The notes under the pieces: model-generated
Database searches by the model: none
What the model was told of the DNA's origin: nothing
Seen by the model: only the letters and a program-made list of their open reading frames with translations
Position numbers and translations under genes: made by a program
Source of the DNA: Puia sp.
GTDB lineage: Bacteria; Bacteroidota; Bacteroidia; Chitinophagales; Chitinophagaceae
Assembly: GCA_035946435.1 (NCBI GenBank)
Contig: DASYZH010000353.1
Coordinates: 2,376 to 66,375, forward strand
Reading direction: 5' to 3'
Length of the DNA: 64,000 nt
Shown: in pieces, positions 1 through 64,000 of the stretch
How positions within the stretch are numbered: position 1 is the first letter of the stretch
How the letters are laid out: each line of letters opens with the position of its first letter

Positions 1-1
1 C

Positions 2-1636
2 CGTAATTTCAACCAGAACGGGCTTTATTCCGGCTTCGTCCGCACGGACTGGCAAAAGGACTTCCATTCCAATCTTCCTGTGACGACTACCACCGAGTTC
101 GCCTATGACTATCGCAAATATTCAGAAACACAATTCTGGGCCGAAGGTGTCGGACTGCCTTCCTATCCCCCGCCCACCATTAGCGGCGCAACCACCAAGA
201 CCGCCGGGGACTACTACCAGTCCTCTATAACCTACGGCTTCCTGGTCAACCAGACCATCGATTGGGGCAACCTCTTCGGTATTTCCGGCGGCGTACGATC
301 CGACTATGGCAGCGCATTCGGCGCCGCTTACAAGGCGGCCACCTTCCCCCGCGGGACCATCTACTTCCGGCCGTCCGAGCTCATGACGGCGCAACAACCC
401 TGGCTCCGGGACTGGAAGGTCAGGGCAGCCTATGGCGCAGCGGGTATCCAACCCCTTCCCTATGACCGCCAGATCACCCTGAGCTCGCCCACGCTGGGCA
501 ATGGGGTAGCGCTGGCGCTCGCCTCACAGAACACCAACGACAGCCTGATCCTCATGAAGAACTATGAGCTGGAGGTGGGAACAGACGCTACTTTCACACC
601 TTTTGAAGGCCAGTGGGTCTCGCGATTGGTATTCAGCGGTACCTACTGGCACCGCAGGTCCCAGGACGTCTACCAGAACGCCCAGGTAGCGCCTTCCTCC
701 GGCTACGCCACCCGGCTGGATAACCTCAGCACCATCGTTTCTCACGGGATAGACCTCTCGCTCGATGCTTCCATCTACAACGGCCGGATCGTCACCTGGG
801 GTCTCAGCGCCCGCTGGGGCTATAGCCGTGCCGTTACAACGAAGATCGCCAATGGCCAGGATATCGTCAACTTCGAATTCGCCGTCAAACAAGGTCAACC
901 CATCGGATTGTTTTATGTGATGACACCGTTGCACTCCGTGAATCAATTAGGGCCCGATGGCAAGACACCCATCATTCCGGCCAATAAACAGGCGGGTTAC
1001 TCCTTGACCAGCACCGGGGATGTGGTGATCAATACCGACAACTACGTCCAGTATACGCCGTCCAACGATCTTTCCCCCGTGGGTCACGCCTATCCCGATT
1101 TTACCTCTTCGCTCACCAACCGTTTTACATTCTTTAAAAAGCTGCTCGTTTCATTCCAATTCGATTGGGTCTACGGCAATAGCATCTACAATGTCACCAA
1201 ACAATGGCTATACAGACCCACTGGTGGAACAGGCGGACAGGGTGGCGAGTCCATCGACCTGGACAAGAAACTCACCATTCAGGGGCAAACGGGTTCGTTC
1301 GTCAACTACTACAACAGCCTTTATGACGTTGGCCTGGCGGTCTCGCCCTTCGTCGAAAATGGTTCATTCATCCGCCTCCGCGATCTGTCCATTGGCTATG
1401 ACCTGTCCCGTTATGTAACCGGCACGAAGGCCATCAAAAGGCTCACCATTACGGCATCCGGCCGCAACCTGCTGACCTTTACCAAATACAGCGGGCTCGA
1501 CCCGGAAAATACCGGGGCCTACGACGAGGGAGGCGACGATCTCTCTCATAGCAGGACGGGAGCCTTCTCCGGCGTCGACTTTTTCGGTACGCCAAACCTA
1601 AGGTCCTATCAGTTCGCGCTGAATGTCGGTTTCTAA
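2..1636 (+). CDS. SusC/RagA TonB-dependent receptor, C-terminal part (5' end outside window)
   Basis: The frame is open from base 2. Beta-barrel motifs include WKVRAAYG, SFIRLRDLSIGY and GRNLLTFTKYSGLDPE, with a terminal aromatic residue (LNVGF). A SusD-like gene follows directly. Confidence 0.95.
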   Translation, partial: RNFNQNGLYSGFVRTDWQKDFHSNLPVTTTTEFAYDYRKYSETQFWAEGVGLPSYPPPTISGATTKTAGDYYQSSITYGFLVNQTIDWGNLFGISGGVRSDYGSAFGAAYKAATFPRGTIYFRPSELMTAQQPWLRDWKVRAAYGAAGIQPLPYDRQITLSSPTLGNGVALALASQNTNDSLILMKNYELEVGTDATFTPFEGQWVSRLVFSGTYWHRRSQDVYQNAQVAPSSGYATRLDNLSTIVSHGIDLSLDASIYNGRIVTWGLSARWGYSRAVTTKIANGQDIVNFEFAVKQGQPIGLFYVMTPLHSVNQLGPDGKTPIIPANKQAGYSLTSTGDVVINTDNYVQYTPSNDLSPVGHAYPDFTSSLTNRFTFFKKLLVSFQFDWVYGNSIYNVTKQWLYRPTGGTGGQGGESIDLDKKLTIQGQTGSFVNYYNSLYDVGLAVSPFVENGSFIRLRDLSIGYDLSRYVTGTKAIKRLTITASGRNLLTFTKYSGLDPENTGAYDEGGDDLSHSRTGAFSGVDFFGTPNLRSYQFALNVGF

Positions 1637-1661
1637 TTGATCACCTAAATCATGAAATAAG

Positions 1662-3320
1662 ATGAAGAAGCTACTATATATTCTTACTGCCACCCTGCTG
1701 CTGGGAGCCTGTAAAAAAACGATCCTGCAACTCCCCAATCCCAACCTGCCCACGCCAAATGGGTCCCTGGCCACCGAGGGCGGCATCGATGCCTTTGCCA
1801 TGGGGATCTTTTACAAATGGATCGCCTTCGAGACGGGCGACGGCAACATCAATTTCTTCGATATTGCCTGGTACATGGAAAGCAACATGGGCGACGAAGA
1901 TTTTACGCCCTATTCCAACTTCGGCTCCCGCTACCCGATGAATATCGCCAGCATTACCTTGCCACAGCCCTACAATACCGTCGTCCCCAACCCATCCGGC
2001 TATGCCAATAACCTCGCTATCCTGGAAACGTTCAACAGCCGCAGTGCCGGCGATGGGAACTCCATCCAATACGAATGGGACTGCTTTTACTATGTCAATG
2101 CACAGGCGAATACCCTGCTGCAGGCTTTGGCCAATCCGGCACTCAAGCTAAGTGGTGATGCCGCAACGAAGATGAAGCTGCTCCAGGCCTGGGCCTATTA
2201 CTGGAAGGGCTATTCCTATTCCAAGCTCGGCTCCATGTACCTTGCCGCCGTCATCGACGACTCTCCCGACAGTACGGCCAAAGGGTTGACCAGTAACGTA
2301 TATGTTGTGCACGACAGCGTGATCGCTGCCGCCAACCGAAATTTCGCCCAGGCCGCCTCCATCTTCAACAGCATCACCGAGAATTCCGATTACGATACCA
2401 CCTTCAAAGCGATCATCCCCAGCTTCAACGTGCCTAATCAGGTGATCACCCCCGGCATGTGGGTCCGGCAGATCCAAAGCTTCGAAGCCCGCAATTATCT
2501 CGTTAACCGTAAGGTGGCCGCCATGACCTCCACGGACTGGACCACCATCCTGAATCTTACAGCCGGTGGCATGTTACAAACCGATTACACGCTCCGGTGG
2601 GGCGTTGCTCCCCTGGGGATACCCGACCTGACTAAAAATCTGGGATTCCTATTCCACCCTATGGTGCTGCATACCGCCCTCGGCGGCCTCTCCTTCGTGA
2701 GCGAACGGCTGATCCAGGATATCCAGCCGGGAGACCAGCGTTTTACAAAAGGCTTCCAACCCGATCCCACAGGTACCGTAGTCAACGTCCTTAACCGCGG
2801 CATCCAGTTCGGTACCCGTTATTCACCCATCGACATCGAGAAAGGCGGCCTCTACGCGACGGAGAATTACTCGTCCGCGGCCACCGTTGCCATTGCTCCC
2901 ACCTGGGAGGAAAACGCCCTGATGGCCGCAGAAGCCAACATCTACCTGGGTAACGTTAACACGGGTCTCCAGCTCATCGACCAGGTACGCGCTTCCCAGA
3001 ACTCGGGGCTGCCTCCACTGGCCGGCTCCGGCATCTCTCAGGACTCCGCGATCTCCCAGCTCCACAGCGAACGTCGCATAGGCCTCTACCTGCATAACGT
3101 CTCCTGGTACGACGCCCGTCGCTGGGGCATCACGGCGGACGTGTCAAAAGGTGGCGGAAGGATCGGGAACATAGTCGTACCCGGCAGCCTCATCAACCAA
3201 ACCGCCGCGCAGGTCCTCCCCTGCTTTATCAATTATGATTTCGTGGATTATTGGGACGTCCCACAAAACGAGCTGGACTTCAACCCCGCTTCCGCGAGTT
3301 CGGCACCCATAAAGAACTAA
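1662..3320 (+). CDS. SusD/RagB family outer-membrane lipoprotein
   Basis: Lipobox LLGAC, AWAYYWKG, ERRIGLY...WYDARRWG and a C-terminal VPQNELDFNP. It lies immediately after susC. Confidence 0.9.
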   Translation: MKKLLYILTATLLLGACKKTILQLPNPNLPTPNGSLATEGGIDAFAMGIFYKWIAFETGDGNINFFDIAWYMESNMGDEDFTPYSNFGSRYPMNIASITLPQPYNTVVPNPSGYANNLAILETFNSRSAGDGNSIQYEWDCFYYVNAQANTLLQALANPALKLSGDAATKMKLLQAWAYYWKGYSYSKLGSMYLAAVIDDSPDSTAKGLTSNVYVVHDSVIAAANRNFAQAASIFNSITENSDYDTTFKAIIPSFNVPNQVITPGMWVRQIQSFEARNYLVNRKVAAMTSTDWTTILNLTAGGMLQTDYTLRWGVAPLGIPDLTKNLGFLFHPMVLHTALGGLSFVSERLIQDIQPGDQRFTKGFQPDPTGTVVNVLNRGIQFGTRYSPIDIEKGGLYATENYSSAATVAIAPTWEENALMAAEANIYLGNVNTGLQLIDQVRASQNSGLPPLAGSGISQDSAISQLHSERRIGLYLHNVSWYDARRWGITADVSKGGGRIGNIVVPGSLINQTAAQVLPCFINYDFVDYWDVPQNELDFNPASASSAPIKN

Positions 3321-3321
3321 G

Positions 3322-3357
3322 AAGAAGCCCCGGCCAAGACGCCGGGGCTTCTTTTAT
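3322..3357. terminator. Bidirectional intrinsic terminator
   Basis: AAGAAGCCCCGG-ccaagacg-CCGGGGCTTCTT is a 12-bp perfect stem followed by TTAT, between convergent genes. Confidence 0.9.
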
Positions 3358-3364
3358 TAAAGAA

Positions 3365-4402
3365 TTAATTAAAGCTCAAATGCACCTCTCCGCTATTCCC
3401 ATCGACCCGCACCGGGATCCCACCACCATTCAACGTCCCGTCGATATGATGCTCATCAAACGTACCCTTGAAGTTGTTCAACGCCGTAGAATGCACCCGC
3501 TCGCCGGAGATACGCAGATCCATCCCCTGCCCCTGCGGCAGCGTCAGCGAGATATCACCGCTGGAGTTAGAAAGATCCACGGATTTGGTGCTCAGAAAAT
3601 GTACCCGGATATTCCCGCCGCTGGTAGACGCACTGAGATTGGCCGCCACTTCATCCAGATCGATATTCCCACCCGACGTATGCGCATCCAGATCACCGGT
3701 GATCTTATTGCCTTCCACCTCGCCACCCGACGTAGATGCATGGATCGTCCCTTTCACTCCCCTTAGAGTTACATTACCCCCCGAAGTGCCCAGCTGGATC
3801 CTGCCTTCACAGTACATCGCATCCATATTGCCGCCGCTGGTCTGCAAGTCGATATCGTCATGACTGTTGCGGACCGTAACATTTCCGCCGCTGGTACGCC
3901 CCACGATCGTTCCGGAGAGATGGTCGATGTCCAGATTGCCACCGCTGGTATGGAAATTCTCATTCCCCGTCAGATCCTTCATGTCGATATTTCCGCCGCT
4001 CGTCCTGACATGGCTCCCCACGGCCGCCGGCGTATAGATCATAAAAGAGATCGACAGCCCATGCCGCCAGTTGTTGCTAAAGCCCGTTTTTTGGTGCGCC
4101 GTAGCCACCAGCCGGTTCCCCTGCACGGCGATCGTGATATCATATCCTTCATCCAGCCGCTTCTGGATCTCCTCCTTACTTAGACCTTCGCCCCAACCAT
4201 TATTGGTGTGGATATACATCTCCACCCGCGCATCCCCTGCGGTCTGCCCATATACGGCTACATTTCCACCCGAAGTCTCCGTTTCGACCTCTTTGATACC
4301 GGCTGCAGGAAAGGTTTTGACAAAAAAAGCCTCTTTATTGCTTTGCGCCTGGACGGCAAAAATGGTCAGGCCTCCCATCAGGAATAAGACTATCCTTTTC
4401 AT
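3365..4402 (-). CDS. DUF4097 family beta-strand repeat protein, secreted
   Basis: Signal peptide (ending AVQA) and many TSGG(N/E/D) repeats. Confidence 0.85.
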   Translation of the reverse strand: MKRIVLFLMGGLTIFAVQAQSNKEAFFVKTFPAAGIKEVETETSGGNVAVYGQTAGDARVEMYIHTNNGWGEGLSKEEIQKRLDEGYDITIAVQGNRLVATAHQKTGFSNNWRHGLSISFMIYTPAAVGSHVRTSGGNIDMKDLTGNENFHTSGGNLDIDHLSGTIVGRTSGGNVTVRNSHDDIDLQTSGGNMDAMYCEGRIQLGTSGGNVTLRGVKGTIHASTSGGEVEGNKITGDLDAHTSGGNIDLDEVAANLSASTSGGNIRVHFLSTKSVDLSNSSGDISLTLPQGQGMDLRISGERVHSTALNNFKGTFDEHHIDGTLNGGGIPVRVDGNSGEVHLSFN

Positions 4403-4471
4403 ATGTCGTAGTTTTTAATTTTTAAAAGTCGTCACCCGCGGCGTATATGTTGCACGGGGCTTTCGTCCATT

Positions 4472-4569
4472 ACCGGACAGTGCCTGTATCAAAACCGGAC
4501 ATCCCTGCCCCCCGCCCCCCGTTAAAAGCCCTAGAACTCAGCATTTAAGGCCATGGCACCATGTATGTA
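4472..4569 (+). promoter_or_regulatory. Putative sigma-54 promoter with tandem upstream activator-like sites
   Basis: ACCGGACA occurs at 4472 and 4494, 22 bp apart. TGGCAC-N5-ATGTA at 4554-4569 resembles the -24/-12 consensus TGGCAC-N5-TTGCA, with GT in place of GC. Confidence 0.45.
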
Positions 4570-4580
4570 CCCCAACTACC

Positions 4581-6956
4581 ATGCTGAAAAATTTTTTAAA
4601 GGTCGCCGGCCGGAACCTTGTCCGCCAAAAGATCTATAGCATCCTGAACGTCCTGGGGCTGTCCCTGGGCATCACCTGCATCCTGCTGCTGTCCCTGCAC
4701 ATCCGGGAAGAGCTGAGCTACGATACAAATTTCCCCAAGCACGACCGCATCTACCGCGTATGCACCACGGACTGGTCGAAATCTTCACCGCCCCTGGCCG
4801 CCGAAATGGTAAAAGCCTTTCCCCAGATCAAAACCTTCACTCGGTTTGCCGATGATGGAGACAATGTCCTCCACACGGTCGATGGTAAAAGCGCCAGGCT
4901 CAAAGGCTATTATACCGACTCATCCACCGTTGATATGCTCGATCTCCAAACCGTCGCCGGGACGCCCTTCGACGCCCTCTCGACCGATGGCTCCATCGTG
5001 CTGACACGCTCCGCCGCCACCCGGCTCTTCGGCAAATCCGATCCCATCGGTCAAAAACTGGTGTACAATGACAACACCAGCTTTTTTGTAAAAGCCGTGA
5101 TCGAAGACCTACCCGATAATACCCATCTTCACTTCGACTACCTGCTACCGATGACGCGCTGGTCTAAAAATGCAGGCACGGGTGTCAGTACCAGAGATTG
5201 GATGTTCGGCTGGACCTATGTCCTCCTCAACCATCCCGAAGACATTCAACCCGTTCGCGCCCGACTCTTCGATTTCTGGAAACACTATCGGAACGACCTA
5301 AAACCCGCTGATGCCGATCACGAGGCCGCTACCGCCCGGCTGATGCCCATCACCGATATCCATCTCCATTCCAACGGCATCCAGGAGATGGGCCCTAACG
5401 GCAGCATCCTCTATATCTATATCTTCACCGCGATCGCCATCCTCATCGGCATCATCGCCTGCATCAATTTCATAAACCTCTTTACCACCCAGGCACTGAA
5501 AAGATTAAAAGAGATCGCCGTTCGCAAGATCCTGGGCGCCCGTCGCTCCCAGGTGATCGCTCAATTCCTCGGCGAAGCATTACTTCTCGCCGTCTTATCC
5601 GGCATCATCGCCCTCGCCCTCTGCCAGGTCGCACTACCCCTTTACGACGAACTCACCGGCCGGCATGTTACATTGGCCTTTATCTTTCTTCCATCCAACC
5701 TCCTGCTCATCGCCACCCTGGTGTTCGCCACCGGCCTGCTCTCCGGCCTGTTCCCTGCCCTTTTTATCTCCGGCTTCGACCCCGCAGCCTCATTGAAATC
5801 CAATAAAACCCCCGGATCGCCCGCCTCGATGCTCCGCAAAAGCCTGGTCGTATTCCAGTTCGTCGCCACAGGCTTTCTCATCATAGCCACTTTTCTCGTT
5901 TACCGCCAGATGAACCTTTTCCACGATCAACAGCTCGGCTTCGATAAGGAACAGGTGGCCACTATCCGGCTGTACGGTAATTTCAAAGGCAACCTGGTGA
6001 GTCACCCCGACGTGTTGAAACGGGAATTCCTTTCGAACCCCGATGTCCTCTCCGTAGGAACCACAGGCGGCCTTATAGGTGACGACCTGAGCGTGGAAGG
6101 CGTAATCCCACTCCACCCCGAAGCAGGCAGACAATATCCCAACGTCAATGTCCAAGCCATAGATGACCACTATCTCGACGTAATGAAGATACCTCTCGTG
6201 GCAGGCCGTAGCTTCTCCCTCGACTTTCATGATTCAGCCTCTTTTATCATCAATGAGGCTGCTGTACAGGCATTGGGGTTGCAACATCCCATAGGCGCGG
6301 ACCTCGTAAATACGTCCGAGAATCTGCAAGGCAGGGTTGTCGGCGTCGTCAGAGATTTTAATTTCATGTCCTTGCACAGCAAGATCACCCCGCTCGTATT
6401 CGAATACCGGCCCCAGTACGCAGATCATATGCTGGTGAAGATCAAGGCCGGGAAGAGCCCGCAAACCATCAATTGGTTAAAAAACAAGATGGCTCAATTG
6501 GCGCCATCGACATTGTTCGACTATGGATTTCTCGACGACCACATCTCGGGGCTCTATCGCAAAGAGGATAACATGAGCACCATCCTCAAGGTGTTCTCCG
6601 TTTTTTCGATCTTCATCTCCTGCCTGGGCCTCTTCGGCCTCGCCGCCTACGCCGCAGAGATCCGCACCCGCGAGATCGGTATCCGTAAGGTCATCGGTGC
6701 CAGCACCGCCGGGCTGGTCCGCCTGCTCTCCGTCGACTTCATGGTGCCCGTGCTCATCGGCAACATCCTGTCCTGGCCCCTTGCGGCATGGGCCGTACAT
6801 ACCTGGCTCACCGAATTTACTTACCGGATCGACATCGGCTGGCCCGTATTCGCACTATCCCTCGGCCTAACGCTCATCGTTGCGCTTTTGACCATCGGTT
6901 TCCGGTGCTGGCAAACCGCGCGCATCAACCCCGTGAGGAGCCTCCGCGCAGAATAA
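4581..6956 (+). CDS. ABC transporter permease, MacB/FtsX-like duplicated type
   Basis: N-terminal MLKNFLKVAGRNL, two FtsX segments (KEIAVRKILGA, REIGIRKVIGAS) and C-terminal NPVRSLRAE. No ATPase gene is adjacent. Confidence 0.93.
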   Translation: MLKNFLKVAGRNLVRQKIYSILNVLGLSLGITCILLLSLHIREELSYDTNFPKHDRIYRVCTTDWSKSSPPLAAEMVKAFPQIKTFTRFADDGDNVLHTVDGKSARLKGYYTDSSTVDMLDLQTVAGTPFDALSTDGSIVLTRSAATRLFGKSDPIGQKLVYNDNTSFFVKAVIEDLPDNTHLHFDYLLPMTRWSKNAGTGVSTRDWMFGWTYVLLNHPEDIQPVRARLFDFWKHYRNDLKPADADHEAATARLMPITDIHLHSNGIQEMGPNGSILYIYIFTAIAILIGIIACINFINLFTTQALKRLKEIAVRKILGARRSQVIAQFLGEALLLAVLSGIIALALCQVALPLYDELTGRHVTLAFIFLPSNLLLIATLVFATGLLSGLFPALFISGFDPAASLKSNKTPGSPASMLRKSLVVFQFVATGFLIIATFLVYRQMNLFHDQQLGFDKEQVATIRLYGNFKGNLVSHPDVLKREFLSNPDVLSVGTTGGLIGDDLSVEGVIPLHPEAGRQYPNVNVQAIDDHYLDVMKIPLVAGRSFSLDFHDSASFIINEAAVQALGLQHPIGADLVNTSENLQGRVVGVVRDFNFMSLHSKITPLVFEYRPQYADHMLVKIKAGKSPQTINWLKNKMAQLAPSTLFDYGFLDDHISGLYRKEDNMSTILKVFSVFSIFISCLGLFGLAAYAAEIRTREIGIRKVIGASTAGLVRLLSVDFMVPVLIGNILSWPLAAWAVHTWLTEFTYRIDIGWPVFALSLGLTLIVALLTIGFRCWQTARINPVRSLRAE

Positions 6957-6988
6957 AACACCTACCTTTATAGAAAGCCACGATCCAC

Positions 6989-7876
6989 ATGAGCAACATA
7001 AAAAAAGAAGACGTCCGCCAGGAGGTCTTCGACCTTTACGACGATTATGCCCACAGCCGCATCAACCGGCGCGATTTCATGGAAAAGCTCTCCGTCTACG
7101 CCGTCGGCGGTCTCACCGTCCCAGCCCTCATGAGTTTCCTGATGCCCGACTACCAAAACACCCTACAGGTGAAACCCACCGACCCAAGAATAAAATCCGA
7201 CTATATCACCTACAACTCCCCCAAAGGCGGCGGCCAGATCAAGGCCCTCCTGTCCAAACCTGCTGATGCCACCGGCAAACTCGGCGCCGTCGTCGTGGTG
7301 CACGAAAACCGCGGACTCAACCCCTATATCGAAGATGTGGGTAGAAGGGTAGCCCTGGCTGGATTCATCTCCATCGCCCCCGACGCGTTGACACCGCTCG
7401 GCGGCTATCCCGGTAATGATGACAAAGGCCGCGAAATGCAGGCCAAAAGGGATAAGAACGAAATGCTCGAAGATTTTATCGCCGCCTTCGAATACCTGAA
7501 ACAACAACCCGATGTTAACGGTAAAATAGGCGTCGTAGGCTTTTGCTTCGGTGGCTGGATCACCAATATGATGGCCGTCCGCCTGCCCGATCTTGCCGCC
7601 GCCGTTCCATTCTACGGTACCCAGCCGCCTCTTGACCAGGTGCCGCAAATAAAGGCGCCGCTGCTGATCCACTACGCAGGTCTCGATACGCGCGTTAACG
7701 AAGGCTGGCCTGCCTATGAGAATGCCCTGAAAGAAAACCACAAGGAATATACCGCTTACATCTATCCGAATGTCAACCACGGCTTTCACAACGACACAAC
7801 CCCACGCTACGACAAAGAAGCCGCGGAATTAGCCTGGAAAAGAACCATCGATTTTTTCAAGGAAAAACTAAGTTGA
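6989..7876 (+). CDS. Dienelactone hydrolase family protein (YghX-like)
   Basis: N-terminal [22 protein letters not shown], nucleophile elbow GFCFGG and HGFHND. Confidence 0.9.
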
Positions 7877-7924
7877 ACATATAACCTTTTTTAGTTATTT
7901 TGTAGAAAATTAGCGCCAGATACC

Positions 7925-9754
7925 TTGAAAACCGTACTAAACCTCATTTTCATAACCCTTTATTTCTCAAGTGTATATGGCCAGGACGAGGCAATCTATG
8001 CGGTAAAAAGCAGCCTGCACCACATTACCGATAGTCCCTCATACGTAGATGCGCTGAACAGGATAAGCATGCTATCCTACGAACAAAGCGCGGATACAAC
8101 CCTGGTCTATGCCACGAAAGCCCGTGACATCGCCCGCCGTATCGACTATCCCAAAGGCGTAGCCGATGCTACAAATAACCTCGGCATCTTCTTCGACATC
8201 AACGGCAGTTCCGAACTCGCCATGCGTTACTACAGCGACGCCTATAACATGTACAACAGGCTAAAGGATACTTCCAACGTCGCACAGACCCTCATGAACA
8301 TGGCCATGGTCTACAACACCAATGGCAACGACAAAAAAGCCATCGCCCGCTATTCGGAAGCGCTACACCTTGCCTCCTCTATCGGTCGCGACTCGATCCT
8401 CGCCATCGTCATTTACGATTTCCTCTTACAATATCCCAAAAGTTTCGCCCCGGATTCGATCGATGGTTATATCGACAAAGCCTGCCGCATCGCCAAAGAA
8501 TACAGCGACAGCAGCATCCTGCTCGCCATTGGCCAGCTAAAAGCCAATAGGTACCTGCAAGCCGGCCGGCGCGATACTGCCATTCACATCCTCCAGGAAA
8601 GCCTCGCCGGCTGCATGCGGGAGAAATTATATTTTTTAAGCCTGGATATCCTGAGCGAATTAGGCGATATCTATAGTTCCATCGACTCGGTAAAAGCCGT
8701 CGGCTACTACCGGCAGGCCATGGACATCACCCACGAAAAGAACTATCTCAGCTACGACCTGGACCTTACCACTAAATTGCTCGATTTCTATACCACGCAT
8801 AAAGACACGGTCAAAATTCTGCACTATAGCGCCGACCTGGCCCGCTTGTATAGGAAGAAGCAGGAGATCGACAACCGCTCCGATATCGACTATATTTCTT
8901 ATGGGTTAAAAGACCAGCAGCTGCAGGCCATGCAGGAAAGAGCCCGCTATGAACGCAACCTCCTGTGGCTCGAAAGCATCGCCTTCTTACTCATCGTGGC
9001 GATCAGCATCATCCTTTGGCGCAATGCCAAAAAAAGTAAACGCATCAACGCCGCCCTCGAAACCAGCAATAGGAATTATGCCAGGCTGATCCGCGTCGTC
9101 GCCCACGACCTGCGGAATCCCATAGGCGCCATCAGCTCGATCGCGGGCATGAAAGCAGAGGACAAGACCCTCCCGGACAAGGAAAAAGATTGGATACGCC
9201 TCATCGATACCTCCGGCAAACGATGTCTGCAGCTCATCACCGAACTGCTCGAAACCGATTTCGACGTCCGCGAACAAACGCTGCAAAAAGCACCGGTGGA
9301 TATTTCCGCCCTCCTGCAGCAAACCGTCCTGCTGCTGGCCTATCGCGCTAACGAAAAGCAACAACGCCTGGTCGCCACAAGCGCCGCGCTGCCCATCATC
9401 CAGGCGGACAGGGAAAAGCTCTCGCGGGTGTTGGACAACCTCGTCGTCAACGCCGTTAAGTTCAGTCCTGAAAACGCCACCATCGAGCTCTGCGCGGAAA
9501 CCCGGCCAAAGGAATTGATCATCTCGGTGCGCGACACCGGCGTCGGTATCCCCAGGGATATGGCTACCCTGCTATTTGAACCGTTTGTGAATAGTGTAAG
9601 AAGAAAAGGTACCGCAGGCGAACAATCCTTCGGCCTCGGTCTTTATATCTGCCGCCAGATCGTCGAAGCACACAACGGCCGCATCTGGTTCGAACGCGAG
9701 CCCGGCCAGGGTTCCACCTTCTTTATCTCCCTGCCCCGGACAGCCGTTGGCTGA
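7925..9754 (+). CDS. TPR-containing sensor histidine kinase
   Basis: TTG start, signal peptide, TPR-like helices and one TM helix. H-box AHDLRNP, N-box NLVVNAVKF, DTGVG and GLGL. Confidence 0.9.
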   Translation: MKTVLNLIFITLYFSSVYGQDEAIYAVKSSLHHITDSPSYVDALNRISMLSYEQSADTTLVYATKARDIARRIDYPKGVADATNNLGIFFDINGSSELAMRYYSDAYNMYNRLKDTSNVAQTLMNMAMVYNTNGNDKKAIARYSEALHLASSIGRDSILAIVIYDFLLQYPKSFAPDSIDGYIDKACRIAKEYSDSSILLAIGQLKANRYLQAGRRDTAIHILQESLAGCMREKLYFLSLDILSELGDIYSSIDSVKAVGYYRQAMDITHEKNYLSYDLDLTTKLLDFYTTHKDTVKILHYSADLARLYRKKQEIDNRSDIDYISYGLKDQQLQAMQERARYERNLLWLESIAFLLIVAISIILWRNAKKSKRINAALETSNRNYARLIRVVAHDLRNPIGAISSIAGMKAEDKTLPDKEKDWIRLIDTSGKRCLQLITELLETDFDVREQTLQKAPVDISALLQQTVLLLAYRANEKQQRLVATSAALPIIQADREKLSRVLDNLVVNAVKFSPENATIELCAETRPKELIISVRDTGVGIPRDMATLLFEPFVNSVRRKGTAGEQSFGLGLYICRQIVEAHNGRIWFEREPGQGSTFFISLPRTAVG

Positions 9755-9760
9755 CGGCAG

Positions 9761-12208
9761 CTATTGTGAACTAAGATGATATTCAACCCCCTCCTTCGCC
9801 TCCCATTCCAATGTCCATACCTTTCCTTCTTTCCTTACCTGCAGGCCCGGAGCATCGGACCAATTCACCACACGCAACGGTCCATCATTCCTGATGCGGC
9901 ATATCCCGTCGATCCGCGGCCGGATCACCGCATCCTCTACCTTGCCATCCCGCCACGTAGCATCCACTACGAACCCGCCCCGCGCAACCAGTCCTTTAAA
10001 ACTGCCATTCGACCAGGCAGCCGGTAACGCCGGCAACAGCGACACGATCCCACCCTGACTCTGCAACAACATCTCCGCGACACCCGCCGTCCCGCCAAAA
10101 TTTCCATCGATCTGGAAAGGCGGACACGCGTCGAGCATATTGGGATAACAGCCACCCGCAGATGCCGTATCATCCTCCCGGGTCAGCCGCATCAATGTCC
10201 GGTAAAGCCGGTAGCAGTGATCCCCATCCCGCAGCCGCGCCCAAAGACACACCCGCCATGCCATACCCCAACCCGTCGCCTCATCGCCCCGCAACTCGAG
10301 GGAACGCTTTGCCGCCGCGGCAAGCGACGGCGTCTTATCCAGCGAGATCTCATCCGCAGGATACAACGAATACAAATGCGAGACATGCCGGTGATGCGGG
10401 TCCGGCGAAGGATAGTCCTTGTACCATTCCTGCAACTGTCCCTGCGCACCTATCTTGTACGGATACAGCCTCCCCCGGGCAGCCTTGACCCGCGCAGCAA
10501 AGGCTGCGTCCTCGCCCAGGATCGAATCCGCCGCCAGGATATGATCGAACAGATCCCGCATGATGCCCATATCCATGGTCGTGGCGATCGACACATCGGC
10601 GATCTTGTCCTTCCCATAGATAAAATCATTCTCGGGCGACATCGAAGGCGCCGTCACCAAATGACCGTCTTTACCTGGAATCAACCAATCCAATGCAAAC
10701 ACCGCCGCCCCTTTCATGAGCGGATAAGCGGTATCCCGCAAAAAACGCTCGTCTCGCGTATACAAATAATGTTCCCAAAGATGACGCACCAGCCAGGTTC
10801 CCCCCATCGGCCAGTTGGCCCATTTGGGCTCCCCTTTGCCGAACCCACCCACCGGAGTCGCCAGACCCCAGATATCGCTGTTGTGATGCACCACCCATCC
10901 CTTCGCCCCATAGTATTCCTTCGCCGCCCGCTCACCGGTAACCGCCAGCACCGGGATCAATCCGAACAAAGGCCCGGTCATCTCGGACAAATTGCAGACC
11001 TCCGCCGGCCAGTAGTTCATCTCTACATTGATATTGGTCGTATAGTTGCTGCTCCACGGCGCTTGCAGCTCGGCATTCCAAAGCCCCTGAAGATTAGCCG
11101 GCACTCCGGGTGTCCGCGAACTACTCAAAAGCAGGTACCGGCCGTATTGGAAATACAGCGATTCCAACCCAGGATCATGACCACCCCGGGTATAGGCAGC
11201 CAACCGCTCATCCGTAGGCAATGTATCGGCATCCGAATGCCCCAGTTCCAAACTTACCCTGTCCATGTAATGATGCATGTCGTCCAGATGCGCCGTCCAT
11301 AAAGCAGCGGAAGGCTTCGCCATCGCCTGATTCAAATAATCCAGCGCCCGTTCCTGCGCAGCGCCGTCGGGACAACGCAACCCGCCATTAAACCCCGTCG
11401 CCATCGAAACATACAATTCCACATCGGAAGCCCCGCTCACCCCGATGCCGCTACTATCCGTCTTCACTACGCCATCCTGGCTCACCGCCTTCATCACCAG
11501 GGACCAGGGCATGCCGTGACAGCTATCCCCATCCGCATAGACCACCGGATCTTTGCTATCTACATAGTTCGGTTCTACATGTGCCGGCGCCTTTCCACCC
11601 ATCGACCAGACGCCGTTACCCAAATCACGCCGCAAATAATGCAGCAAACTCACCGCATCGATCTTCAGTTGCAACGTAGCACCCGACTCAGCCGCCCAAT
11701 GCACCACGATCACCTGGTCCGGCGCCGACGCATACACCTCCCGGATATAACTTTTACCACCGATGGTATATTGGGTCCGGGCAACACCATCCCGAATATT
11801 CAGTGAACGCTGATAATTACGCATGCTTTCTTCACCCTCCTGGTGTATTCGCAGATCTCCCAACGGCAGATAACTCTCCGACCACTTTCCCTGCATCTTC
11901 CGGGCAAGCTTTCCTGCTTCCACATAGTCTTCCGCAAACAACGCCTTACGCAAGGCCGGCAGATACTGGCTCGCTCCCGGATTGATATGCTCCGGCTCCG
12001 GCCCACCCGACCACAACGACGCCTCATTCAACGCAATCCGCTCCTTCGCAATTCCGCCAAAATCCACGGCCCCCAACCGGCCATTGCCCACCAACAAGGC
12101 CTCCGTCCATACCTTCGCCGGCTGCCTGTACCATAACCGGTAATCACCTTGTGCAAAAAGCCCGGTCGCCGCAAGGACCAGGCCGCCCGTCAATAAAAGA
12201 ATTTTCAT
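9761..12208 (-). CDS. Glycoside hydrolase family 95 (alpha-L-fucosidase-like)
   Basis: LLVGNGRLGA, YFQYGRYLL, NYTTNINVEMNYW, SPEN, HRHVSHL and PPFQIDGNFG. Confidence 0.93.
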   Translation of the reverse strand: MKILLLTGGLVLAATGLFAQGDYRLWYRQPAKVWTEALLVGNGRLGAVDFGGIAKERIALNEASLWSGGPEPEHINPGASQYLPALRKALFAEDYVEAGKLARKMQGKWSESYLPLGDLRIHQEGEESMRNYQRSLNIRDGVARTQYTIGGKSYIREVYASAPDQVIVVHWAAESGATLQLKIDAVSLLHYLRRDLGNGVWSMGGKAPAHVEPNYVDSKDPVVYADGDSCHGMPWSLVMKAVSQDGVVKTDSSGIGVSGASDVELYVSMATGFNGGLRCPDGAAQERALDYLNQAMAKPSAALWTAHLDDMHHYMDRVSLELGHSDADTLPTDERLAAYTRGGHDPGLESLYFQYGRYLLLSSSRTPGVPANLQGLWNAELQAPWSSNYTTNINVEMNYWPAEVCNLSEMTGPLFGLIPVLAVTGERAAKEYYGAKGWVVHHNSDIWGLATPVGGFGKGEPKWANWPMGGTWLVRHLWEHYLYTRDERFLRDTAYPLMKGAAVFALDWLIPGKDGHLVTAPSMSPENDFIYGKDKIADVSIATTMDMGIMRDLFDHILAADSILGEDAAFAARVKAARGRLYPYKIGAQGQLQEWYKDYPSPDPHHRHVSHLYSLYPADEISLDKTPSLAAAAKRSLELRGDEATGWGMAWRVCLWARLRDGDHCYRLYRTLMRLTREDDTASAGGCYPNMLDACPPFQIDGNFGGTAGVAEMLLQSQGGIVSLLPALPAAWSNGSFKGLVARGGFVVDATWRDGKVEDAVIRPRIDGICRIRNDGPLRVVNWSDAPGLQVRKEGKVWTLEWEAKEGVEYHLSSQ

Positions 12209-15200
12209 CGCTGCGCTTTTTCTTGTTCGTAAATCCTGCTGATCACATCGGCCGGCAAGGCTTCCTGATAGATCCTCGGCCGGTCCACCCGGCCTTCAAA
12301 TATCCGCTCGCCGGGAAATTCTTCATTACGCCCCAACATCCATGTATTGGCGCCACCAAATAAATGTACGACTTTCTCCAGCTTCGTTTCCCCGCACAGC
12401 TGCCCATCGATGTAAAGCCGCAAACCGGCCTCATCACATACCCCCGTGAGTAAATGCCAATGACGTAGCCAGTCCGCCGGCAGATCCACCGTACAATCAC
12501 CACGCCCCCATCCGCCGGCAAAAAAGGTCAGCGTCCGCCCTCCACCAATCTGCAGGACATGCGTATCTCCATTGGTAAAGATATCCACGAGGCCATTCTT
12601 CGATGCTTCCGGAAATACCCAAACGCACATCGTCAACCGCTCGCCAAGATCATCCAGCGACCGGCTTGGGCCAAGCCACAAATACCGGGGCCGCCCGGTC
12701 AAATGGAATATGTTCTCCCATCCACTCCTGTCAGCCATCACCGTATCTCCAACCCAAACCCCATCCAAAACCACCGCTTCCCCGGGTGACTCGTACACCC
12801 GAAACCGCTGCGACAACCGGCCAACTCTCCATTGATGCCAGCCCACTACCGAAGCCTTCCACACCCGCGACCGCTCCCGCTCCTCCCCCGGCTGCAACTT
12901 CACCGTATCTACCCCCACCACCATCGAATCCACCAACAACGGCACGCGATACTCCATGGCCTCCCATCCCGTATTCTTCAATTCATAGCGCACAACCATA
13001 CTATCACCCCGGCGCACTACCGCACGCAGTCCCAATCCCACCGCAATAGGCTCCGCCGGCGGCGACCCATCGGGTTTCACAATATCCACCCCCCTCTCGA
13101 CGTCCCCGATCCGTAGCGTGATCCGCCCCAGCGGATACACCCGAAACGCTAAAGAATCCCGAACCTCCGCACGCGCCGGCACTAACACATTTTTTGCAGT
13201 CAGCAGCTTCTCACCCGCGTACAAACATACCCGCATCACACCCGTATCGCCGCTATTCCGCAAGCTAAATCGAGCCACCCCCCACTCGCCCGACACCAGT
13301 TCCGGCCGCGAGACGGCAAACTCCGCAACCGCAATCCGTGAATCTGCCGGCCGCGAACCATCAGCCGCTGGCGCCATCTCAAAAACCAGCCGCCCACCCT
13401 GCGCGATCAACGCATGCGGCACTTCGATCTTCCGCCAGCGCTCACCATTAAAACGCACGGCAGAAACATACTTCCCCTCCCCGCCAAGGATCACCAGCCT
13501 CCGCCCATTAGCCAAATGCACCACGACACGCCGAAACACCGGAGCCCCTAACGCATAGACAGGATCACCAGGGCACACCGGATAAAACCCCAACGCACTA
13601 AAGACATACCAGCTGGACATGGCACCAAGGTCATCATTGCCCGGCAACCCACCCGGCTGATCGCTATAGCGTTCATCCATGATCTTCCGAAGCCAATATT
13701 GCGTAAGATCGGCACGTCCCGCATAAGAGAACATATAGGGAACATGCTCCACCGTCTCATTATCGAACACGATGCGTCCATCCCGTAAGGCGGAATCCAG
13801 CCGAGAAGAAAAATACGCCGGCCCACCCAGCCGGTCGATCAATCCGGGTATATCCTGCGGCGCAAAATAGGTATATACCCAGGCATCCCCTTCTTTATAA
13901 CCCGAATTACCCGGCCGCATCCTTACAGAATCCCCATCCCGCGGAAGCAACAACAAAGAAGGCACATCCAACAGCCGCCGATAAGCCGTCGCAAACGATA
14001 GCAGACGCCGGTACATCCCCGTATCACCCATCACCGTCCGCGCATATTGCGCCAGTGCCCAATCATCATAGGCGTACTCCACCGTTCTCGTCACCGACTC
14101 AGGATACGTAGACGGAATATACCCGCTATCCAGGAAAACGCGCATGTCCCGTTGCAGGAACGGCCCGGTCACCAAACTCTTCAGCAGGGCCGCATATACC
14201 TCGCCCCGATCACCTGGCCGAATCCCCTTGAGCCACGCATCCACCACGATCGGAATACTATGATTGCCGGTCATCGACTCCGTAGGAAGATACCCTCCGC
14301 GGCGATAGGCTGCCATCAACGACCGCAACACGCCTGCCTGTTTTTCCGGATACAATAAGGTCAGCAAAGGATGTAACGACCGATAGGTGTCCCAGGGTGA
14401 GAACCCGCCATACCGGCCGGTGGCATCGACTACCCATGGCAAAAGCAACGAATGATACAACGCCGTATAGAACACGGTCTTCCGCCGCGCATCATCATCG
14501 GCAACCTCCACGACGCCCAACGCCCGTTCCCAGGCCCTTCGCGCAGCCAATCGCGTCGCGTCGAAATCGATCCGGCTCCCAACCCATACATCCACCCTGG
14601 GTCCGTCAAACGAATAAACCGTCCCGCCATCCACCACCCGGCTCCCGGTAGCCGCTTCACTAAACCCCACACTTACCCCAGCCGTATCCCCCACAAAGAC
14701 GGCATGCCGCCCGGCCCCAAACGAGATCCGAAAGACGCCGCCATCCGGCGCTGCCGTCGCTTCAATCACCGTCCCATCGTCGGTTAACCGGACCCGATAA
14801 TACCCCGGCTCGGCCACCTCATCAGCATGCGAGAACGGCCTCGGGCGCAAGGCTAAGTCATCGGGCCGTCCTGCCGGACCGTCGGCGCTCGCAGCCATGA
14901 CGAACAACCGTCCCCCCGACCCGCCAGGATACCCACTGTGATGATCCTTGCAACTAAAAACAACAATCGAGCTGTCACCGTAGTCATAACCTCCCCGTCG
15001 CGTCTCCGGCGTGAGCTGCCAATAACCCGATACCGCTACCGCTCCGGGATACGTCCCACCTTCATCACCCCAACGAGTATAGACATCGCTCTTCGATGTC
15101 CCAATGAAAGGATCTACAAATCCATATTCCGGCGAAGGTGTCAAAACCGAAACCCGCCGCGATGCGCCTTCCTCCGCCTCCACCATCACCTGCCGCGCAT

Positions 15201-17886
15201 CCCGCCCGTCTTCCTCAAATATCGACAAGTCATTCTCCCCACGATGCAACCAGCACCCGGGGATATATAACCCATTCACCGGTATCTTCTCCGGATACCT
15301 ACCCAGATTATGCCCATTGACCCATATCGACCCATGACCAAGACCGGTAGGAATAACCCGCCATACCGGCCGAAACCCGCTATCCACCGGCACGACAAAA
15401 GAAGCCCGCCACCAGCACGGACCCGCCGTATCAAGCGCCGAAGAGCCGGCCGCTACCCCCGCCGCCGCCACACCTCCAGCCGCAAGCTCAGCCTGCCCCC
15501 CAGCCCCTCCACGCATCTTCCACCCACGAACGGCAACCGGGTCCACCCACGGCGAGAACCGCACCGGCTGATCGATCCCTCCCTCATTGGAATAATTCTC
15601 CACAAACACCGTGAGCACCACCGGCCGTGCCAACGTATCGATCCGGTCGATGAGGACATTAAAAGGCGCATTCCATCCGGCATGATAAGCCAGCCGTCGC
15701 CCATTCACATACACCGTCGCATTTTCATCGACACTGGCAAAACGCAATTCCGCCTGCCGCGCGCCCACCGGCAAAGCCGGTAACTCCACCCGAAACCACG
15801 CATGTCCCGGCTTCTTGTCAAAAGCATCATCACCTATCGTATAAGGCCTCCAGCCGGAAATTGAATCCTTACTGATCTTCCAGCCATTCAACACCGTCAC
15901 CGCCGGCGCCCCGCGAACCAGCAACGCCCGCCCATACAACCCCTTTCGAGCAACAGGATCCAGCGGCCCCAAATAGGCCGCCAAATCCTCCCGCCCGTCA
16001 TGCGCGGTAAATACCGCCAGTAAATGCCGGCCCCGCGTCAGATGCAAAGGGATCACGCCGTCTTTTATAGCCACCGGTCCCAATGGCACGCCATCCAGGA
16101 AGGCCCGCGCCCGGTCGGCGCCTTCTACCAGCAACGTATAATCGCCGCCACTGTCCACGGTCAACGGCGCCCGGTACCACGCATCCGCCGTTGTATCGCC
16201 ATCCGAGCCCATCTGCAAGGGCCATTCGCTACGCTTCCAACCGGAATCATCATAACCCGGCGCCGCCGGCGAAGCCGCCGGCACTCTCCTCCACCCGTGA
16301 ATAGCACCCTTCGTCTCCATCCGCTTAAAATCCCCCGAACCAACATACTTCAACACCTCATCCGCCGTAAACACAAGCGCATTCCCATCCCCCTCCCCCT
16401 CCGTCTCCATCCGCCCCGCGGCAAAAGTCCCCACATACGCAGGCCCGCAAATAATTTTATCATCGACCACCCAGGTTCGATCCGCCATCGTCCGATCCAT
16501 GACCAGCACACGCAACCCACCCACCCGGTATGTCCCCACCGAAGGCCCCACCGTCACCGACAGGTCGCCAGCAGAAAAATGCAACCGTCCATGCTCACCC
16601 ACTTCGCCGTACACGATCAACGTATTTCCAACGATCCCAAATATTCGCAGGGTATTGCCCTTCAAAGTCCCAAATCTCCGTACATACGGAAAGATCTCTC
16701 CGGGCATCAACTGCACTGTGTCCTTGTCGATAACCACATTTGTCGAAGCAGCCGAAGCATTATCCAAAAACACGATCTCCCCCTCCGGCCCCCGCCGCTC
16801 ATTCACCCGCACAGAATCACCCACGACCAGCCCCTGCACCGTATCACCCACACTATTCTCGAGCAGCGAAGCAAAGCTTCGCGCAAAATAGGCTGCCCGT
16901 TTGAACACATAATAGATCGGCCGCAAATCCCCGCCCTGCCCCACCGCAGCGCCATAGTCATAGGACGCGGCGTCACCGTCGCTATTCTTATAACCAAAAT
17001 TGCTCCCCCCATGCGCCATATAAATGTTGTAGCCATTCCCGCCACGCGCAATGATCTTCCAGGTCCGGCGCTCAAACAACGCCGCCTCGGCAGTACCCGA
17101 TCCATACCCGTTGTACCAAACACTCCAATACTCCGTAGTCATCCACGGATTCGGCCGCGAAACATCATCGAGGTTCAGTGAAGTACCTGCCGGATCACTA
17201 TCATGATGCAACCCGCTAAAAAAGTACGGGACCTCGATCCCATGCGCCAACGCGACGCTCCGCAACCATGTAAAATACGCATCGGGCATCGCCGTCCCCC
17301 AACCCGATGGATGCTCGTTCTCGAGCTGCACCAGGATCACGGCGCCACCATGATTGATCTGGTTCGCCGCCACAATGGGCAACAACTGGTCAATGAAACG
17401 CCCGACCGCCGATTCGAAAACAGCATTCGGCTCGCGCACCCGCAACCCCGGCTTAAACTTCAGCCACAACGGATACCCGCCGAGATCCCATTCCGCACAG
17501 TAATACGGCCCCACCCGCACAATGGCATACATGCCCATCGTCTTTACCAGCTGCAAAAACGCGCCCAGATCATGGTCACCCGTAAAATCGAAAACCCCTT
17601 CCAGGGGTTCGTGAAAATTCCAGAAGGTATAGATCTCGACACAATTGAAACCAGCTCGCTTCAACCGCAATAACCGGTCCGCCCACAACGCCCGCGGCAC
17701 CCGCGCATATTCGATCCCCCCGGAAACCAAAAAGGTCCGCTGCCCATGTATCAAAAAACCCCTCTTGTCAAAATCGATAAACGGCCGTGCAGAAGCCGCC
17801 GCCGGAAAGATGTGATCGTTAGGAGGCTGGGCAAGCGCCGTCGAAAAAACAAAAAGCAGAACACTATTGTAAAACCAATGTCGCAT
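12205..17886 (-). CDS. Multi-domain glycosidase: GH35 beta-galactosidase + beta-sandwich domains + GH92 alpha-mannosidase + Fn3-like + LamG domain
   Basis: The start was moved to ATG 17886 (signal peptide MRHWFYNSVLLFVFSTALAQ). GH35 motifs: RVGPYYCAEW, QLENEH, TTEYWSVW. GH92 motifs: VDPFIGT (~15100-15125), YKEGDAW, PGNDDLGAMSSWYVFSALGFYPVCPG. A C-terminal LamG-like WHLLTGV...LYIDG is present. Confidence 0.88.
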   Translation of the reverse strand: MRHWFYNSVLLFVFSTALAQPPNDHIFPAAASARPFIDFDKRGFLIHGQRTFLVSGGIEYARVPRALWADRLLRLKRAGFNCVEIYTFWNFHEPLEGVFDFTGDHDLGAFLQLVKTMGMYAIVRVGPYYCAEWDLGGYPLWLKFKPGLRVREPNAVFESAVGRFIDQLLPIVAANQINHGGAVILVQLENEHPSGWGTAMPDAYFTWLRSVALAHGIEVPYFFSGLHHDSDPAGTSLNLDDVSRPNPWMTTEYWSVWYNGYGSGTAEAALFERRTWKIIARGGNGYNIYMAHGGSNFGYKNSDGDAASYDYGAAVGQGGDLRPIYYVFKRAAYFARSFASLLENSVGDTVQGLVVGDSVRVNERRGPEGEIVFLDNASAASTNVVIDKDTVQLMPGEIFPYVRRFGTLKGNTLRIFGIVGNTLIVYGEVGEHGRLHFSAGDLSVTVGPSVGTYRVGGLRVLVMDRTMADRTWVVDDKIICGPAYVGTFAAGRMETEGEGDGNALVFTADEVLKYVGSGDFKRMETKGAIHGWRRVPAASPAAPGYDDSGWKRSEWPLQMGSDGDTTADAWYRAPLTVDSGGDYTLLVEGADRARAFLDGVPLGPVAIKDGVIPLHLTRGRHLLAVFTAHDGREDLAAYLGPLDPVARKGLYGRALLVRGAPAVTVLNGWKISKDSISGWRPYTIGDDAFDKKPGHAWFRVELPALPVGARQAELRFASVDENATVYVNGRRLAYHAGWNAPFNVLIDRIDTLARPVVLTVFVENYSNEGGIDQPVRFSPWVDPVAVRGWKMRGGAGGQAELAAGGVAAAGVAAGSSALDTAGPCWWRASFVVPVDSGFRPVWRVIPTGLGHGSIWVNGHNLGRYPEKIPVNGLYIPGCWLHRGENDLSIFEEDGRDARQVMVEAEEGASRRVSVLTPSPEYGFVDPFIGTSKSDVYTRWGDEGGTYPGAVAVSGYWQLTPETRRGGYDYGDSSIVVFSCKDHHSGYPGGSGGRLFVMAASADGPAGRPDDLALRPRPFSHADEVAEPGYYRVRLTDDGTVIEATAAPDGGVFRISFGAGRHAVFVGDTAGVSVGFSEAATGSRVVDGGTVYSFDGPRVDVWVGSRIDFDATRLAARRAWERALGVVEVADDDARRKTVFYTALYHSLLLPWVVDATGRYGGFSPWDTYRSLHPLLTLLYPEKQAGVLRSLMAAYRRGGYLPTESMTGNHSIPIVVDAWLKGIRPGDRGEVYAALLKSLVTGPFLQRDMRVFLDSGYIPSTYPESVTRTVEYAYDDWALAQYARTVMGDTGMYRRLLSFATAYRRLLDVPSLLLLPRDGDSVRMRPGNSGYKEGDAWVYTYFAPQDIPGLIDRLGGPAYFSSRLDSALRDGRIVFDNETVEHVPYMFSYAGRADLTQYWLRKIMDERYSDQPGGLPGNDDLGAMSSWYVFSALGFYPVCPGDPVYALGAPVFRRVVVHLANGRRLVILGGEGKYVSAVRFNGERWRKIEVPHALIAQGGRLVFEMAPAADGSRPADSRIAVAEFAVSRPELVSGEWGVARFSLRNSGDTGVMRVCLYAGEKLLTAKNVLVPARAEVRDSLAFRVYPLGRITLRIGDVERGVDIVKPDGSPPAEPIAVGLGLRAVVRRGDSMVVRYELKNTGWEAMEYRVPLLVDSMVVGVDTVKLQPGEERERSRVWKASVVGWHQWRVGRLSQRFRVYESPGEAVVLDGVWVGDTVMADRSGWENIFHLTGRPRYLWLGPSRSLDDLGERLTMCVWVFPEASKNGLVDIFTNGDTHVLQIGGGRTLTFFAGGWGRGDCTVDLPADWLRHWHLLTGVCDEAGLRLYIDGQLCGETKLEKVVHLFGGANTWMLGRNEEFPGERIFEGRVDRPRIYQEALPADVISRIYEQEKAQR

Positions 17887-20056
17887 ATTTCGCGTAGATC
17901 CGCCGCACCGCCGACAAAGCATCGCCCACCGGCTGCTCTGAATACCCACCACCCGTGCTATTCACCCATTTCCACTCCCAATCTTTGATGGCGGCATCAA
18001 AAACCGTCTCCTCCATGCGGTCGCCCCGCTCCATCTTCTGTCGCAAGAAAACAAAATATTGCTCCCACCGCGGCTTATAAAAATCCCTGATCAAGCCCGA
18101 CCACTGCCTGCACGCATACTCGTGTAACCCGCTTTCCTTATCGCCCCACAACGTGATCAGATCACGGGCATTCTTCTCGTACAGATCAGCTTCGGCAACC
18201 GTGGCCCCGCAACGCCGCGCCTCCCCGATCCACCGCCCCAGCAAAAACTCCCGCCGCGTGGCCAGCAACGCATCCATATCATCCATCAAGTCTAAAAACC
18301 GCGCGGTACAGCTATCAAAAGCAGCAAAGTCATGATCCAGATAGGCCAGCACCCACCGTTGTTGTAACGGCAGCGCATAATTGGCCAGCACCTGCCGGGT
18401 AATATCTACCAGGTCGTACTGAAATCCGTCCCCGGAGCCCAGCGAATCCGAAGCCCGCACCATCAAACCCCAGGCACGAGCCAACGCACGCGGCTCATAG
18501 TCCAGCTTCGTCCGCACCCGGTCCGCCCATACCTCGGTCGTCGGCCGGGCCACAATGATCGACTCCGGACCGCCTTCACCCAGACCACCGGCATAGACAG
18601 TGCTGGCCAGGATACGCCACGCCGCCAGCGCATCGGCATTGACCCGGCCATACCGGGCATCGACATACGCCGGCAACCAGCGAGGCAGCACGATCGCGCT
18701 ATCCCGCCACGTATTATCCAGCATCAGCTGGTACAAAGCCGGATTCTCTTCGATGCCCTCGGGGGCCAATCCAATACCGGACAACCTCCGCGAAGCCGTA
18801 TCATGCAACGCGAAAGCAGGCCCCGAAGCCACCGCCTCCATCCGCCCCCATAAAAAAGTATTGCCACCAAAATTGTTGAGCATATTCCAGATCCACGGCT
18901 TGCCAAAGTATGCGGCGGTCCGGTTCCACACCGGATGACTCTCGCTGTACAGATCCAGCAGGATCATGTGATCGTCCGGCACCGCTTCCAACAACGCCTT
19001 GATCTGCGCATTCCCCCAAAACGAAGCGGCATAATGGAACATCCACCCCTGCATCACCCACACCGCCCGCGGATCGGCCACCGCCATCGAAGCATACACT
19101 TTCTTGCTGATCGCGGAAAGATAACCCGGTTCATTCGAAGGCGGCTGATTTTCATTAAATGTATCTGCGGAATAAAAATGATCCGTCCCATACGCCGAAG
19201 TCTGCGCCTCTATAAATCGCCGGCCGATCACTTCAAAAAGGCTATCCTCGGGATCAAGAATATACACGTCATCAAAACCCGCACCCCAGTTGGTCCGCTT
19301 GACCTTAGCCCGGGGGAAATGTTGTGCAAAGCTGGGCGGCACATGCCCCGTAAAGGCGGCTAACACCGGCTTCATCCCCATCGCCCGCTCCGCAGCCAGA
19401 ATTTTCTTCTGCAATAGAAAATGCGTGTCCATCCAATGCTGCGGCAATGGCCCGCCCCAGCCATCCAGGTTGCCCATCCAAAACCAGGAGAAATACGCCG
19501 GTCCGCAAAAGAACCGCTGCAGCTCGGCGTCGGAAAAACCCAGGCCCCGGTATACCTTCTGCCATATGGCCTCTTCCCCGGTAATGGCCAGCGGCATATT
19601 GATGCCGTTCAATGTCATCCAGTCGATCTCCCGCTGCCAGCGGGCCCAATCCCACCACGCCATCGAATAATTGAACGTACAGTAGTTCAGATAATACCGG
19701 TATTGATACGGCGTGACCCGCCGCACCCGCGAACCCACCACCGGTAATACTGCCGGCAGCCGTAGGTCCACGCCATCCCAGGAAATAAAACTATGACACC
19801 AGGAACGCAGATATTCATTCAACGCCGATCCCACCGACAATCCATTACTGCCGCGCAATACCACCTTACCCCGCCGGCTCTCCAGCTCGTAGACATCTTT
19901 CCCGTTAACCGCCGGGATATACTCGACGACAAAGGCAGCCGCCCGATCGCCTACTACCCGCCGCACAAAAGCATCCGCCGCCACCTTATCCAGCTGCGAA
20001 AAACAAGTCCCGCCGCTGACCAGCAGCATCAGTAATAGCCCAACCCTGTTTCTCAA
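17864..20056 (-). CDS. Glycoside hydrolase family 89, alpha-N-acetylglucosaminidase
   Basis: YRYYLNYCTFNYS, WERE-like WQREIDWM, DTFNENQPP, PEGIEENP, NARDLITLWG and YACRQWSGL. Confidence 0.95.
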   Translation of the reverse strand: MRNRVGLLLMLLVSGGTCFSQLDKVAADAFVRRVVGDRAAAFVVEYIPAVNGKDVYELESRRGKVVLRGSNGLSVGSALNEYLRSWCHSFISWDGVDLRLPAVLPVVGSRVRRVTPYQYRYYLNYCTFNYSMAWWDWARWQREIDWMTLNGINMPLAITGEEAIWQKVYRGLGFSDAELQRFFCGPAYFSWFWMGNLDGWGGPLPQHWMDTHFLLQKKILAAERAMGMKPVLAAFTGHVPPSFAQHFPRAKVKRTNWGAGFDDVYILDPEDSLFEVIGRRFIEAQTSAYGTDHFYSADTFNENQPPSNEPGYLSAISKKVYASMAVADPRAVWVMQGWMFHYAASFWGNAQIKALLEAVPDDHMILLDLYSESHPVWNRTAAYFGKPWIWNMLNNFGGNTFLWGRMEAVASGPAFALHDTASRRLSGIGLAPEGIEENPALYQLMLDNTWRDSAIVLPRWLPAYVDARYGRVNADALAAWRILASTVYAGGLGEGGPESIIVARPTTEVWADRVRTKLDYEPRALARAWGLMVRASDSLGSGDGFQYDLVDITRQVLANYALPLQQRWVLAYLDHDFAAFDSCTARFLDLMDDMDALLATRREFLLGRWIGEARRCGATVAEADLYEKNARDLITLWGDKESGLHEYACRQWSGLIRDFYKPRWEQYFVFLRQKMERGDRMEETVFDAAIKDWEWKWVNSTGGGYSEQPVGDALSAVRRIYAKYATLVLQ

Positions 20057-21633
20057 TAATTAGGATTTTGTGTGATGACACCCTTGCTTTCGTCAATGAT
20101 CTCCTGCGGAATCGGCATATAATAATCCTTGGGCCTCGAGAACGTCCGTGCAGGGATGACCACCGCCCCATTATACGGCGCCAGCGGCGACGCCGTCTTG
20201 GGCTTGCTCACGATGGTATCCAGGTCGATTATTTTGTCCTTGTCCCAACGCATAAGATCCTGCCAACGTACATTCTCACCGCCCAGCTCCACGCGGCGTT
20301 CGTGGATCAACTGTGGCATACCTGCCCCCGATTCCGGCATCAACCCCGCACGAAGCCGCACAGCATTCAATTCCGCATCCCCGGCCCCCGGGCCATTGAG
20401 CCTTATCTTTGCCTCTGCCGTCATCAAATATACGTCGCTGCTGCGCAGCAACGGCTGCTTCAACCCGAAATTGATCGACCCGCTGTTATCGCTCAAAAAA
20501 GCCGTGTATTTCCGGATACAATAACCCGTCGTCGTCATACTGGGCAACAACCTGCCGGTATTTTGCCCCACCCTGCCCGTGAACATCTGGTACGCATCAC
20601 CCGACGACACCGGGACCATATTTGTCTGGTAGGGAATCGAATCACCCACCTGGATCAGGGTCGCACGCTTCCGGAACGTGTCCGCCGCCTCGAACTCATC
20701 CGCGAAATTCTCGGTGGGATGATGGAAACCCCATCCCTGCCAGGCCCGTGGCGTATAATAGTAAGAGATCGCACTCTGTAACGCATTGGTGGATGTCTGC
20801 ACTTCGTTCCACACGGCGAAAAGCAATTCCGTATTGTTCGGCTGCGCATTGAAATCGAAGTTGTCGCTATAATGCGGCGCCAACGCATAATTGGGGTCGC
20901 TGACAACCATGCTGCCATACTGGATAGCCTGCTGGAATTTATCCTCGAAAAGATAGAGTTTGCACAACATACCCCAGGCCGCACCCTTGCTCACGCGTCC
21001 CTTATCCGCATCGTCATATGTTTCCGGTAAAAGATTCGCGGCCTGAAGCAGATCCGACTCGACCAACGCCCGCACCGTATCGACGGATGATTTGGGCACG
21101 TTGTAATTGGTAGCGCTCAGATTCTTTTCCGTGATCACCGGCACATCTCCATAGATCTCGCTCAGGATAAAATAGGAATAGGCTCGCAGGAAATAGGCCT
21201 CCCCCATCGATCGGTTCCGGATCGAGCTGTCCATGATCGGCACCTTGGGAATATAGTAGATCGCGTTGTTCGCCCGGGCGATCTGCTCATAGGCAAAAGG
21301 CCAGGTGATATAGATCAGCTGTAAGGTCGGATCGATGTTGAACCTGCCGATGCTGATAAAATCCGGATGGTCCCCATCCACGGAAATATCATCACTCTGA
21401 TCGTCGAAGGCATAAAGATCATGCCCGATCCAGTCTTCCGTGAATAATACATTGTAGATACCGTTTATCCCCGCAATAACATCGTTTTGATTCCGCCAGA
21501 AATTGTCGGTCGTATATACTCCGCTGGGGCTCTGGTCCAGCGGATGCTTGATACACCCAAAAAGCAGCGCCATGCTGGTAACCGCCGAAAAAAGCAGTAT
21601 GAAAAAGGATTTATAATTGAATTTGCGTTTCAT
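20053..21633 (-). CDS. SusD/RagB family lipoprotein
   Basis: The start was moved to ATG 21633. Lipobox LLFGC, GEAYFLRAYSY, GRVSKGAA and ERRVELGGE..RWQDL. Confidence 0.93.
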   Translation of the reverse strand: MKRKFNYKSFFILLFSAVTSMALLFGCIKHPLDQSPSGVYTTDNFWRNQNDVIAGINGIYNVLFTEDWIGHDLYAFDDQSDDISVDGDHPDFISIGRFNIDPTLQLIYITWPFAYEQIARANNAIYYIPKVPIMDSSIRNRSMGEAYFLRAYSYFILSEIYGDVPVITEKNLSATNYNVPKSSVDTVRALVESDLLQAANLLPETYDDADKGRVSKGAAWGMLCKLYLFEDKFQQAIQYGSMVVSDPNYALAPHYSDNFDFNAQPNNTELLFAVWNEVQTSTNALQSAISYYYTPRAWQGWGFHHPTENFADEFEAADTFRKRATLIQVGDSIPYQTNMVPVSSGDAYQMFTGRVGQNTGRLLPSMTTTGYCIRKYTAFLSDNSGSINFGLKQPLLRSSDVYLMTAEAKIRLNGPGAGDAELNAVRLRAGLMPESGAGMPQLIHERRVELGGENVRWQDLMRWDKDKIIDLDTIVSKPKTASPLAPYNGAVVIPARTFSRPKDYYMPIPQEIIDESKGVITQNPNY

Positions 21634-21652
21634 ATTGATCTGTTTTGACGGC

Positions 21653-24600
21653 TTAAAAATTAATGGTTCCACCTACAGTAAAGCTCCTGGCAGCCGGATA
21701 CTGCGCCAGATCCACACCACGCTGTAGTCCCGGCGTCTGCGAGCCAACGCTCGTATAACCCAGCTCCGGCGTGTATCCCGGATATTTGGTCATCATAAGT
21801 ACATTATAGCTGGTGGCATACACCCGGATCTCCGGAACCTTCCAGTCATTCACGGTAAACCGCGGCAACGTATAACCCAGTGTCAGGCTCTTCAGCGAAA
21901 GATAGTTGCCGTTGAATACCCACATGCTGGACGACCGGTAGTTATTATTCAGGTTATTGATGCTCAACCGCGGAATACTGTTGCTGGTTCCCTGCCCATG
22001 CCACCTGTTCTTCTGATCGGCATACCAGTTGTAAACCTGCGTAGCATCGAGCCCCGACAACCGGTCGGCATCATAAAGCTGGAAGCCCGTGGCGCCTACG
22101 AAATTAAAGCTCAGGTCAAAATGTGCATAATTCACCGACCCGTTGAACCCAAATACAAATTTCGGATTCGGATCGCCCAGCCGCACACGGTCACTGTCGC
22201 TGATCATACCATCCCCATTAATGTCCCTGAACCGAACGTCGCCTGGCTTGATATTGGGCTTGTTGGGGTCATTGGCGACATTCGGGTCCTTGTCGATATC
22301 GCTTTGCGATTGGTATAACCCATCAGCCTTGAAACCATAGAAAGAAGCGATCGGCTGCCCCTCGTACGTACGCGCAATATCGGCATTCTCGCGTCCATAG
22401 GGGGTTGAAGCCAAATACGTGCTCGACCCATAAAGTTTAGTGATCTTGTTACGCAGGAATGAACCGTTGGCGCCGATAGAGTAGCTCACCTTCCCCACGG
22501 TATTCCGGTAAGCCAGCTCGATCTCGATGCCATGGTTGTTCAATTTGCCTAAATTGAAATCAGGCAAGTTCACGTTACCCGGATCATCCGGCAGATTGGT
22601 CTGCGCGCCAAAGGTCTCGACAAGCTGGAAAGGGATCAGCATGTCCGACGTATTTTTATTGAAATAAGTTATCGTACCGGTCAAATGGTTATTCAACGCC
22701 GCAGCCTCTAACGAGATGGTAGTTGTCACAGCCCGCTCCCAGGTAATATTGGGATTGGCAAGCGACGTGATCACCGCTCCCGCCTGGTTGGTAGTATTCG
22801 ACGCACCATAATTGTATCCATAGCCGCTGGTCTGCTGGATGATGCTCATGTACTGAAAGTCCCCTACATTTTGGTTACCCAGCTGTCCCCAGCCGCCCGT
22901 GATCTTCAGCATCGGCAGCACATTCTTAATGCCCCCGTCATAGAATTTCTCGTCGGAGATCCGCCAGCCGGCCGAGAATGCCGGGAAATAACCCCAACGC
23001 TTCCCGGGCGCAAACTTGCTCGAACCATCCGCACGAAACGTGGCCGTCAGCAGGTACTTGCCCGCATAGGCATAGTTGGCCCGCACAAATTCGGACTGCA
23101 GCCCCCAGGGATTGAAATTGTATCCATTGTTGGAGATCGAGCTGCTCCCAAGACCCAACACCCGTTGATCCGAACTCGTATCGCTAAACCCGCTACGGGA
23201 TGCCACGAAATAATTACCCGTAAAGGTCTGCGCCGAATACCCGCCGGTCAACGTCAGCGCATGCTCGCCAAAACTATGATTATACGTCAGATAATATTCC
23301 TCCAGCAACGTGGTTTGCTTGCTATATGACTGTTGCAACGAAGCGAGTGCAGGCCCGCGCGTCTGATTCGGCATGGCATTGTCGAATTCGTAATACTCGT
23401 CGGTATTGTGATCGTAGCCATAGTTGGCGCGGATCTTTAACCCCTTTACGATCTCCAGCTCCGCATAAAAATTGGCCAGCACCCGGTCGATATTGTTGTA
23501 GCGTTGCGTCTCCTTAGCAGTAGCCACGGGATTATTGATGTCCCCTAGCTGGTTATCGGCCTGCGAGGTGCCCCAGCTTCCATCGGGATTCGTCACCGGG
23601 ATCGCCGGATTGAACCGTATCGCACTCCAGACAGTGCCGGTTTGCGAAGAGTGCGTGTTAGCTTCCGCATTTCCCGAGGCGCCATTCACCGTACCCGTAG
23701 TATAGGAGTACACCGCATTCTCACCGATCTTTAGCCGGCTCCCAATCTTATGCTCGCTATTGATCCGGAGACTATACCGCTTGAAATAGGTGTTGGGGAT
23801 CATCCCCTTTTCATTATAATAGTTACCCGAAAAGCTGTAGTTGGAATATTTATTGCCACCCCGCATAGCAACATCGGCATTCGCCACATCCCCATTACCC
23901 AGCAATGCCCGTTGCCAGTCCGTGCGCTGCGTAGCATAATACGAGTTGCTCCAAATGGTTGGCACACTCAGGCCATCGTTCGTATAGGCTTCGTTCTTGA
24001 GCGCTACGAGATCAGGCGCCTTCAGCATATCGATGAACTTTACGGGTGACTTGACCCCACCGTAAACATTCGCCGAAACCTTTAGCAGGTCCTCGTAACT
24101 ACCCTTCTTCGTCGTGATCAGCACCACCCCGTTGGCCGCCCGGCTTCCATAGATGGCGGATGCGGAAGCATCCTTGAGGATTTCTATCGACGCGATATCG
24201 TTCGAGTTGACGTCATTGAGGCCGCCCGACGGTACGCCATCGATCACAACCAGCGGATCGGAATTGTTGATCGTTCCCGTACCCAACACCCGGATACTGG
24301 GAACACTGCCGGGTGAACCATCGTCACGGACAATATCCACACCCGTGGCACGACCCTGGATCGCATCCGCTGCATTGCTCGTAGGCAGGTTCCTGATATC
24401 GTCCCCTTTTACACTACTGATACTACCGGTCACATCCCGCTTTTTCTGCGTACCGTAACCCACAACAACGGCATTCTCCAAGCCGGTCGCATTGAGCTGC
24501 ATCTGCGCCGAAACCGTCCGCTGTCCCGCGCTAACCGCGATCACCTGGCCTTTATAACCCACATACGTAAGGGCCAGCTCCGCACTCCCCGACACCATGA

Positions 24601-25114
24601 TGGTAAAATTACCGGCATCATCCGTCGTGGTCGTCCTGCTGGTATTGACAACTTTTACCGTCACTCCACCAAGACCCTTGCCCGTCTCATCCAACACCTT
24701 CCCCTTCACAGGGCGGTCAGCCGTATCGCTGGCCATGGGCTCGGGCTCCGGCTCCGGCGCCGGCGAGATGATCACCTTCCGCTGCCCGATGGTATAGGTG
24801 AACTTACGGCCCAATACCATGCGCAGGATGCTCCCCAGCGGGGCATCCGTGACATCCAGATCGACCTTTCCCAATTCCTTGAGATAGTCGTTGTTATAAA
24901 AGAATTTGTAATGACTTTCTTTTTGGATCGTGCTGAAGATCAAGCTGGCGTCCGCCTGTTTGAAATGCAGGCTGAAGGTCTCCTGGGAATACCCTCTGGC
25001 GGATACCTGTAAACAGGCCGCCATCACCAACAAAAAACTCAGTTTCATAAGCAGAAGCAATTTCAGGCATGGGGATAGCCCCCCGAAAGGTTTCACCTTT
25101 CTGGATTTCTTCAT
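21653..25114 (-). CDS. SusC/RagA TonB-dependent transducer with N-terminal STN signalling domain
   Basis: Long N-terminal extension (MKLSFLL...SQETFSLHFK), VVVGYGTQKK, ILKDASASAIYGSRAANGVVLITTK and NPNITWE. It lies downstream of FecR. Confidence 0.95.
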   Translation of the reverse strand: MKKSRKVKPFGGLSPCLKLLLLMKLSFLLVMAACLQVSARGYSQETFSLHFKQADASLIFSTIQKESHYKFFYNNDYLKELGKVDLDVTDAPLGSILRMVLGRKFTYTIGQRKVIISPAPEPEPEPMASDTADRPVKGKVLDETGKGLGGVTVKVVNTSRTTTTDDAGNFTIMVSGSAELALTYVGYKGQVIAVSAGQRTVSAQMQLNATGLENAVVVGYGTQKKRDVTGSISSVKGDDIRNLPTSNAADAIQGRATGVDIVRDDGSPGSVPSIRVLGTGTINNSDPLVVIDGVPSGGLNDVNSNDIASIEILKDASASAIYGSRAANGVVLITTKKGSYEDLLKVSANVYGGVKSPVKFIDMLKAPDLVALKNEAYTNDGLSVPTIWSNSYYATQRTDWQRALLGNGDVANADVAMRGGNKYSNYSFSGNYYNEKGMIPNTYFKRYSLRINSEHKIGSRLKIGENAVYSYTTGTVNGASGNAEANTHSSQTGTVWSAIRFNPAIPVTNPDGSWGTSQADNQLGDINNPVATAKETQRYNNIDRVLANFYAELEIVKGLKIRANYGYDHNTDEYYEFDNAMPNQTRGPALASLQQSYSKQTTLLEEYYLTYNHSFGEHALTLTGGYSAQTFTGNYFVASRSGFSDTSSDQRVLGLGSSSISNNGYNFNPWGLQSEFVRANYAYAGKYLLTATFRADGSSKFAPGKRWGYFPAFSAGWRISDEKFYDGGIKNVLPMLKITGGWGQLGNQNVGDFQYMSIIQQTSGYGYNYGASNTTNQAGAVITSLANPNITWERAVTTTISLEAAALNNHLTGTITYFNKNTSDMLIPFQLVETFGAQTNLPDDPGNVNLPDFNLGKLNNHGIEIELAYRNTVGKVSYSIGANGSFLRNKITKLYGSSTYLASTPYGRENADIARTYEGQPIASFYGFKADGLYQSQSDIDKDPNVANDPNKPNIKPGDVRFRDINGDGMISDSDRVRLGDPNPKFVFGFNGSVNYAHFDLSFNFVGATGFQLYDADRLSGLDATQVYNWYADQKNRWHGQGTSNSIPRLSINNLNNNYRSSSMWVFNGNYLSLKSLTLGYTLPRFTVNDWKVPEIRVYATSYNVLMMTKYPGYTPELGYTSVGSQTPGLQRGVDLAQYPAARSFTVGGTINF

Positions 25115-25169
25115 AAATTTGTTTTGGTGGGGGAAGAGTGCCACCTCTTCCCCCTGTTTATTATTCTAG

Positions 25170-26258
25170 TTACAGGTCCGGCGTTAGCCGGACCTTTTTG
25201 CCCTCGATACTGTACTTGAATTTGGTGGTCATCTGGAGGATATCCAGCACCTGCCCGATCGTTTCCTTTTCAAAGACCCCGCTCAAATGCGCCTCCTTCA
25301 ACCGCTCATCCGCGATGTCGATCTGCACGTCATAACGCCGCTCCAACATTCTGGCCACCTCTTCGAATGTTTCATTGCTGAATGCCAGCCGGTTCTCTAT
25401 CCAGGCCGTTTCCGGCAATGAATCGTCCCCGGCCTTCGGCACACCCTGCACCTGATAATGCAAAGCATTCCCCACCAGATCCGGCGTGGCGCCCGTTTCG
25501 GGAACAGGGTTCATCACGGTCAGCTTTTCGTTGGGGCTCAACACGATCTTCTTGTCCGGCTCGCCATCCATCATCACCTGTACCTTCCCACTGATCAGCG
25601 TGGTCGATACCGCCGGTTCATCCCGGTAGGCCTTGACATTGAACCGTGTCCCCAACACCTTGATGGTTATCTTGCCGGCATGTACCAAAAACGGCATGCC
25701 TTCATGTTTCGCTACGTCAAAAAAACCTTCCCCGTCCAGCGTGACCTCCCGCTTGCCGCCGGTAAACACATCGGGATAATACAGCCGGCTTCCGGCATTC
25801 AACCACACCGTGGTCCCATCGCCCAGTATAATCTTGCTCCGGTGACCATTGCCCACATTCAACATCTTATCGACGTACTGCATCCGGGAAGGATCCCGGT
25901 CGCTCCGGAAGTACCAAACCGCAGTCCCCGCAACCGCCAGGATCACCACTGCAGCAGCCATCCATCGCCACATCCGCGGCATCCGGTCGGGCCTCTGGTC
26001 TTCCATGGTTACCACTTCTTTTAACCTGCCGGCAAGCCGTCTCCAACCATTACCCGCCAGCTCTTCTTCGGGGATATTCCGTTCAAAATGCTCGGGGCTC
26101 CCCTTCAGGGACCCCACAATCGCTTCCAATAAACCATAGGATGGGTTATCCGCCAGCAGACGCTCTAATTCCTGCAGTTCCTCAACCGATGCATCTTTCC
26201 CGAGTTTTTTTGCCATTAGTTCGATGATCCTCGAACTGTTCATCAAATTTTCAGTCAT
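25170..26258 (-). CDS. FecR family anti-sigma factor
   Basis: One TM helix, LGDGTTVWLNAGS, EVTLDGEGFFDV, VLGTRFNV and LERRYDV. The start could be 26258 or 26243. Confidence 0.92.
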   Translation of the reverse strand: MTENLMNSSRIIELMAKKLGKDASVEELQELERLLADNPSYGLLEAIVGSLKGSPEHFERNIPEEELAGNGWRRLAGRLKEVVTMEDQRPDRMPRMWRWMAAAVVILAVAGTAVWYFRSDRDPSRMQYVDKMLNVGNGHRSKIILGDGTTVWLNAGSRLYYPDVFTGGKREVTLDGEGFFDVAKHEGMPFLVHAGKITIKVLGTRFNVKAYRDEPAVSTTLISGKVQVMMDGEPDKKIVLSPNEKLTVMNPVPETGATPDLVGNALHYQVQGVPKAGDDSLPETAWIENRLAFSNETFEEVARMLERRYDVQIDIADERLKEAHLSGVFEKETIGQVLDILQMTTKFKYSIEGKKVRLTPDL

Positions 26259-26289
26259 GCTGACACAAGGACACAGCAAGTCACAGAAA

Positions 26290-26320
26290 TTCTTAAAAGA
26301 CTCGCCGATTTTCTTAAAAG
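26290..26320. repeat. 10-bp direct repeat with 21-bp period between ECF sigma and fecR
   Basis: TTCTTAAAAG at 26290-26299 and 26311-26320. Confidence 0.6.
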
Positions 26321-26333
26321 GAATGAAAAAAAT

Positions 26334-26894
26334 TTAGACCCTGATCCGGTGCTGTTGTAGCGAAGGTTTTAGCACCGCTTCCAGCTTTCTAAGCGCAATG
26401 GTAAGCTGGGTCGTAACGGTCTTATAGGAGATAGACAAAATGGCCGCGACTTCGGCCGCCGAGAGACCATCCTCTTTTACCAGCTTGAATATCAGCTTAC
26501 ATCGCGGTGGCAAGCCCTCGATGGCCGCCTCGATCCGCCGCCGCAGCTCATCCGTGACCAGCAGCTGCTCGGGATCAGGACTCAGATAAAAATGATGCAC
26601 AGCCTGCTTCCCCAGGTCCGTGTCCAGCCGGTTCTTCGACTGCCGCAGATAGTTGACGGCCGTATTCTTCACCGCCACATATAAATAGACGGAAATATTC
26701 TCGATCCGGTCGATCCGGCCCCGGTTATGCCAGAGCTTCAGAAAGACATCATTGACGATCTCTTCGGACAACTCCCTGTTCTGTACAAAAGTAAAAGCAA
26801 ACTGAAACAGCCGGAATACATTGGCCTCATAGAACTCCCGGAAAGCGAGTTCATCATTCTCGAATTGTATTCGATGCAGTAGTAATGGTTGCAT
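26334..26894 (-). CDS. ECF RNA polymerase sigma-70 factor
   Basis: EEIVNDVFLKLW, YLYVAVKN, LPPRCKLIFKL and EVAAILSISYKTV. It is adjacent to fecR. Confidence 0.95.
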   Translation of the reverse strand: MQPLLLHRIQFENDELAFREFYEANVFRLFQFAFTFVQNRELSEEIVNDVFLKLWHNRGRIDRIENISVYLYVAVKNTAVNYLRQSKNRLDTDLGKQAVHHFYLSPDPEQLLVTDELRRRIEAAIEGLPPRCKLIFKLVKEDGLSAAEVAAILSISYKTVTTQLTIALRKLEAVLKPSLQQHRIRV

Positions 26895-26896
26895 AG

Positions 26897-29800
26897 TTAC
26901 TCCGGCCTTATGATCTGCACCGGACCCTTGTTTTTTACAGCTACTATCAGTGTACCGGCACGAGACCGTAACGACGTAATATTACGAATATCCCCCGGCA
27001 TAAACAACTCATCGTTTTGATTGGGCACCGGCACAAAGCCTCCCTTGCCATCCCCTTTCAGGAATAATCCCATCCCCGCATCGAGCGGACCCTCCGCCAC
27101 ACGAAAGGGATAGAAGTTACCCGCGATCAGCAGATCGGCCTTGCCGTCCCCATCCAGATCCTGCAACACGATCCCATTCACCGCGCTGATCTGCGCCAGC
27201 ATTGGCAACGCCTCCGCCTGGAACACCTTCCCCTTTCGTCGCAATACAACCGATTGCGTCATGTACATAGCAAGCCGCCCCCTTCCCCCCGTCGCCAGTT
27301 GCCCTGGTGTAAAAAGATCGTTGAGCTGCACATCGGCAAAATCACTATACCGCGGATATTTCTTCTGCTGTGCCGGCATTTGCTCAAATAGTTCATCCCG
27401 GCTAAAAAAGGGATAAGCCTTTCCCCCATTATAATAAGATAGGATCGGGTCCGTCACCCCATCGTTGTCGAAATCCCCATACGTAAGCGTCAGCGGCTCT
27501 GTTGCCGATGCCCGAAACTGCGTATTCAGCCCAAGCCCACCCGCAACAATATCGACCTCACCATCCCCATCCACGTCACCCGCCGCCAGCCGGCACCACC
27601 ATCCCTCCGTACCCGCCAGCCCATATTGCGCCGTCCGGTTCTCCAACCGTCCCTGATGATTTTCAAAGATGCTCACCGGCATAAACGGCCCGGCCACCAC
27701 CAGGTCCGGCCAGCCGTCCTTATTGACATCCATCCACAGCGCATCGGCAACCATCCCGCCATGCGTCAAGGTGGAATCTTCCGGCATTTTCTCGAACCGG
27801 ATATGCCCCCTGGTGCTTTTGTTCTTCAACACAAAACTTTCCGGCGGATCGGGATACAACCCCGGCCGGACATACCCGCCCACAAAAAGATCGGGCAGCC
27901 CATCCTTATCGATGTCCGCCGCGCGTACACAACTCCCACTGACATGCTCCACCGGCAACGCATCCGCCACCTGCCGGAAATGCCCTTTTCCATCATTTTC
28001 AAAAAACCGGTCCTGGTACCGCGCATCATCGAGCGGATAATCCGCTCCGCCGCTCACCAGGTACAGATCCAGATCGCCATCGCCATCCGCGTCAAAGAAC
28101 AACGCATCCATATTGCAAAAGGCCGTCGACCCATTCCAGGGTTGATCCGCCGCCGGCACAAACTTCCCATCTTTTGTCTGCAGATAAAGCATGCTCGGAA
28201 AACCCGCCGATCCCCCGATAAAAAGATCGTCCAATCCATCCCCATTCACATCCCCCTTCGCCACACAGGGCCCCACCTTCGACAGCTGATAAGGCAACAA
28301 TGGCGAAATTTTAAAATCCACCGTCGGGCTTTGGTCATGCACAAAGTTCACCCCGCTCTCCGCGGTAACATCCCGGAAATGCATCCGGCTCGTCGTATCC
28401 TGTATCAAAAATGTCAATTCATCCCCTGCCCTCTCCTTTATCACCAACGTCGTATCCGCACGAATTCCATCAAGATCCAATATTTTCCCCGAAGGCCATT
28501 GAATCCTCAATTGCTCCACCACACTATCCTCCCCTAACCCAATATGCATCACGGGATCCACCGAGCTCTGAAAACCACGAGCCGTATACTGCTCCTGCAT
28601 CTGATGCGAATGCGCCGCGTTTACATATACCTTAGCCCCAATCCCATCCGTATTCTCACCGAAACCCTTCAGCTTCAACCGCAACCAATGACTACCCGGC
28701 TTACCCGCCGTATGATTCTCATAGATCGTCGCCTCCCCATTGAGATTATTCACCACCAGATCCAGATCCCCATCATTATCCAGATCGACATACGCCGCCC
28801 CATCATGGAACCCCGGTTGATCGATCCCCCAGGCCGACGTCACATCCTCAAAACCCAGGTTATGGTTATTGCGAAAAAGATAGTTCTGCAATTTTGTCGA
28901 CGGCATCTGCTGCTCCAGCTTCCACATCGCCGCCTTGCTCGCGCCGCCCTCATCATAGCTCGCCGAATACCCCGACGTATATTTGATAAAATCCAGATTG
29001 GTGATATCCCGTGGTATCCCATTGGTAACAAAAAGGTCCTTCCACCCATCATTGTCGAAGTCGGCAAATAAGGGCGCCCAACTCCAGTCGGTACTCGAGA
29101 TCCCCGCCAGCTGCGCTACTTCGCTAAAATGCGGCATCCCCGTACTGTCATTACCCCGGTTAAGCTGCAACGTGTTCTGCATGATTTGATGCTGCATCCC
29201 ATTCTCCGCCCGCCGCATATACTGATCATAAGGGTCAGCACCCCTGAGCAGTTTCCGTCGATGATTGTCTTCCGGCAACATGTCCAACGCCACGATATCC
29301 GGCAAACCGTCGTTATTATAATCCGCAACATCGGATCCCATCGCAAATTCGCTGATATGCCCCGCCGCCTTGTCCAGCACCTCGCGGAACGTCCCATCAT
29401 GGTTGTTCAAATAAAGGAAATCCCGCTCTTCATAATCATTGGTAGTATAGATATCCGGCCAGCCGTCCCCATTGACATCGCTAATGGAAACGCTAAGCCC
29501 GAAGTTCAGTCCGCTGCCATTGATCCCCGCCTGCTCGCTGATATCGGTGAAATGACCATGATCGTTTCTATAAAGCCGGTTGCCGAATTTGGGATTCCGC
29601 GTAGACCGCAGCTTTTCGGTATTAAAAAAGGGGTTGTAGAACATATTGGCGTCGTTCACCATGAACATATCCAGGTCGCCATCATTGTCCATATCGAAAA
29701 ATGCCACCGCCGTCGTATACGTCCCCGGCGCATCCAGGCCATAATCCTTCGCCCGTTCGGTAAAATGGGGCACTCCGTTCTTAACCCCATCGTTGATATA

Positions 29801-30226
29801 CAGCTCATTCGCACGATCCGCATCTGTCCCCTCGCCGGAGTAACATACATAGATATCCGGCAATCCATCTCCATTGACATCCGCCATCACCGCCCCCGTC
29901 TTCCATCCCTTTCGTCCCGCTACTCCCGCCTTATCCGTAACATCCTCGAATTGCATGTTCCCCTTGTTCAGATAAAGCTTGTTGGCTCCCGTGTTGGCCG
30001 TAAAATAAAGGTCCGGCAACCCATCCCCGTTGACATCGCCCACGGCCACGCCGCCCCCATTATACAGATACTCATAGGTCAGGATATTGGTATTCTCATC
30101 TTCGGTGATGTCATTGCGAAAATCCACATGCGTCTGCGATGCCGGCAATGCCGTAAACACTGTGTTACGGGGCCGCCCGCACGCTGCAAGAGCAACACAC
30201 AAACCTGCTACCAGATACCTTTTCAT
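26897..30226 (-). CDS. FG-GAP/VCBS repeat lipoprotein, CRTAC1/ASPIC-UnbV family
   Basis: Lipobox LAAC, repeated DxNGDG/DxDNDG motifs, and an ASPIC/UnbV-like segment (WLRLKLKG...GIGAKV...GFQSS...HIGLG). Confidence 0.9.
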   Translation of the reverse strand: MKRYLVAGLCVALAACGRPRNTVFTALPASQTHVDFRNDITEDENTNILTYEYLYNGGGVAVGDVNGDGLPDLYFTANTGANKLYLNKGNMQFEDVTDKAGVAGRKGWKTGAVMADVNGDGLPDIYVCYSGEGTDADRANELYINDGVKNGVPHFTERAKDYGLDAPGTYTTAVAFFDMDNDGDLDMFMVNDANMFYNPFFNTEKLRSTRNPKFGNRLYRNDHGHFTDISEQAGINGSGLNFGLSVSISDVNGDGWPDIYTTNDYEERDFLYLNNHDGTFREVLDKAAGHISEFAMGSDVADYNNDGLPDIVALDMLPEDNHRRKLLRGADPYDQYMRRAENGMQHQIMQNTLQLNRGNDSTGMPHFSEVAQLAGISSTDWSWAPLFADFDNDGWKDLFVTNGIPRDITNLDFIKYTSGYSASYDEGGASKAAMWKLEQQMPSTKLQNYLFRNNHNLGFEDVTSAWGIDQPGFHDGAAYVDLDNDGDLDLVVNNLNGEATIYENHTAGKPGSHWLRLKLKGFGENTDGIGAKVYVNAAHSHQMQEQYTARGFQSSVDPVMHIGLGEDSVVEQLRIQWPSGKILDLDGIRADTTLVIKERAGDELTFLIQDTTSRMHFRDVTAESGVNFVHDQSPTVDFKISPLLPYQLSKVGPCVAKGDVNGDGLDDLFIGGSAGFPSMLYLQTKDGKFVPAADQPWNGSTAFCNMDALFFDADGDGDLDLYLVSGGADYPLDDARYQDRFFENDGKGHFRQVADALPVEHVSGSCVRAADIDKDGLPDLFVGGYVRPGLYPDPPESFVLKNKSTRGHIRFEKMPEDSTLTHGGMVADALWMDVNKDGWPDLVVAGPFMPVSIFENHQGRLENRTAQYGLAGTEGWWCRLAAGDVDGDGEVDIVAGGLGLNTQFRASATEPLTLTYGDFDNDGVTDPILSYYNGGKAYPFFSRDELFEQMPAQQKKYPRYSDFADVQLNDLFTPGQLATGGRGRLAMYMTQSVVLRRKGKVFQAEALPMLAQISAVNGIVLQDLDGDGKADLLIAGNFYPFRVAEGPLDAGMGLFLKGDGKGGFVPVPNQNDELFMPGDIRNITSLRSRAGTLIVAVKNKGPVQIIRPE

Positions 30227-30250
30227 GCCGAAAAGATAGTACTTTTATCT

Positions 30251-30269
30251 AAGCCGCCGCCGGCGGCTT
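30251..30269. other. GC-rich hairpin in the short divergent intergenic region
   Basis: AAGCCGCC-gcc-GGCGGCTT, flanked by T-rich runs. Confidence 0.5.
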
Positions 30270-30279
30270 CTTTACATCT

Positions 30280-31173
30280 ATGCCCCGGAACTCGCTCCTC
30301 CTGGTCCTTTCCCTCTTGATCATCCGACCATCCCTGGCCCGGACAACGAGCGATCCGCCACCCTCGAACCGCGCAGAAGCCCTCGAGCTCCTCGACCATA
30401 CCGCACTCCCCGATTCCAGCGCCTTCTGGCCCAACGTCCGGCTGACGCTCTTTATCGCCAACCTCAAAGCCAATATTATTTTTCCGCAAAAGATCTACCA
30501 GGGCGTCAACACCAATTTCTGCGGCTATGCAGCGCTGTCATACCTCCCCCTCAACTTCGACCCGCTGGCCTATACCAGGTTCATGCTCGCGCTATACAAA
30601 GACGGCGAGGCCACCTGGAACGGCATCCACTTCCAACCCTCCCCCGAGATCCACCAGGCCGCCGGCACACTCCGCTTTAAAGGCATCCTCGACATCCGCC
30701 CCGCGGACCAGATCTGGTTCCTCGTGCTGGCAGACCACTTTCGCTCCTATCTCAATTTCTTCAACCGTCGTTTTCACCCCGGCTCGGAAGATACCTTCTG
30801 GGCCGCCGTGAGCTATGGAAAGTTTAACCGGATGATCCGCCAACTATTCGGCTACAAGGTTGAATCGCAGGGCTCCGACCTCATCCGTCCCCATTTCGAT
30901 GATCTATATGATTACCTCAAGACAAACCTGGGAAGCCCCGGCACGACCTATCTGTACGTGAACAACACCTACCTGCACAAAAAGAACCACAATAAATTCA
31001 AAGGAAGCTTCCCTACCCATTTCATCGTCCTCGACGACATTCGCCGCATCCCGGGCGAAGAGGATAGGGTAGATATCATTTACTGGGACTACGGTGGCCG
31101 AACCCTCCGCCAGGTCAGCCTTCGTTTTCTGAAAAAGATCCTCTTCGGCGTCACCCACTGTACACACCCATGA
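30280..31173 (+). CDS. Hypothetical secreted protein, putative papain-like (clan CA) cysteine hydrolase
   Basis: N-terminal hydrophobic signal, QGVNTNFCG, THFIVL and YWDYG, in Gln/Cys-His-Asp order. Confidence 0.6.
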   Translation: MPRNSLLLVLSLLIIRPSLARTTSDPPPSNRAEALELLDHTALPDSSAFWPNVRLTLFIANLKANIIFPQKIYQGVNTNFCGYAALSYLPLNFDPLAYTRFMLALYKDGEATWNGIHFQPSPEIHQAAGTLRFKGILDIRPADQIWFLVLADHFRSYLNFFNRRFHPGSEDTFWAAVSYGKFNRMIRQLFGYKVESQGSDLIRPHFDDLYDYLKTNLGSPGTTYLYVNNTYLHKKNHNKFKGSFPTHFIVLDDIRRIPGEEDRVDIIYWDYGGRTLRQVSLRFLKKILFGVTHCTHP

Positions 31174-31766
31174 TGCGCACCCTGATATATTACCCACTGC
31201 TAATAGCGATCCTGCTCACTTCCTGCAGAACACTGAACATCGCCGGTTACTATCATCGCCATAGACAAAGTCTCGATAGCATGGAAACCACCTTCCGTAC
31301 CGCCTATCAGGAAAAACCCTTCTCCATCGAATTTACCAGCCGGAGCTTCAACCGCGTCTCGCTGGAACTCATCACCGATACCCTCACCTATATCTATGAA
31401 TACCAGGTGGGCGAACCACGACTGCAGGATACCTTGATAAAATTCGGTTATGACACCACCGCGATCAACTACCTCATCCGCGTCATGCAGACCCGCGAAT
31501 GTACCTGGATCGACAACCTCGACTACTACACGGATACGGCCAGACACTCCGTGGTCTATATCTCGCTCTGGCCCCGAAGATTCAATTTCGCCTTCGTCAA
31601 CAAAAAGTATTACATCCTCACCTATTTCCAGCGGCCGCAATACTTCGACAGCGAAGGCCGCCTGCTGGTAGGCCGCCGCCTTCGCCATATCCGCAAGATC
31701 AATGGGGACGTCTATCACCGGATCAACGATCGGGTATGCTACACCATCTCCGACCGCTTCCGCTAG
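31170..31766 (+). CDS. Hypothetical lipoprotein
   Basis: Lipobox LLTSC. Its start overlaps the upstream stop codon (ATGA). Confidence 0.7.
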   Translation: MMRTLIYYPLLIAILLTSCRTLNIAGYYHRHRQSLDSMETTFRTAYQEKPFSIEFTSRSFNRVSLELITDTLTYIYEYQVGEPRLQDTLIKFGYDTTAINYLIRVMQTRECTWIDNLDYYTDTARHSVVYISLWPRRFNFAFVNKKYYILTYFQRPQYFDSEGRLLVGRRLRHIRKINGDVYHRINDRVCYTISDRFR

Positions 31767-32446
31767 CTCCTCAGCTCAGCTAAGACGTTTATCGTCAACG
31801 CCACGATCACCGTGTTAAAAAGGAAAGATATCATTCCATGTACCAGGGCCACCCGCCGGATATGGCGCGAGGAGATCTCGATATCCGAGACCTGAAAGGT
31901 CATGCCGATCACAAACGAGAAATAGGCAAAATCCAGGTAATCCGGCCAGAGCTCATTGGGGATCTGCAATCCCACCGTGTGCAGGTCCGGGTCCAATGGA
32001 TGATCACCATAATACAACAAAGCATACCGGTAGGCAAACATGGTATGCAGCAGCACCCACGAACAGATCACACCCGCGATATAAATAAAGGTCTCCACCC
32101 CCTTCGACAGCTTCCAGGCCTCCTTATTCTGCAGCAAAAGCAGGACGCCCATGAGGCTGCCCAAAATGGCTACCAGCACGATAAAGAAAACCACGATCCG
32201 CCCGGCGTCTTCCTGTTTGGCCAATAACCTGATCTGGCGGGGCCGCATCGTGGAAAAGATCACCCCGCTGATGATGATCATGCAAACACTGAATACATCC
32301 CAGCCGATCATGATCCGCGTCATCCCCTCCATGGGAATAGGTAACAAACCCACGGAAATGATCGCCGCAATGACCACACTCATGAGTAACTTATAAATGG
32401 AAGGCAGCCGGTGAACCCAGGACGGACAATTTAGATATTCGGGCAT
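31763..32446 (-). CDS. DUF1345 family membrane protein
   Basis: [28 protein letters not shown] and [18 protein letters not shown]. Confidence 0.9.
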
Positions 32447-32486
32447 AAGCAAATTTAATAGTAAATTACTATCAAATTCCAGTGCT

Positions 32487-32993
32487 ATGGCTTCCTATTC
32501 TTTTACCCTCAACAACAAGTCGGTAACGGTAGATGCCGAACCGGACATGCCCCTGCTTTGGGTCATCCGGGACCTCATCGGGCTAAAAGGGACCAAGTTC
32601 GGCTGTGGCATCGCCCAATGCGGCGCCTGCACCGTTCATCTCGGCGGAGCCGCCGTCCGCTCCTGCGGCCTGCCCATCGCGGCGATCACGGGTCAAAAGA
32701 TCACCACCATCGAAGGCCTCAAAGGGGACATCAAAGGCGAGCTCGTTCAGCAGGCCTGGATCGAAGAATCGGTGCCCCAATGCGGCTATTGTCAGTCCGG
32801 CCAGATCATGAGCGCCGTGGCCCTGCTCCACCGCACGCCCAAGCCTACCGATGGAGACATCGATATTGCCATGCAGGGGAACATCTGCCGTTGCGGTTGC
32901 TATGACCGCATCCGTAAGGCCATCCACCGTGCTGCTTCGGCAGCAGGTCACACCGGCCCCGCCACACTCCATAAACCGCTCACCCATGCATAA
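32487..32993 (+). CDS. (2Fe-2S)-binding subunit, isoquinoline 1-oxidoreductase alpha-like
   Basis: [25 protein letters not shown] and NICRCG. Confidence 0.93.
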
Positions 32994-35166
32994 AATAGCC
33001 CGCCGCGATTTCATCCGGCACACCGGGCTCTCGGGCCTGGCGCTCGTCCTGGGTGTAGCAGGTGCCAACGCCGCCAAACGCATCGCCAAACTGCCCGCCG
33101 GCCATCTTCCGCTCAACGGCGCCGGCAGCGAAAATGCCACCGGCATCACCCCCTATATTATAATTGAACCCACGGGGAAGATCACCATCATCAATCCCCG
33201 CACCGAAATAGGCCAGGGCACCTATCAGTCGATCCCCGCCCTCATCGCGGAAGAGCTCGAGGTCTCGCTCGACAATGTCACCATCCTCAACAGCTGGGGA
33301 CAGAAAAACATTCCCAGCCAGGACGTAGGAGGCAGCGACTCGGTAAAGGGCAGCTATATGCAACTTCGGAAAGTGGGTGCCACCGCCCGCGAGATGCTCC
33401 GCACGGCCGCCAGCCGCCAGTGGAACGTTCCCGTGGAAGAATGCATGGCCGAAAATGCATCCATCGTTCACAAGCCCACCGGTAAAAAGCTCGGCTATGG
33501 GGCACTGGTAGCCACCGCCACGACGCTCGCCGTCCCGGAAAACCCACCGCTAAAAGATCCGGCAGCTTTCAAGATCCTCGGCAAGTCCATGCCCCGGCTC
33601 GATATTCCCCTCAAAGTCACCGGTCGCGCCGTATACGGCATCGACATGGAAATCCCCGGCATGGTCTACGCTTCGGTGGAACACAGCCCGGTCTTCGGCA
33701 GCACGTTAGTGTCCTACGATGATTCCGCCACGATGAAGGTAAAAGGCGTCATCCGCACACTCAAAGCCGAGCGGGTGATCGGCAAGAACCACTACGAAGG
33801 GGTCGCGGTAATCGCGGACACGTATTGGTCTGCCCTCAAGGGCCGCAAAGCGCTCAACGTCACCTGGAACCACCAGGGCTTCGACACCCTTAACTCCACC
33901 ACCTTCGAACAGCAACTCCGGGACCTCGCCAAAACCGAAGGCCTCCCGGTCGAAGACAACCAGGGCGACTTCGACGCAGTCATGGCTTCCGCAACCCATC
34001 CCCTCGAGGCGCTTTATGAGACACCGGTCCTCGCACACGCACCCATGGAACCCATGAACTGTCTCGCTCACTGGCAGGACGGTGACAAGCTCGACCTGTG
34101 GACCTCCGTACAAGGCGCCGACATCATCATGGATGAGCTGCCCGGCGTACTGGACATCCCGCGCGAAAATATCACCCCCCATATTCAATTCGTAGGAGGT
34201 GGCTTCGGCAGACGCCTGCTGGCCGACTTCGCCGGCGAGGCCGCAAGGCTCTCCAAAGCGATGGGCAAACCCGTAAAGGTCGTATGGACACGCGAAGACG
34301 ATATCCAGCTCGGCCCCTTCCGCCCCATGACCTTCTCCGCGATGCGCGGCGCCGTCTCGGCAGATGGCAAGGCCCTCGCCATGCAGCACAAGGTCATCTC
34401 ACCCTGCATCGAAGCCACGCAGGACGCGAAATACGACCGGTCCAAACCCAGCGGCACGATGACGGAAGGGATCAACACACAGGCCTACGAGATCCCTAAT
34501 ACAAAGAATTCCTATGTCTTCGTCGATACGCATATTCCCATGCAATACTGGCGCTCGGTGACCAGTTCGACCCTGGCCTTCGCCCATGAATGCTTTATCG
34601 ATGAGCTGGCCGTCGCCGCGGGCAAAGATCCGCTCGAGTTCCGCCTCGGCATGCTCACCCAGGAGTCGGATACCAAACGCGTCCTTACCCGCCTCCGCGA
34701 GCTCTCAGGCTGGGACAAACCCCTGCCAAAAGGCTGGGGACGCGGGGTGGCACAATATGCGTTCTTCGCCGGCCTCGCCGCCAATGTCATCGAAGTCTCG
34801 ACAAAAGGCCAGGGCATCAAAATAGAAAAGGTGATCTCCGTGATCGACCTCGGAACCGTGGTCAACCCCGACACGGTAAAAGCCCAGGTAGAAGGCGCCA
34901 TCGTCATGGGGATCGTCGCCGCCACCAAGGACGGCATCCGCTTCGAGAATGGCCGGTCGCAACAATCCAACTTTCATAACTATCGCATGCTGCGCATCGA
35001 CGAGATGCCGGCCGTAGAAGTACATATCCTCGCCGAAGGCGGCCCGACGATCAAAGGCGTGGGTGAACCGGGTCTGCCACCCGTAGCCCCCGCCCTGGCG
35101 AATGCCATATTCGCAGCCACGGGCAAACGTATCCGCCGGCTGCCTTTCGACATCACTAAAGTCTAA
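32986..35166 (+). CDS. Molybdopterin-binding subunit, isoquinoline 1-oxidoreductase beta / xanthine dehydrogenase family
   Basis: The start was moved to ATG 32986 (MHKIARRDF, Tat-like). Motifs: [26 protein letters not shown] and GVGEPG. Confidence 0.92.
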
Positions 35167-35178
35167 ACAAAAACCATA

Positions 35179-36747
35179 ATGCACAGATCACTTCTCGCCG
35201 TACTCCTCTTATCCGGCTCCCGACTCGTAGCACAACCTTATAACCCTTCGATCGACATTCAGCATTATGATTTTTTATTAAATCTCAACGACAGCAATAA
35301 TACCATCCGTGGGGTAGCTACCGTCAACCTTGAATTCACCCAAACCGTTGACCAGTTTGCCCTCGACCTCACCAAAAAAACCGATGACGGCAAAGGCATG
35401 ACCGTCAGCTCCGTCTCCGAGAACGGGGACCAGGTCCCCTTCGTCCAGGACAGCCAAAAGCTCTTTATTCACAGCCGTGGCGCCGCAGGACAGAAACATA
35501 CCTACCTCATCGTCTATAGCGGTATTCCCGCCGACGGCCTCATCATTTCCAACAACAAATTCGGAAAACGCGGCTTCTTCGGCGACAACTGGCCGAACCG
35601 CGCGCACAACTGGCTGCCGTGCGTAGACCACCCCTCCGACAAAGCCACACTCGAATTCCGCATCATCGCCCCCGACCATTATACCGTTGTCGCGAATGGC
35701 GCCCTCGATAAAGAGACGCAGCTTTCAGGCCATCGCAAGATGACGATCTGGAAGGAATCCGAACCGCTCGCGCCCAAGATCATGGTCATTGGCGTCGCGG
35801 ATTTCGCCGTCGACCATCCCGGTGACGCCATGGGCGTGCCCGTTTGGAATTACGTCTACCAGCAAAACAAGGAGGAAGGCTTTAAAAGCTATGCTGTCGC
35901 CTTGCAGATCCTTCCTTTCTATATCTCGCACATCGGCCCCTACCCCTTCGAAAAAGAAGGCAATGTCCAGTCCAAGACCCGCTTCGGCGGCCTCGAGAAT
36001 GCCAGCGCCATCTTCTATTATGAGAATTCGGTAGAGTCCCCCGGCGTCGAATCGCTGATGGCCCACGAGATAGCCCACCAATGGTTCGGCGACGCCGCCA
36101 CGGAAACCGGGTGGAAACACCTTTGGCTCAGCGAAGGCTTCGCCACCTATATGACCCTCTGCTATCTGGAAAACAAATATGGAATCGATACACTCAAAGC
36201 CAGCCTCGTGCAGGACCGTAAAAAGGTGATCCAATTCGAAAAGACCAGGCTCACGCCCGTTGTCGATACATCGATCAGGCAGGATTACATGCAGCTCCTC
36301 AACCCCAACAGCTACGAAAAAGGCGGCTGGGTGCTCCATATGCTACGCCGCCGCATCGGTGATGAATTGTTCTGGAAAGGCATCTCGACCTATTATTCCA
36401 CGTATCGCAACGGCAATGCCTCCACGGACGATTTCAGGAAGATCATGGAACTGGTCAGCAACCAGCGGCTCGACACCTTCTTCCACCAGTGGCTCGAGGA
36501 GCCCGGCCACCCGCATGTGACCATCACCTGGAAATACGACCAGGATAAAAAGGTCGCCGCCATCGACATCACGCACACCGGCGACTTCCAGTTTCCGCTG
36601 GAATACGCCATCGACGGCACATTGTATCACGTCGCCATCAGGGACGCCGAGACCCACGTCGACCTCCCTCTGCCGGAAAAACCCAACACGCTCACCCCCG
36701 ATCCCAACGTCAACCTCCTGGCGGATTTCGAAGTCACGAGCCAGTAG
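35179..36747 (+). CDS. M1 family zinc aminopeptidase
   Basis: Signal peptide, GGLEN, HEIAHQWFG, WLSEGFATY and YEKGGWVLHMLR. Confidence 0.93.
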   Translation: MHRSLLAVLLLSGSRLVAQPYNPSIDIQHYDFLLNLNDSNNTIRGVATVNLEFTQTVDQFALDLTKKTDDGKGMTVSSVSENGDQVPFVQDSQKLFIHSRGAAGQKHTYLIVYSGIPADGLIISNNKFGKRGFFGDNWPNRAHNWLPCVDHPSDKATLEFRIIAPDHYTVVANGALDKETQLSGHRKMTIWKESEPLAPKIMVIGVADFAVDHPGDAMGVPVWNYVYQQNKEEGFKSYAVALQILPFYISHIGPYPFEKEGNVQSKTRFGGLENASAIFYYENSVESPGVESLMAHEIAHQWFGDAATETGWKHLWLSEGFATYMTLCYLENKYGIDTLKASLVQDRKKVIQFEKTRLTPVVDTSIRQDYMQLLNPNSYEKGGWVLHMLRRRIGDELFWKGISTYYSTYRNGNASTDDFRKIMELVSNQRLDTFFHQWLEEPGHPHVTITWKYDQDKKVAAIDITHTGDFQFPLEYAIDGTLYHVAIRDAETHVDLPLPEKPNTLTPDPNVNLLADFEVTSQ

Positions 36748-37804
36748 TGGACAACATATTCAGGCATGCTTTCATATACCCCAATGCATAGGCCATTCCA
36801 GCGTACCAGGGACCTTCGCAATTCATCTGCGGGGTATGATCGGGAATGAGCACACCGTCGAACTGCGATGCCTGCAATATCTTAAGCACAGCGATCATAT
36901 CGATGTCGCCCTCGTCAAGGAATACCTCTTTATAATGGGGGACCTTACCCTTTACATTCCGAAAGTGGACATATGCAATATCCCGGGCAAACTCCCGTGT
37001 TGCGGCATAAATGTCGCCTTCGGTCATTTCGGCGATCGACCCCAAACAGAACTCTAGCGTATTGGCGCGGCTGGGCCGCATGTCGAGCAACCGCCGGTAC
37101 AATTGCGGCTGGTAAACCAGGCGGGGAGTTCGCCGGATAAGCGGCATGGGCGGGTCGTCGGGATGTGCCGCCAGACGAACACCGGCTTCTTCCGCTACAG
37201 GAATCAATTCGTCGAGAAAATACTGTAGCCTGTTCCAAAGCTCACCGGACGAAATTTCAGGAAGATGACCGGTGGGAGCGTTCTCATCATAGATCATATT
37301 CCAGACCATCCCGTTGGGGATCGGCCGGTCGTCTACACCATTCATTCCCACCGATACTGCATTGCCCCGGGCAAAGGGTCCTGTGATGCGGCTGGAGACT
37401 CCCGCCAGGCTGAAATTGTAGCCGATGATCGGGATGCCGGCCTTACCGACGTTGCGGATCATTTCCTTGAGCCCTTCCGCCTGTTGGGCTTTCCGTGGGC
37501 CGTCGAGCAGGATATCGTACCAATGGGCGGGGTCGAAGTTCTCGATGGCTTCCAGTTCCAGGCCCGCATCGTTTATCTCTTTTTTGAGGGCGATGAGCTC
37601 TTGCGCGGTCCATAGGTTTTTTGCATCGCCCGCAATTCCCCAGCCTCCGTCGTCGCCAATGGGCTGGTTATTCCTATTCCCCTGGTTTCCCTTGTTGAAA
37701 TAGTCTACCAGGTGAACGACCAAATGAGTACAGCCGCATTGTTTTGCAAAGTCGAAATGTCTCCGGTCAAGCATGTGCCGGTATAGGCCCAATCCAAGTT
37801 TCAT
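36734..37804 (-). CDS. Mannonate dehydratase (UxuA)-like sugar-acid dehydratase
   Basis: LEAIEN, YNFS, HPDDPP, LEFCLGS, HFRNVKG, FLDEGDIDM and PDHTP. Confidence 0.8.
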   Translation of the reverse strand: MKLGLGLYRHMLDRRHFDFAKQCGCTHLVVHLVDYFNKGNQGNRNNQPIGDDGGWGIAGDAKNLWTAQELIALKKEINDAGLELEAIENFDPAHWYDILLDGPRKAQQAEGLKEMIRNVGKAGIPIIGYNFSLAGVSSRITGPFARGNAVSVGMNGVDDRPIPNGMVWNMIYDENAPTGHLPEISSGELWNRLQYFLDELIPVAEEAGVRLAAHPDDPPMPLIRRTPRLVYQPQLYRRLLDMRPSRANTLEFCLGSIAEMTEGDIYAATREFARDIAYVHFRNVKGKVPHYKEVFLDEGDIDMIAVLKILQASQFDGVLIPDHTPQMNCEGPWYAGMAYALGYMKACLNMLSTTGS

Positions 37805-37834
37805 TTTGAATGATTTATTTGCAAAAGAAGTCGA

Positions 37835-39049
37835 TCACAAAATGCCATATTTCTTGAAGGCAGCCGTGCTGGACATCCCGTTCTCTATTTCTTTCCGGAC
37901 CAGCTTTTCACCTCTTGCTTTTTCAAGGGCGCGAACGGTGACGGCTACTTCATGCTGCCGGGGTACGATAACCACCCCGTCCATATCGCCGAATACGAGG
38001 TCGCCCGGCATGATCGTGACGCCACCGATCTCGATGCGACAGCGATAGTCGACCACTTGCGTCCGAACGCCGGAGTCCTGGGCATAGCGGCCCCTGCTGA
38101 AAACGGGCCAGTTTTGTTCGAGCACCCGGGGAGTATCGCGATAATACCCGTTGATAACGGCGCCGGAGGCGCCGCGGATCCTGGCGGTAGCTGTAAGGAT
38201 CTCTCCCCAATAGGCGCAACGCATTTCCCCACCGGTGGCAATATATATTTCGTTCTTTTCGAGTTGGTCGAGCGCTTCCGTGAGTTTCCCGAACGGCGTT
38301 TGCTGAGGCCCGTATACGTCGATCATCAGGACAGGCATAGCTCTGCCGATAAGTTTGTCCTCGATACGGACCGGCTGGATGGGTTGGGGAAGAAATTGGT
38401 GATAACAACCCAATTCGTCGAGGATGTCACCAACCACCGGGGTATAGAGTTCGGATCTGTATAACGAGAATAACTCCTCATCGTCATTCCATGACGGCCG
38501 CTGAAGGTTTTTGTGTGTTGACGTTTCTATCATTTTTTTGGAATTATCGATTGACTTATAATTTTCAAGGCTGGTCCCGTTGCTTTCGACCGCACGCATT
38601 ATTTTTTGCCGCAGGTCCTCTTTTTCCGCCGGGGATAATTGCCGGAAGACGAAATCTCCCAGGTGGGTGTCATTGCGTTCGACGATGATGACCGAGGCCG
38701 TTTTGTCCATCGCGATATTGTGCCAGGTGCCGGCAGGGATATTATAGGTGATCCCGGGCCTCATCAGGATGCATTCGTAGTCGAGCTTCCCGTTTTCACC
38801 AGGCGCCCCCGATGAGTCGAGCTTCCCGTTTTCACCGGGCGCCCCCGAGGGATGGGCGGCGATGAGCACGGCCGATCCCCGAAGGAGGATAAACACCTCG
38901 TCGGTAAGCCGATGCATATCGATCTTGGCAATCCCCGCCAGGTCCTGTTCATCGAGGTGATTTAGCTGGGCCACCTGCCATCCCGCCCGGATCAAAAAGG
39001 GATCGTATCCGGGGCCGGCATGTTCGTATTTTTCGATTTTTGATTTCAC
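37835..39049 (-). CDS. Cupin domain fused in frame to an RraA/HMG-aldolase family domain
   Basis: Likely GTG start at 39049. Cupin motifs: [22 protein letters not shown]. RraA motifs: [37 protein letters not shown]. There is a possible second ATG at 38533. Confidence 0.75.
38779..38848. repeat. In-frame tandem duplication, 36-bp period ([11 protein letters not shown] x2)
   Basis: AGTCGAGCTTCCCGTTTTCACC(A/G)GGCGCCCCCGA at 38779 and 38815, with one mismatch. Confidence 0.9.
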
Positions 39050-39053
39050 GGGC

Positions 39054-39848
39054 TTATTTTTTTGGTCGGGGATCATATGGGATCGTGGTTTCCTTGTAAC
39101 CGCCATCGACGTACAGCTCCGTGGCGGTGAAATAGGCCGCCTTGTCACTGGCGAGGAAGGCACAGGTCCAGGCGACATCCTCCACCCTGCCGACACGCCC
39201 CATGGGAATCCAGCCATTGAATTTATCGCGCCCAAAAGATTCAATTTCGTGCCGGTTCATCTCGGTCTCGATAGCGCCGGGCGAGACGGCGAGCACACGA
39301 ATATGATGTTCGGCCAGTTCCAGCGCGAGACACTTGGTCATCATATTCAGACCCGCTTTGGCGGAACAGTAGTGGATCAGCCCTTTGCGGGGGATCTTAT
39401 CATGGATGGAGGAGATGTTCAGGATCACGCCGGTGTTTCGCGGGATCATCCTCCTTGCTGCTTCCTGGGCACAAAAGAAGGCTCCCCGCAAATTTACATT
39501 TAAAACCCGGTCCCATGTTTCGGGATCGAGGTCTACCGCGTGTTCGACCGTTTCGCAGCCGGCATTATTAACCAGGATATCGATTGTGCCATGCGTATTG
39601 TCGAAATCGCGGAACATCGCCAGGACCTCCGGCTTATCTGAGATGTCCGCGGCGAAGGCATTTGCTCTGACCCCATAACGCGCGTTTAGCTCTTTGGCGA
39701 GATCAAGGGCGTTTTGCTGATCCTGGTAATGGTTGATCATCAAATTCGCGCCGCAGGCAGCCATGGCGTGAGCGATGCCCGCTCCGATCCCCCGGCTTGC
39801 TCCGGTGATCAGTACGTTCTTATTTTTGAGATCGATGGTATTTTCCAT
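39054..39848 (-). CDS. SDR oxidoreductase, glucose/aldose 1-dehydrogenase-like
   Basis: [27 protein letters not shown] and PGAIET. The HDKIP..HY pattern resembles Bacillus glucose 1-dehydrogenase. Confidence 0.85.
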
Positions 39849-39865
39849 AAACAAGGTGGTGTCGG

Positions 39866-41077
39866 TTATGCTTTCGTTGTGGTTTGATCAAGAAATCCCC
39901 GGACCCGGGCTTCATCCCAGCCGCAGACCTCCCTGAGTATTTCGGCGGTATGTTCACCAAGGAGGGGCGCAGGCCGGCGGACCCCCGCAGGGGTCTTACT
40001 GAACGATACTGGGATGCCGGTCGTCGCAACTTTACCGGCGGTAGGATGATCATAGTTTATGATCATTTCATTATGCAGCACCTGCGGGTCTACGACCATT
40101 TCCCTGAAGCTGTTGACCTGGGAGCACCAGATATCGTGCTGGAGCAGCAGGGCCAGCCATTCATCGGTGGTCCGGGTACGGAATACGGCTGCGAAGTCGG
40201 CGTAAATGGCGTCGCGGTCCTCGATGATATTGTTGCCGGCGTATTTTTCGGCGTCATATTTCGTGATGCCCATGATCCGGGCCAGCGCACGAACCGAATT
40301 CATGCCGATCGCGATGAAGCTGTCCCGGGTGGGATACAGGCCGTAGGGTGCGCCAAGCCATGGATTCGGGATACCGCTGCTGCTTCTCTCGGGGTTCTCG
40401 CCTTTGCAGAGATAGGCGGTGATCTCCTGGGTATGAAAGGCAATGATGGAGTTGAGGAGACAGGCGTCGATGCGCTGTCCCTGCCCCGTTTGTTCCCGGT
40501 AGTAAAGGGCTGCCAGTACGCTCTGCACGATAAACAGACTGGTAAGCAGGTCGGCCTGACCGACCGCAGTGACGACCGGCAGCTCGCCGCGCCGGCCGTT
40601 GAGATAGGCGCCGCCGGCGAGAGACTGCGCCAGCAGATCCTGACCCGGGCGTTTTTGGTAGGGGCCGTCGCTCCCATAGCCGGAACTGGCGCAATAGATG
40701 AGACCGGGATTGGAAAGTTTGAGCGTTTCGTAGCCGATCCCCAACCGATCCATGACCCCGGGCCGAAAATTCTCGATCAGGATATCGCACCGGGAGATGA
40801 TCGCCCGGGCGGCCTCCAGACCTTGTTCGGATTTCATGTCAAGGGCGATACTGCGTTTGTTGCGATTGAAACCCAAAAAGGATATGCTTTCGCCGGCCGG
40901 GTAGAGATTGCCGTAGGCATATTTCCGCATCCAGTCGCCGGCAGGCGGCTCGATCTTGACGATCTCGGCGCCCATATCGCCGAGCATCTGGGTTGCCCAG
41001 GGGCCCTGTACGAGTTGGGTGAAATCGGCTATGCGGACACCAGCCAATGGCCCCTTGTTGTTATTTTCTTTTTGCAT
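39866..41077 (-). CDS. Family III CoA-transferase (CaiB/BaiF)
   Basis: LAGVRIADFTQLVQGP, NRNKRSIALD, ENFRPGVMDRLG, GQDLLAQ and APLLGEHT. Confidence 0.93.
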   Translation of the reverse strand: MQKENNNKGPLAGVRIADFTQLVQGPWATQMLGDMGAEIVKIEPPAGDWMRKYAYGNLYPAGESISFLGFNRNKRSIALDMKSEQGLEAARAIISRCDILIENFRPGVMDRLGIGYETLKLSNPGLIYCASSGYGSDGPYQKRPGQDLLAQSLAGGAYLNGRRGELPVVTAVGQADLLTSLFIVQSVLAALYYREQTGQGQRIDACLLNSIIAFHTQEITAYLCKGENPERSSSGIPNPWLGAPYGLYPTRDSFIAIGMNSVRALARIMGITKYDAEKYAGNNIIEDRDAIYADFAAVFRTRTTDEWLALLLQHDIWCSQVNSFREMVVDPQVLHNEMIINYDHPTAGKVATTGIPVSFSKTPAGVRRPAPLLGEHTAEILREVCGWDEARVRGFLDQTTTKA

Positions 41078-41078
41078 A

Positions 41079-42245
41079 TTATTTGCCGTTTAATGTGCGG
41101 GGAAAGTTAGACAATACCTGATTGCCCTCCCCGGTTACCAAAATATTGTCTTCTATCCGCAGACCGCCCATTCGATCGATGTAGACACCGGGCTCGACTG
41201 TGACAACCATGCCCTCCCTGAATACGCCCTCGGAATACGGCGACAACACTTCTCCGGGATCATGATAGCGGAAGCCAACGTGATGTCCAAGCGCATGGTT
41301 GAACTTATCGCCGAATCCCGCATCGCGGATGATGTTGCGTGCCGCGGCGTCAACCTGCCGCATCGCCATGCCCGGGCGTATCAAATGGATGGCCGCCGTC
41401 TGTGCCCGGCTCACCGTATCGTACAAAGATTGTTGTTCAGGGCTGGGTTCACAAGGCAGCGCCGTGCGGGTAATATCGGCCCAATAGCCGTTTACACAAA
41501 CACCCATTTCAAGGAGAACGAAGCCTTCGCTTCGGATGACCTTCCCGGTACTCCTGTTGAACCTGCCGGCGTCGGCGGTATTGAGGCCGGACTGCACCAT
41601 CGGCCATGCTTTTGCAAAGCCGATTCCGTCTCGGTCAATCGTTTCCTGGACGGCCAGTTCGATGAGGCCGGCGAGCCGGGCCTCGGAATGTCCCTTAACT
41701 ACCTCCGCATAGAATTCCCTAATGGCTATTCCCGCCACCTCGTGCGCCAAATGTAAGCCGGCAACATCGGTTGGACTCTTATATTCGTAGAGCCGGAGCA
41801 AATCGGAAGTGATGTCCCGGAAGCCGCCTGCAAGACTGGCGAACTGTTGGACGAGATCGGCCGGCAGTGGTGGCTGCTCCCCGGACATCCGGCAGGGGGC
41901 GCTGCCGCCGATGGATGGAATATAGGAGCAGGGCAGTCGGGTAAGATCCTTCAGCCGCAATACATCAGCCATAAGTTTATAAAGGCAGGGCCAGGGATCT
42001 TCGCCATTGTGCACGCCCCACGGGAATCGCCGGATCTCGATATGCTGCGGCAGACAATCATCGGGCTCCAACTCCGGCACAAAGAGTACCGGTTCACCAT
42101 CTGCCGTATAGAGCAGTACGGACAGGCCCCAGAGCGGCATATAGCCGAGCATCATCACCAATTCATCGGGACGCCAGAAGACCAGGGCTGAAAGCTGGTG
42201 GCGGCGCAGGAGCCGATCGGTTATCTCTTTTCTGTATCGATCCAT
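41079..42245 (-). CDS. M24 (Xaa-Pro peptidase / pita-bread fold) family enzyme
   Basis: ADITRT, HALGHHVG, VTVEPGVY and GGLRIEDN. The first metal ligand appears to be Glu (LLEMG). Confidence 0.85.
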   Translation of the reverse strand: MDRYRKEITDRLLRRHQLSALVFWRPDELVMMLGYMPLWGLSVLLYTADGEPVLFVPELEPDDCLPQHIEIRRFPWGVHNGEDPWPCLYKLMADVLRLKDLTRLPCSYIPSIGGSAPCRMSGEQPPLPADLVQQFASLAGGFRDITSDLLRLYEYKSPTDVAGLHLAHEVAGIAIREFYAEVVKGHSEARLAGLIELAVQETIDRDGIGFAKAWPMVQSGLNTADAGRFNRSTGKVIRSEGFVLLEMGVCVNGYWADITRTALPCEPSPEQQSLYDTVSRAQTAAIHLIRPGMAMRQVDAAARNIIRDAGFGDKFNHALGHHVGFRYHDPGEVLSPYSEGVFREGMVVTVEPGVYIDRMGGLRIEDNILVTGEGNQVLSNFPRTLNGK

Positions 42246-42248
42246 GAG

Positions 42249-43019
42249 CTACTTTGAATTCTTTTCTGTGAATTTCTTTATGAGATCCTGAGCTACCGGG
42301 TGGTTGAACAGTTCGATCACGGCTTCTCCTTCCTGATCCAGCCGGGTCTCGAAGGGCAGGCCGATCGCCGCCGGAGTGAGCATGGCCTTGATCGCCTTTG
42401 TTGAAATGCGCGGTCTGCGTTGAAGCTTTTGCGCAAGCGCGAGAACGGTGGCCGGAAGGTCTTCGCCGGCCGGAGTATCGTATACGATCCCCCAATGATG
42501 CAGTTGGGCAGCCGGGTACGAACCTCCAAGCAGGAGCATCTCTTTTGTCCGGTTGACTCCTACCTTTTGCAGCAGCCGTTGAGCACCGCCGCCGCCGGGG
42601 ATGAGTCCGAGATGGATCTCCGGCAGGCCCATGGAAGCCGAGACAGCGGCAACGATAAAGTCACAGGCAAGCGCGATCTCGAAACCGCCGCCCAGGGCAT
42701 ATCCGTTGACAGCGGCGATAAAGGGAATTTCCGCCGTTTCGATAAGCGAGTAGAGCTGACGTCCCTGGCGCTGGAACCGGACGAACTGGTCGTTAGTCTG
42801 TGCGGCATATTCTTTGATATCGGCGCCCGCCATAAAAGCGCGACCCTTGCCGGTGATAACGGCCACGTCGATGTGTTTGTCCTGTATGATGGCCTGAAGC
42901 GCGGCGATGATCTCGTCCATCATGCGGCGGTTCATGGCATTGAGCTGGTCCGGTCTGTTAAAGGTCAGGGTTGCGATGCCGGCTGTGACGGTATATTCGA
43001 TGGTCTCAAATGATTGCAT
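42249..43019 (-). CDS. Enoyl-CoA hydratase/isomerase family protein
   Basis: LTFNRPDQLNAM, AFMAGADI, GYALGGGFE and LPEIHLGLIPGGGG. Confidence 0.93.
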   Translation of the reverse strand: MQSFETIEYTVTAGIATLTFNRPDQLNAMNRRMMDEIIAALQAIIQDKHIDVAVITGKGRAFMAGADIKEYAAQTNDQFVRFQRQGRQLYSLIETAEIPFIAAVNGYALGGGFEIALACDFIVAAVSASMGLPEIHLGLIPGGGGAQRLLQKVGVNRTKEMLLLGGSYPAAQLHHWGIVYDTPAGEDLPATVLALAQKLQRRPRISTKAIKAMLTPAAIGLPFETRLDQEGEAVIELFNHPVAQDLIKKFTEKNSK

Positions 43020-44157
43020 GGCAGAGCGTTTGATAAAGGTTGTTCAATTGCTTCAGAACGGACTTTCCATCCCTGTTTTTTAACACTGCATCATGGATGT
43101 GGTCGGCGCCCTGTTCCTGGAAGCGATTGAAGCCAGGCACTCCCGAACGGCGATAGGCGTGTCGCAGGGTATCCAGTGTACCGGCAAAAAAACGGCCGCA
43201 ATCCTCGTTACAGGCCGGGTCGAGCCAGGTGGTGAGATGAGCAGGCTGGCCGCCATTTTCGTAGTAGACGGTTCGCTGGATCCCCGGGTCCAGAACGTAG
43301 CGGATGAAATCAAAACAAGCATCCCTGTGCCTCGACTTGCTGGAAACGGCAATCCCTGCGCCGCCTAAGAGGGTCGATACCTCTCCTGGGCCAAAGCGGG
43401 GTGCATCGATGAAGGTGAGGCGGTGATGGGGAAATTTCTTACGGGAGTAATTCGTATAGCCAAAACTAAAAGGACAGTAGACGATATTTTCTTCAAGCGC
43501 CATTTTATCGAGGAGCTGGATGGGATTGAGGCGTAAGGAATCAGGGTGTAAGAAGGACTGCCACTGTTTCAATAGCTCCAGGGCCCAGCTGCCGGCGGCG
43601 GAGTCGATACCTTCCGCTGTAAAGAAGTTACCGACTGTAAACTGTGCACAGAGCGTCAGGAAAACGCACCAGATATCAGTAGGGCAAAGCGGAATGGCCA
43701 TTTTGTATTGCCGTGGCAACAAACCGGCTGCCTCCCGGAGATGAACGGTCGAAAGCGGCGGATGCCAGCCCAGGGCATCCGTAATATCGCGGCGGCATAC
43801 GGCCACCTGGGCGGCGGCATCGACCGGCAGGGCATAATGTTTGCCACGCCAGCTGTAGCTTTCATAGGACGGACCTACGCTTTGTTTTTGCTGCGAAGCA
43901 AGGAAGCCGGCCCCGAGAAAGTCGTTCAAGGGCAGGAGGTAGCCATTGGCGCCGGCCTCTCCCATATAGGGGTGATCGATGATCAGCAGATCGTAACGGT
44001 CGATGAGTTTCTCGACGGGGAGATCGCCGAATTCTTTGAGGGTACGGACATCCCATTCGAGGCGATGGCCGGTGCGTTTCTCCCAGCAAGCGGCGGCCGC
44101 TCTCAGGGGTTGATAGCCTCTTGGATGGTCCCAGGTAATACCTTTTAAAAGGGTCAT
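43006..44157 (-). CDS. Family 1 solute-binding-protein-like protein lacking a signal peptide
   Basis: The start was moved to ATG 44157 (MTLLKGITWDHPRG). Motifs: DLLIIDHP, ALPVDAAAQV, LGGAGIAVS and GGQPA. There is no hydrophobic N-terminus. Confidence 0.75.
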   Translation of the reverse strand: MTLLKGITWDHPRGYQPLRAAAACWEKRTGHRLEWDVRTLKEFGDLPVEKLIDRYDLLIIDHPYMGEAGANGYLLPLNDFLGAGFLASQQKQSVGPSYESYSWRGKHYALPVDAAAQVAVCRRDITDALGWHPPLSTVHLREAAGLLPRQYKMAIPLCPTDIWCVFLTLCAQFTVGNFFTAEGIDSAAGSWALELLKQWQSFLHPDSLRLNPIQLLDKMALEENIVYCPFSFGYTNYSRKKFPHHRLTFIDAPRFGPGEVSTLLGGAGIAVSSKSRHRDACFDFIRYVLDPGIQRTVYYENGGQPAHLTTWLDPACNEDCGRFFAGTLDTLRHAYRRSGVPGFNRFQEQGADHIHDAVLKNRDGKSVLKQLNNLYQTLCHAII

Positions 44158-44168
44158 ACTATTTTTTG

Positions 44169-45593
44169 TCAGTTTAATTTTGCTTTCCATTCCCGTTCGA
44201 TCTCCTCCAGGGATTGGCCTTTTGTTTCGGGTACCGTGCGTAGAACGAAGATCATGGCGGGGATCATGGTCAATCCATACAGGATAAAAGTGAACCCGAT
44301 GCCCAGGGACTCCCGAAGCAGCGGATACGTTTGAGTTACGAATGTCGAACCGACAAACAGCGATAGCGTGCCGATGGACATGGCGCGGCCCCTGATCCGC
44401 GTCGGAAAGATCTCGGCGATGACGACCCATACACCGGGGCCGATACTGGCCGCGAATACGGCGATATAGAAAATGAAGCATCCCATAAGAAGTCGTTGGT
44501 TTCCGTCAATGAAGAACAGCACCCCGATTGCGAGCAGGGCGATGGAAAGGCCGGCAAATCCACCGACGAGCAGTCTTTTCCTACCCCAGTGGTCGATCTT
44601 CCAAATTGCGACGAATGTAAAGATCATGTTGAAGAACCCGATGACGGCTGCGCTTTCCATCGCGGATCCGGAGGCAAACCCTGCTTTTTCGAAGATAGCC
44701 GGCGCATAGTACATGACGGTGGTGATGCCGGTAAGCTGGCTGAGGAAGGGCAGGATGATCCCGATCGCCAAGGCCGTCCGAATCCCCGGAGCCAGGAGTT
44801 GCCGGAAGCTTCCCTTCTTGTCGTCTGCGAGCGCCGCGACGATCGTGTTCAATTCGTTCCGGGCTTGCTCCGATCCATTGATCCTCAAAAGGATCTCGCC
44901 TGCTTTCGAGCTTCTACCCTCTTTTATCAGCCAGCGCGGGCTTTCGGGTACGCCCAGCAGGAGCAGGAGGAAGAGGATCGCAGGGATCATATTGGAGCCC
45001 AGCATGCCGCGCCAGGGTTCGGCAACGAAGTAGGGCCATAATATTCCGCCACCGGCGGCATGATGGAGGGCATCCAAGGCATGGCTGGAGGCATCCTGGG
45101 CATGGCTGGAGGCGTAATGCAACAACCCGGCATTCGAAAGATAGCTGCAGAGGATACCCAGGGTGATCGCCAATTGATAAAGCGAAACCAGCCTTCCCCG
45201 TAGCCTGGCCGGCGCCAGCTCGGAAATAAACAGCGGGGCCACCATCGCCGCGAATCCTACCCCAATGCCGCCCACTATACGGGCCAGCACCAACCATGCC
45301 GGGTTCAAGGCCAGCATACAGCCCGCCGCGGAAAGGATAAAGAGAAGGGCGGAAGAGACGAGCATTTTTTTTCGCCCATACTTGTCCGCGAGATAGCCGG
45401 CAATCGCGGCGCCGGCGACACAACCGACGAGCGCCGAGCTCATGATCCATCCCTCCATCGCCGGGCTCAGCCGGAATTGGTCTTTGAGGAAGCCTACCGC
45501 GCCCGAGATAACAGCCGTGTCGAAACCGAACAAAAAGCCACCCATGCCCGCTGTCGCACAGATCGCCGTCAAATAGGTATTCCCCTTGATCAT
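44169..45593 (-). CDS. MFS sugar porter (XylE/GalP-like)
   Basis: GGFLFGFDTAVISG, DKYGRK, ISELAPARLRG, PESPRWL and VPETKGQSLEEIE. Confidence 0.95.
   Translation of the reverse strand: MIKGNTYLTAICATAGMGGFLFGFDTAVISGAVGFLKDQFRLSPAMEGWIMSSALVGCVAGAAIAGYLADKYGRKKMLVSSALLFILSAAGCMLALNPAWLVLARIVGGIGVGFAAMVAPLFISELAPARLRGRLVSLYQLAITLGILCSYLSNAGLLHYASSHAQDASSHALDALHHAAGGGILWPYFVAEPWRGMLGSNMIPAILFLLLLLGVPESPRWLIKEGRSSKAGEILLRINGSEQARNELNTIVAALADDKKGSFRQLLAPGIRTALAIGIILPFLSQLTGITTVMYYAPAIFEKAGFASGSAMESAAVIGFFNMIFTFVAIWKIDHWGRKRLLVGGFAGLSIALLAIGVLFFIDGNQRLLMGCFIFYIAVFAASIGPGVWVVIAEIFPTRIRGRAMSIGTLSLFVGSTFVTQTYPLLRESLGIGFTFILYGLTMIPAMIFVLRTVPETKGQSLEEIEREWKAKLN
45070..45111. repeat. In-frame 21-bp tandem duplication in a His-rich loop of the MFS porter
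   Basis: GCATCC(AA/TG)GGCATGGCTGGAG x2, encoding ASSHAQDASSHALD. Confidence 0.85.
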
Positions 45594-48502
45594 TCTTTTT
45601 GTTTGAGGTTATTTTTTAAGGATAGGGATAGGGTTTGGATAGCAGCGGGTCCCATCGGCAAGCGGATAAGACCTGCGCCAGGTTCGCTGGGACCTAATGG
45701 CTGTTCGATAAGGTCGAGTTTTTGCCATTTTTCGACCGGCAGGAAGGTCCGCAGCGTATCTTTTGCCGGACGCCGTTCCATGTTGACGACGCGCAAGACG
45801 AGATGGTCTCCCTTATCGGCTTTTTTGATGGCGGTGATCAGCGTACCCGGTGCGGCCGACCGGAAGAAGCTTTGACGTTCTGGCAGTTCCGGCGCGGCAT
45901 TTGGCCCCCCGACGGTTGGTTCCGGCGCGGCATTCGTCTTCTTCGCGACGCAGTACAGTTCATGATTGTTGCCGATCCCGAAGGCCATCGCCGGTCCGAG
46001 TCCCGGCAGATGGCTGCTTATGGAAAGGCGGAAGACATGCCTGCCGCGTTGCAGATACCAGGGCCCTTCCCCATGGCAGCTTTTCTGGGTCGTAAGCAGA
46101 ACGGCCTGCAGCACCGGATAGCTAACCGATTCGCGGGTAGGGTCGATCCAATCGAAAACAGCCAGTCTCGACGAAAGCGTGAAGCCGAAATTACGAGTGT
46201 CGGCGGTGACGAAGTTCTGCGACTCCCGCGGATGGATCTCTTCGGGCTTTTGGTAATAGGTGCCGCCCCAGGCCCAGCCTCCGGGTCGTACCTGCAATTC
46301 GGTTTCGTGAACCCCGGCAATGCCCATAGGAACATCATAACGGAGATGCGCATCCGCTGTGTTCAAGGGCAGGGCGAAGCTCAGCTGCCGGCTCCTGATG
46401 CCCTTCCAGTCCGGCAGCTCGATCTCGAAGTCGATCTTCTTCAACCTGCGGTAGACGACAATCCGCTGGATCACCGAATCCTGCCCGAGCAGATACCGGC
46501 ATTCAAAGGTGGTGAATACGGGGCCATCGCTGATCCGCGACCATCTGGAGGCGTGATTGCTGAGCTTGTCAAAATCCCGCATATTGGCGGGTGTTATTTC
46601 GGTGAATTCGCCCGCATCGAGGCCATCGTAACCCAGGTCCAGCACGTCACCACCGGCAAACCGGGTGGTATTGAGGAGGTCCTGGCGAAGTTGTTTATCA
46701 TATAGCTCCGTGATCCCGCCGTCGCCGAAGCGGATGCGATAATATTCATTCTCATAGGCATTTTCCGGCGCCGTGGGCTGGGAAGCGGGTGAGGCTGTTC
46801 CCTTTGAAAGGTAGTAGGTAGAGTACCCAATGGCCGGCACCTTTTCCGCGATGATCGCGAGGCCGTGTCCCTGCTCATTGTTTACAACCTGTGAAGGAAT
46901 AGTCCGACCCTGAGCATCCCGGACGAGAAAGTCCGCCGGGTCACCATCGAGGGGGAGGACCGCCGGTGCGTCGCGGTCCCACGAGAGGTCATTAAAGACG
47001 AGGACAGGATGCTCGTGGCGGGTATCTACCCGGGCCGCGATGTGCTTAAGTGCCGGGAAAAGCGTTGCCCTGGCAATGCTATCGCCGGCTTCGAGGTAAC
47101 TCCGGTAAATGCTGTCTGTTATGTCGCCGTGTTTGCCCCCCCATCCATGATCGGGATAGATGCTTTTGTACCATGCGGTGTCGAATGCAGATTGCGGATA
47201 GTCGTTGAAATTTCCCGCGAGCAGCCCGTCGATGGTGTTGAACATCTCCGATGCGGGAAGATGCACGGCGGCGGCGCGTTTGGCTGCAATGGCTTCATAG
47301 TGCGCGGGACCATGGATATAGAGCCAAAGGTTCGGCCTTTCACCTGCGACGGAGTCGAATCGCGCGCCGGGGACGTCGACACTATCCAGGAACTGGTCGG
47401 CCGTCGTATACCGGAGATGTGGGATCGCTAAACCGGATTCGTCCACCAACCTGTTCCACTCGGCCAGTACCTGTTTGTAGAATACCGGTCCCGAGGCGTC
47501 ATTGCTGATCACCACGGCATAGTGCGGTGGAATATCGCGGGAGGCATAATAGGTGTTCCAGCTCCGGAGCACCTCGTGCAGCTTGTGCATAGCCGTGGGA
47601 GCATCAATATTGAAATATTTATAGAACATCACCGCCCAGCCATAATTTCCCGGGCTATAGGTGAGGACATTTGAACCATCCGGGCTATACCATCGGCAGA
47701 ATCCCTCCTTGAAACGGCTGATGAAGAGATGACGGACACCTGCACGGGCTAGGATCTGGGGAAACTGCAGCGTCCGCCCGGGGACATCCACGCTAAAGGC
47801 GGTACGAGCGTCGATCCGGCCGTTAAACCTATCGAGAAGCCATTTCCTTCCCAGGTACAGTTCCCGAACCAGCTGTTCGTCGGATTCAAGGCCTTCGTAT
47901 GGTTGGTTGAAAGTGGCGCCCCACCCGAATTGACCCGATGCGGAAACTTTTATGGCCTCTTTTTCATAGGCAGGATACTCGTGGAGGAGTTCCATGAGGT
48001 TCAGGGTCTGTTCCATTCCGAATCTGAATTCCGGTGATTCCTGCATCATATCGATGGCCGGGACGATGATCTTGTCGATCCGCTCCATGCGGCAGGAATC
48101 CGGCGTATTCATCCAGGCGATATCCTGGTGCGAGGAGGAGATGATATCGATGGTCCCCTTGCCGAAATAATTCCAATCGTCAGGAATATAAGGTGTGAAT
48201 TCCTGCTCTTTGATGATGTGGCCCTGTTTTTTGAAGGTAAGGGTCTGAGTCTTGCCGAAAAGCGGCACCCGGGTATGTAAGGAATCGCCTTCGACGACGA
48301 AGTGCAGCGGCTTACCGGCCAGTTCAATGCCAAGCCCGCCCGTGGGCCCATCGTATACCAGGGTAACCTCTGCCTGTAACTTTCCGTCTATCTTCGCGTA
48401 ACGCATCGGCTGGGGATAGACCAGGGTAACCTCTTGCGCGGAGGTCCGGACAGCAGCGAGCAAAAGAACGATAAGGAATGAAAAAACTTTTACCATATGC
48501 AT
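45590..48502 (-). CDS. GH38-like glycoside hydrolase (paralogue 1, extra N-terminal domain)
   Basis: Signal peptide, SSHQDIAW, SVDVPG, WLYIHGP, YPDHGWGG, VFNDLSW and a GH38-type C-terminal sandwich (IKKAD...VLRV). Confidence 0.8.
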   Translation of the reverse strand: MHMVKVFSFLIVLLLAAVRTSAQEVTLVYPQPMRYAKIDGKLQAEVTLVYDGPTGGLGIELAGKPLHFVVEGDSLHTRVPLFGKTQTLTFKKQGHIIKEQEFTPYIPDDWNYFGKGTIDIISSSHQDIAWMNTPDSCRMERIDKIIVPAIDMMQESPEFRFGMEQTLNLMELLHEYPAYEKEAIKVSASGQFGWGATFNQPYEGLESDEQLVRELYLGRKWLLDRFNGRIDARTAFSVDVPGRTLQFPQILARAGVRHLFISRFKEGFCRWYSPDGSNVLTYSPGNYGWAVMFYKYFNIDAPTAMHKLHEVLRSWNTYYASRDIPPHYAVVISNDASGPVFYKQVLAEWNRLVDESGLAIPHLRYTTADQFLDSVDVPGARFDSVAGERPNLWLYIHGPAHYEAIAAKRAAAVHLPASEMFNTIDGLLAGNFNDYPQSAFDTAWYKSIYPDHGWGGKHGDITDSIYRSYLEAGDSIARATLFPALKHIAARVDTRHEHPVLVFNDLSWDRDAPAVLPLDGDPADFLVRDAQGRTIPSQVVNNEQGHGLAIIAEKVPAIGYSTYYLSKGTASPASQPTAPENAYENEYYRIRFGDGGITELYDKQLRQDLLNTTRFAGGDVLDLGYDGLDAGEFTEITPANMRDFDKLSNHASRWSRISDGPVFTTFECRYLLGQDSVIQRIVVYRRLKKIDFEIELPDWKGIRSRQLSFALPLNTADAHLRYDVPMGIAGVHETELQVRPGGWAWGGTYYQKPEEIHPRESQNFVTADTRNFGFTLSSRLAVFDWIDPTRESVSYPVLQAVLLTTQKSCHGEGPWYLQRGRHVFRLSISSHLPGLGPAMAFGIGNNHELYCVAKKTNAAPEPTVGGPNAAPELPERQSFFRSAAPGTLITAIKKADKGDHLVLRVVNMERRPAKDTLRTFLPVEKWQKLDLIEQPLGPSEPGAGLIRLPMGPAAIQTLSLSLKNNLKQKE
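45887..45934. repeat. 15-bp direct repeat, 33-bp period (NAAPE...NAAPE)
   Basis: TTCCGGCGCGGCATT at 45887 and 45920. Confidence 0.8.
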
Positions 48503-48511
48503 CTGCCTGGC

Positions 48512-51214
48512 TTATTGCCAGAATATTTTTATCGTTTCAATACTATTGTGTCCAAGCCGGATCGTTAATTGACGGCCGTTGGGGTTCAGGGGTTTCGGGT
48601 GATCTTCGACGAGGGAAGTGTAATAGGCTGTCTTAATGGCCCTGGAAAAGGTAAAGGTAACCTGTACATCTTTTCCCTCCGACTCGTAGAAACGCAGCAC
48701 CGTGCCATTGTCATCCTCTGCCTTCTTAATGGTGGTGATCACTACGTTTTGTTTGTCGCAGGAGACGAAGGCGTTGTTCCCGGGAAGTGCGGGACCGATG
48801 GCCCGCTGGGGATTGACGATGGCGATCGGTGGATCGTTGGCCTGACGGCCGAAGGCCGCGCCCGCTTCCCAGCCCTGGGCGTGGGTAGTCAGCGAAAAAT
48901 GATACGTGTGGTCACCCGTCTGGAGATATTCATTGCCTTCGGAATGGCAGCTACGGCGCGAGGCCAGCAGGATGGGCTGTAGCAGGGTGGCCCTGGGTTC
49001 CAAACCAGTAACATCCATAAAATCGAAAGCGGCCGTCGAACTGCTCAGTGTCACGCCAAAACCATCGCCGGACGCACTCATCCAATTCTGCATGCCCCGG
49101 GGGTGGATCTCCCGGGGCAGGGTCATATAGATCTGACCAGCGGGCTGCGGCAGTTCGTCCTTGCCGATCTCCACCTTCCCAAAAGGAACCTCATACGTTA
49201 CACGGGCGTGAGGAGCAGCTACGGGAAGCGCGAGCCGGAATTCCCGGTAAAGGGTGCCGTCCCAGTTCATGAGCGAAACATCGAAATCGATCCGCCGGAT
49301 CGTATTGAAAACCTTGATATCTTCTTCGACAACTGCGTGGCGAATGGCCTGACGGCAATGCCAAAGCGTATATACCGGTCCCTGTTCTTTTATGGTCCAG
49401 CGGTTATCGTGGCTGCCCAGCCGGTCGAAGTCTTCCAGGGTGGGTTGCTGTACAGCATCGAACTCGCCGGCTCCGGTGCCTACGCTCTGCAACGTAAAGA
49501 CTTCGCCCGCCGCCAGGGGACCGTCGGCGACTATTTGTTTTCCGGTGCTTTTGTCGATGAGGCTGGTGATGCCGCCGGGTCCGAAACGCAGTTTATAAAA
49601 GCGATTCTCATACATGCTGTCACTGGCCAGTGGCAAAGCCGAATGCTGTTCTTCGCCTGGTTTCAGGTACCAGGTAGCATACCCCATCGATGGTAGGTCG
49701 GCCGCGACAAAGCTCAGGCTGCGCCGGGCGGGGCCGGTTCCCGGGGATATCCATGCGCACTGAGATAGAACAAGCTGCCCGGCGTCGTCGTATACCTTCA
49801 CCGCCCCGTGACCCCAGGAGGCCGGAAGATCAACGGACACCGCATCGGTCCGGCGACAGTTGGCGCTGTTGAAGACCACTACCGGCATCCCTTTGGCAGG
49901 GGAAGTAGCGATATGCGAAGCGAGTCGCTGTAATGCCGTTGTAAGCAAGTAGCGCCCCGCGGTCTTTGCCTGGGCGTATTTGGCCAAAAAGATATCGTCG
50001 GTGGACTGACCTTCTTTTCCGCCCCAGCCATGGTCGGGGTAGATCTTGGCCTCCCAGGCTTCGTCCAGGGCGGTCGTGGGGTATTCGCAAGCAGGATCGA
50101 CGACCCGGTTGAGCGACCACCATTTTTCCGCATCGGGCAGCAGGACATCCGCTTCGCGGCTTGCGGACACCGCCCAGTGGTGGGAAGGGCCATGGATATA
50201 GATCCAGACGTTGGGGCGTTCCCCGCTGATCGTCGGGATATGAGAAGACGAGGACTTTATGGCGCCGATGAATTGATCAAAGGTGGCATGCTGAAACCGG
50301 GGCAGCCGGACCGATATTGTTTCGCCCGCCGTGTTGCGCACCCGCCTGATGGCATTCCACCGGCTGATAAAAGGGTAAAGATTGTGCACCGGTTTTTGAT
50401 CCCAACCGAACTCATAATTGAGCACGGCGGGGATCGCTTTGGGCAACCCTTGCCGGTCGTTGAAATGGAGCAGCCAGTAAACGGCTTGTTCGGCCATGGT
50501 CCGGATGGCGGCGGTATCGGTTTTTGCGAGGATATTGTAAAAGTCGATATAATGGCCGGGTGAATAGCTGGTCACATAGGAGCCGTCCGGGCTCGTCCAA
50601 TTGTATAATCCCATGCCGAAACGACTGAAGAACATCCCTGTCACACCGGCCTTGGCCATGAGCTGGGGCATCTGCAGGCTTCGACCGGGCACATCGGAAT
50701 TGTAGTAGATGGTGCTGTTATAGCCGAGGTTATCGCGTAACCATTTCTTTCCGAAATAGAACTGCCTGGCGAGGGATTCGCCGCTATACAGGTCTTCATA
50801 GACCTGGGTATAGGAAGCGCCCGCCAGCATCCTGCCGGACCGGAGGTAGGCGGCCACTGTATCCTTCATCTCCGGGTGACGCCGGAGATATTCCATGACG
50901 ATCGAGGATTGTTCGATGTCCATCCGGAAATCCGCAGACCGCCGTAGCCGGGCGAGGAAAGGCGTCAGCCAAAGCGTATCGCGGGCGATCGTGGATTTTT
51001 CAATGGAGTTGATCCATCCGAGGTCCTCGTGGGTAGTCACCGTGAGATAGATACTGGCATCGCCGCCGGAAAGGGCGTCTACTTTTTTCAACAGCGCAAA
51101 GGTGGCATCGTTCACCGTTAGTACACTTTCTTCGGGTGATTGTGCATAAAGGGAAGACCCGCCGGTAAGCGCAATCGTAAATAGCCAAAGGACAACAATC
51201 GATAGTTTTTTCAT
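48512..51214 (-). CDS. GH38-like glycoside hydrolase (paralogue 2)
   Basis: Signal peptide, TTHEDLGW, GESLARQFYFG, NSDVPG, WIYIHGP, YPDHGWGG, VFNS and IKKAED...LRFYE. Confidence 0.82.
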   Translation of the reverse strand: MKKLSIVVLWLFTIALTGGSSLYAQSPEESVLTVNDATFALLKKVDALSGGDASIYLTVTTHEDLGWINSIEKSTIARDTLWLTPFLARLRRSADFRMDIEQSSIVMEYLRRHPEMKDTVAAYLRSGRMLAGASYTQVYEDLYSGESLARQFYFGKKWLRDNLGYNSTIYYNSDVPGRSLQMPQLMAKAGVTGMFFSRFGMGLYNWTSPDGSYVTSYSPGHYIDFYNILAKTDTAAIRTMAEQAVYWLLHFNDRQGLPKAIPAVLNYEFGWDQKPVHNLYPFISRWNAIRRVRNTAGETISVRLPRFQHATFDQFIGAIKSSSSHIPTISGERPNVWIYIHGPSHHWAVSASREADVLLPDAEKWWSLNRVVDPACEYPTTALDEAWEAKIYPDHGWGGKEGQSTDDIFLAKYAQAKTAGRYLLTTALQRLASHIATSPAKGMPVVVFNSANCRRTDAVSVDLPASWGHGAVKVYDDAGQLVLSQCAWISPGTGPARRSLSFVAADLPSMGYATWYLKPGEEQHSALPLASDSMYENRFYKLRFGPGGITSLIDKSTGKQIVADGPLAAGEVFTLQSVGTGAGEFDAVQQPTLEDFDRLGSHDNRWTIKEQGPVYTLWHCRQAIRHAVVEEDIKVFNTIRRIDFDVSLMNWDGTLYREFRLALPVAAPHARVTYEVPFGKVEIGKDELPQPAGQIYMTLPREIHPRGMQNWMSASGDGFGVTLSSSTAAFDFMDVTGLEPRATLLQPILLASRRSCHSEGNEYLQTGDHTYHFSLTTHAQGWEAGAAFGRQANDPPIAIVNPQRAIGPALPGNNAFVSCDKQNVVITTIKKAEDDNGTVLRFYESEGKDVQVTFTFSRAIKTAYYTSLVEDHPKPLNPNGRQLTIRLGHNSIETIKIFWQ

Positions 51215-51235
51215 CCGCCGCTTATTCGTTTATCA

Positions 51236-53926
51236 TTAATTCGTCTTAAAACCGGGATCGAACTCAAAGGTTTCTATGGCATACCTGCCGACATGCACCC
51301 GTTGTCCGCCCCGTTGAGGCGCTATCGGCTGCGGCTGTTGTTCCAGGATATTGGTCTTCTCCAAGCCACGTACACCACGGAACCAATCCAGCCGGATGTC
51401 CGACTCTTTGCCTTCGAGGTCGTAGCACCGGAGAACGATCTTGTCGAGATCATCGTTCTTCTTTATCGTAGAGATCACGATGTTGTCGGCGTCCGTGCCT
51501 GCGAAAGAAAGGCTTTCCGGCAATACGGCCTGTACGGCTGCGGGGCGAGACCGGTTGTCCGGGATATTGTCGACGACCAGCAGTGGTTGAGCGGCTTGTT
51601 TGCCCGCTTTCCAGTTCGGATGCCCCTGGCCGGAGCAAAAGGAGAAGGTAAAATGGTGGTCTCCGCGCTGAAGATACCAGTTGCCCAGCGGGCTTTCGTT
51701 ACAGGTTCGCCGGCTTGCCAGCAGCAGCGGTTGCAACACGGGCTTTGAGTTCTTGCCTGTGGGATCGATCCAGTCGAATACGGCGACATCGGAGCTAATC
51801 GCGACGGAGCCATTGTGATCCCAGGCGCCAAACCAATCCTGTACTTCGCGCGGATGGATCTCCCGGCAGGGTGTGTTATAGACCTGATCCGCTTTCGAGA
51901 ATCCCGCTGCGCGGGGCAATTCCGTTTTCCCAACCTCTACGATGCCCATCGGCACTTCGTAGTCTACATGTCCGCTATCCAGGTCCAGCGGGAAAGCCAT
52001 TCGGAATTCCCGCGAATGTTCGCCGTTGAAACCGATGATATCGGCCTGGAAATCGATGCGCGGGAGCATGGTATAGAATATGACCCGTTGCCGCACTGTA
52101 CAATTCCTCCAGGGGTGAATAGTTTCGATTACCGTCCGTACAGGGCCATTTTCTACGAGACTCCAATCCGTACCATATTGGTTCATGCGCTCAAATCCTT
52201 CCATCGTGGGTTGTTGCACAGCCGTAAATTCGCCCGCGCCGTTGCCAACGGATTGCATCGAAAACACCTCGCCGGCGAGCAATCCGCCGGGGAGTATCCA
52301 CTCACGTGACAAGCGCCGGTCAAATATAGAACTAATGCCGCCTTTCGCAAGTGTGATCTTGTAAAACCTGGTATCGACAACGTTACCGGTTATGTTGATC
52401 CGCAATTTCTGATCGTCTGCCGCCCTGCCGGGGATAAGATAGAAGGTGGAATAGCCTATGGATGGGATATCCCGTGCGACAAACGCGATGGTAAGGGTGG
52501 ATTGGGGTCCTTTGTCGGGAGAAGAGACTACCTGGTAATCCACCGGATCGCCCTTGGCATCGACCAATTGAAACTCGTTGTCATAAATACCTTCCATGTC
52601 GATCGTGGCCTCGACGGGGTCGGTACGCGTCCAGGACAAGGGATTGAACACGACAATGGGTTTGCCAATGGATTTGAATTTGATGGCATGTACAATATCG
52701 TCAAGCTTTGTTTTAAGGATCGAGTCCCCTACCCTTGCGGCCAGTGCATAGCTGTTCGCGTAGATGGCATCCGTGATGTCGCCATGTACGCCGCCCCAAC
52801 CATGATCCGGATAGATCGCGTGCTGCCAGGCCTGGTCGAAGGCGGCTTGTGGGTAATCCTTGAAATTCCCCTGCAGGACCGCGGCAACGGCCGAGAACTT
52901 CTCCGCCGCAGTAAGCACTCTCGAGGAATGTCTTGCTGTCTTGATAGCCTTCTCATGGGCAGGGCCGTGAATATATAGCCAAAGGTTCGGGTATTCGCCC
53001 TGAACGCTGTCGATATGACCGGAAGAGGAGGTCAGCGCGGCAAGCGCTTCGGTACCGGTGGCATAGCCGATGGTCGGGAGCGGCTCATGCCGGTCCTTCA
53101 ACTCGGTATTCCATTGATTGAAAAAGCCATCGTAGTTGGGAGGCACGGAAAAATCCTGGGAGTTGAGCCAGATGAAGTTTGGGGGAAGCTGGTGGTCCTT
53201 ATAGTATCCCGCCCATTCCGCCAGCCGGGCTTTGACAACAGCCGCGCGCTGTTCATTTGTGGCGGCATGGATCAAGGGAATGGATGATTCGTAGTATTGA
53301 CCGGGTGTCCAGCAAGTAACAAAGCTGCCATCCGGGCTGAACCATTTATAGACACCGGGCTGGAACCTGCTGAATTGGAGGAACCGGATCCCTGCTTTCG
53401 ACCAGATCTGGGCCGTCTGGAGGGATCTGCCCGGGACATCTTCCGACCACGCCGTGATGAAGCGGCCGCCGGGGATCATTTTCTCGAGCTTTTTCTTACC
53501 GTAGTATACCTCGCGGATAAGTGCTTCTCCTTCGTAGAGACCCTCATAGGGTTGATTGTAGGTAGCGCCCCATTCCATTCTTCCCTCCCGGGTATATCGG
53601 ATGATATCCGGTAACCGGTCGGGATGACGTTCGACATACTCATAGAAGTTGAGCGCATTCTCTACGGAAAAACAGAACTTATCATTCTGTTTTAGTCTTT
53701 CGAGGGCCGGCGTGATCATGAATTTGTCGCGAAACCGGCGGCAGCTGTCAGGGGTATCCATCCAGGCGATGTCCTGGTGTGAAGAGGGCACCACGAGGAC
53801 CTTGCCACCGCTAAAACTTTCGTAACCGTTGGACACCCGGGCGCCGCCGTCCTGGCCCAGGCTAACCCGGGACACAAGGACGGACAGCAACCAAACCAGG
53901 CCTGCGAATCTTAAACCTTTTCTCAT
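51236..53926 (-). CDS. GH38-like glycoside hydrolase (paralogue 3)
   Basis: Signal peptide, SSHQDIAW, SEDVPG, WLYIHGP, YPDHGWGG and VFNPLSWTR. Confidence 0.82.
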   Translation of the reverse strand: MRKGLRFAGLVWLLSVLVSRVSLGQDGGARVSNGYESFSGGKVLVVPSSHQDIAWMDTPDSCRRFRDKFMITPALERLKQNDKFCFSVENALNFYEYVERHPDRLPDIIRYTREGRMEWGATYNQPYEGLYEGEALIREVYYGKKKLEKMIPGGRFITAWSEDVPGRSLQTAQIWSKAGIRFLQFSRFQPGVYKWFSPDGSFVTCWTPGQYYESSIPLIHAATNEQRAAVVKARLAEWAGYYKDHQLPPNFIWLNSQDFSVPPNYDGFFNQWNTELKDRHEPLPTIGYATGTEALAALTSSSGHIDSVQGEYPNLWLYIHGPAHEKAIKTARHSSRVLTAAEKFSAVAAVLQGNFKDYPQAAFDQAWQHAIYPDHGWGGVHGDITDAIYANSYALAARVGDSILKTKLDDIVHAIKFKSIGKPIVVFNPLSWTRTDPVEATIDMEGIYDNEFQLVDAKGDPVDYQVVSSPDKGPQSTLTIAFVARDIPSIGYSTFYLIPGRAADDQKLRINITGNVVDTRFYKITLAKGGISSIFDRRLSREWILPGGLLAGEVFSMQSVGNGAGEFTAVQQPTMEGFERMNQYGTDWSLVENGPVRTVIETIHPWRNCTVRQRVIFYTMLPRIDFQADIIGFNGEHSREFRMAFPLDLDSGHVDYEVPMGIVEVGKTELPRAAGFSKADQVYNTPCREIHPREVQDWFGAWDHNGSVAISSDVAVFDWIDPTGKNSKPVLQPLLLASRRTCNESPLGNWYLQRGDHHFTFSFCSGQGHPNWKAGKQAAQPLLVVDNIPDNRSRPAAVQAVLPESLSFAGTDADNIVISTIKKNDDLDKIVLRCYDLEGKESDIRLDWFRGVRGLEKTNILEQQPQPIAPQRGGQRVHVGRYAIETFEFDPGFKTN

Positions 53927-55413
53927 TTTAAATTGGGATTTATTTCTACCTCGGCGAGGGGGATCGGGAATTGAAGATTATTGGTCTGAAAGGTCGCCCC
54001 CGAGGGCAGTGTAAAGCCTACAGCATTCACCATGGTATTATGAACGGCGTCGAAGATCTGGTGCGTACGGACGATATCGTACCAATTCTGATTTTCGCCA
54101 CAGAGCTCCCACCATCTTTCTTTCCACACTTCGTTTTGGAAATCCGACTGGCTGAGACCCGACAAGGCGGCGAGCCCGGCCCTGGTGCGAATAGCGTTGA
54201 GAGCAGCGTAAGCGGCAGCATTGGGTGAGCCGTCAGCCGCGTTTTGAGCCTCTGCATAGGTCAGCAGGATATCGGCATAGCGGATGACGGGAAAGTTCTT
54301 GCTCGAAAAGGGTGCGTTTGTGAGCAGGCCTTTATCGAAGAACTTATAGAGGCTCCAGGGGAAATTGTAGGCGGAGCCGCCAACGGTGATGTTGTTGAAA
54401 AAGAAGCCATTTTGTTGGCCACGCAGGTCGGCAGGGTCGTAGGAAGCGACGAAGCTGGTTTGCGGTACGAGCAGACCCTGGTCGTTGTTAACAGCGCTGG
54501 CACTGATAAAAGTTACGCCTTTGGGGCAAAGCTCGAGCGGAAGAATATCGTTGACGATATAGGAGCTGAAATTGATGTCCCATATATGTTCCTGGGTGTT
54601 GTCGAAAGCCGGGTTGTTGAGCTTGTCAAACCAGGTCATATTGGCATCCGTTTGAAAGAGGGAGAAATTCCCGCTGTTGATCACCTCTAAAGCCTTGTTA
54701 CGTGCCAGGGCGTAGTTGGCCGTCTCATTGACAGGATAACCGGCCATGGCAAGATAGACTTTTGCCAGCAGGGCCGATGCGGCGCCGGTCGAAACACGTC
54801 CGGAACCGGCGGGAGTGGCTCGCATGCCGCTCGCTTCGGCCGCCTGCAGGTCGGGAACGATCTCCTGCTCATAGATATCTTTTACCGGGGTCTTTGACAG
54901 CAAGCCGTCGCTGGCGCTCTTTGTAGGGGTTAGTTTCAACGGCACGTCGCCAAAGATGTTGACGAGCGTATAATAAAAGTACGCCCGCAGGAATCTGGCC
55001 TCGCCGATGAGCGCGCTTCGTTGCACGGTATCCATAGAAATACCCGGCACATTGGCGATTACGAGATTGGCGGCTTCGATGCCCTGGTAAGCGGAAGAGA
55101 ACCATTGTTCCAGCAGGGGGCTGGCGGAGTTCTGGCGAAGGTTGTAGACGTTGACCAGGTCGTTACCTTCGGACACCGTATTAAATTGACCGGTGACCAG
55201 TTCCAGCATCGCATAACTGTAGTTACGACCACCGCCCGTATAGGGAACATAAAGATTGGCGTAGATGCCATCGACGGCAGACTGCGCATCCTCGGCGGTC
55301 TGATAATATTGGTTAGTTGTAATTACAGACTTAGGATCTTCTTTCAGCCATTTTTTACAGCCCGGGAAGGCGATGATCGCTATGATGAAGAGAGCTATAT
55401 TCTTCGATTTCAT
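53923..55413 (-). CDS. SusD/RagB family lipoprotein
   Basis: Lipobox AFPGC, GEARFLRAYFYYTLV, GRVSTGAA, IRYADILL and ERWWELCGE. Confidence 0.95.
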   Translation of the reverse strand: MKSKNIALFIIAIIAFPGCKKWLKEDPKSVITTNQYYQTAEDAQSAVDGIYANLYVPYTGGGRNYSYAMLELVTGQFNTVSEGNDLVNVYNLRQNSASPLLEQWFSSAYQGIEAANLVIANVPGISMDTVQRSALIGEARFLRAYFYYTLVNIFGDVPLKLTPTKSASDGLLSKTPVKDIYEQEIVPDLQAAEASGMRATPAGSGRVSTGAASALLAKVYLAMAGYPVNETANYALARNKALEVINSGNFSLFQTDANMTWFDKLNNPAFDNTQEHIWDINFSSYIVNDILPLELCPKGVTFISASAVNNDQGLLVPQTSFVASYDPADLRGQQNGFFFNNITVGGSAYNFPWSLYKFFDKGLLTNAPFSSKNFPVIRYADILLTYAEAQNAADGSPNAAAYAALNAIRTRAGLAALSGLSQSDFQNEVWKERWWELCGENQNWYDIVRTHQIFDAVHNTMVNAVGFTLPSGATFQTNNLQFPIPLAEVEINPNLK

Positions 55414-55424
55414 TTTTTCTTTTT

Positions 55425-58400
55425 TTAGAGATTTGCGGTGATGCCGACGGTGAAGGTCCTGGGACGGGGTGAGCCATAGAATTCGACACCCTGTGAAAAG
55501 GTCGAACCGCTGAAGGTGCTGACTTCAGGATCGAAACCGCGATACTTCGAGATCAGGAAGAAGTTATTTACGTTGCCGTATACCCGCAGGCCGGACAAGC
55601 CCAGCCTTTTGGATTGCTTTTCCGGAAAGGCATACGAACAGTTGATGCTTTTCCCTCTTATGAAGGACCCATCTTCGACCCAACGGCTATCCATGAAGAA
55701 GGGCAGGTCGGTACCCCAGGGATCGACATTCGCAAAGCGAAGGGCCGGGACCATCGTGTTTTGATTTTGCGGGGTCCAGGCATCCCTGAGGATGGTGGAA
55801 TAGCTGTTGGCATAATATTGCCGGTCTTCCAGTGTCAGGGTCGAGACGTTCATGACCTTGTTCCCGTGCCGGATCATCACGTCTGCGCTTAAGGTCCAGT
55901 TGTGATAGCGGACGGTGGTCGTCAGATCCAGCTCATATTTGGGAAACATATTGCCCAGCACCATGGCGTCGCTGTTGTCGAAAACGTGGTCGCCATTGAC
56001 ATCCAGACGTTTGATATCACCCGGTTTCTTGCCATACAATGCAGCTTCGGCAGCTTCTTTTGTACCCCAGACCCCGATACGTTTGAAGCCCCAGAAATTC
56101 CCGAGTGGTTTACCCACCTGCAGGATATTGGTCTGGCCGAGGAAGTTTGGTCCGGGATAGATATCCGCGTTGGTGGTACCCAGGGCCAGTATTTTGCTTG
56201 CATTGGTCGAGAATTGGGCGCCGAGGCTCCAGGTGAGATTTGCTGTACGCAACACGTCTCCATTGACCGCCAATTCAAAACCCTGATTCTGGAGACTGCC
56301 GATATTGGTGAATACGGACGAGTAGCCGGTGACCGTGGTCACGGGTACGTTGAGGAGCAGATTGGTAGTTTTCTTCTTATAGTAATCGGCCGTCGCACTC
56401 AGGCGATCATCGAGCACTTTAATATCCAGGCCGAGATCGGCCTCCGCCGTTTGTTCCCATTTGAGGTTGGGATTGGGGATGCTCACCGGCGCGGTGCCGC
56501 GAACGATCTGGTTGTCCATTGCAATCGTGTAGACACCAACATTACCCAGAGACGAGTAGGGGGGAATTTCCGAATTACCGGTCAATCCGTAGCTGCCCCG
56601 GAATTTTAAGAAAGAAATAAAGCCATTGTGGGCGAGGAAATTCTCTTTGGAAGCGATCCAGCCCAAGGCGCCCGATGGAAAGAAGGCGAACTTGTTGGCA
56701 TCCCCGAATTTGGATGATCCATCATACCTGCCGGTGAACGTCAGCAGGTATTTTTCGAGATAACTGTAGTTAAGCCTGCCGTAATAGGAGTTGAGTTTGT
56801 AATTACTATAGCTGGACAGGGGGGTTCCGGGCACGGAGCCGGCGCTGAGGTTGTTGAATTGATAAAAATCGGTTGAGAATTCCGTGGCGCTGGCCGTAAC
56901 ACCCTCGGTGGTGGAAGACATCCAACTGCTGCCGAGAACCGCGTTCAGGTGATCGTTACCGGTAAAGGTCCGATCATAAGTTAAATAGTTCTCGACCTGC
57001 CAGTAATTGGTCCGGGTGTCGCCTACCGAGGCCTGGCCGTTGGTAGATGCCCCCATGCTTTCCAATTCCTTACTCAGGTAAAAATTGTTCTTTTGAGAAA
57101 ATATCTGCGATGCATAGGTCGACTTGAGGGTCAGTCCTTTCGCAAGCCGGATATTGGCATAGAGATTCAGCAGCACCTGATCTGTGAGATAGATATTGGT
57201 GAAGTTCTGCAAAATACGCACCGGGTTCTCCGCCGGATATACACCCGATTTCGTGTGGTTGCCCGAAGCATCGAAATTGTATCCGAACTGATCCAGGCGG
57301 CTCCAGGTGCCGTCCGGGTATTTTACCGGGAAGATCGGCAGCATTTCGATCATCATACGGGTGGGCGTCATGCCGCCGACCCCGTAGTCATCGAGTTGAT
57401 TGGTGTTGATCTGGTTGTAGGCGATGTCCCCGCCCGTAGTCAGCCAGGGACGAAGCGTTTGCTCGGTGTTGTAGCGAACACTGAGCTTCTTATAGTAAGT
57501 ATTGAGCAGGATACCCTGATCATCCTGGTAACCGGTATAGAGGCCCGATTTCGATTTTGTCGTGCCTGAGGTAAGTGAAACAAAATGACGATGAGAGATC
57601 CCGGTTTGGGTGGCTTCCTTCTGCCAGTCCGTATTGTAGATCGGCTGTTCGTTGGAATTGAACAAGAGCGGGTAATCGGCATGGAGATCGGGCAGCGGCC
57701 CGCGATCCGGGTTGTAAGCCCAGGCACGGGTAAACCAATCCATCCAGCCTTTGGAATCCAGCATGCTCATCCTCCGGGCGAGGACATTGGCGCTGACACT
57801 ACCGTTATAAGCTATGCTGAAGTCGCCGTTGCGGGCTCTTTTGGTAGTGACGATGATGACCCCGTTCGCGCCCCTGGCTCCATAGATCGCGGTCGAAGAC
57901 GCGTCTTTGAGTACATCCACGGCTTCGATATCGGAGGGATTGATCGACTGGAAATCGGCGCCTACGATCCCGTCGATGACGAATAGCGGCGAGTTGGAAG
58001 CCGAGATGGAGTTGAAGCCGCGGAGATTGACGCTGATCCCGCCGCCGGGACGGCCGGAGTTGTTGTAGATACTGAGGCCGGGCACTTTACCAGAGAGCGC
58101 CTCCAGCGGGTTGGAAGTGATCCTATCCGCCATATCGGAGGCTTTTACCGAAGCAACGGAGCCGGTTACATCCGCTTTTTTCTGTGTACCGTAACCGATA
58201 ACGACTACATCATTCAGGACGCTTGTCCTTGGCACCAGTGCGACCTGCACCGCGCCATTGCCATGGACCAGGACCGTTTGCTGCTGGTATCCCGTAATGC
58301 TGAAGATAAGGGCGGCGCCATCGGTCGCCTCGATGGAGAATTGGCCACGTTCGTTTGTTGCGGTGCCCCTTTGGGAGCCCTTGATCGTTACGTTTACACC

Positions 58401-58550
58401 GCGTAGCGCAAGGCCGGTGCTGTCGGTGACGGTGCCGGTGACATGTGTCGGTGTGCGTTGCCCGGCGGCATTAAAACAAAGGGCGAGAGCGAGACTAAAA
58501 AAACAGAATGTTTTTAAGATCCGGGGGGGAGCTTTTCTTTCTCTTTTCAT
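55425..58550 (-). CDS. SusC/RagA TonB-dependent receptor
   Basis: VVVIGYGTQKK, VLKDASSTAIYGARGANGVIIVTTK, NPNLKWE and C-terminal YGSPRPRTFTVGITANL. Confidence 0.96.
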   Translation of the reverse strand: MKRERKAPPRILKTFCFFSLALALCFNAAGQRTPTHVTGTVTDSTGLALRGVNVTIKGSQRGTATNERGQFSIEATDGAALIFSITGYQQQTVLVHGNGAVQVALVPRTSVLNDVVVIGYGTQKKADVTGSVASVKASDMADRITSNPLEALSGKVPGLSIYNNSGRPGGGISVNLRGFNSISASNSPLFVIDGIVGADFQSINPSDIEAVDVLKDASSTAIYGARGANGVIIVTTKRARNGDFSIAYNGSVSANVLARRMSMLDSKGWMDWFTRAWAYNPDRGPLPDLHADYPLLFNSNEQPIYNTDWQKEATQTGISHRHFVSLTSGTTKSKSGLYTGYQDDQGILLNTYYKKLSVRYNTEQTLRPWLTTGGDIAYNQINTNQLDDYGVGGMTPTRMMIEMLPIFPVKYPDGTWSRLDQFGYNFDASGNHTKSGVYPAENPVRILQNFTNIYLTDQVLLNLYANIRLAKGLTLKSTYASQIFSQKNNFYLSKELESMGASTNGQASVGDTRTNYWQVENYLTYDRTFTGNDHLNAVLGSSWMSSTTEGVTASATEFSTDFYQFNNLSAGSVPGTPLSSYSNYKLNSYYGRLNYSYLEKYLLTFTGRYDGSSKFGDANKFAFFPSGALGWIASKENFLAHNGFISFLKFRGSYGLTGNSEIPPYSSLGNVGVYTIAMDNQIVRGTAPVSIPNPNLKWEQTAEADLGLDIKVLDDRLSATADYYKKKTTNLLLNVPVTTVTGYSSVFTNIGSLQNQGFELAVNGDVLRTANLTWSLGAQFSTNASKILALGTTNADIYPGPNFLGQTNILQVGKPLGNFWGFKRIGVWGTKEAAEAALYGKKPGDIKRLDVNGDHVFDNSDAMVLGNMFPKYELDLTTTVRYHNWTLSADVMIRHGNKVMNVSTLTLEDRQYYANSYSTILRDAWTPQNQNTMVPALRFANVDPWGTDLPFFMDSRWVEDGSFIRGKSINCSYAFPEKQSKRLGLSGLRVYGNVNNFFLISKYRGFDPEVSTFSGSTFSQGVEFYGSPRPRTFTVGITANL

Positions 58551-58606
58551 ATTAGCAGTTCATCCGTTAAAAAATATTGTTAAAAACCAATAGAGCCTTA
58601 GGCACA

Positions 58607-58640
58607 CAAAAATACCCGGCACATTAAAAATTTTCTACAA
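58607..58640 (-). promoter_or_regulatory. Putative Bacteroidetes sigma-A promoter for the PUL-2 operon
   Basis: Minus-strand TATTTTTG (58614-58607) matches the -7 consensus TAnnTTTG. A TTG lies about 23 nt upstream. Confidence 0.5.
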
Positions 58641-58759
58641 CTGAATTAACGAACATTTAAACTTTTTTAACGAGTTTTACAACAAATGAATCCCATCTGA
58701 ATAAAATACTTTTATAAATTACAAATTGTAATTTCGGCAGGATTTTAAAGCAGCTTCCC

Positions 58760-59638
58760 ATGAAGGCCCAACTGATCGAAGTAGGATTGCAAAAAGAACA
58801 AACTTTTTTTGTTAAAAAGCTTGACTGTGATCGCTTTACAACCCCTTTCCATTTTCATGAACTTTGTGAATTGAATTTTGTCGTAGAGAGTTCCGGCAAG
58901 CGGATCGTGGGAGACAATATCGCCAGCTTTTCGTCCGGCGACCTGGTGCTAATGAATTCGAATCTCCCTCATATCTGGTACAACGACAAGGATTACCTGG
59001 CGGACGAGAGCCGCGGGACCGCGAAGGCGATCGTGACCTATTTCGATACTCATTTCCTGGTAAACCTATGCAATGACGAACAATATTCGGTGAAGATCAA
59101 AAACCTGATGGAGAGGGCGAAGCGGGGAATCCGGTTCGTAGGAGATACGCAACAACATGCGGCCCAAAGGTTGCAAAATATCGCCGGGAAGCAGGGATTG
59201 GAGCGGCTCATCGATTTCCTGCACCTGATCCACTTGTTTATGGAAAGCGACGAATATGAATACCTTGCCACTTTCGGTTACAACAACTCCTTTAACGAAA
59301 AGGATACAGAGCGTATGAGCCGGGTTTACCAATACCTCATACAGAATTTCACGGAAAGCATTCCCCTGTCAAAGGTTGCGGCGATAGCGAACCTGACGCC
59401 ACCGGCCTTTTGCACCTTTTTTAAAAAACGCACCCAGCGCTCGTTCTCACGCTTCCTGAATGAACTGCGCATCGGACATGCGTGCAAACTTCTTCAAAAC
59501 GAAAGCCTGTCGATCTCGGATATATGCTATCTGTCGGGATATGAGAACCCCACGAATTTTAATAAATTCTTCAAAGAGATCACCCGGAAGACACCCTCTC
59601 AATATCGCAGGGAATTCTTTGATCCCTTAGAGAAATAA
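58760..59638 (+). CDS. AraC family transcriptional regulator (cupin + double HTH)
   Basis: FHFHELCELNFV...GKRIVGD, ANLTPPAFCTFFKK, RIGHACKLL and SGYENPTNFNKFFK. It is divergent from susC. Confidence 0.95.
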   Translation: MKAQLIEVGLQKEQTFFVKKLDCDRFTTPFHFHELCELNFVVESSGKRIVGDNIASFSSGDLVLMNSNLPHIWYNDKDYLADESRGTAKAIVTYFDTHFLVNLCNDEQYSVKIKNLMERAKRGIRFVGDTQQHAAQRLQNIAGKQGLERLIDFLHLIHLFMESDEYEYLATFGYNNSFNEKDTERMSRVYQYLIQNFTESIPLSKVAAIANLTPPAFCTFFKKRTQRSFSRFLNELRIGHACKLLQNESLSISDICYLSGYENPTNFNKFFKEITRKTPSQYRREFFDPLEK

Positions 59639-59660
59639 TCTTGCGTCGTGTCCAATAAAT

Positions 59661-60464
59661 TCATTTCGGCGGATGCTTCCGCACCTGCCTTATCAACACC
59701 CCCGGCGCCCACCGGTTCAGCATCAACGCCAGCCGCTCCCCGCCGCCCGACTTCCCGATATACGCCTCAAAAGCGCCATTCCCTATGGCCCGCAACATCT
59801 GCGCCGCCGCCTTATCTGCCGGTAACCCATGAGCGATATTCTCGGAGGTCGTGCCCAGCTCCGTCCCATCCTTGGTCAACGCATGTTGCGAAATATTGGT
59901 CTGGATATAACCCGGTGTAAGGATCGTCACCTGGACATTGGAAGCCGCCACCTCGGCCCGGAGACAATCGAAGAATCCATGCAACGCATGCTTCGAAGCA
60001 GCATAAGCGCTCCGCATGGGCGTGCCGATCTTGCCCATGACACTGCTCATGACAACGAAATGCCCTGACTTCCGCTCCACAAAATGCGGCAATATCGCCT
60101 TCGTCAGGGCCACATAGCTAAAATAATTCAGCTCCATCACCCGCCGTTGAACCTCCAGCTCCGTTTCGATCACCAGCGACCGCTGCGTGATCCCGCCGTT
60201 GTGGATCAGCATATCCACCTGACCAAACGCCCCGATGGCCTCCGCCGTCCTCACCACGAACGAAGGGATGTCCAGCAGGTCTATCGGCAACACCCTCGCC
60301 TGATCCGGCCTGGCGCAACCCGCCTTGACCCGCTCCAGCTCCTCGGTACGCCTGCTGGATAAAAGCAGCCGCGCCCCGGCAGCGGAGAATGCATATGCCA
60401 GCGCCTCGCCGATCCCCGAAGACGCGCCCGTGATCCAAATGACCTTATTGGTATAATCATTCAT
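59661..60464 (-). CDS. SDR oxidoreductase (DHRS7-like)
   Basis: The start was moved to ATG 60464. Motifs: WITGASSGIG, HNGG, NYFS and YAASKHAL. Confidence 0.9.
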   Translation of the reverse strand: MNDYTNKVIWITGASSGIGEALAYAFSAAGARLLLSSRRTEELERVKAGCARPDQARVLPIDLLDIPSFVVRTAEAIGAFGQVDMLIHNGGITQRSLVIETELEVQRRVMELNYFSYVALTKAILPHFVERKSGHFVVMSSVMGKIGTPMRSAYAASKHALHGFFDCLRAEVAASNVQVTILTPGYIQTNISQHALTKDGTELGTTSENIAHGLPADKAAAQMLRAIGNGAFEAYIGKSGGGERLALMLNRWAPGVLIRQVRKHPPK

Positions 60465-60490
60465 AAAAAGAGGGCCGCCTGCGGCGGCCC
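60465..60490 (-). terminator. Intrinsic terminator, copy 1
   Basis: Minus-strand GGGCCGCC-gca-GGCGGCCC-TCTTTTT. The same sequence recurs at 61526-61549. Confidence 0.8.
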
Positions 60491-60499
60491 CCAAAGTTA

Positions 60500-60639
60500 A
60501 TCATTATTCCCCCCTGTTCCTGGTATTCCGGCCCATCGCCCGGCGAAGAGCCATTGACGGGCTGCTGCCCATTGTGATACGGGTTATTGAAATTCCTCCG
60601 GAAATTGTAGAAATAATCATGACGCGCATGAACGATTGC
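60500..60639 (-). pseudogene. 3' remnant of a paralogue of the 61587-62168 gene
   Basis: It translates to AIVHARHDYFYNFRRN...GSSPGDGPEYQEQG, versus AIVQARHDYFYHSRRN...GSSSGDGPEYQEQG in the intact gene. There is no start codon and an in-frame TGA four codons upstream. Confidence 0.85.
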
Positions 60640-60902
60640 GAGAGGAGTTCAGTAATTATTTTTCTTTACCTTAGAATAAGATTCCATCTCAATTCACTTC
60701 AAGGTACTGATTAGACAGTTATTGTCAATTCTGGTATTTGTCTAATGGCGAGTAAGGCTCTCCATTTTTTTAACTATGGGCAAGATCTAATTTATGGAAG
60801 AAATTCGTTTAGGTTTGAATGCTTATCTACTATAATGATAGGCAGGAATTGTCAACGAAAGAATCAGTTTAATCGGCATATTTAACGAAAACCGGCTATA
60901 TG

Positions 60903-61444
60903 CCCGGACAAAGTAAGTGAAACTCAAATAGTATCCTATGTCTTTTTACATAGAATCAAGCCATGATGAAGAAGTTCTAGAACAATGTGCAAGGATGATG
61001 AGTAAGTCTCAACCTTGGATCACGCTTAAGCGCGGCTTTAATGATTGCATCGAGGCATTGCATGGGTGTGATAAGGAAGTTTACATTATAAAATGCGATG
61101 GTGAACTACTAGGCTTTTCCGCCTTGCAGATGGGCGGAGTTTTCAAAGGATATATTCAATCTATTTGTATCGCGACGCACGTGCAAGGGAAAGGGATTGG
61201 TACGGCGCTTTTGAAATTCTGTGAAGAAAGAATATTTAAAGTTTCACCTAATGCGTTTATATGTGTTTCCTCATTTAATGTTGATGCTGCGCGGCTTTAT
61301 TATAGATTGGGGTATAAGAAAATAGGGGAGCTTACGGATTTTATAGTGCGAGGGCATGACGAGTTCCTGCTTCGAAAAACAGTAGGCCCATCATCTGAGT
61401 TTATTTCTGTATAGCAGGATATTGACCGAATTCATTTGTCCGGG
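60903..61444. repeat. Inverted repeats flanking the GNAT gene
   Basis: CCCGGACAAA at 60903-60912 and TTTGTCCGGG at 61435-61444, with degenerate similarity extending on both sides. Confidence 0.65.
60938..61414 (+). CDS. GNAT family N-acetyltransferase (RimI-like), AT-rich
   Basis: Motif A IQSICIATHVQGKGIGTALL and C-terminal NVDAARLYYRLGY. It is visibly lower in GC than its neighbours. Confidence 0.88.
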   Translation: MSFYIESSHDEEVLEQCARMMSKSQPWITLKRGFNDCIEALHGCDKEVYIIKCDGELLGFSALQMGGVFKGYIQSICIATHVQGKGIGTALLKFCEERIFKVSPNAFICVSSFNVDAARLYYRLGYKKIGELTDFIVRGHDEFLLRKTVGPSSEFISV

Positions 61445-61523
61445 ATTATAAGTGGCCGAGCCGTGCCTGAGTAGTCAACGCTATAGGTAATGAAATAGTT
61501 TATCGCTTCAATGGAATACTCTC

Positions 61524-61552
61524 AAAAAGAGGGCCGCCTGCGGCGGCCCTCT
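61524..61552. terminator. Bidirectional intrinsic terminator, copy 2
   Basis: AAAAAGAGGGCCGCC-tgc-GGCGGCCCTCT, between convergent genes. Confidence 0.88.
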
Positions 61553-61586
61553 AAAGGTAAACTAAAGCCTAAGTATTCGTAACTAA

Positions 61587-62168
61587 CTATTTTGAGCCGG
61601 CCGTATTAGCCCCCTGCTCCTGGTATTCCGGCCCATCGCCCGAGGAAGAACCATTGTTGCCGGAACTATTGCTATTGGTCTTCGGCTGCTGCTGGCTCGG
61701 CTGATTCTGGTACTGCGGCGGCTGATTCTGATAATTCCTCCGCGAATGATAAAAATAATCATGACGCGCCTGGACGATCGCATTGTCGCGATCGGTCTTC
61801 AGCTGATCGATCTTCGCCCGGCGTTCCCTGTGGGTAAGCGCCTTGTCATGCCTCACGTCTTTGATCTGCTGCTGATAATCATTTTTGATATCCCGGACCT
61901 GCAATTCCAGCTGGTTGGGCATAGCCCCATACCCATAATAGTAGCCGGGATAACCCCCATACCAGGGGCCATACCATCCGTATCCCCAGCCCCACCAGGG
62001 ATAACCCAACCCAATACCAACGCCTACATAGGTTCTGGGATGATAAGCCCAGCCACCCCCATGATAATAACCGTGACCACCTGCAACGACACCGCCATGC
62101 CCGCGTTGGGCCGAAGCCCCATAGGCCAGCCCAAACGTCAGTAGGATGATTAAAATATTTCTTTTCAT
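61587..62168 (-). CDS. Hypothetical secreted Gly/Tyr/Trp-rich low-complexity protein
   Basis: Signal peptide (ending ASAQ), a GYPWWGWGYGWYG tract, a helical middle and a Q/N/S-rich tail. Confidence 0.75.
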   Translation of the reverse strand: MKRNILIILLTFGLAYGASAQRGHGGVVAGGHGYYHGGGWAYHPRTYVGVGIGLGYPWWGWGYGWYGPWYGGYPGYYYGYGAMPNQLELQVRDIKNDYQQQIKDVRHDKALTHRERRAKIDQLKTDRDNAIVQARHDYFYHSRRNYQNQPPQYQNQPSQQQPKTNSNSSGNNGSSSGDGPEYQEQGANTAGSK

Positions 62169-62455
62169 ATCCTAAGTTTTTAAGTGTTTGTGTACATATA
62201 TGAGAACACAAAAACCGTTCAAAGTTTACTCCCCATACTTAGGTATAACTTATCTCTAACATTGTCTTAGCCAATAGATAACATTTTACCCTTTGCCGTC
62301 ATTTTTCTGCCGTTGTCGGGCTCGTAACTAAGGTTAAACCCCTACCCGTGTTAAAAAAGTGTGAACAGATAAAAATATAACTACCCACTTACCGTTAACC
62401 TCTTGACCCTGAGGTTTTATGAATCGATTTGTTAAGCTCTGAAACCCAAGCCCAA

Positions 62456-63817
62456 ATGCTGTCCTTACCCGTTCGAAATGCAGTACTGGCACACCTGTTC
62501 CTGTTTGTAACTCCCAGCCATCCCAGCCTCTGGAGCCTGGCCCTCGGTATCATCATCGGAACAGCGGTAACCTGCCTTATCTTCAGCCTGATCATCGTTC
62601 GCCGGCTCAAAGACCGGGCGGCGCAGCTCCGTCTGCAGGTAGACTCACAAGCACGACTCACCGAAGAAGCGCTCCGCGCCAAATCCTTCTTTCTGACAAA
62701 TATGAGCCATGAGATCCGTACGCCGATGAACGGCATCATGGGCATGACCTCCCTCCTGGATACCACCGCCCTCAACAAAGAACAACGCGGTTATATCGAT
62801 ACCATCCGCAGCTGCGGCGAAAGCCTACTCACCGTGATGAACAACATCTTCGACTTCTCATCCATCGAATCCGGCCAGCTGTCCCTGGAAGAGAAATCCA
62901 CCGACATCCGCACCTGCGTCGAAGGCGTCCTCGACATGTTCATGGCCCGCTCGCTCAACGCCGACATCCTTCTGCATGCCCAGATCGACGACGACGTCCC
63001 CGCCCGCGTTCATACGGACGGCCAGCGTCTGCGCCAGATCCTCATCAATATCATGGGGAACGCCGTAAAGTTTACCCGCCAGGGCGAGATACGCATTCGT
63101 GTATTCATCGCCCAGCATCCTGTGTCCCCTTCGGGTCAGACCACCCTGGGCTTCGAGATAAAAGACACAGGCATCGGCATCTTTCCCGGCCAGATCCAGC
63201 GGCTCTTCCAGCCCTTCGCCCAGGTAGATTCCTCTGTGACCCGCAAATACGGCGGCATCGGCCTCGGCCTTTCGATCTCACAAAGACTGGTGGAATTAAT
63301 GAACGGCCGCATCACCGTCGATAGCACGCCGGGCGCCGGCTCGACCTTTGTCTTTACCATTCAGGCCCGGCCGGTACAGGTCCGGAACATACCCGCCAAC
63401 AACCCCGCCATCCCGCCTATCGCCGAAAAATACCCACTGCGCATACTCCTGGCCGAGGATAACCCCATCAACCAACAGCTGGCCCTGGTCATCCTCAGCA
63501 AAATGGGCTATGAACCCTGCGTCGCCGCCAACGGCAAAGAAGTCATCGACCACTTAAAAAAAGCCTGCTTCGACCTGATCTTTATGGACGTGCAAATGCC
63601 CGAGATGGATGGCCTCGAAGCAACCCGCCGCATCCGCTCAGGCAATGGCCCCCAGCCCGTGATCATCGCCATCACGGCCAACGTTACCCGCCAGGACCGC
63701 GAAGAGTGTCTGGCCGAAGGCATGAACGACTATCTAAGCAAACCCGTCGATCTCGAACAGCTCACCTATATGCTGGAAAAATGGGGCACGCAGATCCGTC
63801 TGACCACCGCCTCCTAA
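62456..63817 (+). CDS. Hybrid histidine kinase/response regulator with minimal sensor region
   Basis: One TM helix, FLTNMSHEIRTPMNG, NIMGNAVKFT, DTGIG, YGGIGLGL and REC motifs AEDNPINQ and MDVQMPEMDG. The start is uncertain (62429 or 62456). Confidence 0.9.
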   Translation: MLSLPVRNAVLAHLFLFVTPSHPSLWSLALGIIIGTAVTCLIFSLIIVRRLKDRAAQLRLQVDSQARLTEEALRAKSFFLTNMSHEIRTPMNGIMGMTSLLDTTALNKEQRGYIDTIRSCGESLLTVMNNIFDFSSIESGQLSLEEKSTDIRTCVEGVLDMFMARSLNADILLHAQIDDDVPARVHTDGQRLRQILINIMGNAVKFTRQGEIRIRVFIAQHPVSPSGQTTLGFEIKDTGIGIFPGQIQRLFQPFAQVDSSVTRKYGGIGLGLSISQRLVELMNGRITVDSTPGAGSTFVFTIQARPVQVRNIPANNPAIPPIAEKYPLRILLAEDNPINQQLALVILSKMGYEPCVAANGKEVIDHLKKACFDLIFMDVQMPEMDGLEATRRIRSGNGPQPVIIAITANVTRQDREECLAEGMNDYLSKPVDLEQLTYMLEKWGTQIRLTTAS

Positions 63818-63937
63818 GAATTTATCGCCTCCAAAAACAGTTGGTTGTCATGCAAAACAACCCCTCAACTAACTAACAACCAACTCGTTAATTAGTCCAC
63901 CAACTCGGTTGACGTAATAAAATCGAAACAAACTGTG

Positions 63938-63969
63938 TTTGTACAACGACCCGCAACGATCTAAATTTG
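63938..63969 (+). promoter_or_regulatory. Consensus Bacteroidetes sigma-A promoter for a gene beyond the window
   Basis: TTTG (63938-63941), a 20-nt spacer and TAAATTTG (63962-63969) match the -33/-7 consensus. Confidence 0.65.
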
Positions 63970-64000
63970 TGTAACAATTCAGGAAGAACAACGATCCCCA

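Follow-up and report, generated by a model that had tools for sequence, protein, structure and literature searches.

An M24 pita-bread-fold protein as a candidate aldonolactone hydrolase in a sugar-acid gene cluster of Puia sp.

Gene content of the locus

The window analysed here, a stretch of 64,000 nucleotides from Puia sp., carries a minus-strand gene cluster in which a protein of the M24 family (hereafter M24) is encoded between an enoyl-CoA hydratase (ECH) and a family III CoA-transferase. The original prediction had singled out this arrangement together with an altered first metal ligand in M24, and the open reading frames, the Pfam scores and an alignment to the Pyrococcus prolidase 1wy2 all agree with it. 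Only 3 nt separate ECH from M24 and 1 nt separates M24 from the CoA-transferase gene, suggesting that the three genes are probably translationally coupled. The features of the cluster are as follows:

36734..37804, minus strand: UxuA-like (mannonate-type) dehydratase, 356 aa (PF03786, 176.7 bits)
37835..39076, minus strand: single open frame with a small cupin (start 39076) and an RraA-like aldolase (Met at 38533; PF03737, 110 bits)
39054..39854, minus strand: SDR, probable aldose (mannose) 1-dehydrogenase (NF005559, glucose 1-dehydrogenase)
39866..41077, minus strand: family III CoA-transferase, 403 aa, accessory module (PF02515, 376.6 bits)
41079..42245, minus strand: M24 (pita-bread) protein, 388 aa, predicted aldonolactonase (PF00557, 166.1 bits)
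41508..41510, minus strand: GAA codon of Glu246, which stands where prolidases have their first metal-binding Asp (alignment and conservation)
42249..43019, minus strand: crotonase-type ECH, 256 aa, accessory module (PF00378, 197.9 bits)
43006..44157, minus strand: cytoplasmic SBP-like protein, 383 aa, no leader (weak PF01547/PF13416 matches)
44169..45593, minus strand: MFS sugar porter (PF00083, 371 bits)
45590..53926, minus strand: three GH38 paralogues, upstream in the same operon
53923..58550, minus strand: SusD/SusC pair, head of the operon
58760..59638, plus strand: AraC-family regulator, divergent, kept in related Bacteroidota loci

The cupin and the RraA-like protein are separate genes of 139 and 230 aa in the relatives L001, L002 and L004. 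The SDR scored 224.7 bits with NF005559 (cut-off 215) and has the B. megaterium glucose 1-dehydrogenase 3ay6 as its best PDB match (3.6e-48); the UxuA-like dehydratase matches the S. suis mannonate dehydratase 3ban (9.2e-36). At one related locus, L087, PfkB and Eda are encoded downstream of the UxuA-like gene. A promoter and terminator scan of positions 36000-46000 gave counts not above those of shuffled sequence and is thus uninformative on internal transcription signals.

Active site and family assignment of M24

The M24 translation includes GFVLLEMGVCVNGYWADITRT, NHALGHHVGFRYHD, VTVEPG and LRIED, and its N-terminus (MDRYRKEITDRLLRRHQ...) has, judged by eye, no hydrophobic leader, consistent with the predicted lack of a signal peptide. 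In the phmmer alignment to 1wy2, VVIDLGALYQHYNSDITRT is paired with VLLEMGVCVNGYWADITRT, so that Glu246 (in VLLEMG) takes the place of the first metal-binding Asp. The remaining metal ligands are retained, as had been predicted, and the full set reads E246-D257-H321-E351-E365, the last four as in prolidases; H317 and H328 are kept as well. Glu246 is invariant (83/83) in a homologue set that spans Bacteroidota, Acidobacteriota, Verrucomicrobiota and Chloroflexota, and Glu occupies the same position in 109 of the 149 nearest 50%-cluster representatives. The substitution is neither chance nor a private change. We noticed three further differences that the original prediction had not mentioned: the 'PH' histidine of prolidases is replaced by N230-R231 (R231 in 82/83), an R326-Y327 pair lies between H321 and H328 (83/83), and C250 and W255 are invariant in the 83-sequence set. 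The Arg that follows the HE motif in the 'HEWPR' segment of the Pyrococcus prolidase has no counterpart in M24. Across the four phyla there is no variation at any of the five carboxylate/imidazole ligand positions or at many of the pocket residues, and this invariant E-D-H-E-E site points to hydrolytic chemistry.

By PF00557 (cut-off 23 bits), M24 falls within the Peptidase_M24/pita-bread superfamily, and its AF2 model (pLDDT 93.9) matches prolidases at Foldseek TM-scores of 0.77-0.80, with 1wy2 at the top (TM 0.77, 25% identity); Spt16 N-domains are also matched. The dinuclear D-D-H-E-E set canonical for M24B Xaa-Pro peptidases is absent, its first Asp being Glu246. M24 also stays below the cut-offs for the PepQ equivalog NF040821 (142 vs 630 bits), the YpdF-type NF007310 (133 vs 393 bits), PepP NF008131 (65 vs 465 bits) and the two NCBIfam models of the ectoine hydrolase DoeA (47.7 vs 575 and 29 vs 613 bits). 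No DddP-type family occurs among its Pfam and NCBIfam matches, the presence of a DddP model in those libraries being unconfirmed, and the context is that of sugar-acid rather than DMSP catabolism.

The Pyrococcus prolidase (1wy2, 1pv9) and E. coli YpdF (5cnx) share with M24 the two-domain creatinase-N and pita-bread fold (TM 0.76-0.78) at about 25% identity, and M24 keeps their D257, H321, E351 and E365 ligands along with both histidines. It departs from them in the first ligand, in the N-R replacing the 'PH' His, in the new R326-Y327, in the missing 'HEWPR' Arg, and in a genomic context of sugar-acid catabolism instead of peptides. A peptidase role is therefore unlikely for this cytoplasmic protein. 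Among M24-fold non-peptidases acting on small molecules, DoeA/EutD (6twk) and creatinase (1chm, 7yto) superpose at TM 0.72-0.78 with 16-18% identity. They cleave C-N bonds, whereas the target proposed here for M24 is an ester. DoeA hydrolytically opens a six-membered ring, which makes it the nearest chemical precedent for an M24 lactonase.

Gene neighbourhood of M24 in related loci

We compared about 190 related loci, including a well-flanked subset of 57 in which M24 has 5 kb or more of sequence to either side. In this subset, M24 is accompanied by the RraA-like aldolase (54/57), the UxuA-like dehydratase (53/57), the MFS sugar porter (49/57) and the glucose-1-dehydrogenase-like SDR (47/57). 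A glycosidase nearby is absent from most Acidobacteriota M24 loci. M24 is thus found in clusters that hold both an aldose 1-dehydrogenase and an aldonate dehydratase, between which an aldonolactonase would act, and it is interchangeable there with known lactonase families (see below). A recognisable lactonase lies within 6 kb in only 9 of the 57 loci; since most of these clusters encode a sugar 1-dehydrogenase-like SDR and a dehydratase, this leaves a pathway hole that argues for M24 as the lactonase.

Parallel clusters occur in the same genome. One of them (C72) encodes an SDR, an SMP-30 lactonase, an enolase-type dehydratase and an RraA-like protein 71% identical to that of the window, and the presence of a lactonase in this parallel set likewise argues for the lactonase reading. 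Several Acidobacteriota loci carry a second UxuA-family gene that adjoins the UxuA-like gene; the two are only 26-30% identical (tblastn), which counts against the lactonase reading, and at L162 the second gene is a canonical UxuA by Pfam. In a phylum-wide genome survey, 7 of 401 Bacteroidota genomes had RraA-like matches and 5 of 301 had an orthologue of the CoA-transferase, numbers too sparse for statistics. The proposed mannose route discussed below is conserved in Acidobacteriota and in Bacteroidota of soil and marine origin, though rare in any single phylum (the same 7/401 for Bacteroidota).

Replacement of M24 by a PF10282 lactonase

Orthologous clusters of other Bacteroidota lack M24 and carry instead a PF10282 propeller, 6-phosphogluconolactonase-like by NCBIfam (7e-56), next to counterparts of the window's proteins (identities: UxuA 65-72%, CoA-transferase 66-67%, SDR 53-58%). 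The PF10282 gene sits between ECH and the CoA-transferase gene, the position of M24, in five loci (L086, L094, L179, L185, L186) and at other points of the cluster in L085 (after ECH, the CoA-transferase being absent), L087, L183 and L184. The last of these, from Flavihumibacter, reproduces the gene order of the window exactly, except that M24 is missing and the lactonase follows UxuA. Of 13 genomes checked, among them all eight in that set with PF10282 in the cluster, none contains an M24 orthologue, and the two proteins are mutually exclusive in the Bacteroidota genomes tested. In the tree of UxuA-like proteins, M24-type and lactonase-type loci are interleaved within one 95*-supported Bacteroidota clade, which also argues for the lactonase reading.

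The comparison shows the gene content, the conservation and the exchange of M24, gene for gene, for a known lactonase family. Identical function is the simplest explanation of this position-for-position replacement and of the genome-wide exclusion in Bacteroidota, and the two proteins probably share a function. The seven-bladed propellers of PF10282 (YbhE type) have a fold unrelated to that of M24, so that the exchange would represent non-orthologous displacement rather than homology.

Strict exclusivity fails outside Bacteroidota: about 10 Acidobacteriota loci carry M24 with a PF10282 lactonase 4-5 kb upstream, and these count against the lactonase reading. At L162, the sole locus of this type that was Pfam-scanned, the lactonase belongs to an adjacent module that has a dehydratase and a transporter of its own. 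Related clusters with neither protein also occur (L102, L161, L166, L096-L100); they fit a dispensable lactonase and, equally, any accessory role.

A proposed oxidative mannose route and its alternatives

Taken together, the genomic evidence suggests that M24 is a cytoplasmic, metal-dependent aldonolactone hydrolase with a pita-bread fold and not a peptidase, its substrate probably being D-mannonolactone; we give this reading a probability of roughly 0.55. We infer the substrate, the chemistry and the metal requirement of M24 from genomics, and the sugar itself from two sources, the GH38/GH92 context and the UxuA family. Under this proposal, mannose freed by the GH38 enzymes would enter through the MFS porter and be oxidised by the glucose-1-dehydrogenase-like SDR to D-mannonolactone, whose ring M24 would open to give D-mannonate. 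In M24, a metal-activated water would attack C1 of the lactone, while R231, R326 and Y327 may hold the sugar or its carboxylate. The UxuA-like enzyme would then dehydrate mannonate to 2-keto-3-deoxygluconate, to be cleaved by the RraA-like aldolase or, in some relatives, handled by KdgK/Eda. The original prediction had envisaged the release of an organic acid from an imported glycoconjugate by amide or lactone hydrolysis or by elimination; replacement and context favour lactone hydrolysis, and nothing indicates organic-acid release from a glycoconjugate.

A related route is the oxidative non-phosphorylative degradation of D-mannose proposed for Thermoplasma acidophilum, with AldT, ManD and KDG aldolase. 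Oxidised mannose occurs as mannonate together with D-mannono-1,4-lactone (PMC6901390), which also argues for the lactonase reading. The step order of the archaeal route, from mannose through mannonolactone/mannonate and KDG to pyruvate and glyceraldehyde (PMC6901390), is the one proposed here. The archaeal enzyme families differ from the UxuA-like and RraA-like proteins of the window, and the archaeal scheme names no lactonase, whereas the present cluster has a lactonase slot. If correct, the lactonase reading would account for lactone opening in a bacterial oxidative mannose route, add sugar-lactone hydrolysis to the metallopeptidase M24 fold, and provide a first functional handle on a large Glu-type M24 clade annotated in databases as 'Xaa-Pro peptidase'. 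A narrow search of the literature on this direct question returned no published lactonase with the M24 pita-bread fold, and a description of the present gene cluster or of an M24 lactonase was likewise not found in the literature searched. That the nearest solved relatives of M24 are all genuine prolidases counts against the lactonase reading.

It is possible, if doubtful, that M24 converts another small non-peptide sugar derivative, for instance by cleaving a sugar-acid amide or ester, interconverting 1,5- and 1,4-lactones or opening some other cyclic form, much as ectoine hydrolase opens its six-membered ring. The genomic context would be the same, the superposition on EutD and creatinase is compatible with such chemistry, and the loci holding both M24 and PF10282 allow for different steps; against this, the positional replacement and the exclusion across Bacteroidota genomes favour identical function. 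We consider it highly improbable that M24 is a genuine Xaa-Pro peptidase trimming proline-containing glycopeptides from mannoproteins imported through the PUL, even though prolidases and YpdF are its best sequence and fold matches and four of five ligands are kept along with H317 and H328. The PepQ score falls far short, the first ligand, the 'PH' His and the post-HE Arg of Pyrococcus prolidases are all altered, the operon lacks a peptide transporter, M24 is linked to RraA and UxuA in Acidobacteriota, where most of the loci are devoid of glycosidases, and a lactonase takes its place in other clusters. The fold match to Spt16 might instead suggest a non-catalytic or regulatory pita-bread protein like Ebp1 and Spt16, an explanation rendered hardly credible by the invariance of the five ligand positions and of many pocket residues across four phyla.

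The original prediction had also treated M24, the CoA-transferase and ECH as one functional trio, in which an organic acid, released by hydrolysis or by a DddP-like elimination, would be activated with CoA and hydrated as acrylate is by AcuN/AcuK. The window and about 10 related loci do have the three genes side by side, arranged as SBP-ECH-M24-CoA-transferase, and the best PDB match of ECH is a 3-hydroxypropionyl-CoA dehydratase (5zai, 1.6e-48). However, 49 of the 57 well-flanked M24 loci have no CoA-transferase or ECH at all, and M24 or the PF10282 lactonase, with or without the CoA genes, occur in all four combinations (L180, for example, has the lactonase without them). This independent variation argues against a functional trio of M24, CoA-transferase and ECH, and we reject the three as an obligate unit. 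The analogy to DddP and AcuN/AcuK was also abandoned: the ectoine hydrolase models lie far under their cut-offs, a DMSP-lyase-type family is absent among the matches, and the nearest solved CoA-transferase is SUGCT. We therefore regard the one-unit explanation as very unlikely.

The CoA-transferase, ECH and SBP-like module

The actual CoA unit consists of the SBP-like protein, ECH and the CoA-transferase, and is separate, optional and not needed by M24. In the well-flanked set, only 8 of 57 loci contain CoA-transferase and ECH, each time with the cytoplasmic sugar-SBP-like protein; the SBP-like gene is never seen without ECH and hardly ever without the CoA-transferase, and the trio is also seen with the PF10282 lactonase instead of M24 and once with neither. 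The CoA-transferase belongs to family III (PF02515, 376.6 vs 23.3 bits), with SUGCT 9br6 as its best PDB match (1e-72), and reaches no NCBIfam equivalog cut-off, the best being succinate-glutarate CoA-transferase (247 vs 750). ECH belongs to the crotonase family by PF00378, with both catalytic Glu present (E114 in GGGFE and E134 in LPE), and the SBP-like protein (AF2 pLDDT 93.9) has the fold of carbohydrate-binding SBPs (TM ~0.82). Adjacent family III CoA-transferase and crotonase genes are also known from CaiB/CaiD (carnitine) and AcuN/AcuK (acrylate); unlike those pairs, the present one is always accompanied by the sugar-SBP-like protein, stands in a sugar-acid operon and meets no equivalog cut-off. 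A CoA-dependent module in sugar-acid catabolism is hereby set apart from M24 as an entity of its own.

A wider reading, in which the Glu-type M24 clade represents a large and so far unstudied lineage of hydrolases that are not peptidases, the M24 subfamily is the first pita-bread-fold sugar lactonase, and the CoA trio forms a CoA-dependent sugar-acid shunt, seems rather unlikely to hold as a whole. In such a shunt, an aldonate (or glycerate) bound by the cytoplasmic sugar-SBP-like protein would be converted to its CoA thioester, from which the crotonase would eliminate water at C2-C3, the CoA then being passed on by CaiB/CaiD logic; this would amount to a kinase-free, ATP-free route. Another cluster of the same genome (C343) shares the shunt theme: it encodes a RhaT transporter, a GFO dehydrogenase, an Amidohydro_2 protein that may act as a lactonase, an SBP-like protein, two CoA-transferases and a MaoC hydratase, without a classical dehydratase.

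Genomic context of the M24 protein

The M24 protein is encoded in a single, tightly packed minus-strand operon running from SusC/SusD through a UxuA-like dehydratase, with gaps of 3 nt to the enoyl-CoA hydratase (ECH) and 1 nt to the CoA-transferase.

Features of the operon and its regulator
58760-59638, AraC regulator, divergent from the operon
53923-58550, minus, SusC and SusD, first in operon order
45590-53926, minus, three GH38 genes
44169-45593, minus, MFS sugar porter
43006-44157, minus, leaderless SBP-like protein
42249-43019, minus, ECH
41079-42245, minus, M24 protein
39866-41077, minus, family III CoA-transferase
39054-39854, minus, SDR
37835-39076, minus, small cupin and RraA-like protein, shared open frame
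36734-37804, minus, UxuA-like dehydratase

With tblastn, the window proteins were located in isolate genomes and MAGs, and neighbors within 6 kb were counted at the 57 M24 loci flanked by 5 kb or more on each side. RraA-like proteins were present at 54 of the 57, UxuA-like proteins at 53, the MFS porter at 49, the SDR at 47 and GH38 at 13, while the CoA-transferase, ECH and SBP-like protein occurred at 8, always all three or none. These counts show that M24 is part of a sugar-acid core to which the CoA enzymes are accessory. The usual Acidobacteriota order is RraA-M24-(SDR)-UxuA-like-MFS; Pedobacter and Flavobacterium carry MFS-M24-SDR-cupin-RraA-UxuA behind GH38 genes, without CoA genes. The CoA trio is also present in Flavitalea, Puia, Ginsengibacter, a Prolixibacteraceae MAG and a Chloroflexi MAG.

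Active site and the Glu-type clade

The predicted alteration of a metal ligand was confirmed: in the alignment to Pyrococcus horikoshii prolidase (1wy2, E 1.4e-39), Glu246 occupies the position of the first metal-binding Asp, and D257, H321, E351 and E365 correspond to the remaining four ligands (translated motifs GFVLLEMGVCVNGYWADITRT ... NHALGHHVGFRYHD ... VEPG ... RIED). All five positions are invariant in 83 homologues from 84 loci, as are C250, W255, R326 and Y327, and R231 is found in 82 of the 83. Where Pyrococcus prolidases have the "PH" histidine, M24 has N230-R231, and nothing in M24 corresponds to the Arg of their "HEWPR" segment. The AF2 model (pLDDT 93.9) has the two-domain prolidase architecture and matches 1wy2 in Foldseek (TM 0.77, 25% identity), although creatinase and the ectoine hydrolase EutD also match it (TM 0.72-0.78). 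M24 scores below every NCBIfam peptidase equivalog cut-off (e.g., PepQ, 142 vs 630 bits). Because in MetAP-type sites the first Asp binds the weaker second metal in bidentate fashion, Glu at this position may reshape or remove that metal.

An exhaustive phmmer search with M24 against 1.84 billion cluster representatives returned 345 matches below 1e-30. Among the best 149 of these, 109 have Glu at the first-ligand position, with mostly full-length alignments and usually W255 and Y327 as well; 31 have Asp and are classical prolidases whose alignments are mostly confined to the C-terminal domain. The strict signature of the window subfamily (R231, E246, C250, R326, D329) occurs in 18 of the same 149. 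PDB matches at E < 1e-10 are all named prolidases or aminopeptidases, and the three alignments inspected have Asp at the Glu246-equivalent position. Judged from these sequences, the Glu ligand marks a clade rather than a mutation. A few near relatives have His or Gln as the first ligand and Cys or Asn as the last (e.g., H...D...H...E...C), further uncharacterized variants of the M24 active site.

A candidate aldonolactonase

The enzymes around M24 suggest what it may do. The SDR exceeds the NCBIfam cut-off for the glucose 1-dehydrogenase subfamily (224.7 vs 215 bits), and its closest solved relative is Bacillus glucose 1-dehydrogenase; enzymes of this type yield a lactone. The UxuA-like protein is a member of the mannonate dehydratase family, forming a distinct clade only 26-30% identical (tblastn) to a second UxuA-family gene beside it at several loci, which at locus L162 is a canonical UxuA (Pfam). 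In one relative, the UxuA-like gene is followed by PfkB and then a PF01081 Eda-type aldolase, implying KDG as its product. The family of the RraA-like protein includes HMG/CHA pyruvate aldolases (PDB 3noj). Compared with the standard oxidative aldose pathway, lactonase is the sole step without an obvious gene, and the M24-associated core looks like this pathway missing one step. From the GH38, GH92 and GH76 neighbors and the UxuA family, we infer D-mannose as the sugar; oxidized mannose equilibrates between mannonate and D-mannono-1,4-lactone (PMC6901390).

Bacteroidota neighborhoods recovered with the SBP-like protein as probe (L086 Flagellimonas, L085 Flavivirga, L087 Carboxylicivirga, L186 Echinicola, L184 Flavihumibacter, and contigs L185 and L094 from a sequencing-run assembly and a marine metagenome), together with genomes G682, G466, G606 and G295 from a genome-wide CoA-transferase search and a phylum-wide RraA-like survey, contain clusters orthologous to that in the window (UxuA 65-72%, CoA-transferase 66-67%, SDR 53-58%, ECH 49-54% and RraA 45-48% identical). 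These clusters lack M24 and encode a PF10282 seven-bladed-propeller "Lactonase", which scores as 6-phosphogluconolactonase-like in NCBIfam (7e-56) under the equivalog cut-off. In L086, L094, L179, L185 and L186 it occupies the slot of M24, between ECH and CoA-transferase. L184, from the Chitinophagaceae, reproduces the window's gene order exactly minus M24 (SusC, SusD, GH38, MFS, SBP, ECH, CoAT, SDR, cupin, RraA, UxuA), with the PF10282 gene after UxuA. No M24 orthologue was found in any of 13 genomes searched, eight of which (G401, G402, G403, G682, G466, G606, G295, G418) have a close PF10282 gene inside the cluster or nearby. In the UxuA-like tree, M24-type and lactonase-type loci are interleaved within one 95*-supported Bacteroidota clade, and a 56-row Acidobacteriota clade is M24-type in 52 rows. 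The simplest reading is that M24 and the PF10282 lactonase do the same job, by non-orthologous displacement. A parallel oxidative sugar cluster on contig C72 of the same genome (L088 5053-11871) follows the same pathway logic with a third lactonase family: it encodes a dehydratase of the enolase superfamily, an SMP-30 lactonase, one SDR, a cytoplasmic SBP-like paralogue (36%), an MFS transporter, an RraA-like protein with 71% identity and another SDR, and there is an MGH1-like GH upstream.

One lactonase-bearing cluster, L180 (G295; GH38-RraA-MFS-cupin-SDR-Lactonase-UxuA), lacks CoA genes, so M24 and the lactonase each occur both with and without the CoA trio. Given this and the rarity of CoA genes at M24 loci (8/57), the functional tie to the CoA pair was not borne out. 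The original prediction, in which M24, CoA-transferase and ECH release and process an organic acid from a glycoconjugate, therefore stands in part: the PF10282 replacement supports lactone hydrolysis, and the link to the CoA pair falls away.

Some loci complicate the lactonase reading. In about 10 Acidobacteriota loci, M24 is accompanied by a PF10282 lactonase lying 4-5 kb upstream. At L162 (1276-12482, Acidobacteriota-type contig), the sole such locus scanned with Pfam, the lactonase belongs to a neighboring module with its own MFS (canonical UxuA, SDR, MFS_1, PF10282 lactonase, enolase-type dehydratase), followed by the M24 module (RraA, M24, SDR, UxuA-like, MFS sugar porter). L029, L031, L053, L057, L059, L069, L070 and L082 show tblastn matches resembling this double module. 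Neither gene is present in L102, L161, L166 or L096-L100; lactones also hydrolyze non-enzymatically, and such clusters are expected if the step is dispensable, which is no proof. Overall, we put at roughly 0.55 the probability that M24 is a new kind of aldonolactonase within a large uncharacterized Glu-type M24 clade; its mechanism, too, is one we infer. Our literature search found no publications describing an M24-type aldonolactonase or its cluster.

The accessory CoA module

ECH retains both catalytic glutamates, and its nearest structure is 3-hydroxypropionyl-CoA dehydratase; the CoA-transferase is closest to SUGCT (1e-72). The predicted fold of the SBP-like protein is that of carbohydrate-binding SBPs (sucrose, maltose, sulfoquinovosyl glycerol; TM ~0.82). 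The three co-occur, the single exception seen being Flavivirga eckloniae (L085 9193-14258: SDR, SBP-like, ECH, PF10282 lactonase, UxuA-like), which lacks the transferase. In some marine genomes, an MFS-SDR pair is immediately followed by a second CoA-transferase paralogue. In L178 (66-10847, Flagellimonas genome G401) and L179, a second paralogue (43-45%) adjoins GH38 and GH92, without ECH or SBP-like protein. Contig C343 of the window's genome (L089 5359-14217) encodes an MBL-fold protein, an FAD/NAD reductase, a MaoC hydratase, an SBP-like paralogue, two CoA-transferase III proteins, an Amidohydro_2 protein (possibly a lactonase), RhaT and a GFO/IDH/MocA dehydrogenase. Lacking any dehydratase of the classical sugar-acid type, this cluster hints at CoA-dependent chemistry on sugar acids. 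The recurrence of this theme suggests that sugar-acid CoA thioesters are real intermediates.

Convergent toward the operon end lie molybdopterin aldehyde-oxidase/xanthine-dehydrogenase-type genes (31838-35166, plus), which could oxidize the aldehyde from the aldolase; their adjacency to the cluster is not conserved among relatives. Within the small cupin, an 11-codon segment is duplicated (38780-38848, minus), the two 33-bp copies differing at 1 base and separated by three bases (one Ser codon). The cupin and the RraA-like domain share one frame, and no stop separates them; in relatives, cupin and RraA-like protein are two separate genes.

Follow-up and report, generated by a model that had tools for sequence, protein, structure and literature searches.

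Three Tandem GH38 Paralogues in a Puia Sugar-Uptake Operon Belong to a Deep GH38 Subfamily of Probable Periplasmic Exo-alpha-Mannosidases

Organization of the Locus

The window analyzed here is a stretch of 64,000 nucleotides from Puia sp. (Chitinophagaceae; assembly GCA_035946435.1, contig DASYZH010000353.1, positions 2,376-66,375, forward strand), and all coordinates below are window positions. It contains three GH38 genes that form part of a sugar-uptake operon of a soil Bacteroidota bacterium. The first gene of the operon encodes a SusC-like TonB-dependent transporter (55425..58550, minus strand; Pfam CarbopepD_reg_2, Plug, TonB_dep_Rec_b-barrel) and is followed on the same strand by genes for a SusD-like glycan-binding lipoprotein (53923..55413; Pfam SusD-like_3, SusD_RagB), the GH38 proteins P0003 (51236..53926, 896 aa), P0002 (48512..51214, 900 aa) and P0001 (45590..48502, 970 aa, with an N-terminal extension of ∼95 aa) and a XylE-like MFS sugar porter (44169..45593; Pfam Sugar_tr, 9e-111) that also scores above an NCBIfam sugar-porter subfamily cut-off. 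These six genes are separated by at most 21 nt or overlap by 4 nt, the overlaps including those of the SusD-like gene with P0003 and of P0001 with the porter. A divergent AraC-type regulator (58760..59638, plus strand; cupin and HTH_18 by Pfam) lies upstream, and the same divergent gene is found at 13 related loci.

Beyond the porter is a tightly packed set of minus-strand genes (36734..44157) encoding, in order, a leaderless SBP-fold protein, an enoyl-CoA hydratase (ECH), an M24-fold enzyme, a family III CoA-transferase, a sugar-1-dehydrogenase-type SDR (39054-39854) that exceeds the glucose-1-dehydrogenase subfamily cut-off, a cupin-RraA fusion (37835-39049) and a UxuA-like dehydratase (36734-37804).

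Each of the three GH38 translations begins with a signal peptide, and a lipobox Cys is present in none. A preliminary description of this DNA had listed four motifs common to the three proteins, and the translations together with a motif scan bear this out. In P0003 they are SSHQDIAW (aa 48-55; 53762..53785), DVPG (aa 163-166; 53429..53440), WLYIHGP (aa 316-322; 52961..52981) and YPDHGWGG (aa 372-379; 52790..52813); in P0002 TTHEDLGW (aa 60-67; 51014-51037), DVPG (aa 174-177; 50684-50695), WIYIHGP (aa 337-343; 50186-50206) and YPDHGWGG (aa 392-399; 50018-50041); and in P0001 SSHQDIAW (aa 123-130; 48113-48136), DVPG (aa 239-242; 47777-47788), WLYIHGP (aa 393-399; 47306-47326) and YPDHGWGG (aa 449-456; 47135-47158), all on the minus strand. 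WLYIHGP of P0003 marks the start of the three-helix bundle. Since the paralogues are mutually 32-37% identical, the shared motifs reflect homology and not chance, and the motif residues do not vary among 123 relatives encoded at 80 loci. A further DVPG in P0001 (aa 376-379) is a chance occurrence.

Fold and Family Membership

GH38 is a textbook family that includes Golgi mannosidase II and the lysosomal mannosidase and is the target of swainsonine; its members are expected to be retaining alpha-mannosidases that depend on a divalent metal and are inhibited by swainsonine. Among the features of its accepted catalytic signature are the stacking of a Phe on the -1 mannose and the completion of the zinc site by a His-Asp dyad.

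All three paralogues match the Pfam models GH38N (65-96 bits, cut-off 25), GH38C2 (37-51 bits, cut-off 22) and GH38C (26-34 bits, cut-off 25) above gathering scores, while the mid-domain model Alpha-mann_mid gives no match to any of them at E≤0.01. An AlphaFold2 model of a window GH38 protein (pLDDT 84, pTM 0.88) has the complete GH38 fold, comprising an N-terminal alpha/beta catalytic domain, a three-helix bundle and C-terminal beta domains, and in a Foldseek search it is superimposed on the Streptococcus pyogenes enzyme SpGH38 (2WYH) over ∼900 residues with an E-value of 3e-43 and a TM score of 0.75, the top 40 matches all being GH38 alpha-mannosidases. Identity to every solved GH38 is 15-16%, and this value, the missing Alpha-mann_mid match and the separate clade described below substantiate the earlier suggestion of a distinct, deep GH38 subfamily. 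The sole NCBIfam match is to the mannosylglycerate hydrolase model NF007331, in partial stretches scoring 48-104 bits, whereas the threshold for an MngB equivalog is a full-length match of at least 1138 bits.

Of the known systems, SpGH38 (PDB 2WYH/2WYI) and the Enterococcus faecalis GH38 (3LVT/5KBP) are closest in structure, with the same five-domain fold over the full length (TM 0.73-0.78). HxD, the stacking Trp, the Asp nucleophile and its Arg partner are common to them and the trio, and an Asp aligns at the acid/base position. The trio differs from them in having Pro for Phe127 and P-D-H-G-W-G-G for the N-H-P-H-D zinc-His loop. In the alignment the solved proteins also start at the catalytic domain itself and lack an N-terminal leader, unlike the window proteins with their signal peptides, and they are not part of a SusC/SusD operon. 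Escherichia coli MngB aligns with the trio by hhalign with a probability of 99.6% over 751 columns at 19% identity, and GE...H at the start of its helical bundle falls on GE..WLYIH; its motifs are DSFG and NHAHDS, however, and its translation has no signal peptide. The Bacteroidota enzymes BT3774, Bs01537 and Bs04085 are periplasmic GH38s, encoded in polysaccharide utilization loci (PULs), that strip side chains from alpha-mannan (PMC4978465; bioRxiv 10.1101/2022.07.15.500217), and are compared with the trio here on location, genomic setting and predicted activity. Their PULs also hold GH92, GH76 and GH125 genes, which the window operon lacks, and an Alpha-mann_mid domain, missing in the trio, is recognizable in at least one GH38 of B. 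thetaiotaomicron. Finally, a sister GH38-like class (D-[VI]-P-G plus E-H-T-W-[GC]), which is represented on contigs C34 and C406 of this genome and at loci of the trio's relatives, likewise has Pro following the nucleophile and a loop of the acid-His-x-aromatic type, but lacks R187, H320, H324 and the GG of DHGWGG and lies outside the 126-member DHGWGG clade; our search found no characterized member of it.

The Active Site

Residues H50, D52, W55, D163 and R187 of P0003 align on SpGH38 H13, D15, W18, D125 and R149, for which catalytic roles have been described (PMC2815779), and vary little or not at all in the three clades; the H and D of HxD are found in all 123 sequences and the stacking Trp in 119, as counted from alignment-based columns. 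By this correspondence H50 and D52 are the predicted metal ligands, W55 the predicted stacking Trp and D163, the equivalent of SpGH38 D125, the predicted nucleophile and a further metal ligand. D258 of P0003 aligns in HMMER on the acid/base Asp (SpGH38 D232, dGMII D341). This residue is Asp in clades 1 and 3, and in clade 2, where the region reads NYEFGWDQKP, it is E or D depending on a 4-residue insertion. Within the W(L/I)YIHGP region H320 and H324 of P0003 are invariant in the clade, and hhalign places H320 on the His of V-H-R in MngB.

The preliminary description had contrasted the trio with the DxFG and HD...G motifs of typical bacterial GH38s, and both canonical motifs are indeed seen in SpGH38, the E. 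faecalis GH38, Ams1 and E. coli MngB. That DVPG takes the place of DxFG is evident from ungapped HMMER and hhalign alignments: in the change from D-T/S-F-G the Asp is invariant, and where all solved GH38s stack a Phe on the -1 mannose (F127 in SpGH38) the clade has an invariant Pro (P165 in P0003). PDHGWGG had also been proposed to replace the HD motif with the order of residues reversed. The YPDHGWGG loop, modeled at low confidence (pLDDT ∼62), lies between bundle helices 2 and 3, in the place of the canonical N-H-x-H-D zinc-His loop, but the reversed order is not established, because three alignments (HMMER with SpGH38, hhalign with MngB, and MAFFT) place D374-H375 on the N-H of N-H-x-H-D, with the His two residues before the zinc His. 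In these three alignments the positions of the canonical zinc-His/Asp dyad are Trp and Gly in the clade; the HMMER alignment with Ams1 alone sets H375 on the zinc His, and requires gaps to do so. Among 121 full-length sequences the loop His is kept in nearly all, and the preceding residue is Asp, Glu or Cys only, barring one Asn (the MngB control) and one Gly, a pattern that would be typical of a metal ligand. The invariant D-H two residues upstream may stand in for the canonical HD dyad, and we infer that the metal site is completed by H375, perhaps together with D374.

Clade Structure and Gene Neighborhoods

The clade that carries the motifs of the trio comprises 407 representatives at 50% identity (E≤1e-30), with relatives in at least 529 species genomes of Bacteroidota and several candidate phyla. 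It resolves into three orthologue groups of old origin, each represented by one gene of the window (P0001, P0002 and P0003 falling in clades 1, 2 and 3, respectively), with support of 0.98-1.0. All three occur together at 15 of 80 loci, in the orders 3-2-1, 1-3-2 and 2-3-1, and clade 3 is the core and most widespread group, occurring without clade-1 or clade-2 partners at 59 of the 83 loci that have a clade member. At 103 positions all three clades have the same residue with a conservation of at least 90%. Just four positions show clade-specific fixed differences at the 90% level, too few for a prediction of linkage for each paralogue.

The downstream module is syntenic, in whole or in part, in Flavitalea, Puia, Draconibacterium, Mucilaginibacter, Pedobacter and Chitinophaga eiseniae. 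For its CoA-transferase, ECH and SBP-fold genes synteny is seen in Chitinophagaceae and Draconibacterium and at one locus of Prolixibacteraceae, but these genes are absent from the Mucilaginibacter, Pedobacter and C. eiseniae loci, which retain the GH38, porter, M24, SDR, RraA and UxuA-like genes. In mostly Bacteroidales-type and candidate-phylum genomes the pair of GH38 and porter is accompanied instead by URO-D-like and AGE-like genes. Of the 80 related loci, 27 have URO-D-like genes and 11 the M24/SDR/RraA/UxuA-like module, never both, although GH38 genes of this one clade and porters of one MFS cluster are found at both types of locus; the porter cluster is present at 23 loci. AGE-family genes (of the Pfam family named for GlcNAc 2-epimerase) occur at 16 related loci and a GH76-like protein at four, and many related loci hold, in place of mannan enzymes, rhamnosidases, fucosidases, GH28, GH95 and sulfatases.

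Substrate and Mechanism

We consider it rather likely that the trio are periplasmic retaining exo-alpha-mannosidases of an uncharacterized GH38 subfamily. They would be exo-acting, metal-dependent glycosidases that use the GH38 double-displacement mechanism in a rebuilt -1 pocket. The likeliest substrates would be alpha-mannosides, for example mannan of fungi or yeasts or high-mannose glycans, which the SusC/SusD pair would bring in as oligosaccharides, and each of the old orthologue groups probably takes a different linkage or aglycone. The freed monosaccharide would then enter through the co-transcribed XylE-like porter and be degraded by a kinase-free route in which the SDR would act as sugar-1-dehydrogenase, the UxuA-like enzyme as aldonate dehydratase and the RraA-like enzyme as aldolase; our literature search on an oxidative mannose pathway returned nothing. 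Both the mannoside specificity and the division of labor among the paralogues are what we infer from these comparisons, and the former is unproven because no characterized member of the clade was found, our literature search on GH38 clades likewise returning nothing relevant. In favor of a mannoside is the mannose-type context provided by the GH76-like, AGE-family and UxuA-like genes and the SDR. Against it stand the invariant Pro in place of Phe, the canonical zinc-His/Asp dyad missing in the aligned register and the company of non-mannan enzymes at many related loci; plain mannose, moreover, has no need of dedicated downstream modules, yet two mutually exclusive ones accompany the clade. As to the earlier suggestion that the proteins may not be simple alpha-mannosidases, the core catalytic residues and several mannose-type neighbors favor a mannoside, but a modified sugar would also fit with the dedicated modules.

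A modified or unusual manno-configured sugar, such as an O-methylated mannose, is a rather unlikely alternative. The pocket, rebuilt by the changes of Phe to Pro and of the HD loop to DHGWGG, would accommodate a substituent, and the product would require special catabolism, through a corrinoid/MtaA-like URO-D enzyme and an AGE isomerase in genomes of the URO-D type and through oxidation to the aldonate and elimination of a 3-substituent by the UxuA-like enzyme in those of the window type. In its favor, the two modules exclude each other beside one GH38 clade and porter cluster, the residues that depart from canonical GH38 surround O2/O3 of the -1 sugar, and a literature search turned up no publication that connects URO-D-like genes with mannosidase-bearing PULs. 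All of this is contextual evidence, however. Three metal ligands and the Arg aligned with the O6-contacting Arg of SpGH38 are unchanged, the AGE-family and UxuA-like genes fit plain mannose too, and within the window we identified no methylated substrate, corrinoid protein or demethylase. In its strongest form, which we regard as unlikely, the DVPG/DHGWGG clade would be a new GH38 specificity class of exo-glycosidases for a substituted manno-sugar (e.g., 3-O-methyl-mannose), with a rebuilt metal/-1 site whose ligands would be H, D, D and the D/E/C-H dyad, and with two oxygen-independent routes for the substituent.

The partial NF007331 match, far below its cut-off, raises a further reading, in which the trio hydrolyze mannosyl-organic-acid solutes of the mannosylglycerate type and the co-transcribed CoA-transferase, ECH and SBP-fold protein, syntenic as noted, process the acid aglycone. 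We hold this to be highly improbable, as SusC/SusD and three secreted enzymes indicate oligosaccharides, and the three aglycone genes are missing from loci that keep the rest; E. coli MngB, in addition, is cytoplasmic and acts on a PTS-phosphorylated solute. It is also very unlikely that one or more paralogues are non-catalytic binding proteins or that the trio are subunits of an obligate heteromer, even though they recur as an adjacent set at 15 loci and the metal-site loop is non-canonical. We reject a pseudoenzyme because the candidate catalytic residues are conserved within each clade separately, among the 103 shared positions, and an obligate heteromer as unlikely because clade 3 so often lacks its partners, an occurrence from which we conclude that the clade-3 enzyme is independent of them. 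The earlier suggestion of linkage- or aglycone-specific or heteromeric roles is supported in part, the triplication being old, conserved and in keeping with divided specificities.

Implications

The clade lacks the stacking Phe and the canonical His-Asp dyad, yet keeps everything else of the GH38 signature, so that either the metal/sugar site of the family is more plastic than solved structures suggest or the clade represents a new specificity. Were that specificity the one for a substituted manno-sugar proposed above, the substituent would be handled by a URO-D/MtaA-like methyltransferase and AGE isomerase in genomes with those genes, and in window-type genomes by oxidation to the aldonate, UxuA-like beta-elimination of the substituent and RraA-like aldolase cleavage. 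Because of the tight linkage of the clade to two alternative catabolic modules, neither of them studied, a single assay and structure would annotate thousands of genes, now labeled 'alpha-mannosidase' or 'glycosyl hydrolase-related protein', and could give a lead to the substrate used by an entire type of PUL, one that is frequent among the soil and sediment Bacteroidota genomes recovered here.

Motifs and fold of the three paralogues

The three GH38 paralogues on the minus strand of the window, P0001 (45590-48502), P0002 (48512-51214) and P0003 (51236-53926), encode proteins of 970, 900 and 896 aa that are 32-37% identical in pairwise comparisons, and each translation begins with a cleavable-looking signal peptide that lacks a lipobox Cys. 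As stated in the preliminary description, H(Q/E)D, DVPG, W(L/I)YIHGP and YPDHGWGG are present in each of the three when the translations are scanned for motifs. Pfam GH38N, GH38C and GH38C2 score above threshold in all of them, and Alpha-mann_mid has no match in P0001, P0002 or P0003. A second DVPG in P0001 (window 47366-47377; SVDVPGARF, aa 376-379), shortly before WLYIHGP, is not kept in relatives and looks like a chance occurrence.

The top PDB matches of an AF2 model of P0003 (pLDDT 84, pTM 0.88) are GH38 alpha-mannosidases only, at identities of 12-16%. They are SpGH38 of Streptococcus pyogenes (2WYH/2WYI, E 3e-43, TM 0.75), E. faecalis 3LVT/5KBP, Ams1, Bl_Man38A-C, jack bean mannosidase and Golgi mannosidase II, and all matches have DTFG or DSFG together with HD. 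In SpGH38 the zinc ligands are H13, D15, D125 and H351, with D125 the nucleophile, D232 the acid/base, W18 and F127 stacking residues and a role assigned to R149 as well (PMC2815779). By profile alignment the zinc ligands H13 and D15 map to H50 and D52 of P0003, the nucleophile and zinc ligand D125 to D163, the acid/base D232 to D258, R149 (nucleophile partner, O6 contact) to R187, and the residues that stack on the -1 sugar, W18 and F127, to W55 and P165. The proposal that DVPG stands in place of DxFG is borne out, the motif falling ungapped on D-T-F-G of SpGH38 with the Asp retained and the Phe gone; hhalign places DVPG on DSFG of E. coli MngB, a mannosylglycerate hydrolase, too (probability 99.6%).

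The PDHGWGG loop and the proposed metal site

In the AF2 model PDHGWGG of P0003 is located within the coil that joins helices 360-370 and 379-412 in the three-helix bundle, and the corresponding loop of SpGH38 gives the fourth zinc ligand (PMC2815779). D374-H375 aligns with the N-H of N-H-x-H-D in each of three alignments, HMMER against SpGH38, hhalign against MngB and MAFFT L-INS-i, so that W377 falls on the zinc His and G378 on its Asp. HMMER against Ams1, another canonical GH38, puts H375 on the zinc His at the cost of two one-residue gaps, and anchoring an alignment without gaps on the hydrophobic-x-G reproduces the swap of residue order proposed earlier; relative to the anchors W367 and D386 there is one residue more upstream of the His than in MngB. 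Judged from these alignments, the register of PDHGWGG against HD is ambiguous: the replacement of HD by an invariant DHGWGG, in the same loop, is supported, the reversed order is not.

The loop His is kept in nearly all of 121 full-length relatives, the exception being five DVGWGG sequences (P0186, P0190, P0201, P0207 and P0224), in which the motif reads YPDVGWGG, with Val for the near-invariant His, while WLYIHGP and the Asp are unchanged. Elsewhere among remote relatives the motif reads CHG[WY] or [DE]HNWGG. Before the His, 90 sequences have Asp, 16 have Cys and 8 have Glu; Asn (the MngB control) and Gly (one sequence) are the only further residues. An Asp/Cys/Glu pattern of this kind is easier to reconcile with metal binding than with hydrogen bonding to the sugar, and we therefore infer that a dyad of the D374-H375 type may complete a modified metal site.

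Clade structure and triplication

More than 1500 relatives of P0003 are found among 90% clusters; at 50% identity, its relatives number 407 representatives with E<=1e-30 and 2016 with E<=1e-10. The exact word IYPDHGWG or PREVQDWF occurs in relatives from 529 species genomes, chiefly of Bacteroidota, with further carriers in Latescibacterota, Aminicenantes, KSB1, Eubacteriales, Actinomycetota and Chthonomonadaceae. When 142 GH38-like ORFs drawn from 80 loci are placed in a tree, the 126 DHGWGG sequences form a clade with a support of 1.0; together with the low PDB identities and the lack of an Alpha-mann_mid match, this clade upholds the suggestion of a distinct subfamily.

This clade divides into three groups with one window protein each (support 1.0, 0.996-1.0 and 0.98), and all three occur together in 15 loci, in variable gene order, so that the triplication is, on this phylogeny, ancient. 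Positions both conserved and identical across the three clades number 103 and include every catalytic candidate, and all three paralogues therefore look catalytically competent. The heteromeric role once envisaged is not favored, an obligate heteromer being unlikely given that clade 3 is found without clades 1 and 2 in 59 loci.

Pro follows the nucleophile in 106/121 sequences; since it is shared by a sister class, D-[VI]-P-G with E-H-T-W-[GC], present in the same genome and the same loci, it is a signature of a still larger group. Two sister-class paralogues on other contigs of this genome, C34:157-3066 and C406:6838-9534 (SDVPG with SEHTWG; TDVPC with DEHTFG), lack the Arg aligned to SpGH38 R149. 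A further GH38-like ORF of this genome, C42:1648-4560, has a 971-aa open frame with a canonical Q-H-H-D mid motif, Alpha-mann_mid above cut-off, DGYHGG at the HxD position, SSEEPCF at the nucleophile motif and a long Ala/Thr/Ser/Gln repeat linker. Many clade members (e.g. P0126-P0159) are 1130-1200 aa long, with an N-terminal extension of 280-350 aa that is missing from the window proteins, P0001 having only ~95 extra residues.

Operon, neighborhoods and substrate

The paralogues belong to a minus-strand operon of 13 genes, 58550 down to 36734, with gaps of <=30 nt or short overlaps. Behind SusC, SusD, the three GH38 genes and a XylE-like MFS sugar porter come genes for a leaderless SBP-fold protein, an enoyl-CoA hydratase, a protein with the M24 fold and a family III CoA-transferase. 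The last three genes encode a glucose-1-dehydrogenase-type SDR, a fusion of cupin and RraA, and a UxuA-like dehydratase; an AraC-type regulator is divergent. The genes from SBP-fold to UxuA-like (36734-44157) run on unbroken from the GH38 operon, no kinase is found among them, and parts of this module are kept across three Bacteroidota orders. The SDR and the porter score above the glucose-1-dehydrogenase subfamily and sugar-porter cut-offs, respectively, and the UxuA-like protein below that for mannonate dehydratase. The nearest named relatives, at 68-70% identity, are from Chitinophagaceae (Flavitalea sp. BT771, Puia, 'Sphingobacteriales bacterium 50-39').

A second, separate PUL lies at 9761-25144, also on the minus strand, with an ORF located where SusC would be expected (21653-25144), SusD (20053-21672), a GH89 alpha-N-acetylglucosaminidase (17864-20056), a 1915-aa GH35-GH92-LamG fusion (12205-17952) and GH95 (9761-12208). 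Between the two PULs is an FG-GAP/ASPIC-UnbV repeat protein of 1109 aa (26897-30226).

Synteny extends over the entire operon in Flavitalea, Puia and further Chitinophagaceae. A Draconibacterium locus combines SusC, SusD, a GH76-like gene and three GH38 genes with an MFS porter, cupin, RraA, SDR, lactonase, SBP, ECH and CoA-transferase, and Mucilaginibacter, Pedobacter and Chitinophaga eiseniae have one clade-3 GH38 with porter, M24, SDR, cupin-RraA and UxuA-like genes. Neighbor clustering over the 80 loci gives URO-D-like genes in 27 (L014, L015, L017, L018, L033-L035, L038, L041, L050 and L051 among them), the MFS porter in 23, SusC in 21 and AGE-family genes in 16, URO-D-like and AGE-family genes being the commonest neighbors of the GH38 clade. 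Loci with URO-D/AGE and those with M24/SDR/RraA/UxuA-like genes show zero overlap and have the MFS porter cluster in common; the two sets look like alternative routes for one imported product.

That product could be mannose, which would be converted via mannonate and KDG to pyruvate and glyceraldehyde by a sugar-1-dehydrogenase, an aldonate dehydratase and an aldolase. The AGE family includes mannose isomerases, and the GH76-like genes in related loci fit an alpha-mannan substrate. A modified manno-sugar in place of plain mannose is a live alternative, because plain mannose would not call for dedicated, mutually exclusive downstream modules and because many distant loci carry rhamnosidases, fucosidases, GH28, GH95 and sulfatases.

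Relation to known enzymes

Among the solved structures and characterized enzymes compared by sequence, which include SpGH38, E. faecalis GH38, Ams1 and MngB, none has the motifs of the trio. The Bacteroides proteins BT3774, Bs01537 and Bs04085 are described as periplasmic GH38 alpha-mannosidases of broad specificity (PMC4978465; bioRxiv 10.1101/2022.07.15.500217). B. thetaiotaomicron has a GH38 with a recognizable mid domain, unlike the window trio. On sequence grounds, the trio represents a real, widespread and uncharacterized GH38 subfamily with an apparently rebuilt -1 and metal pocket, kept here as a set of three. Its members are probably, though by no means assuredly, retaining exo-alpha-mannosidases; that they have a new specificity, for substituted mannose, is rather unlikely.
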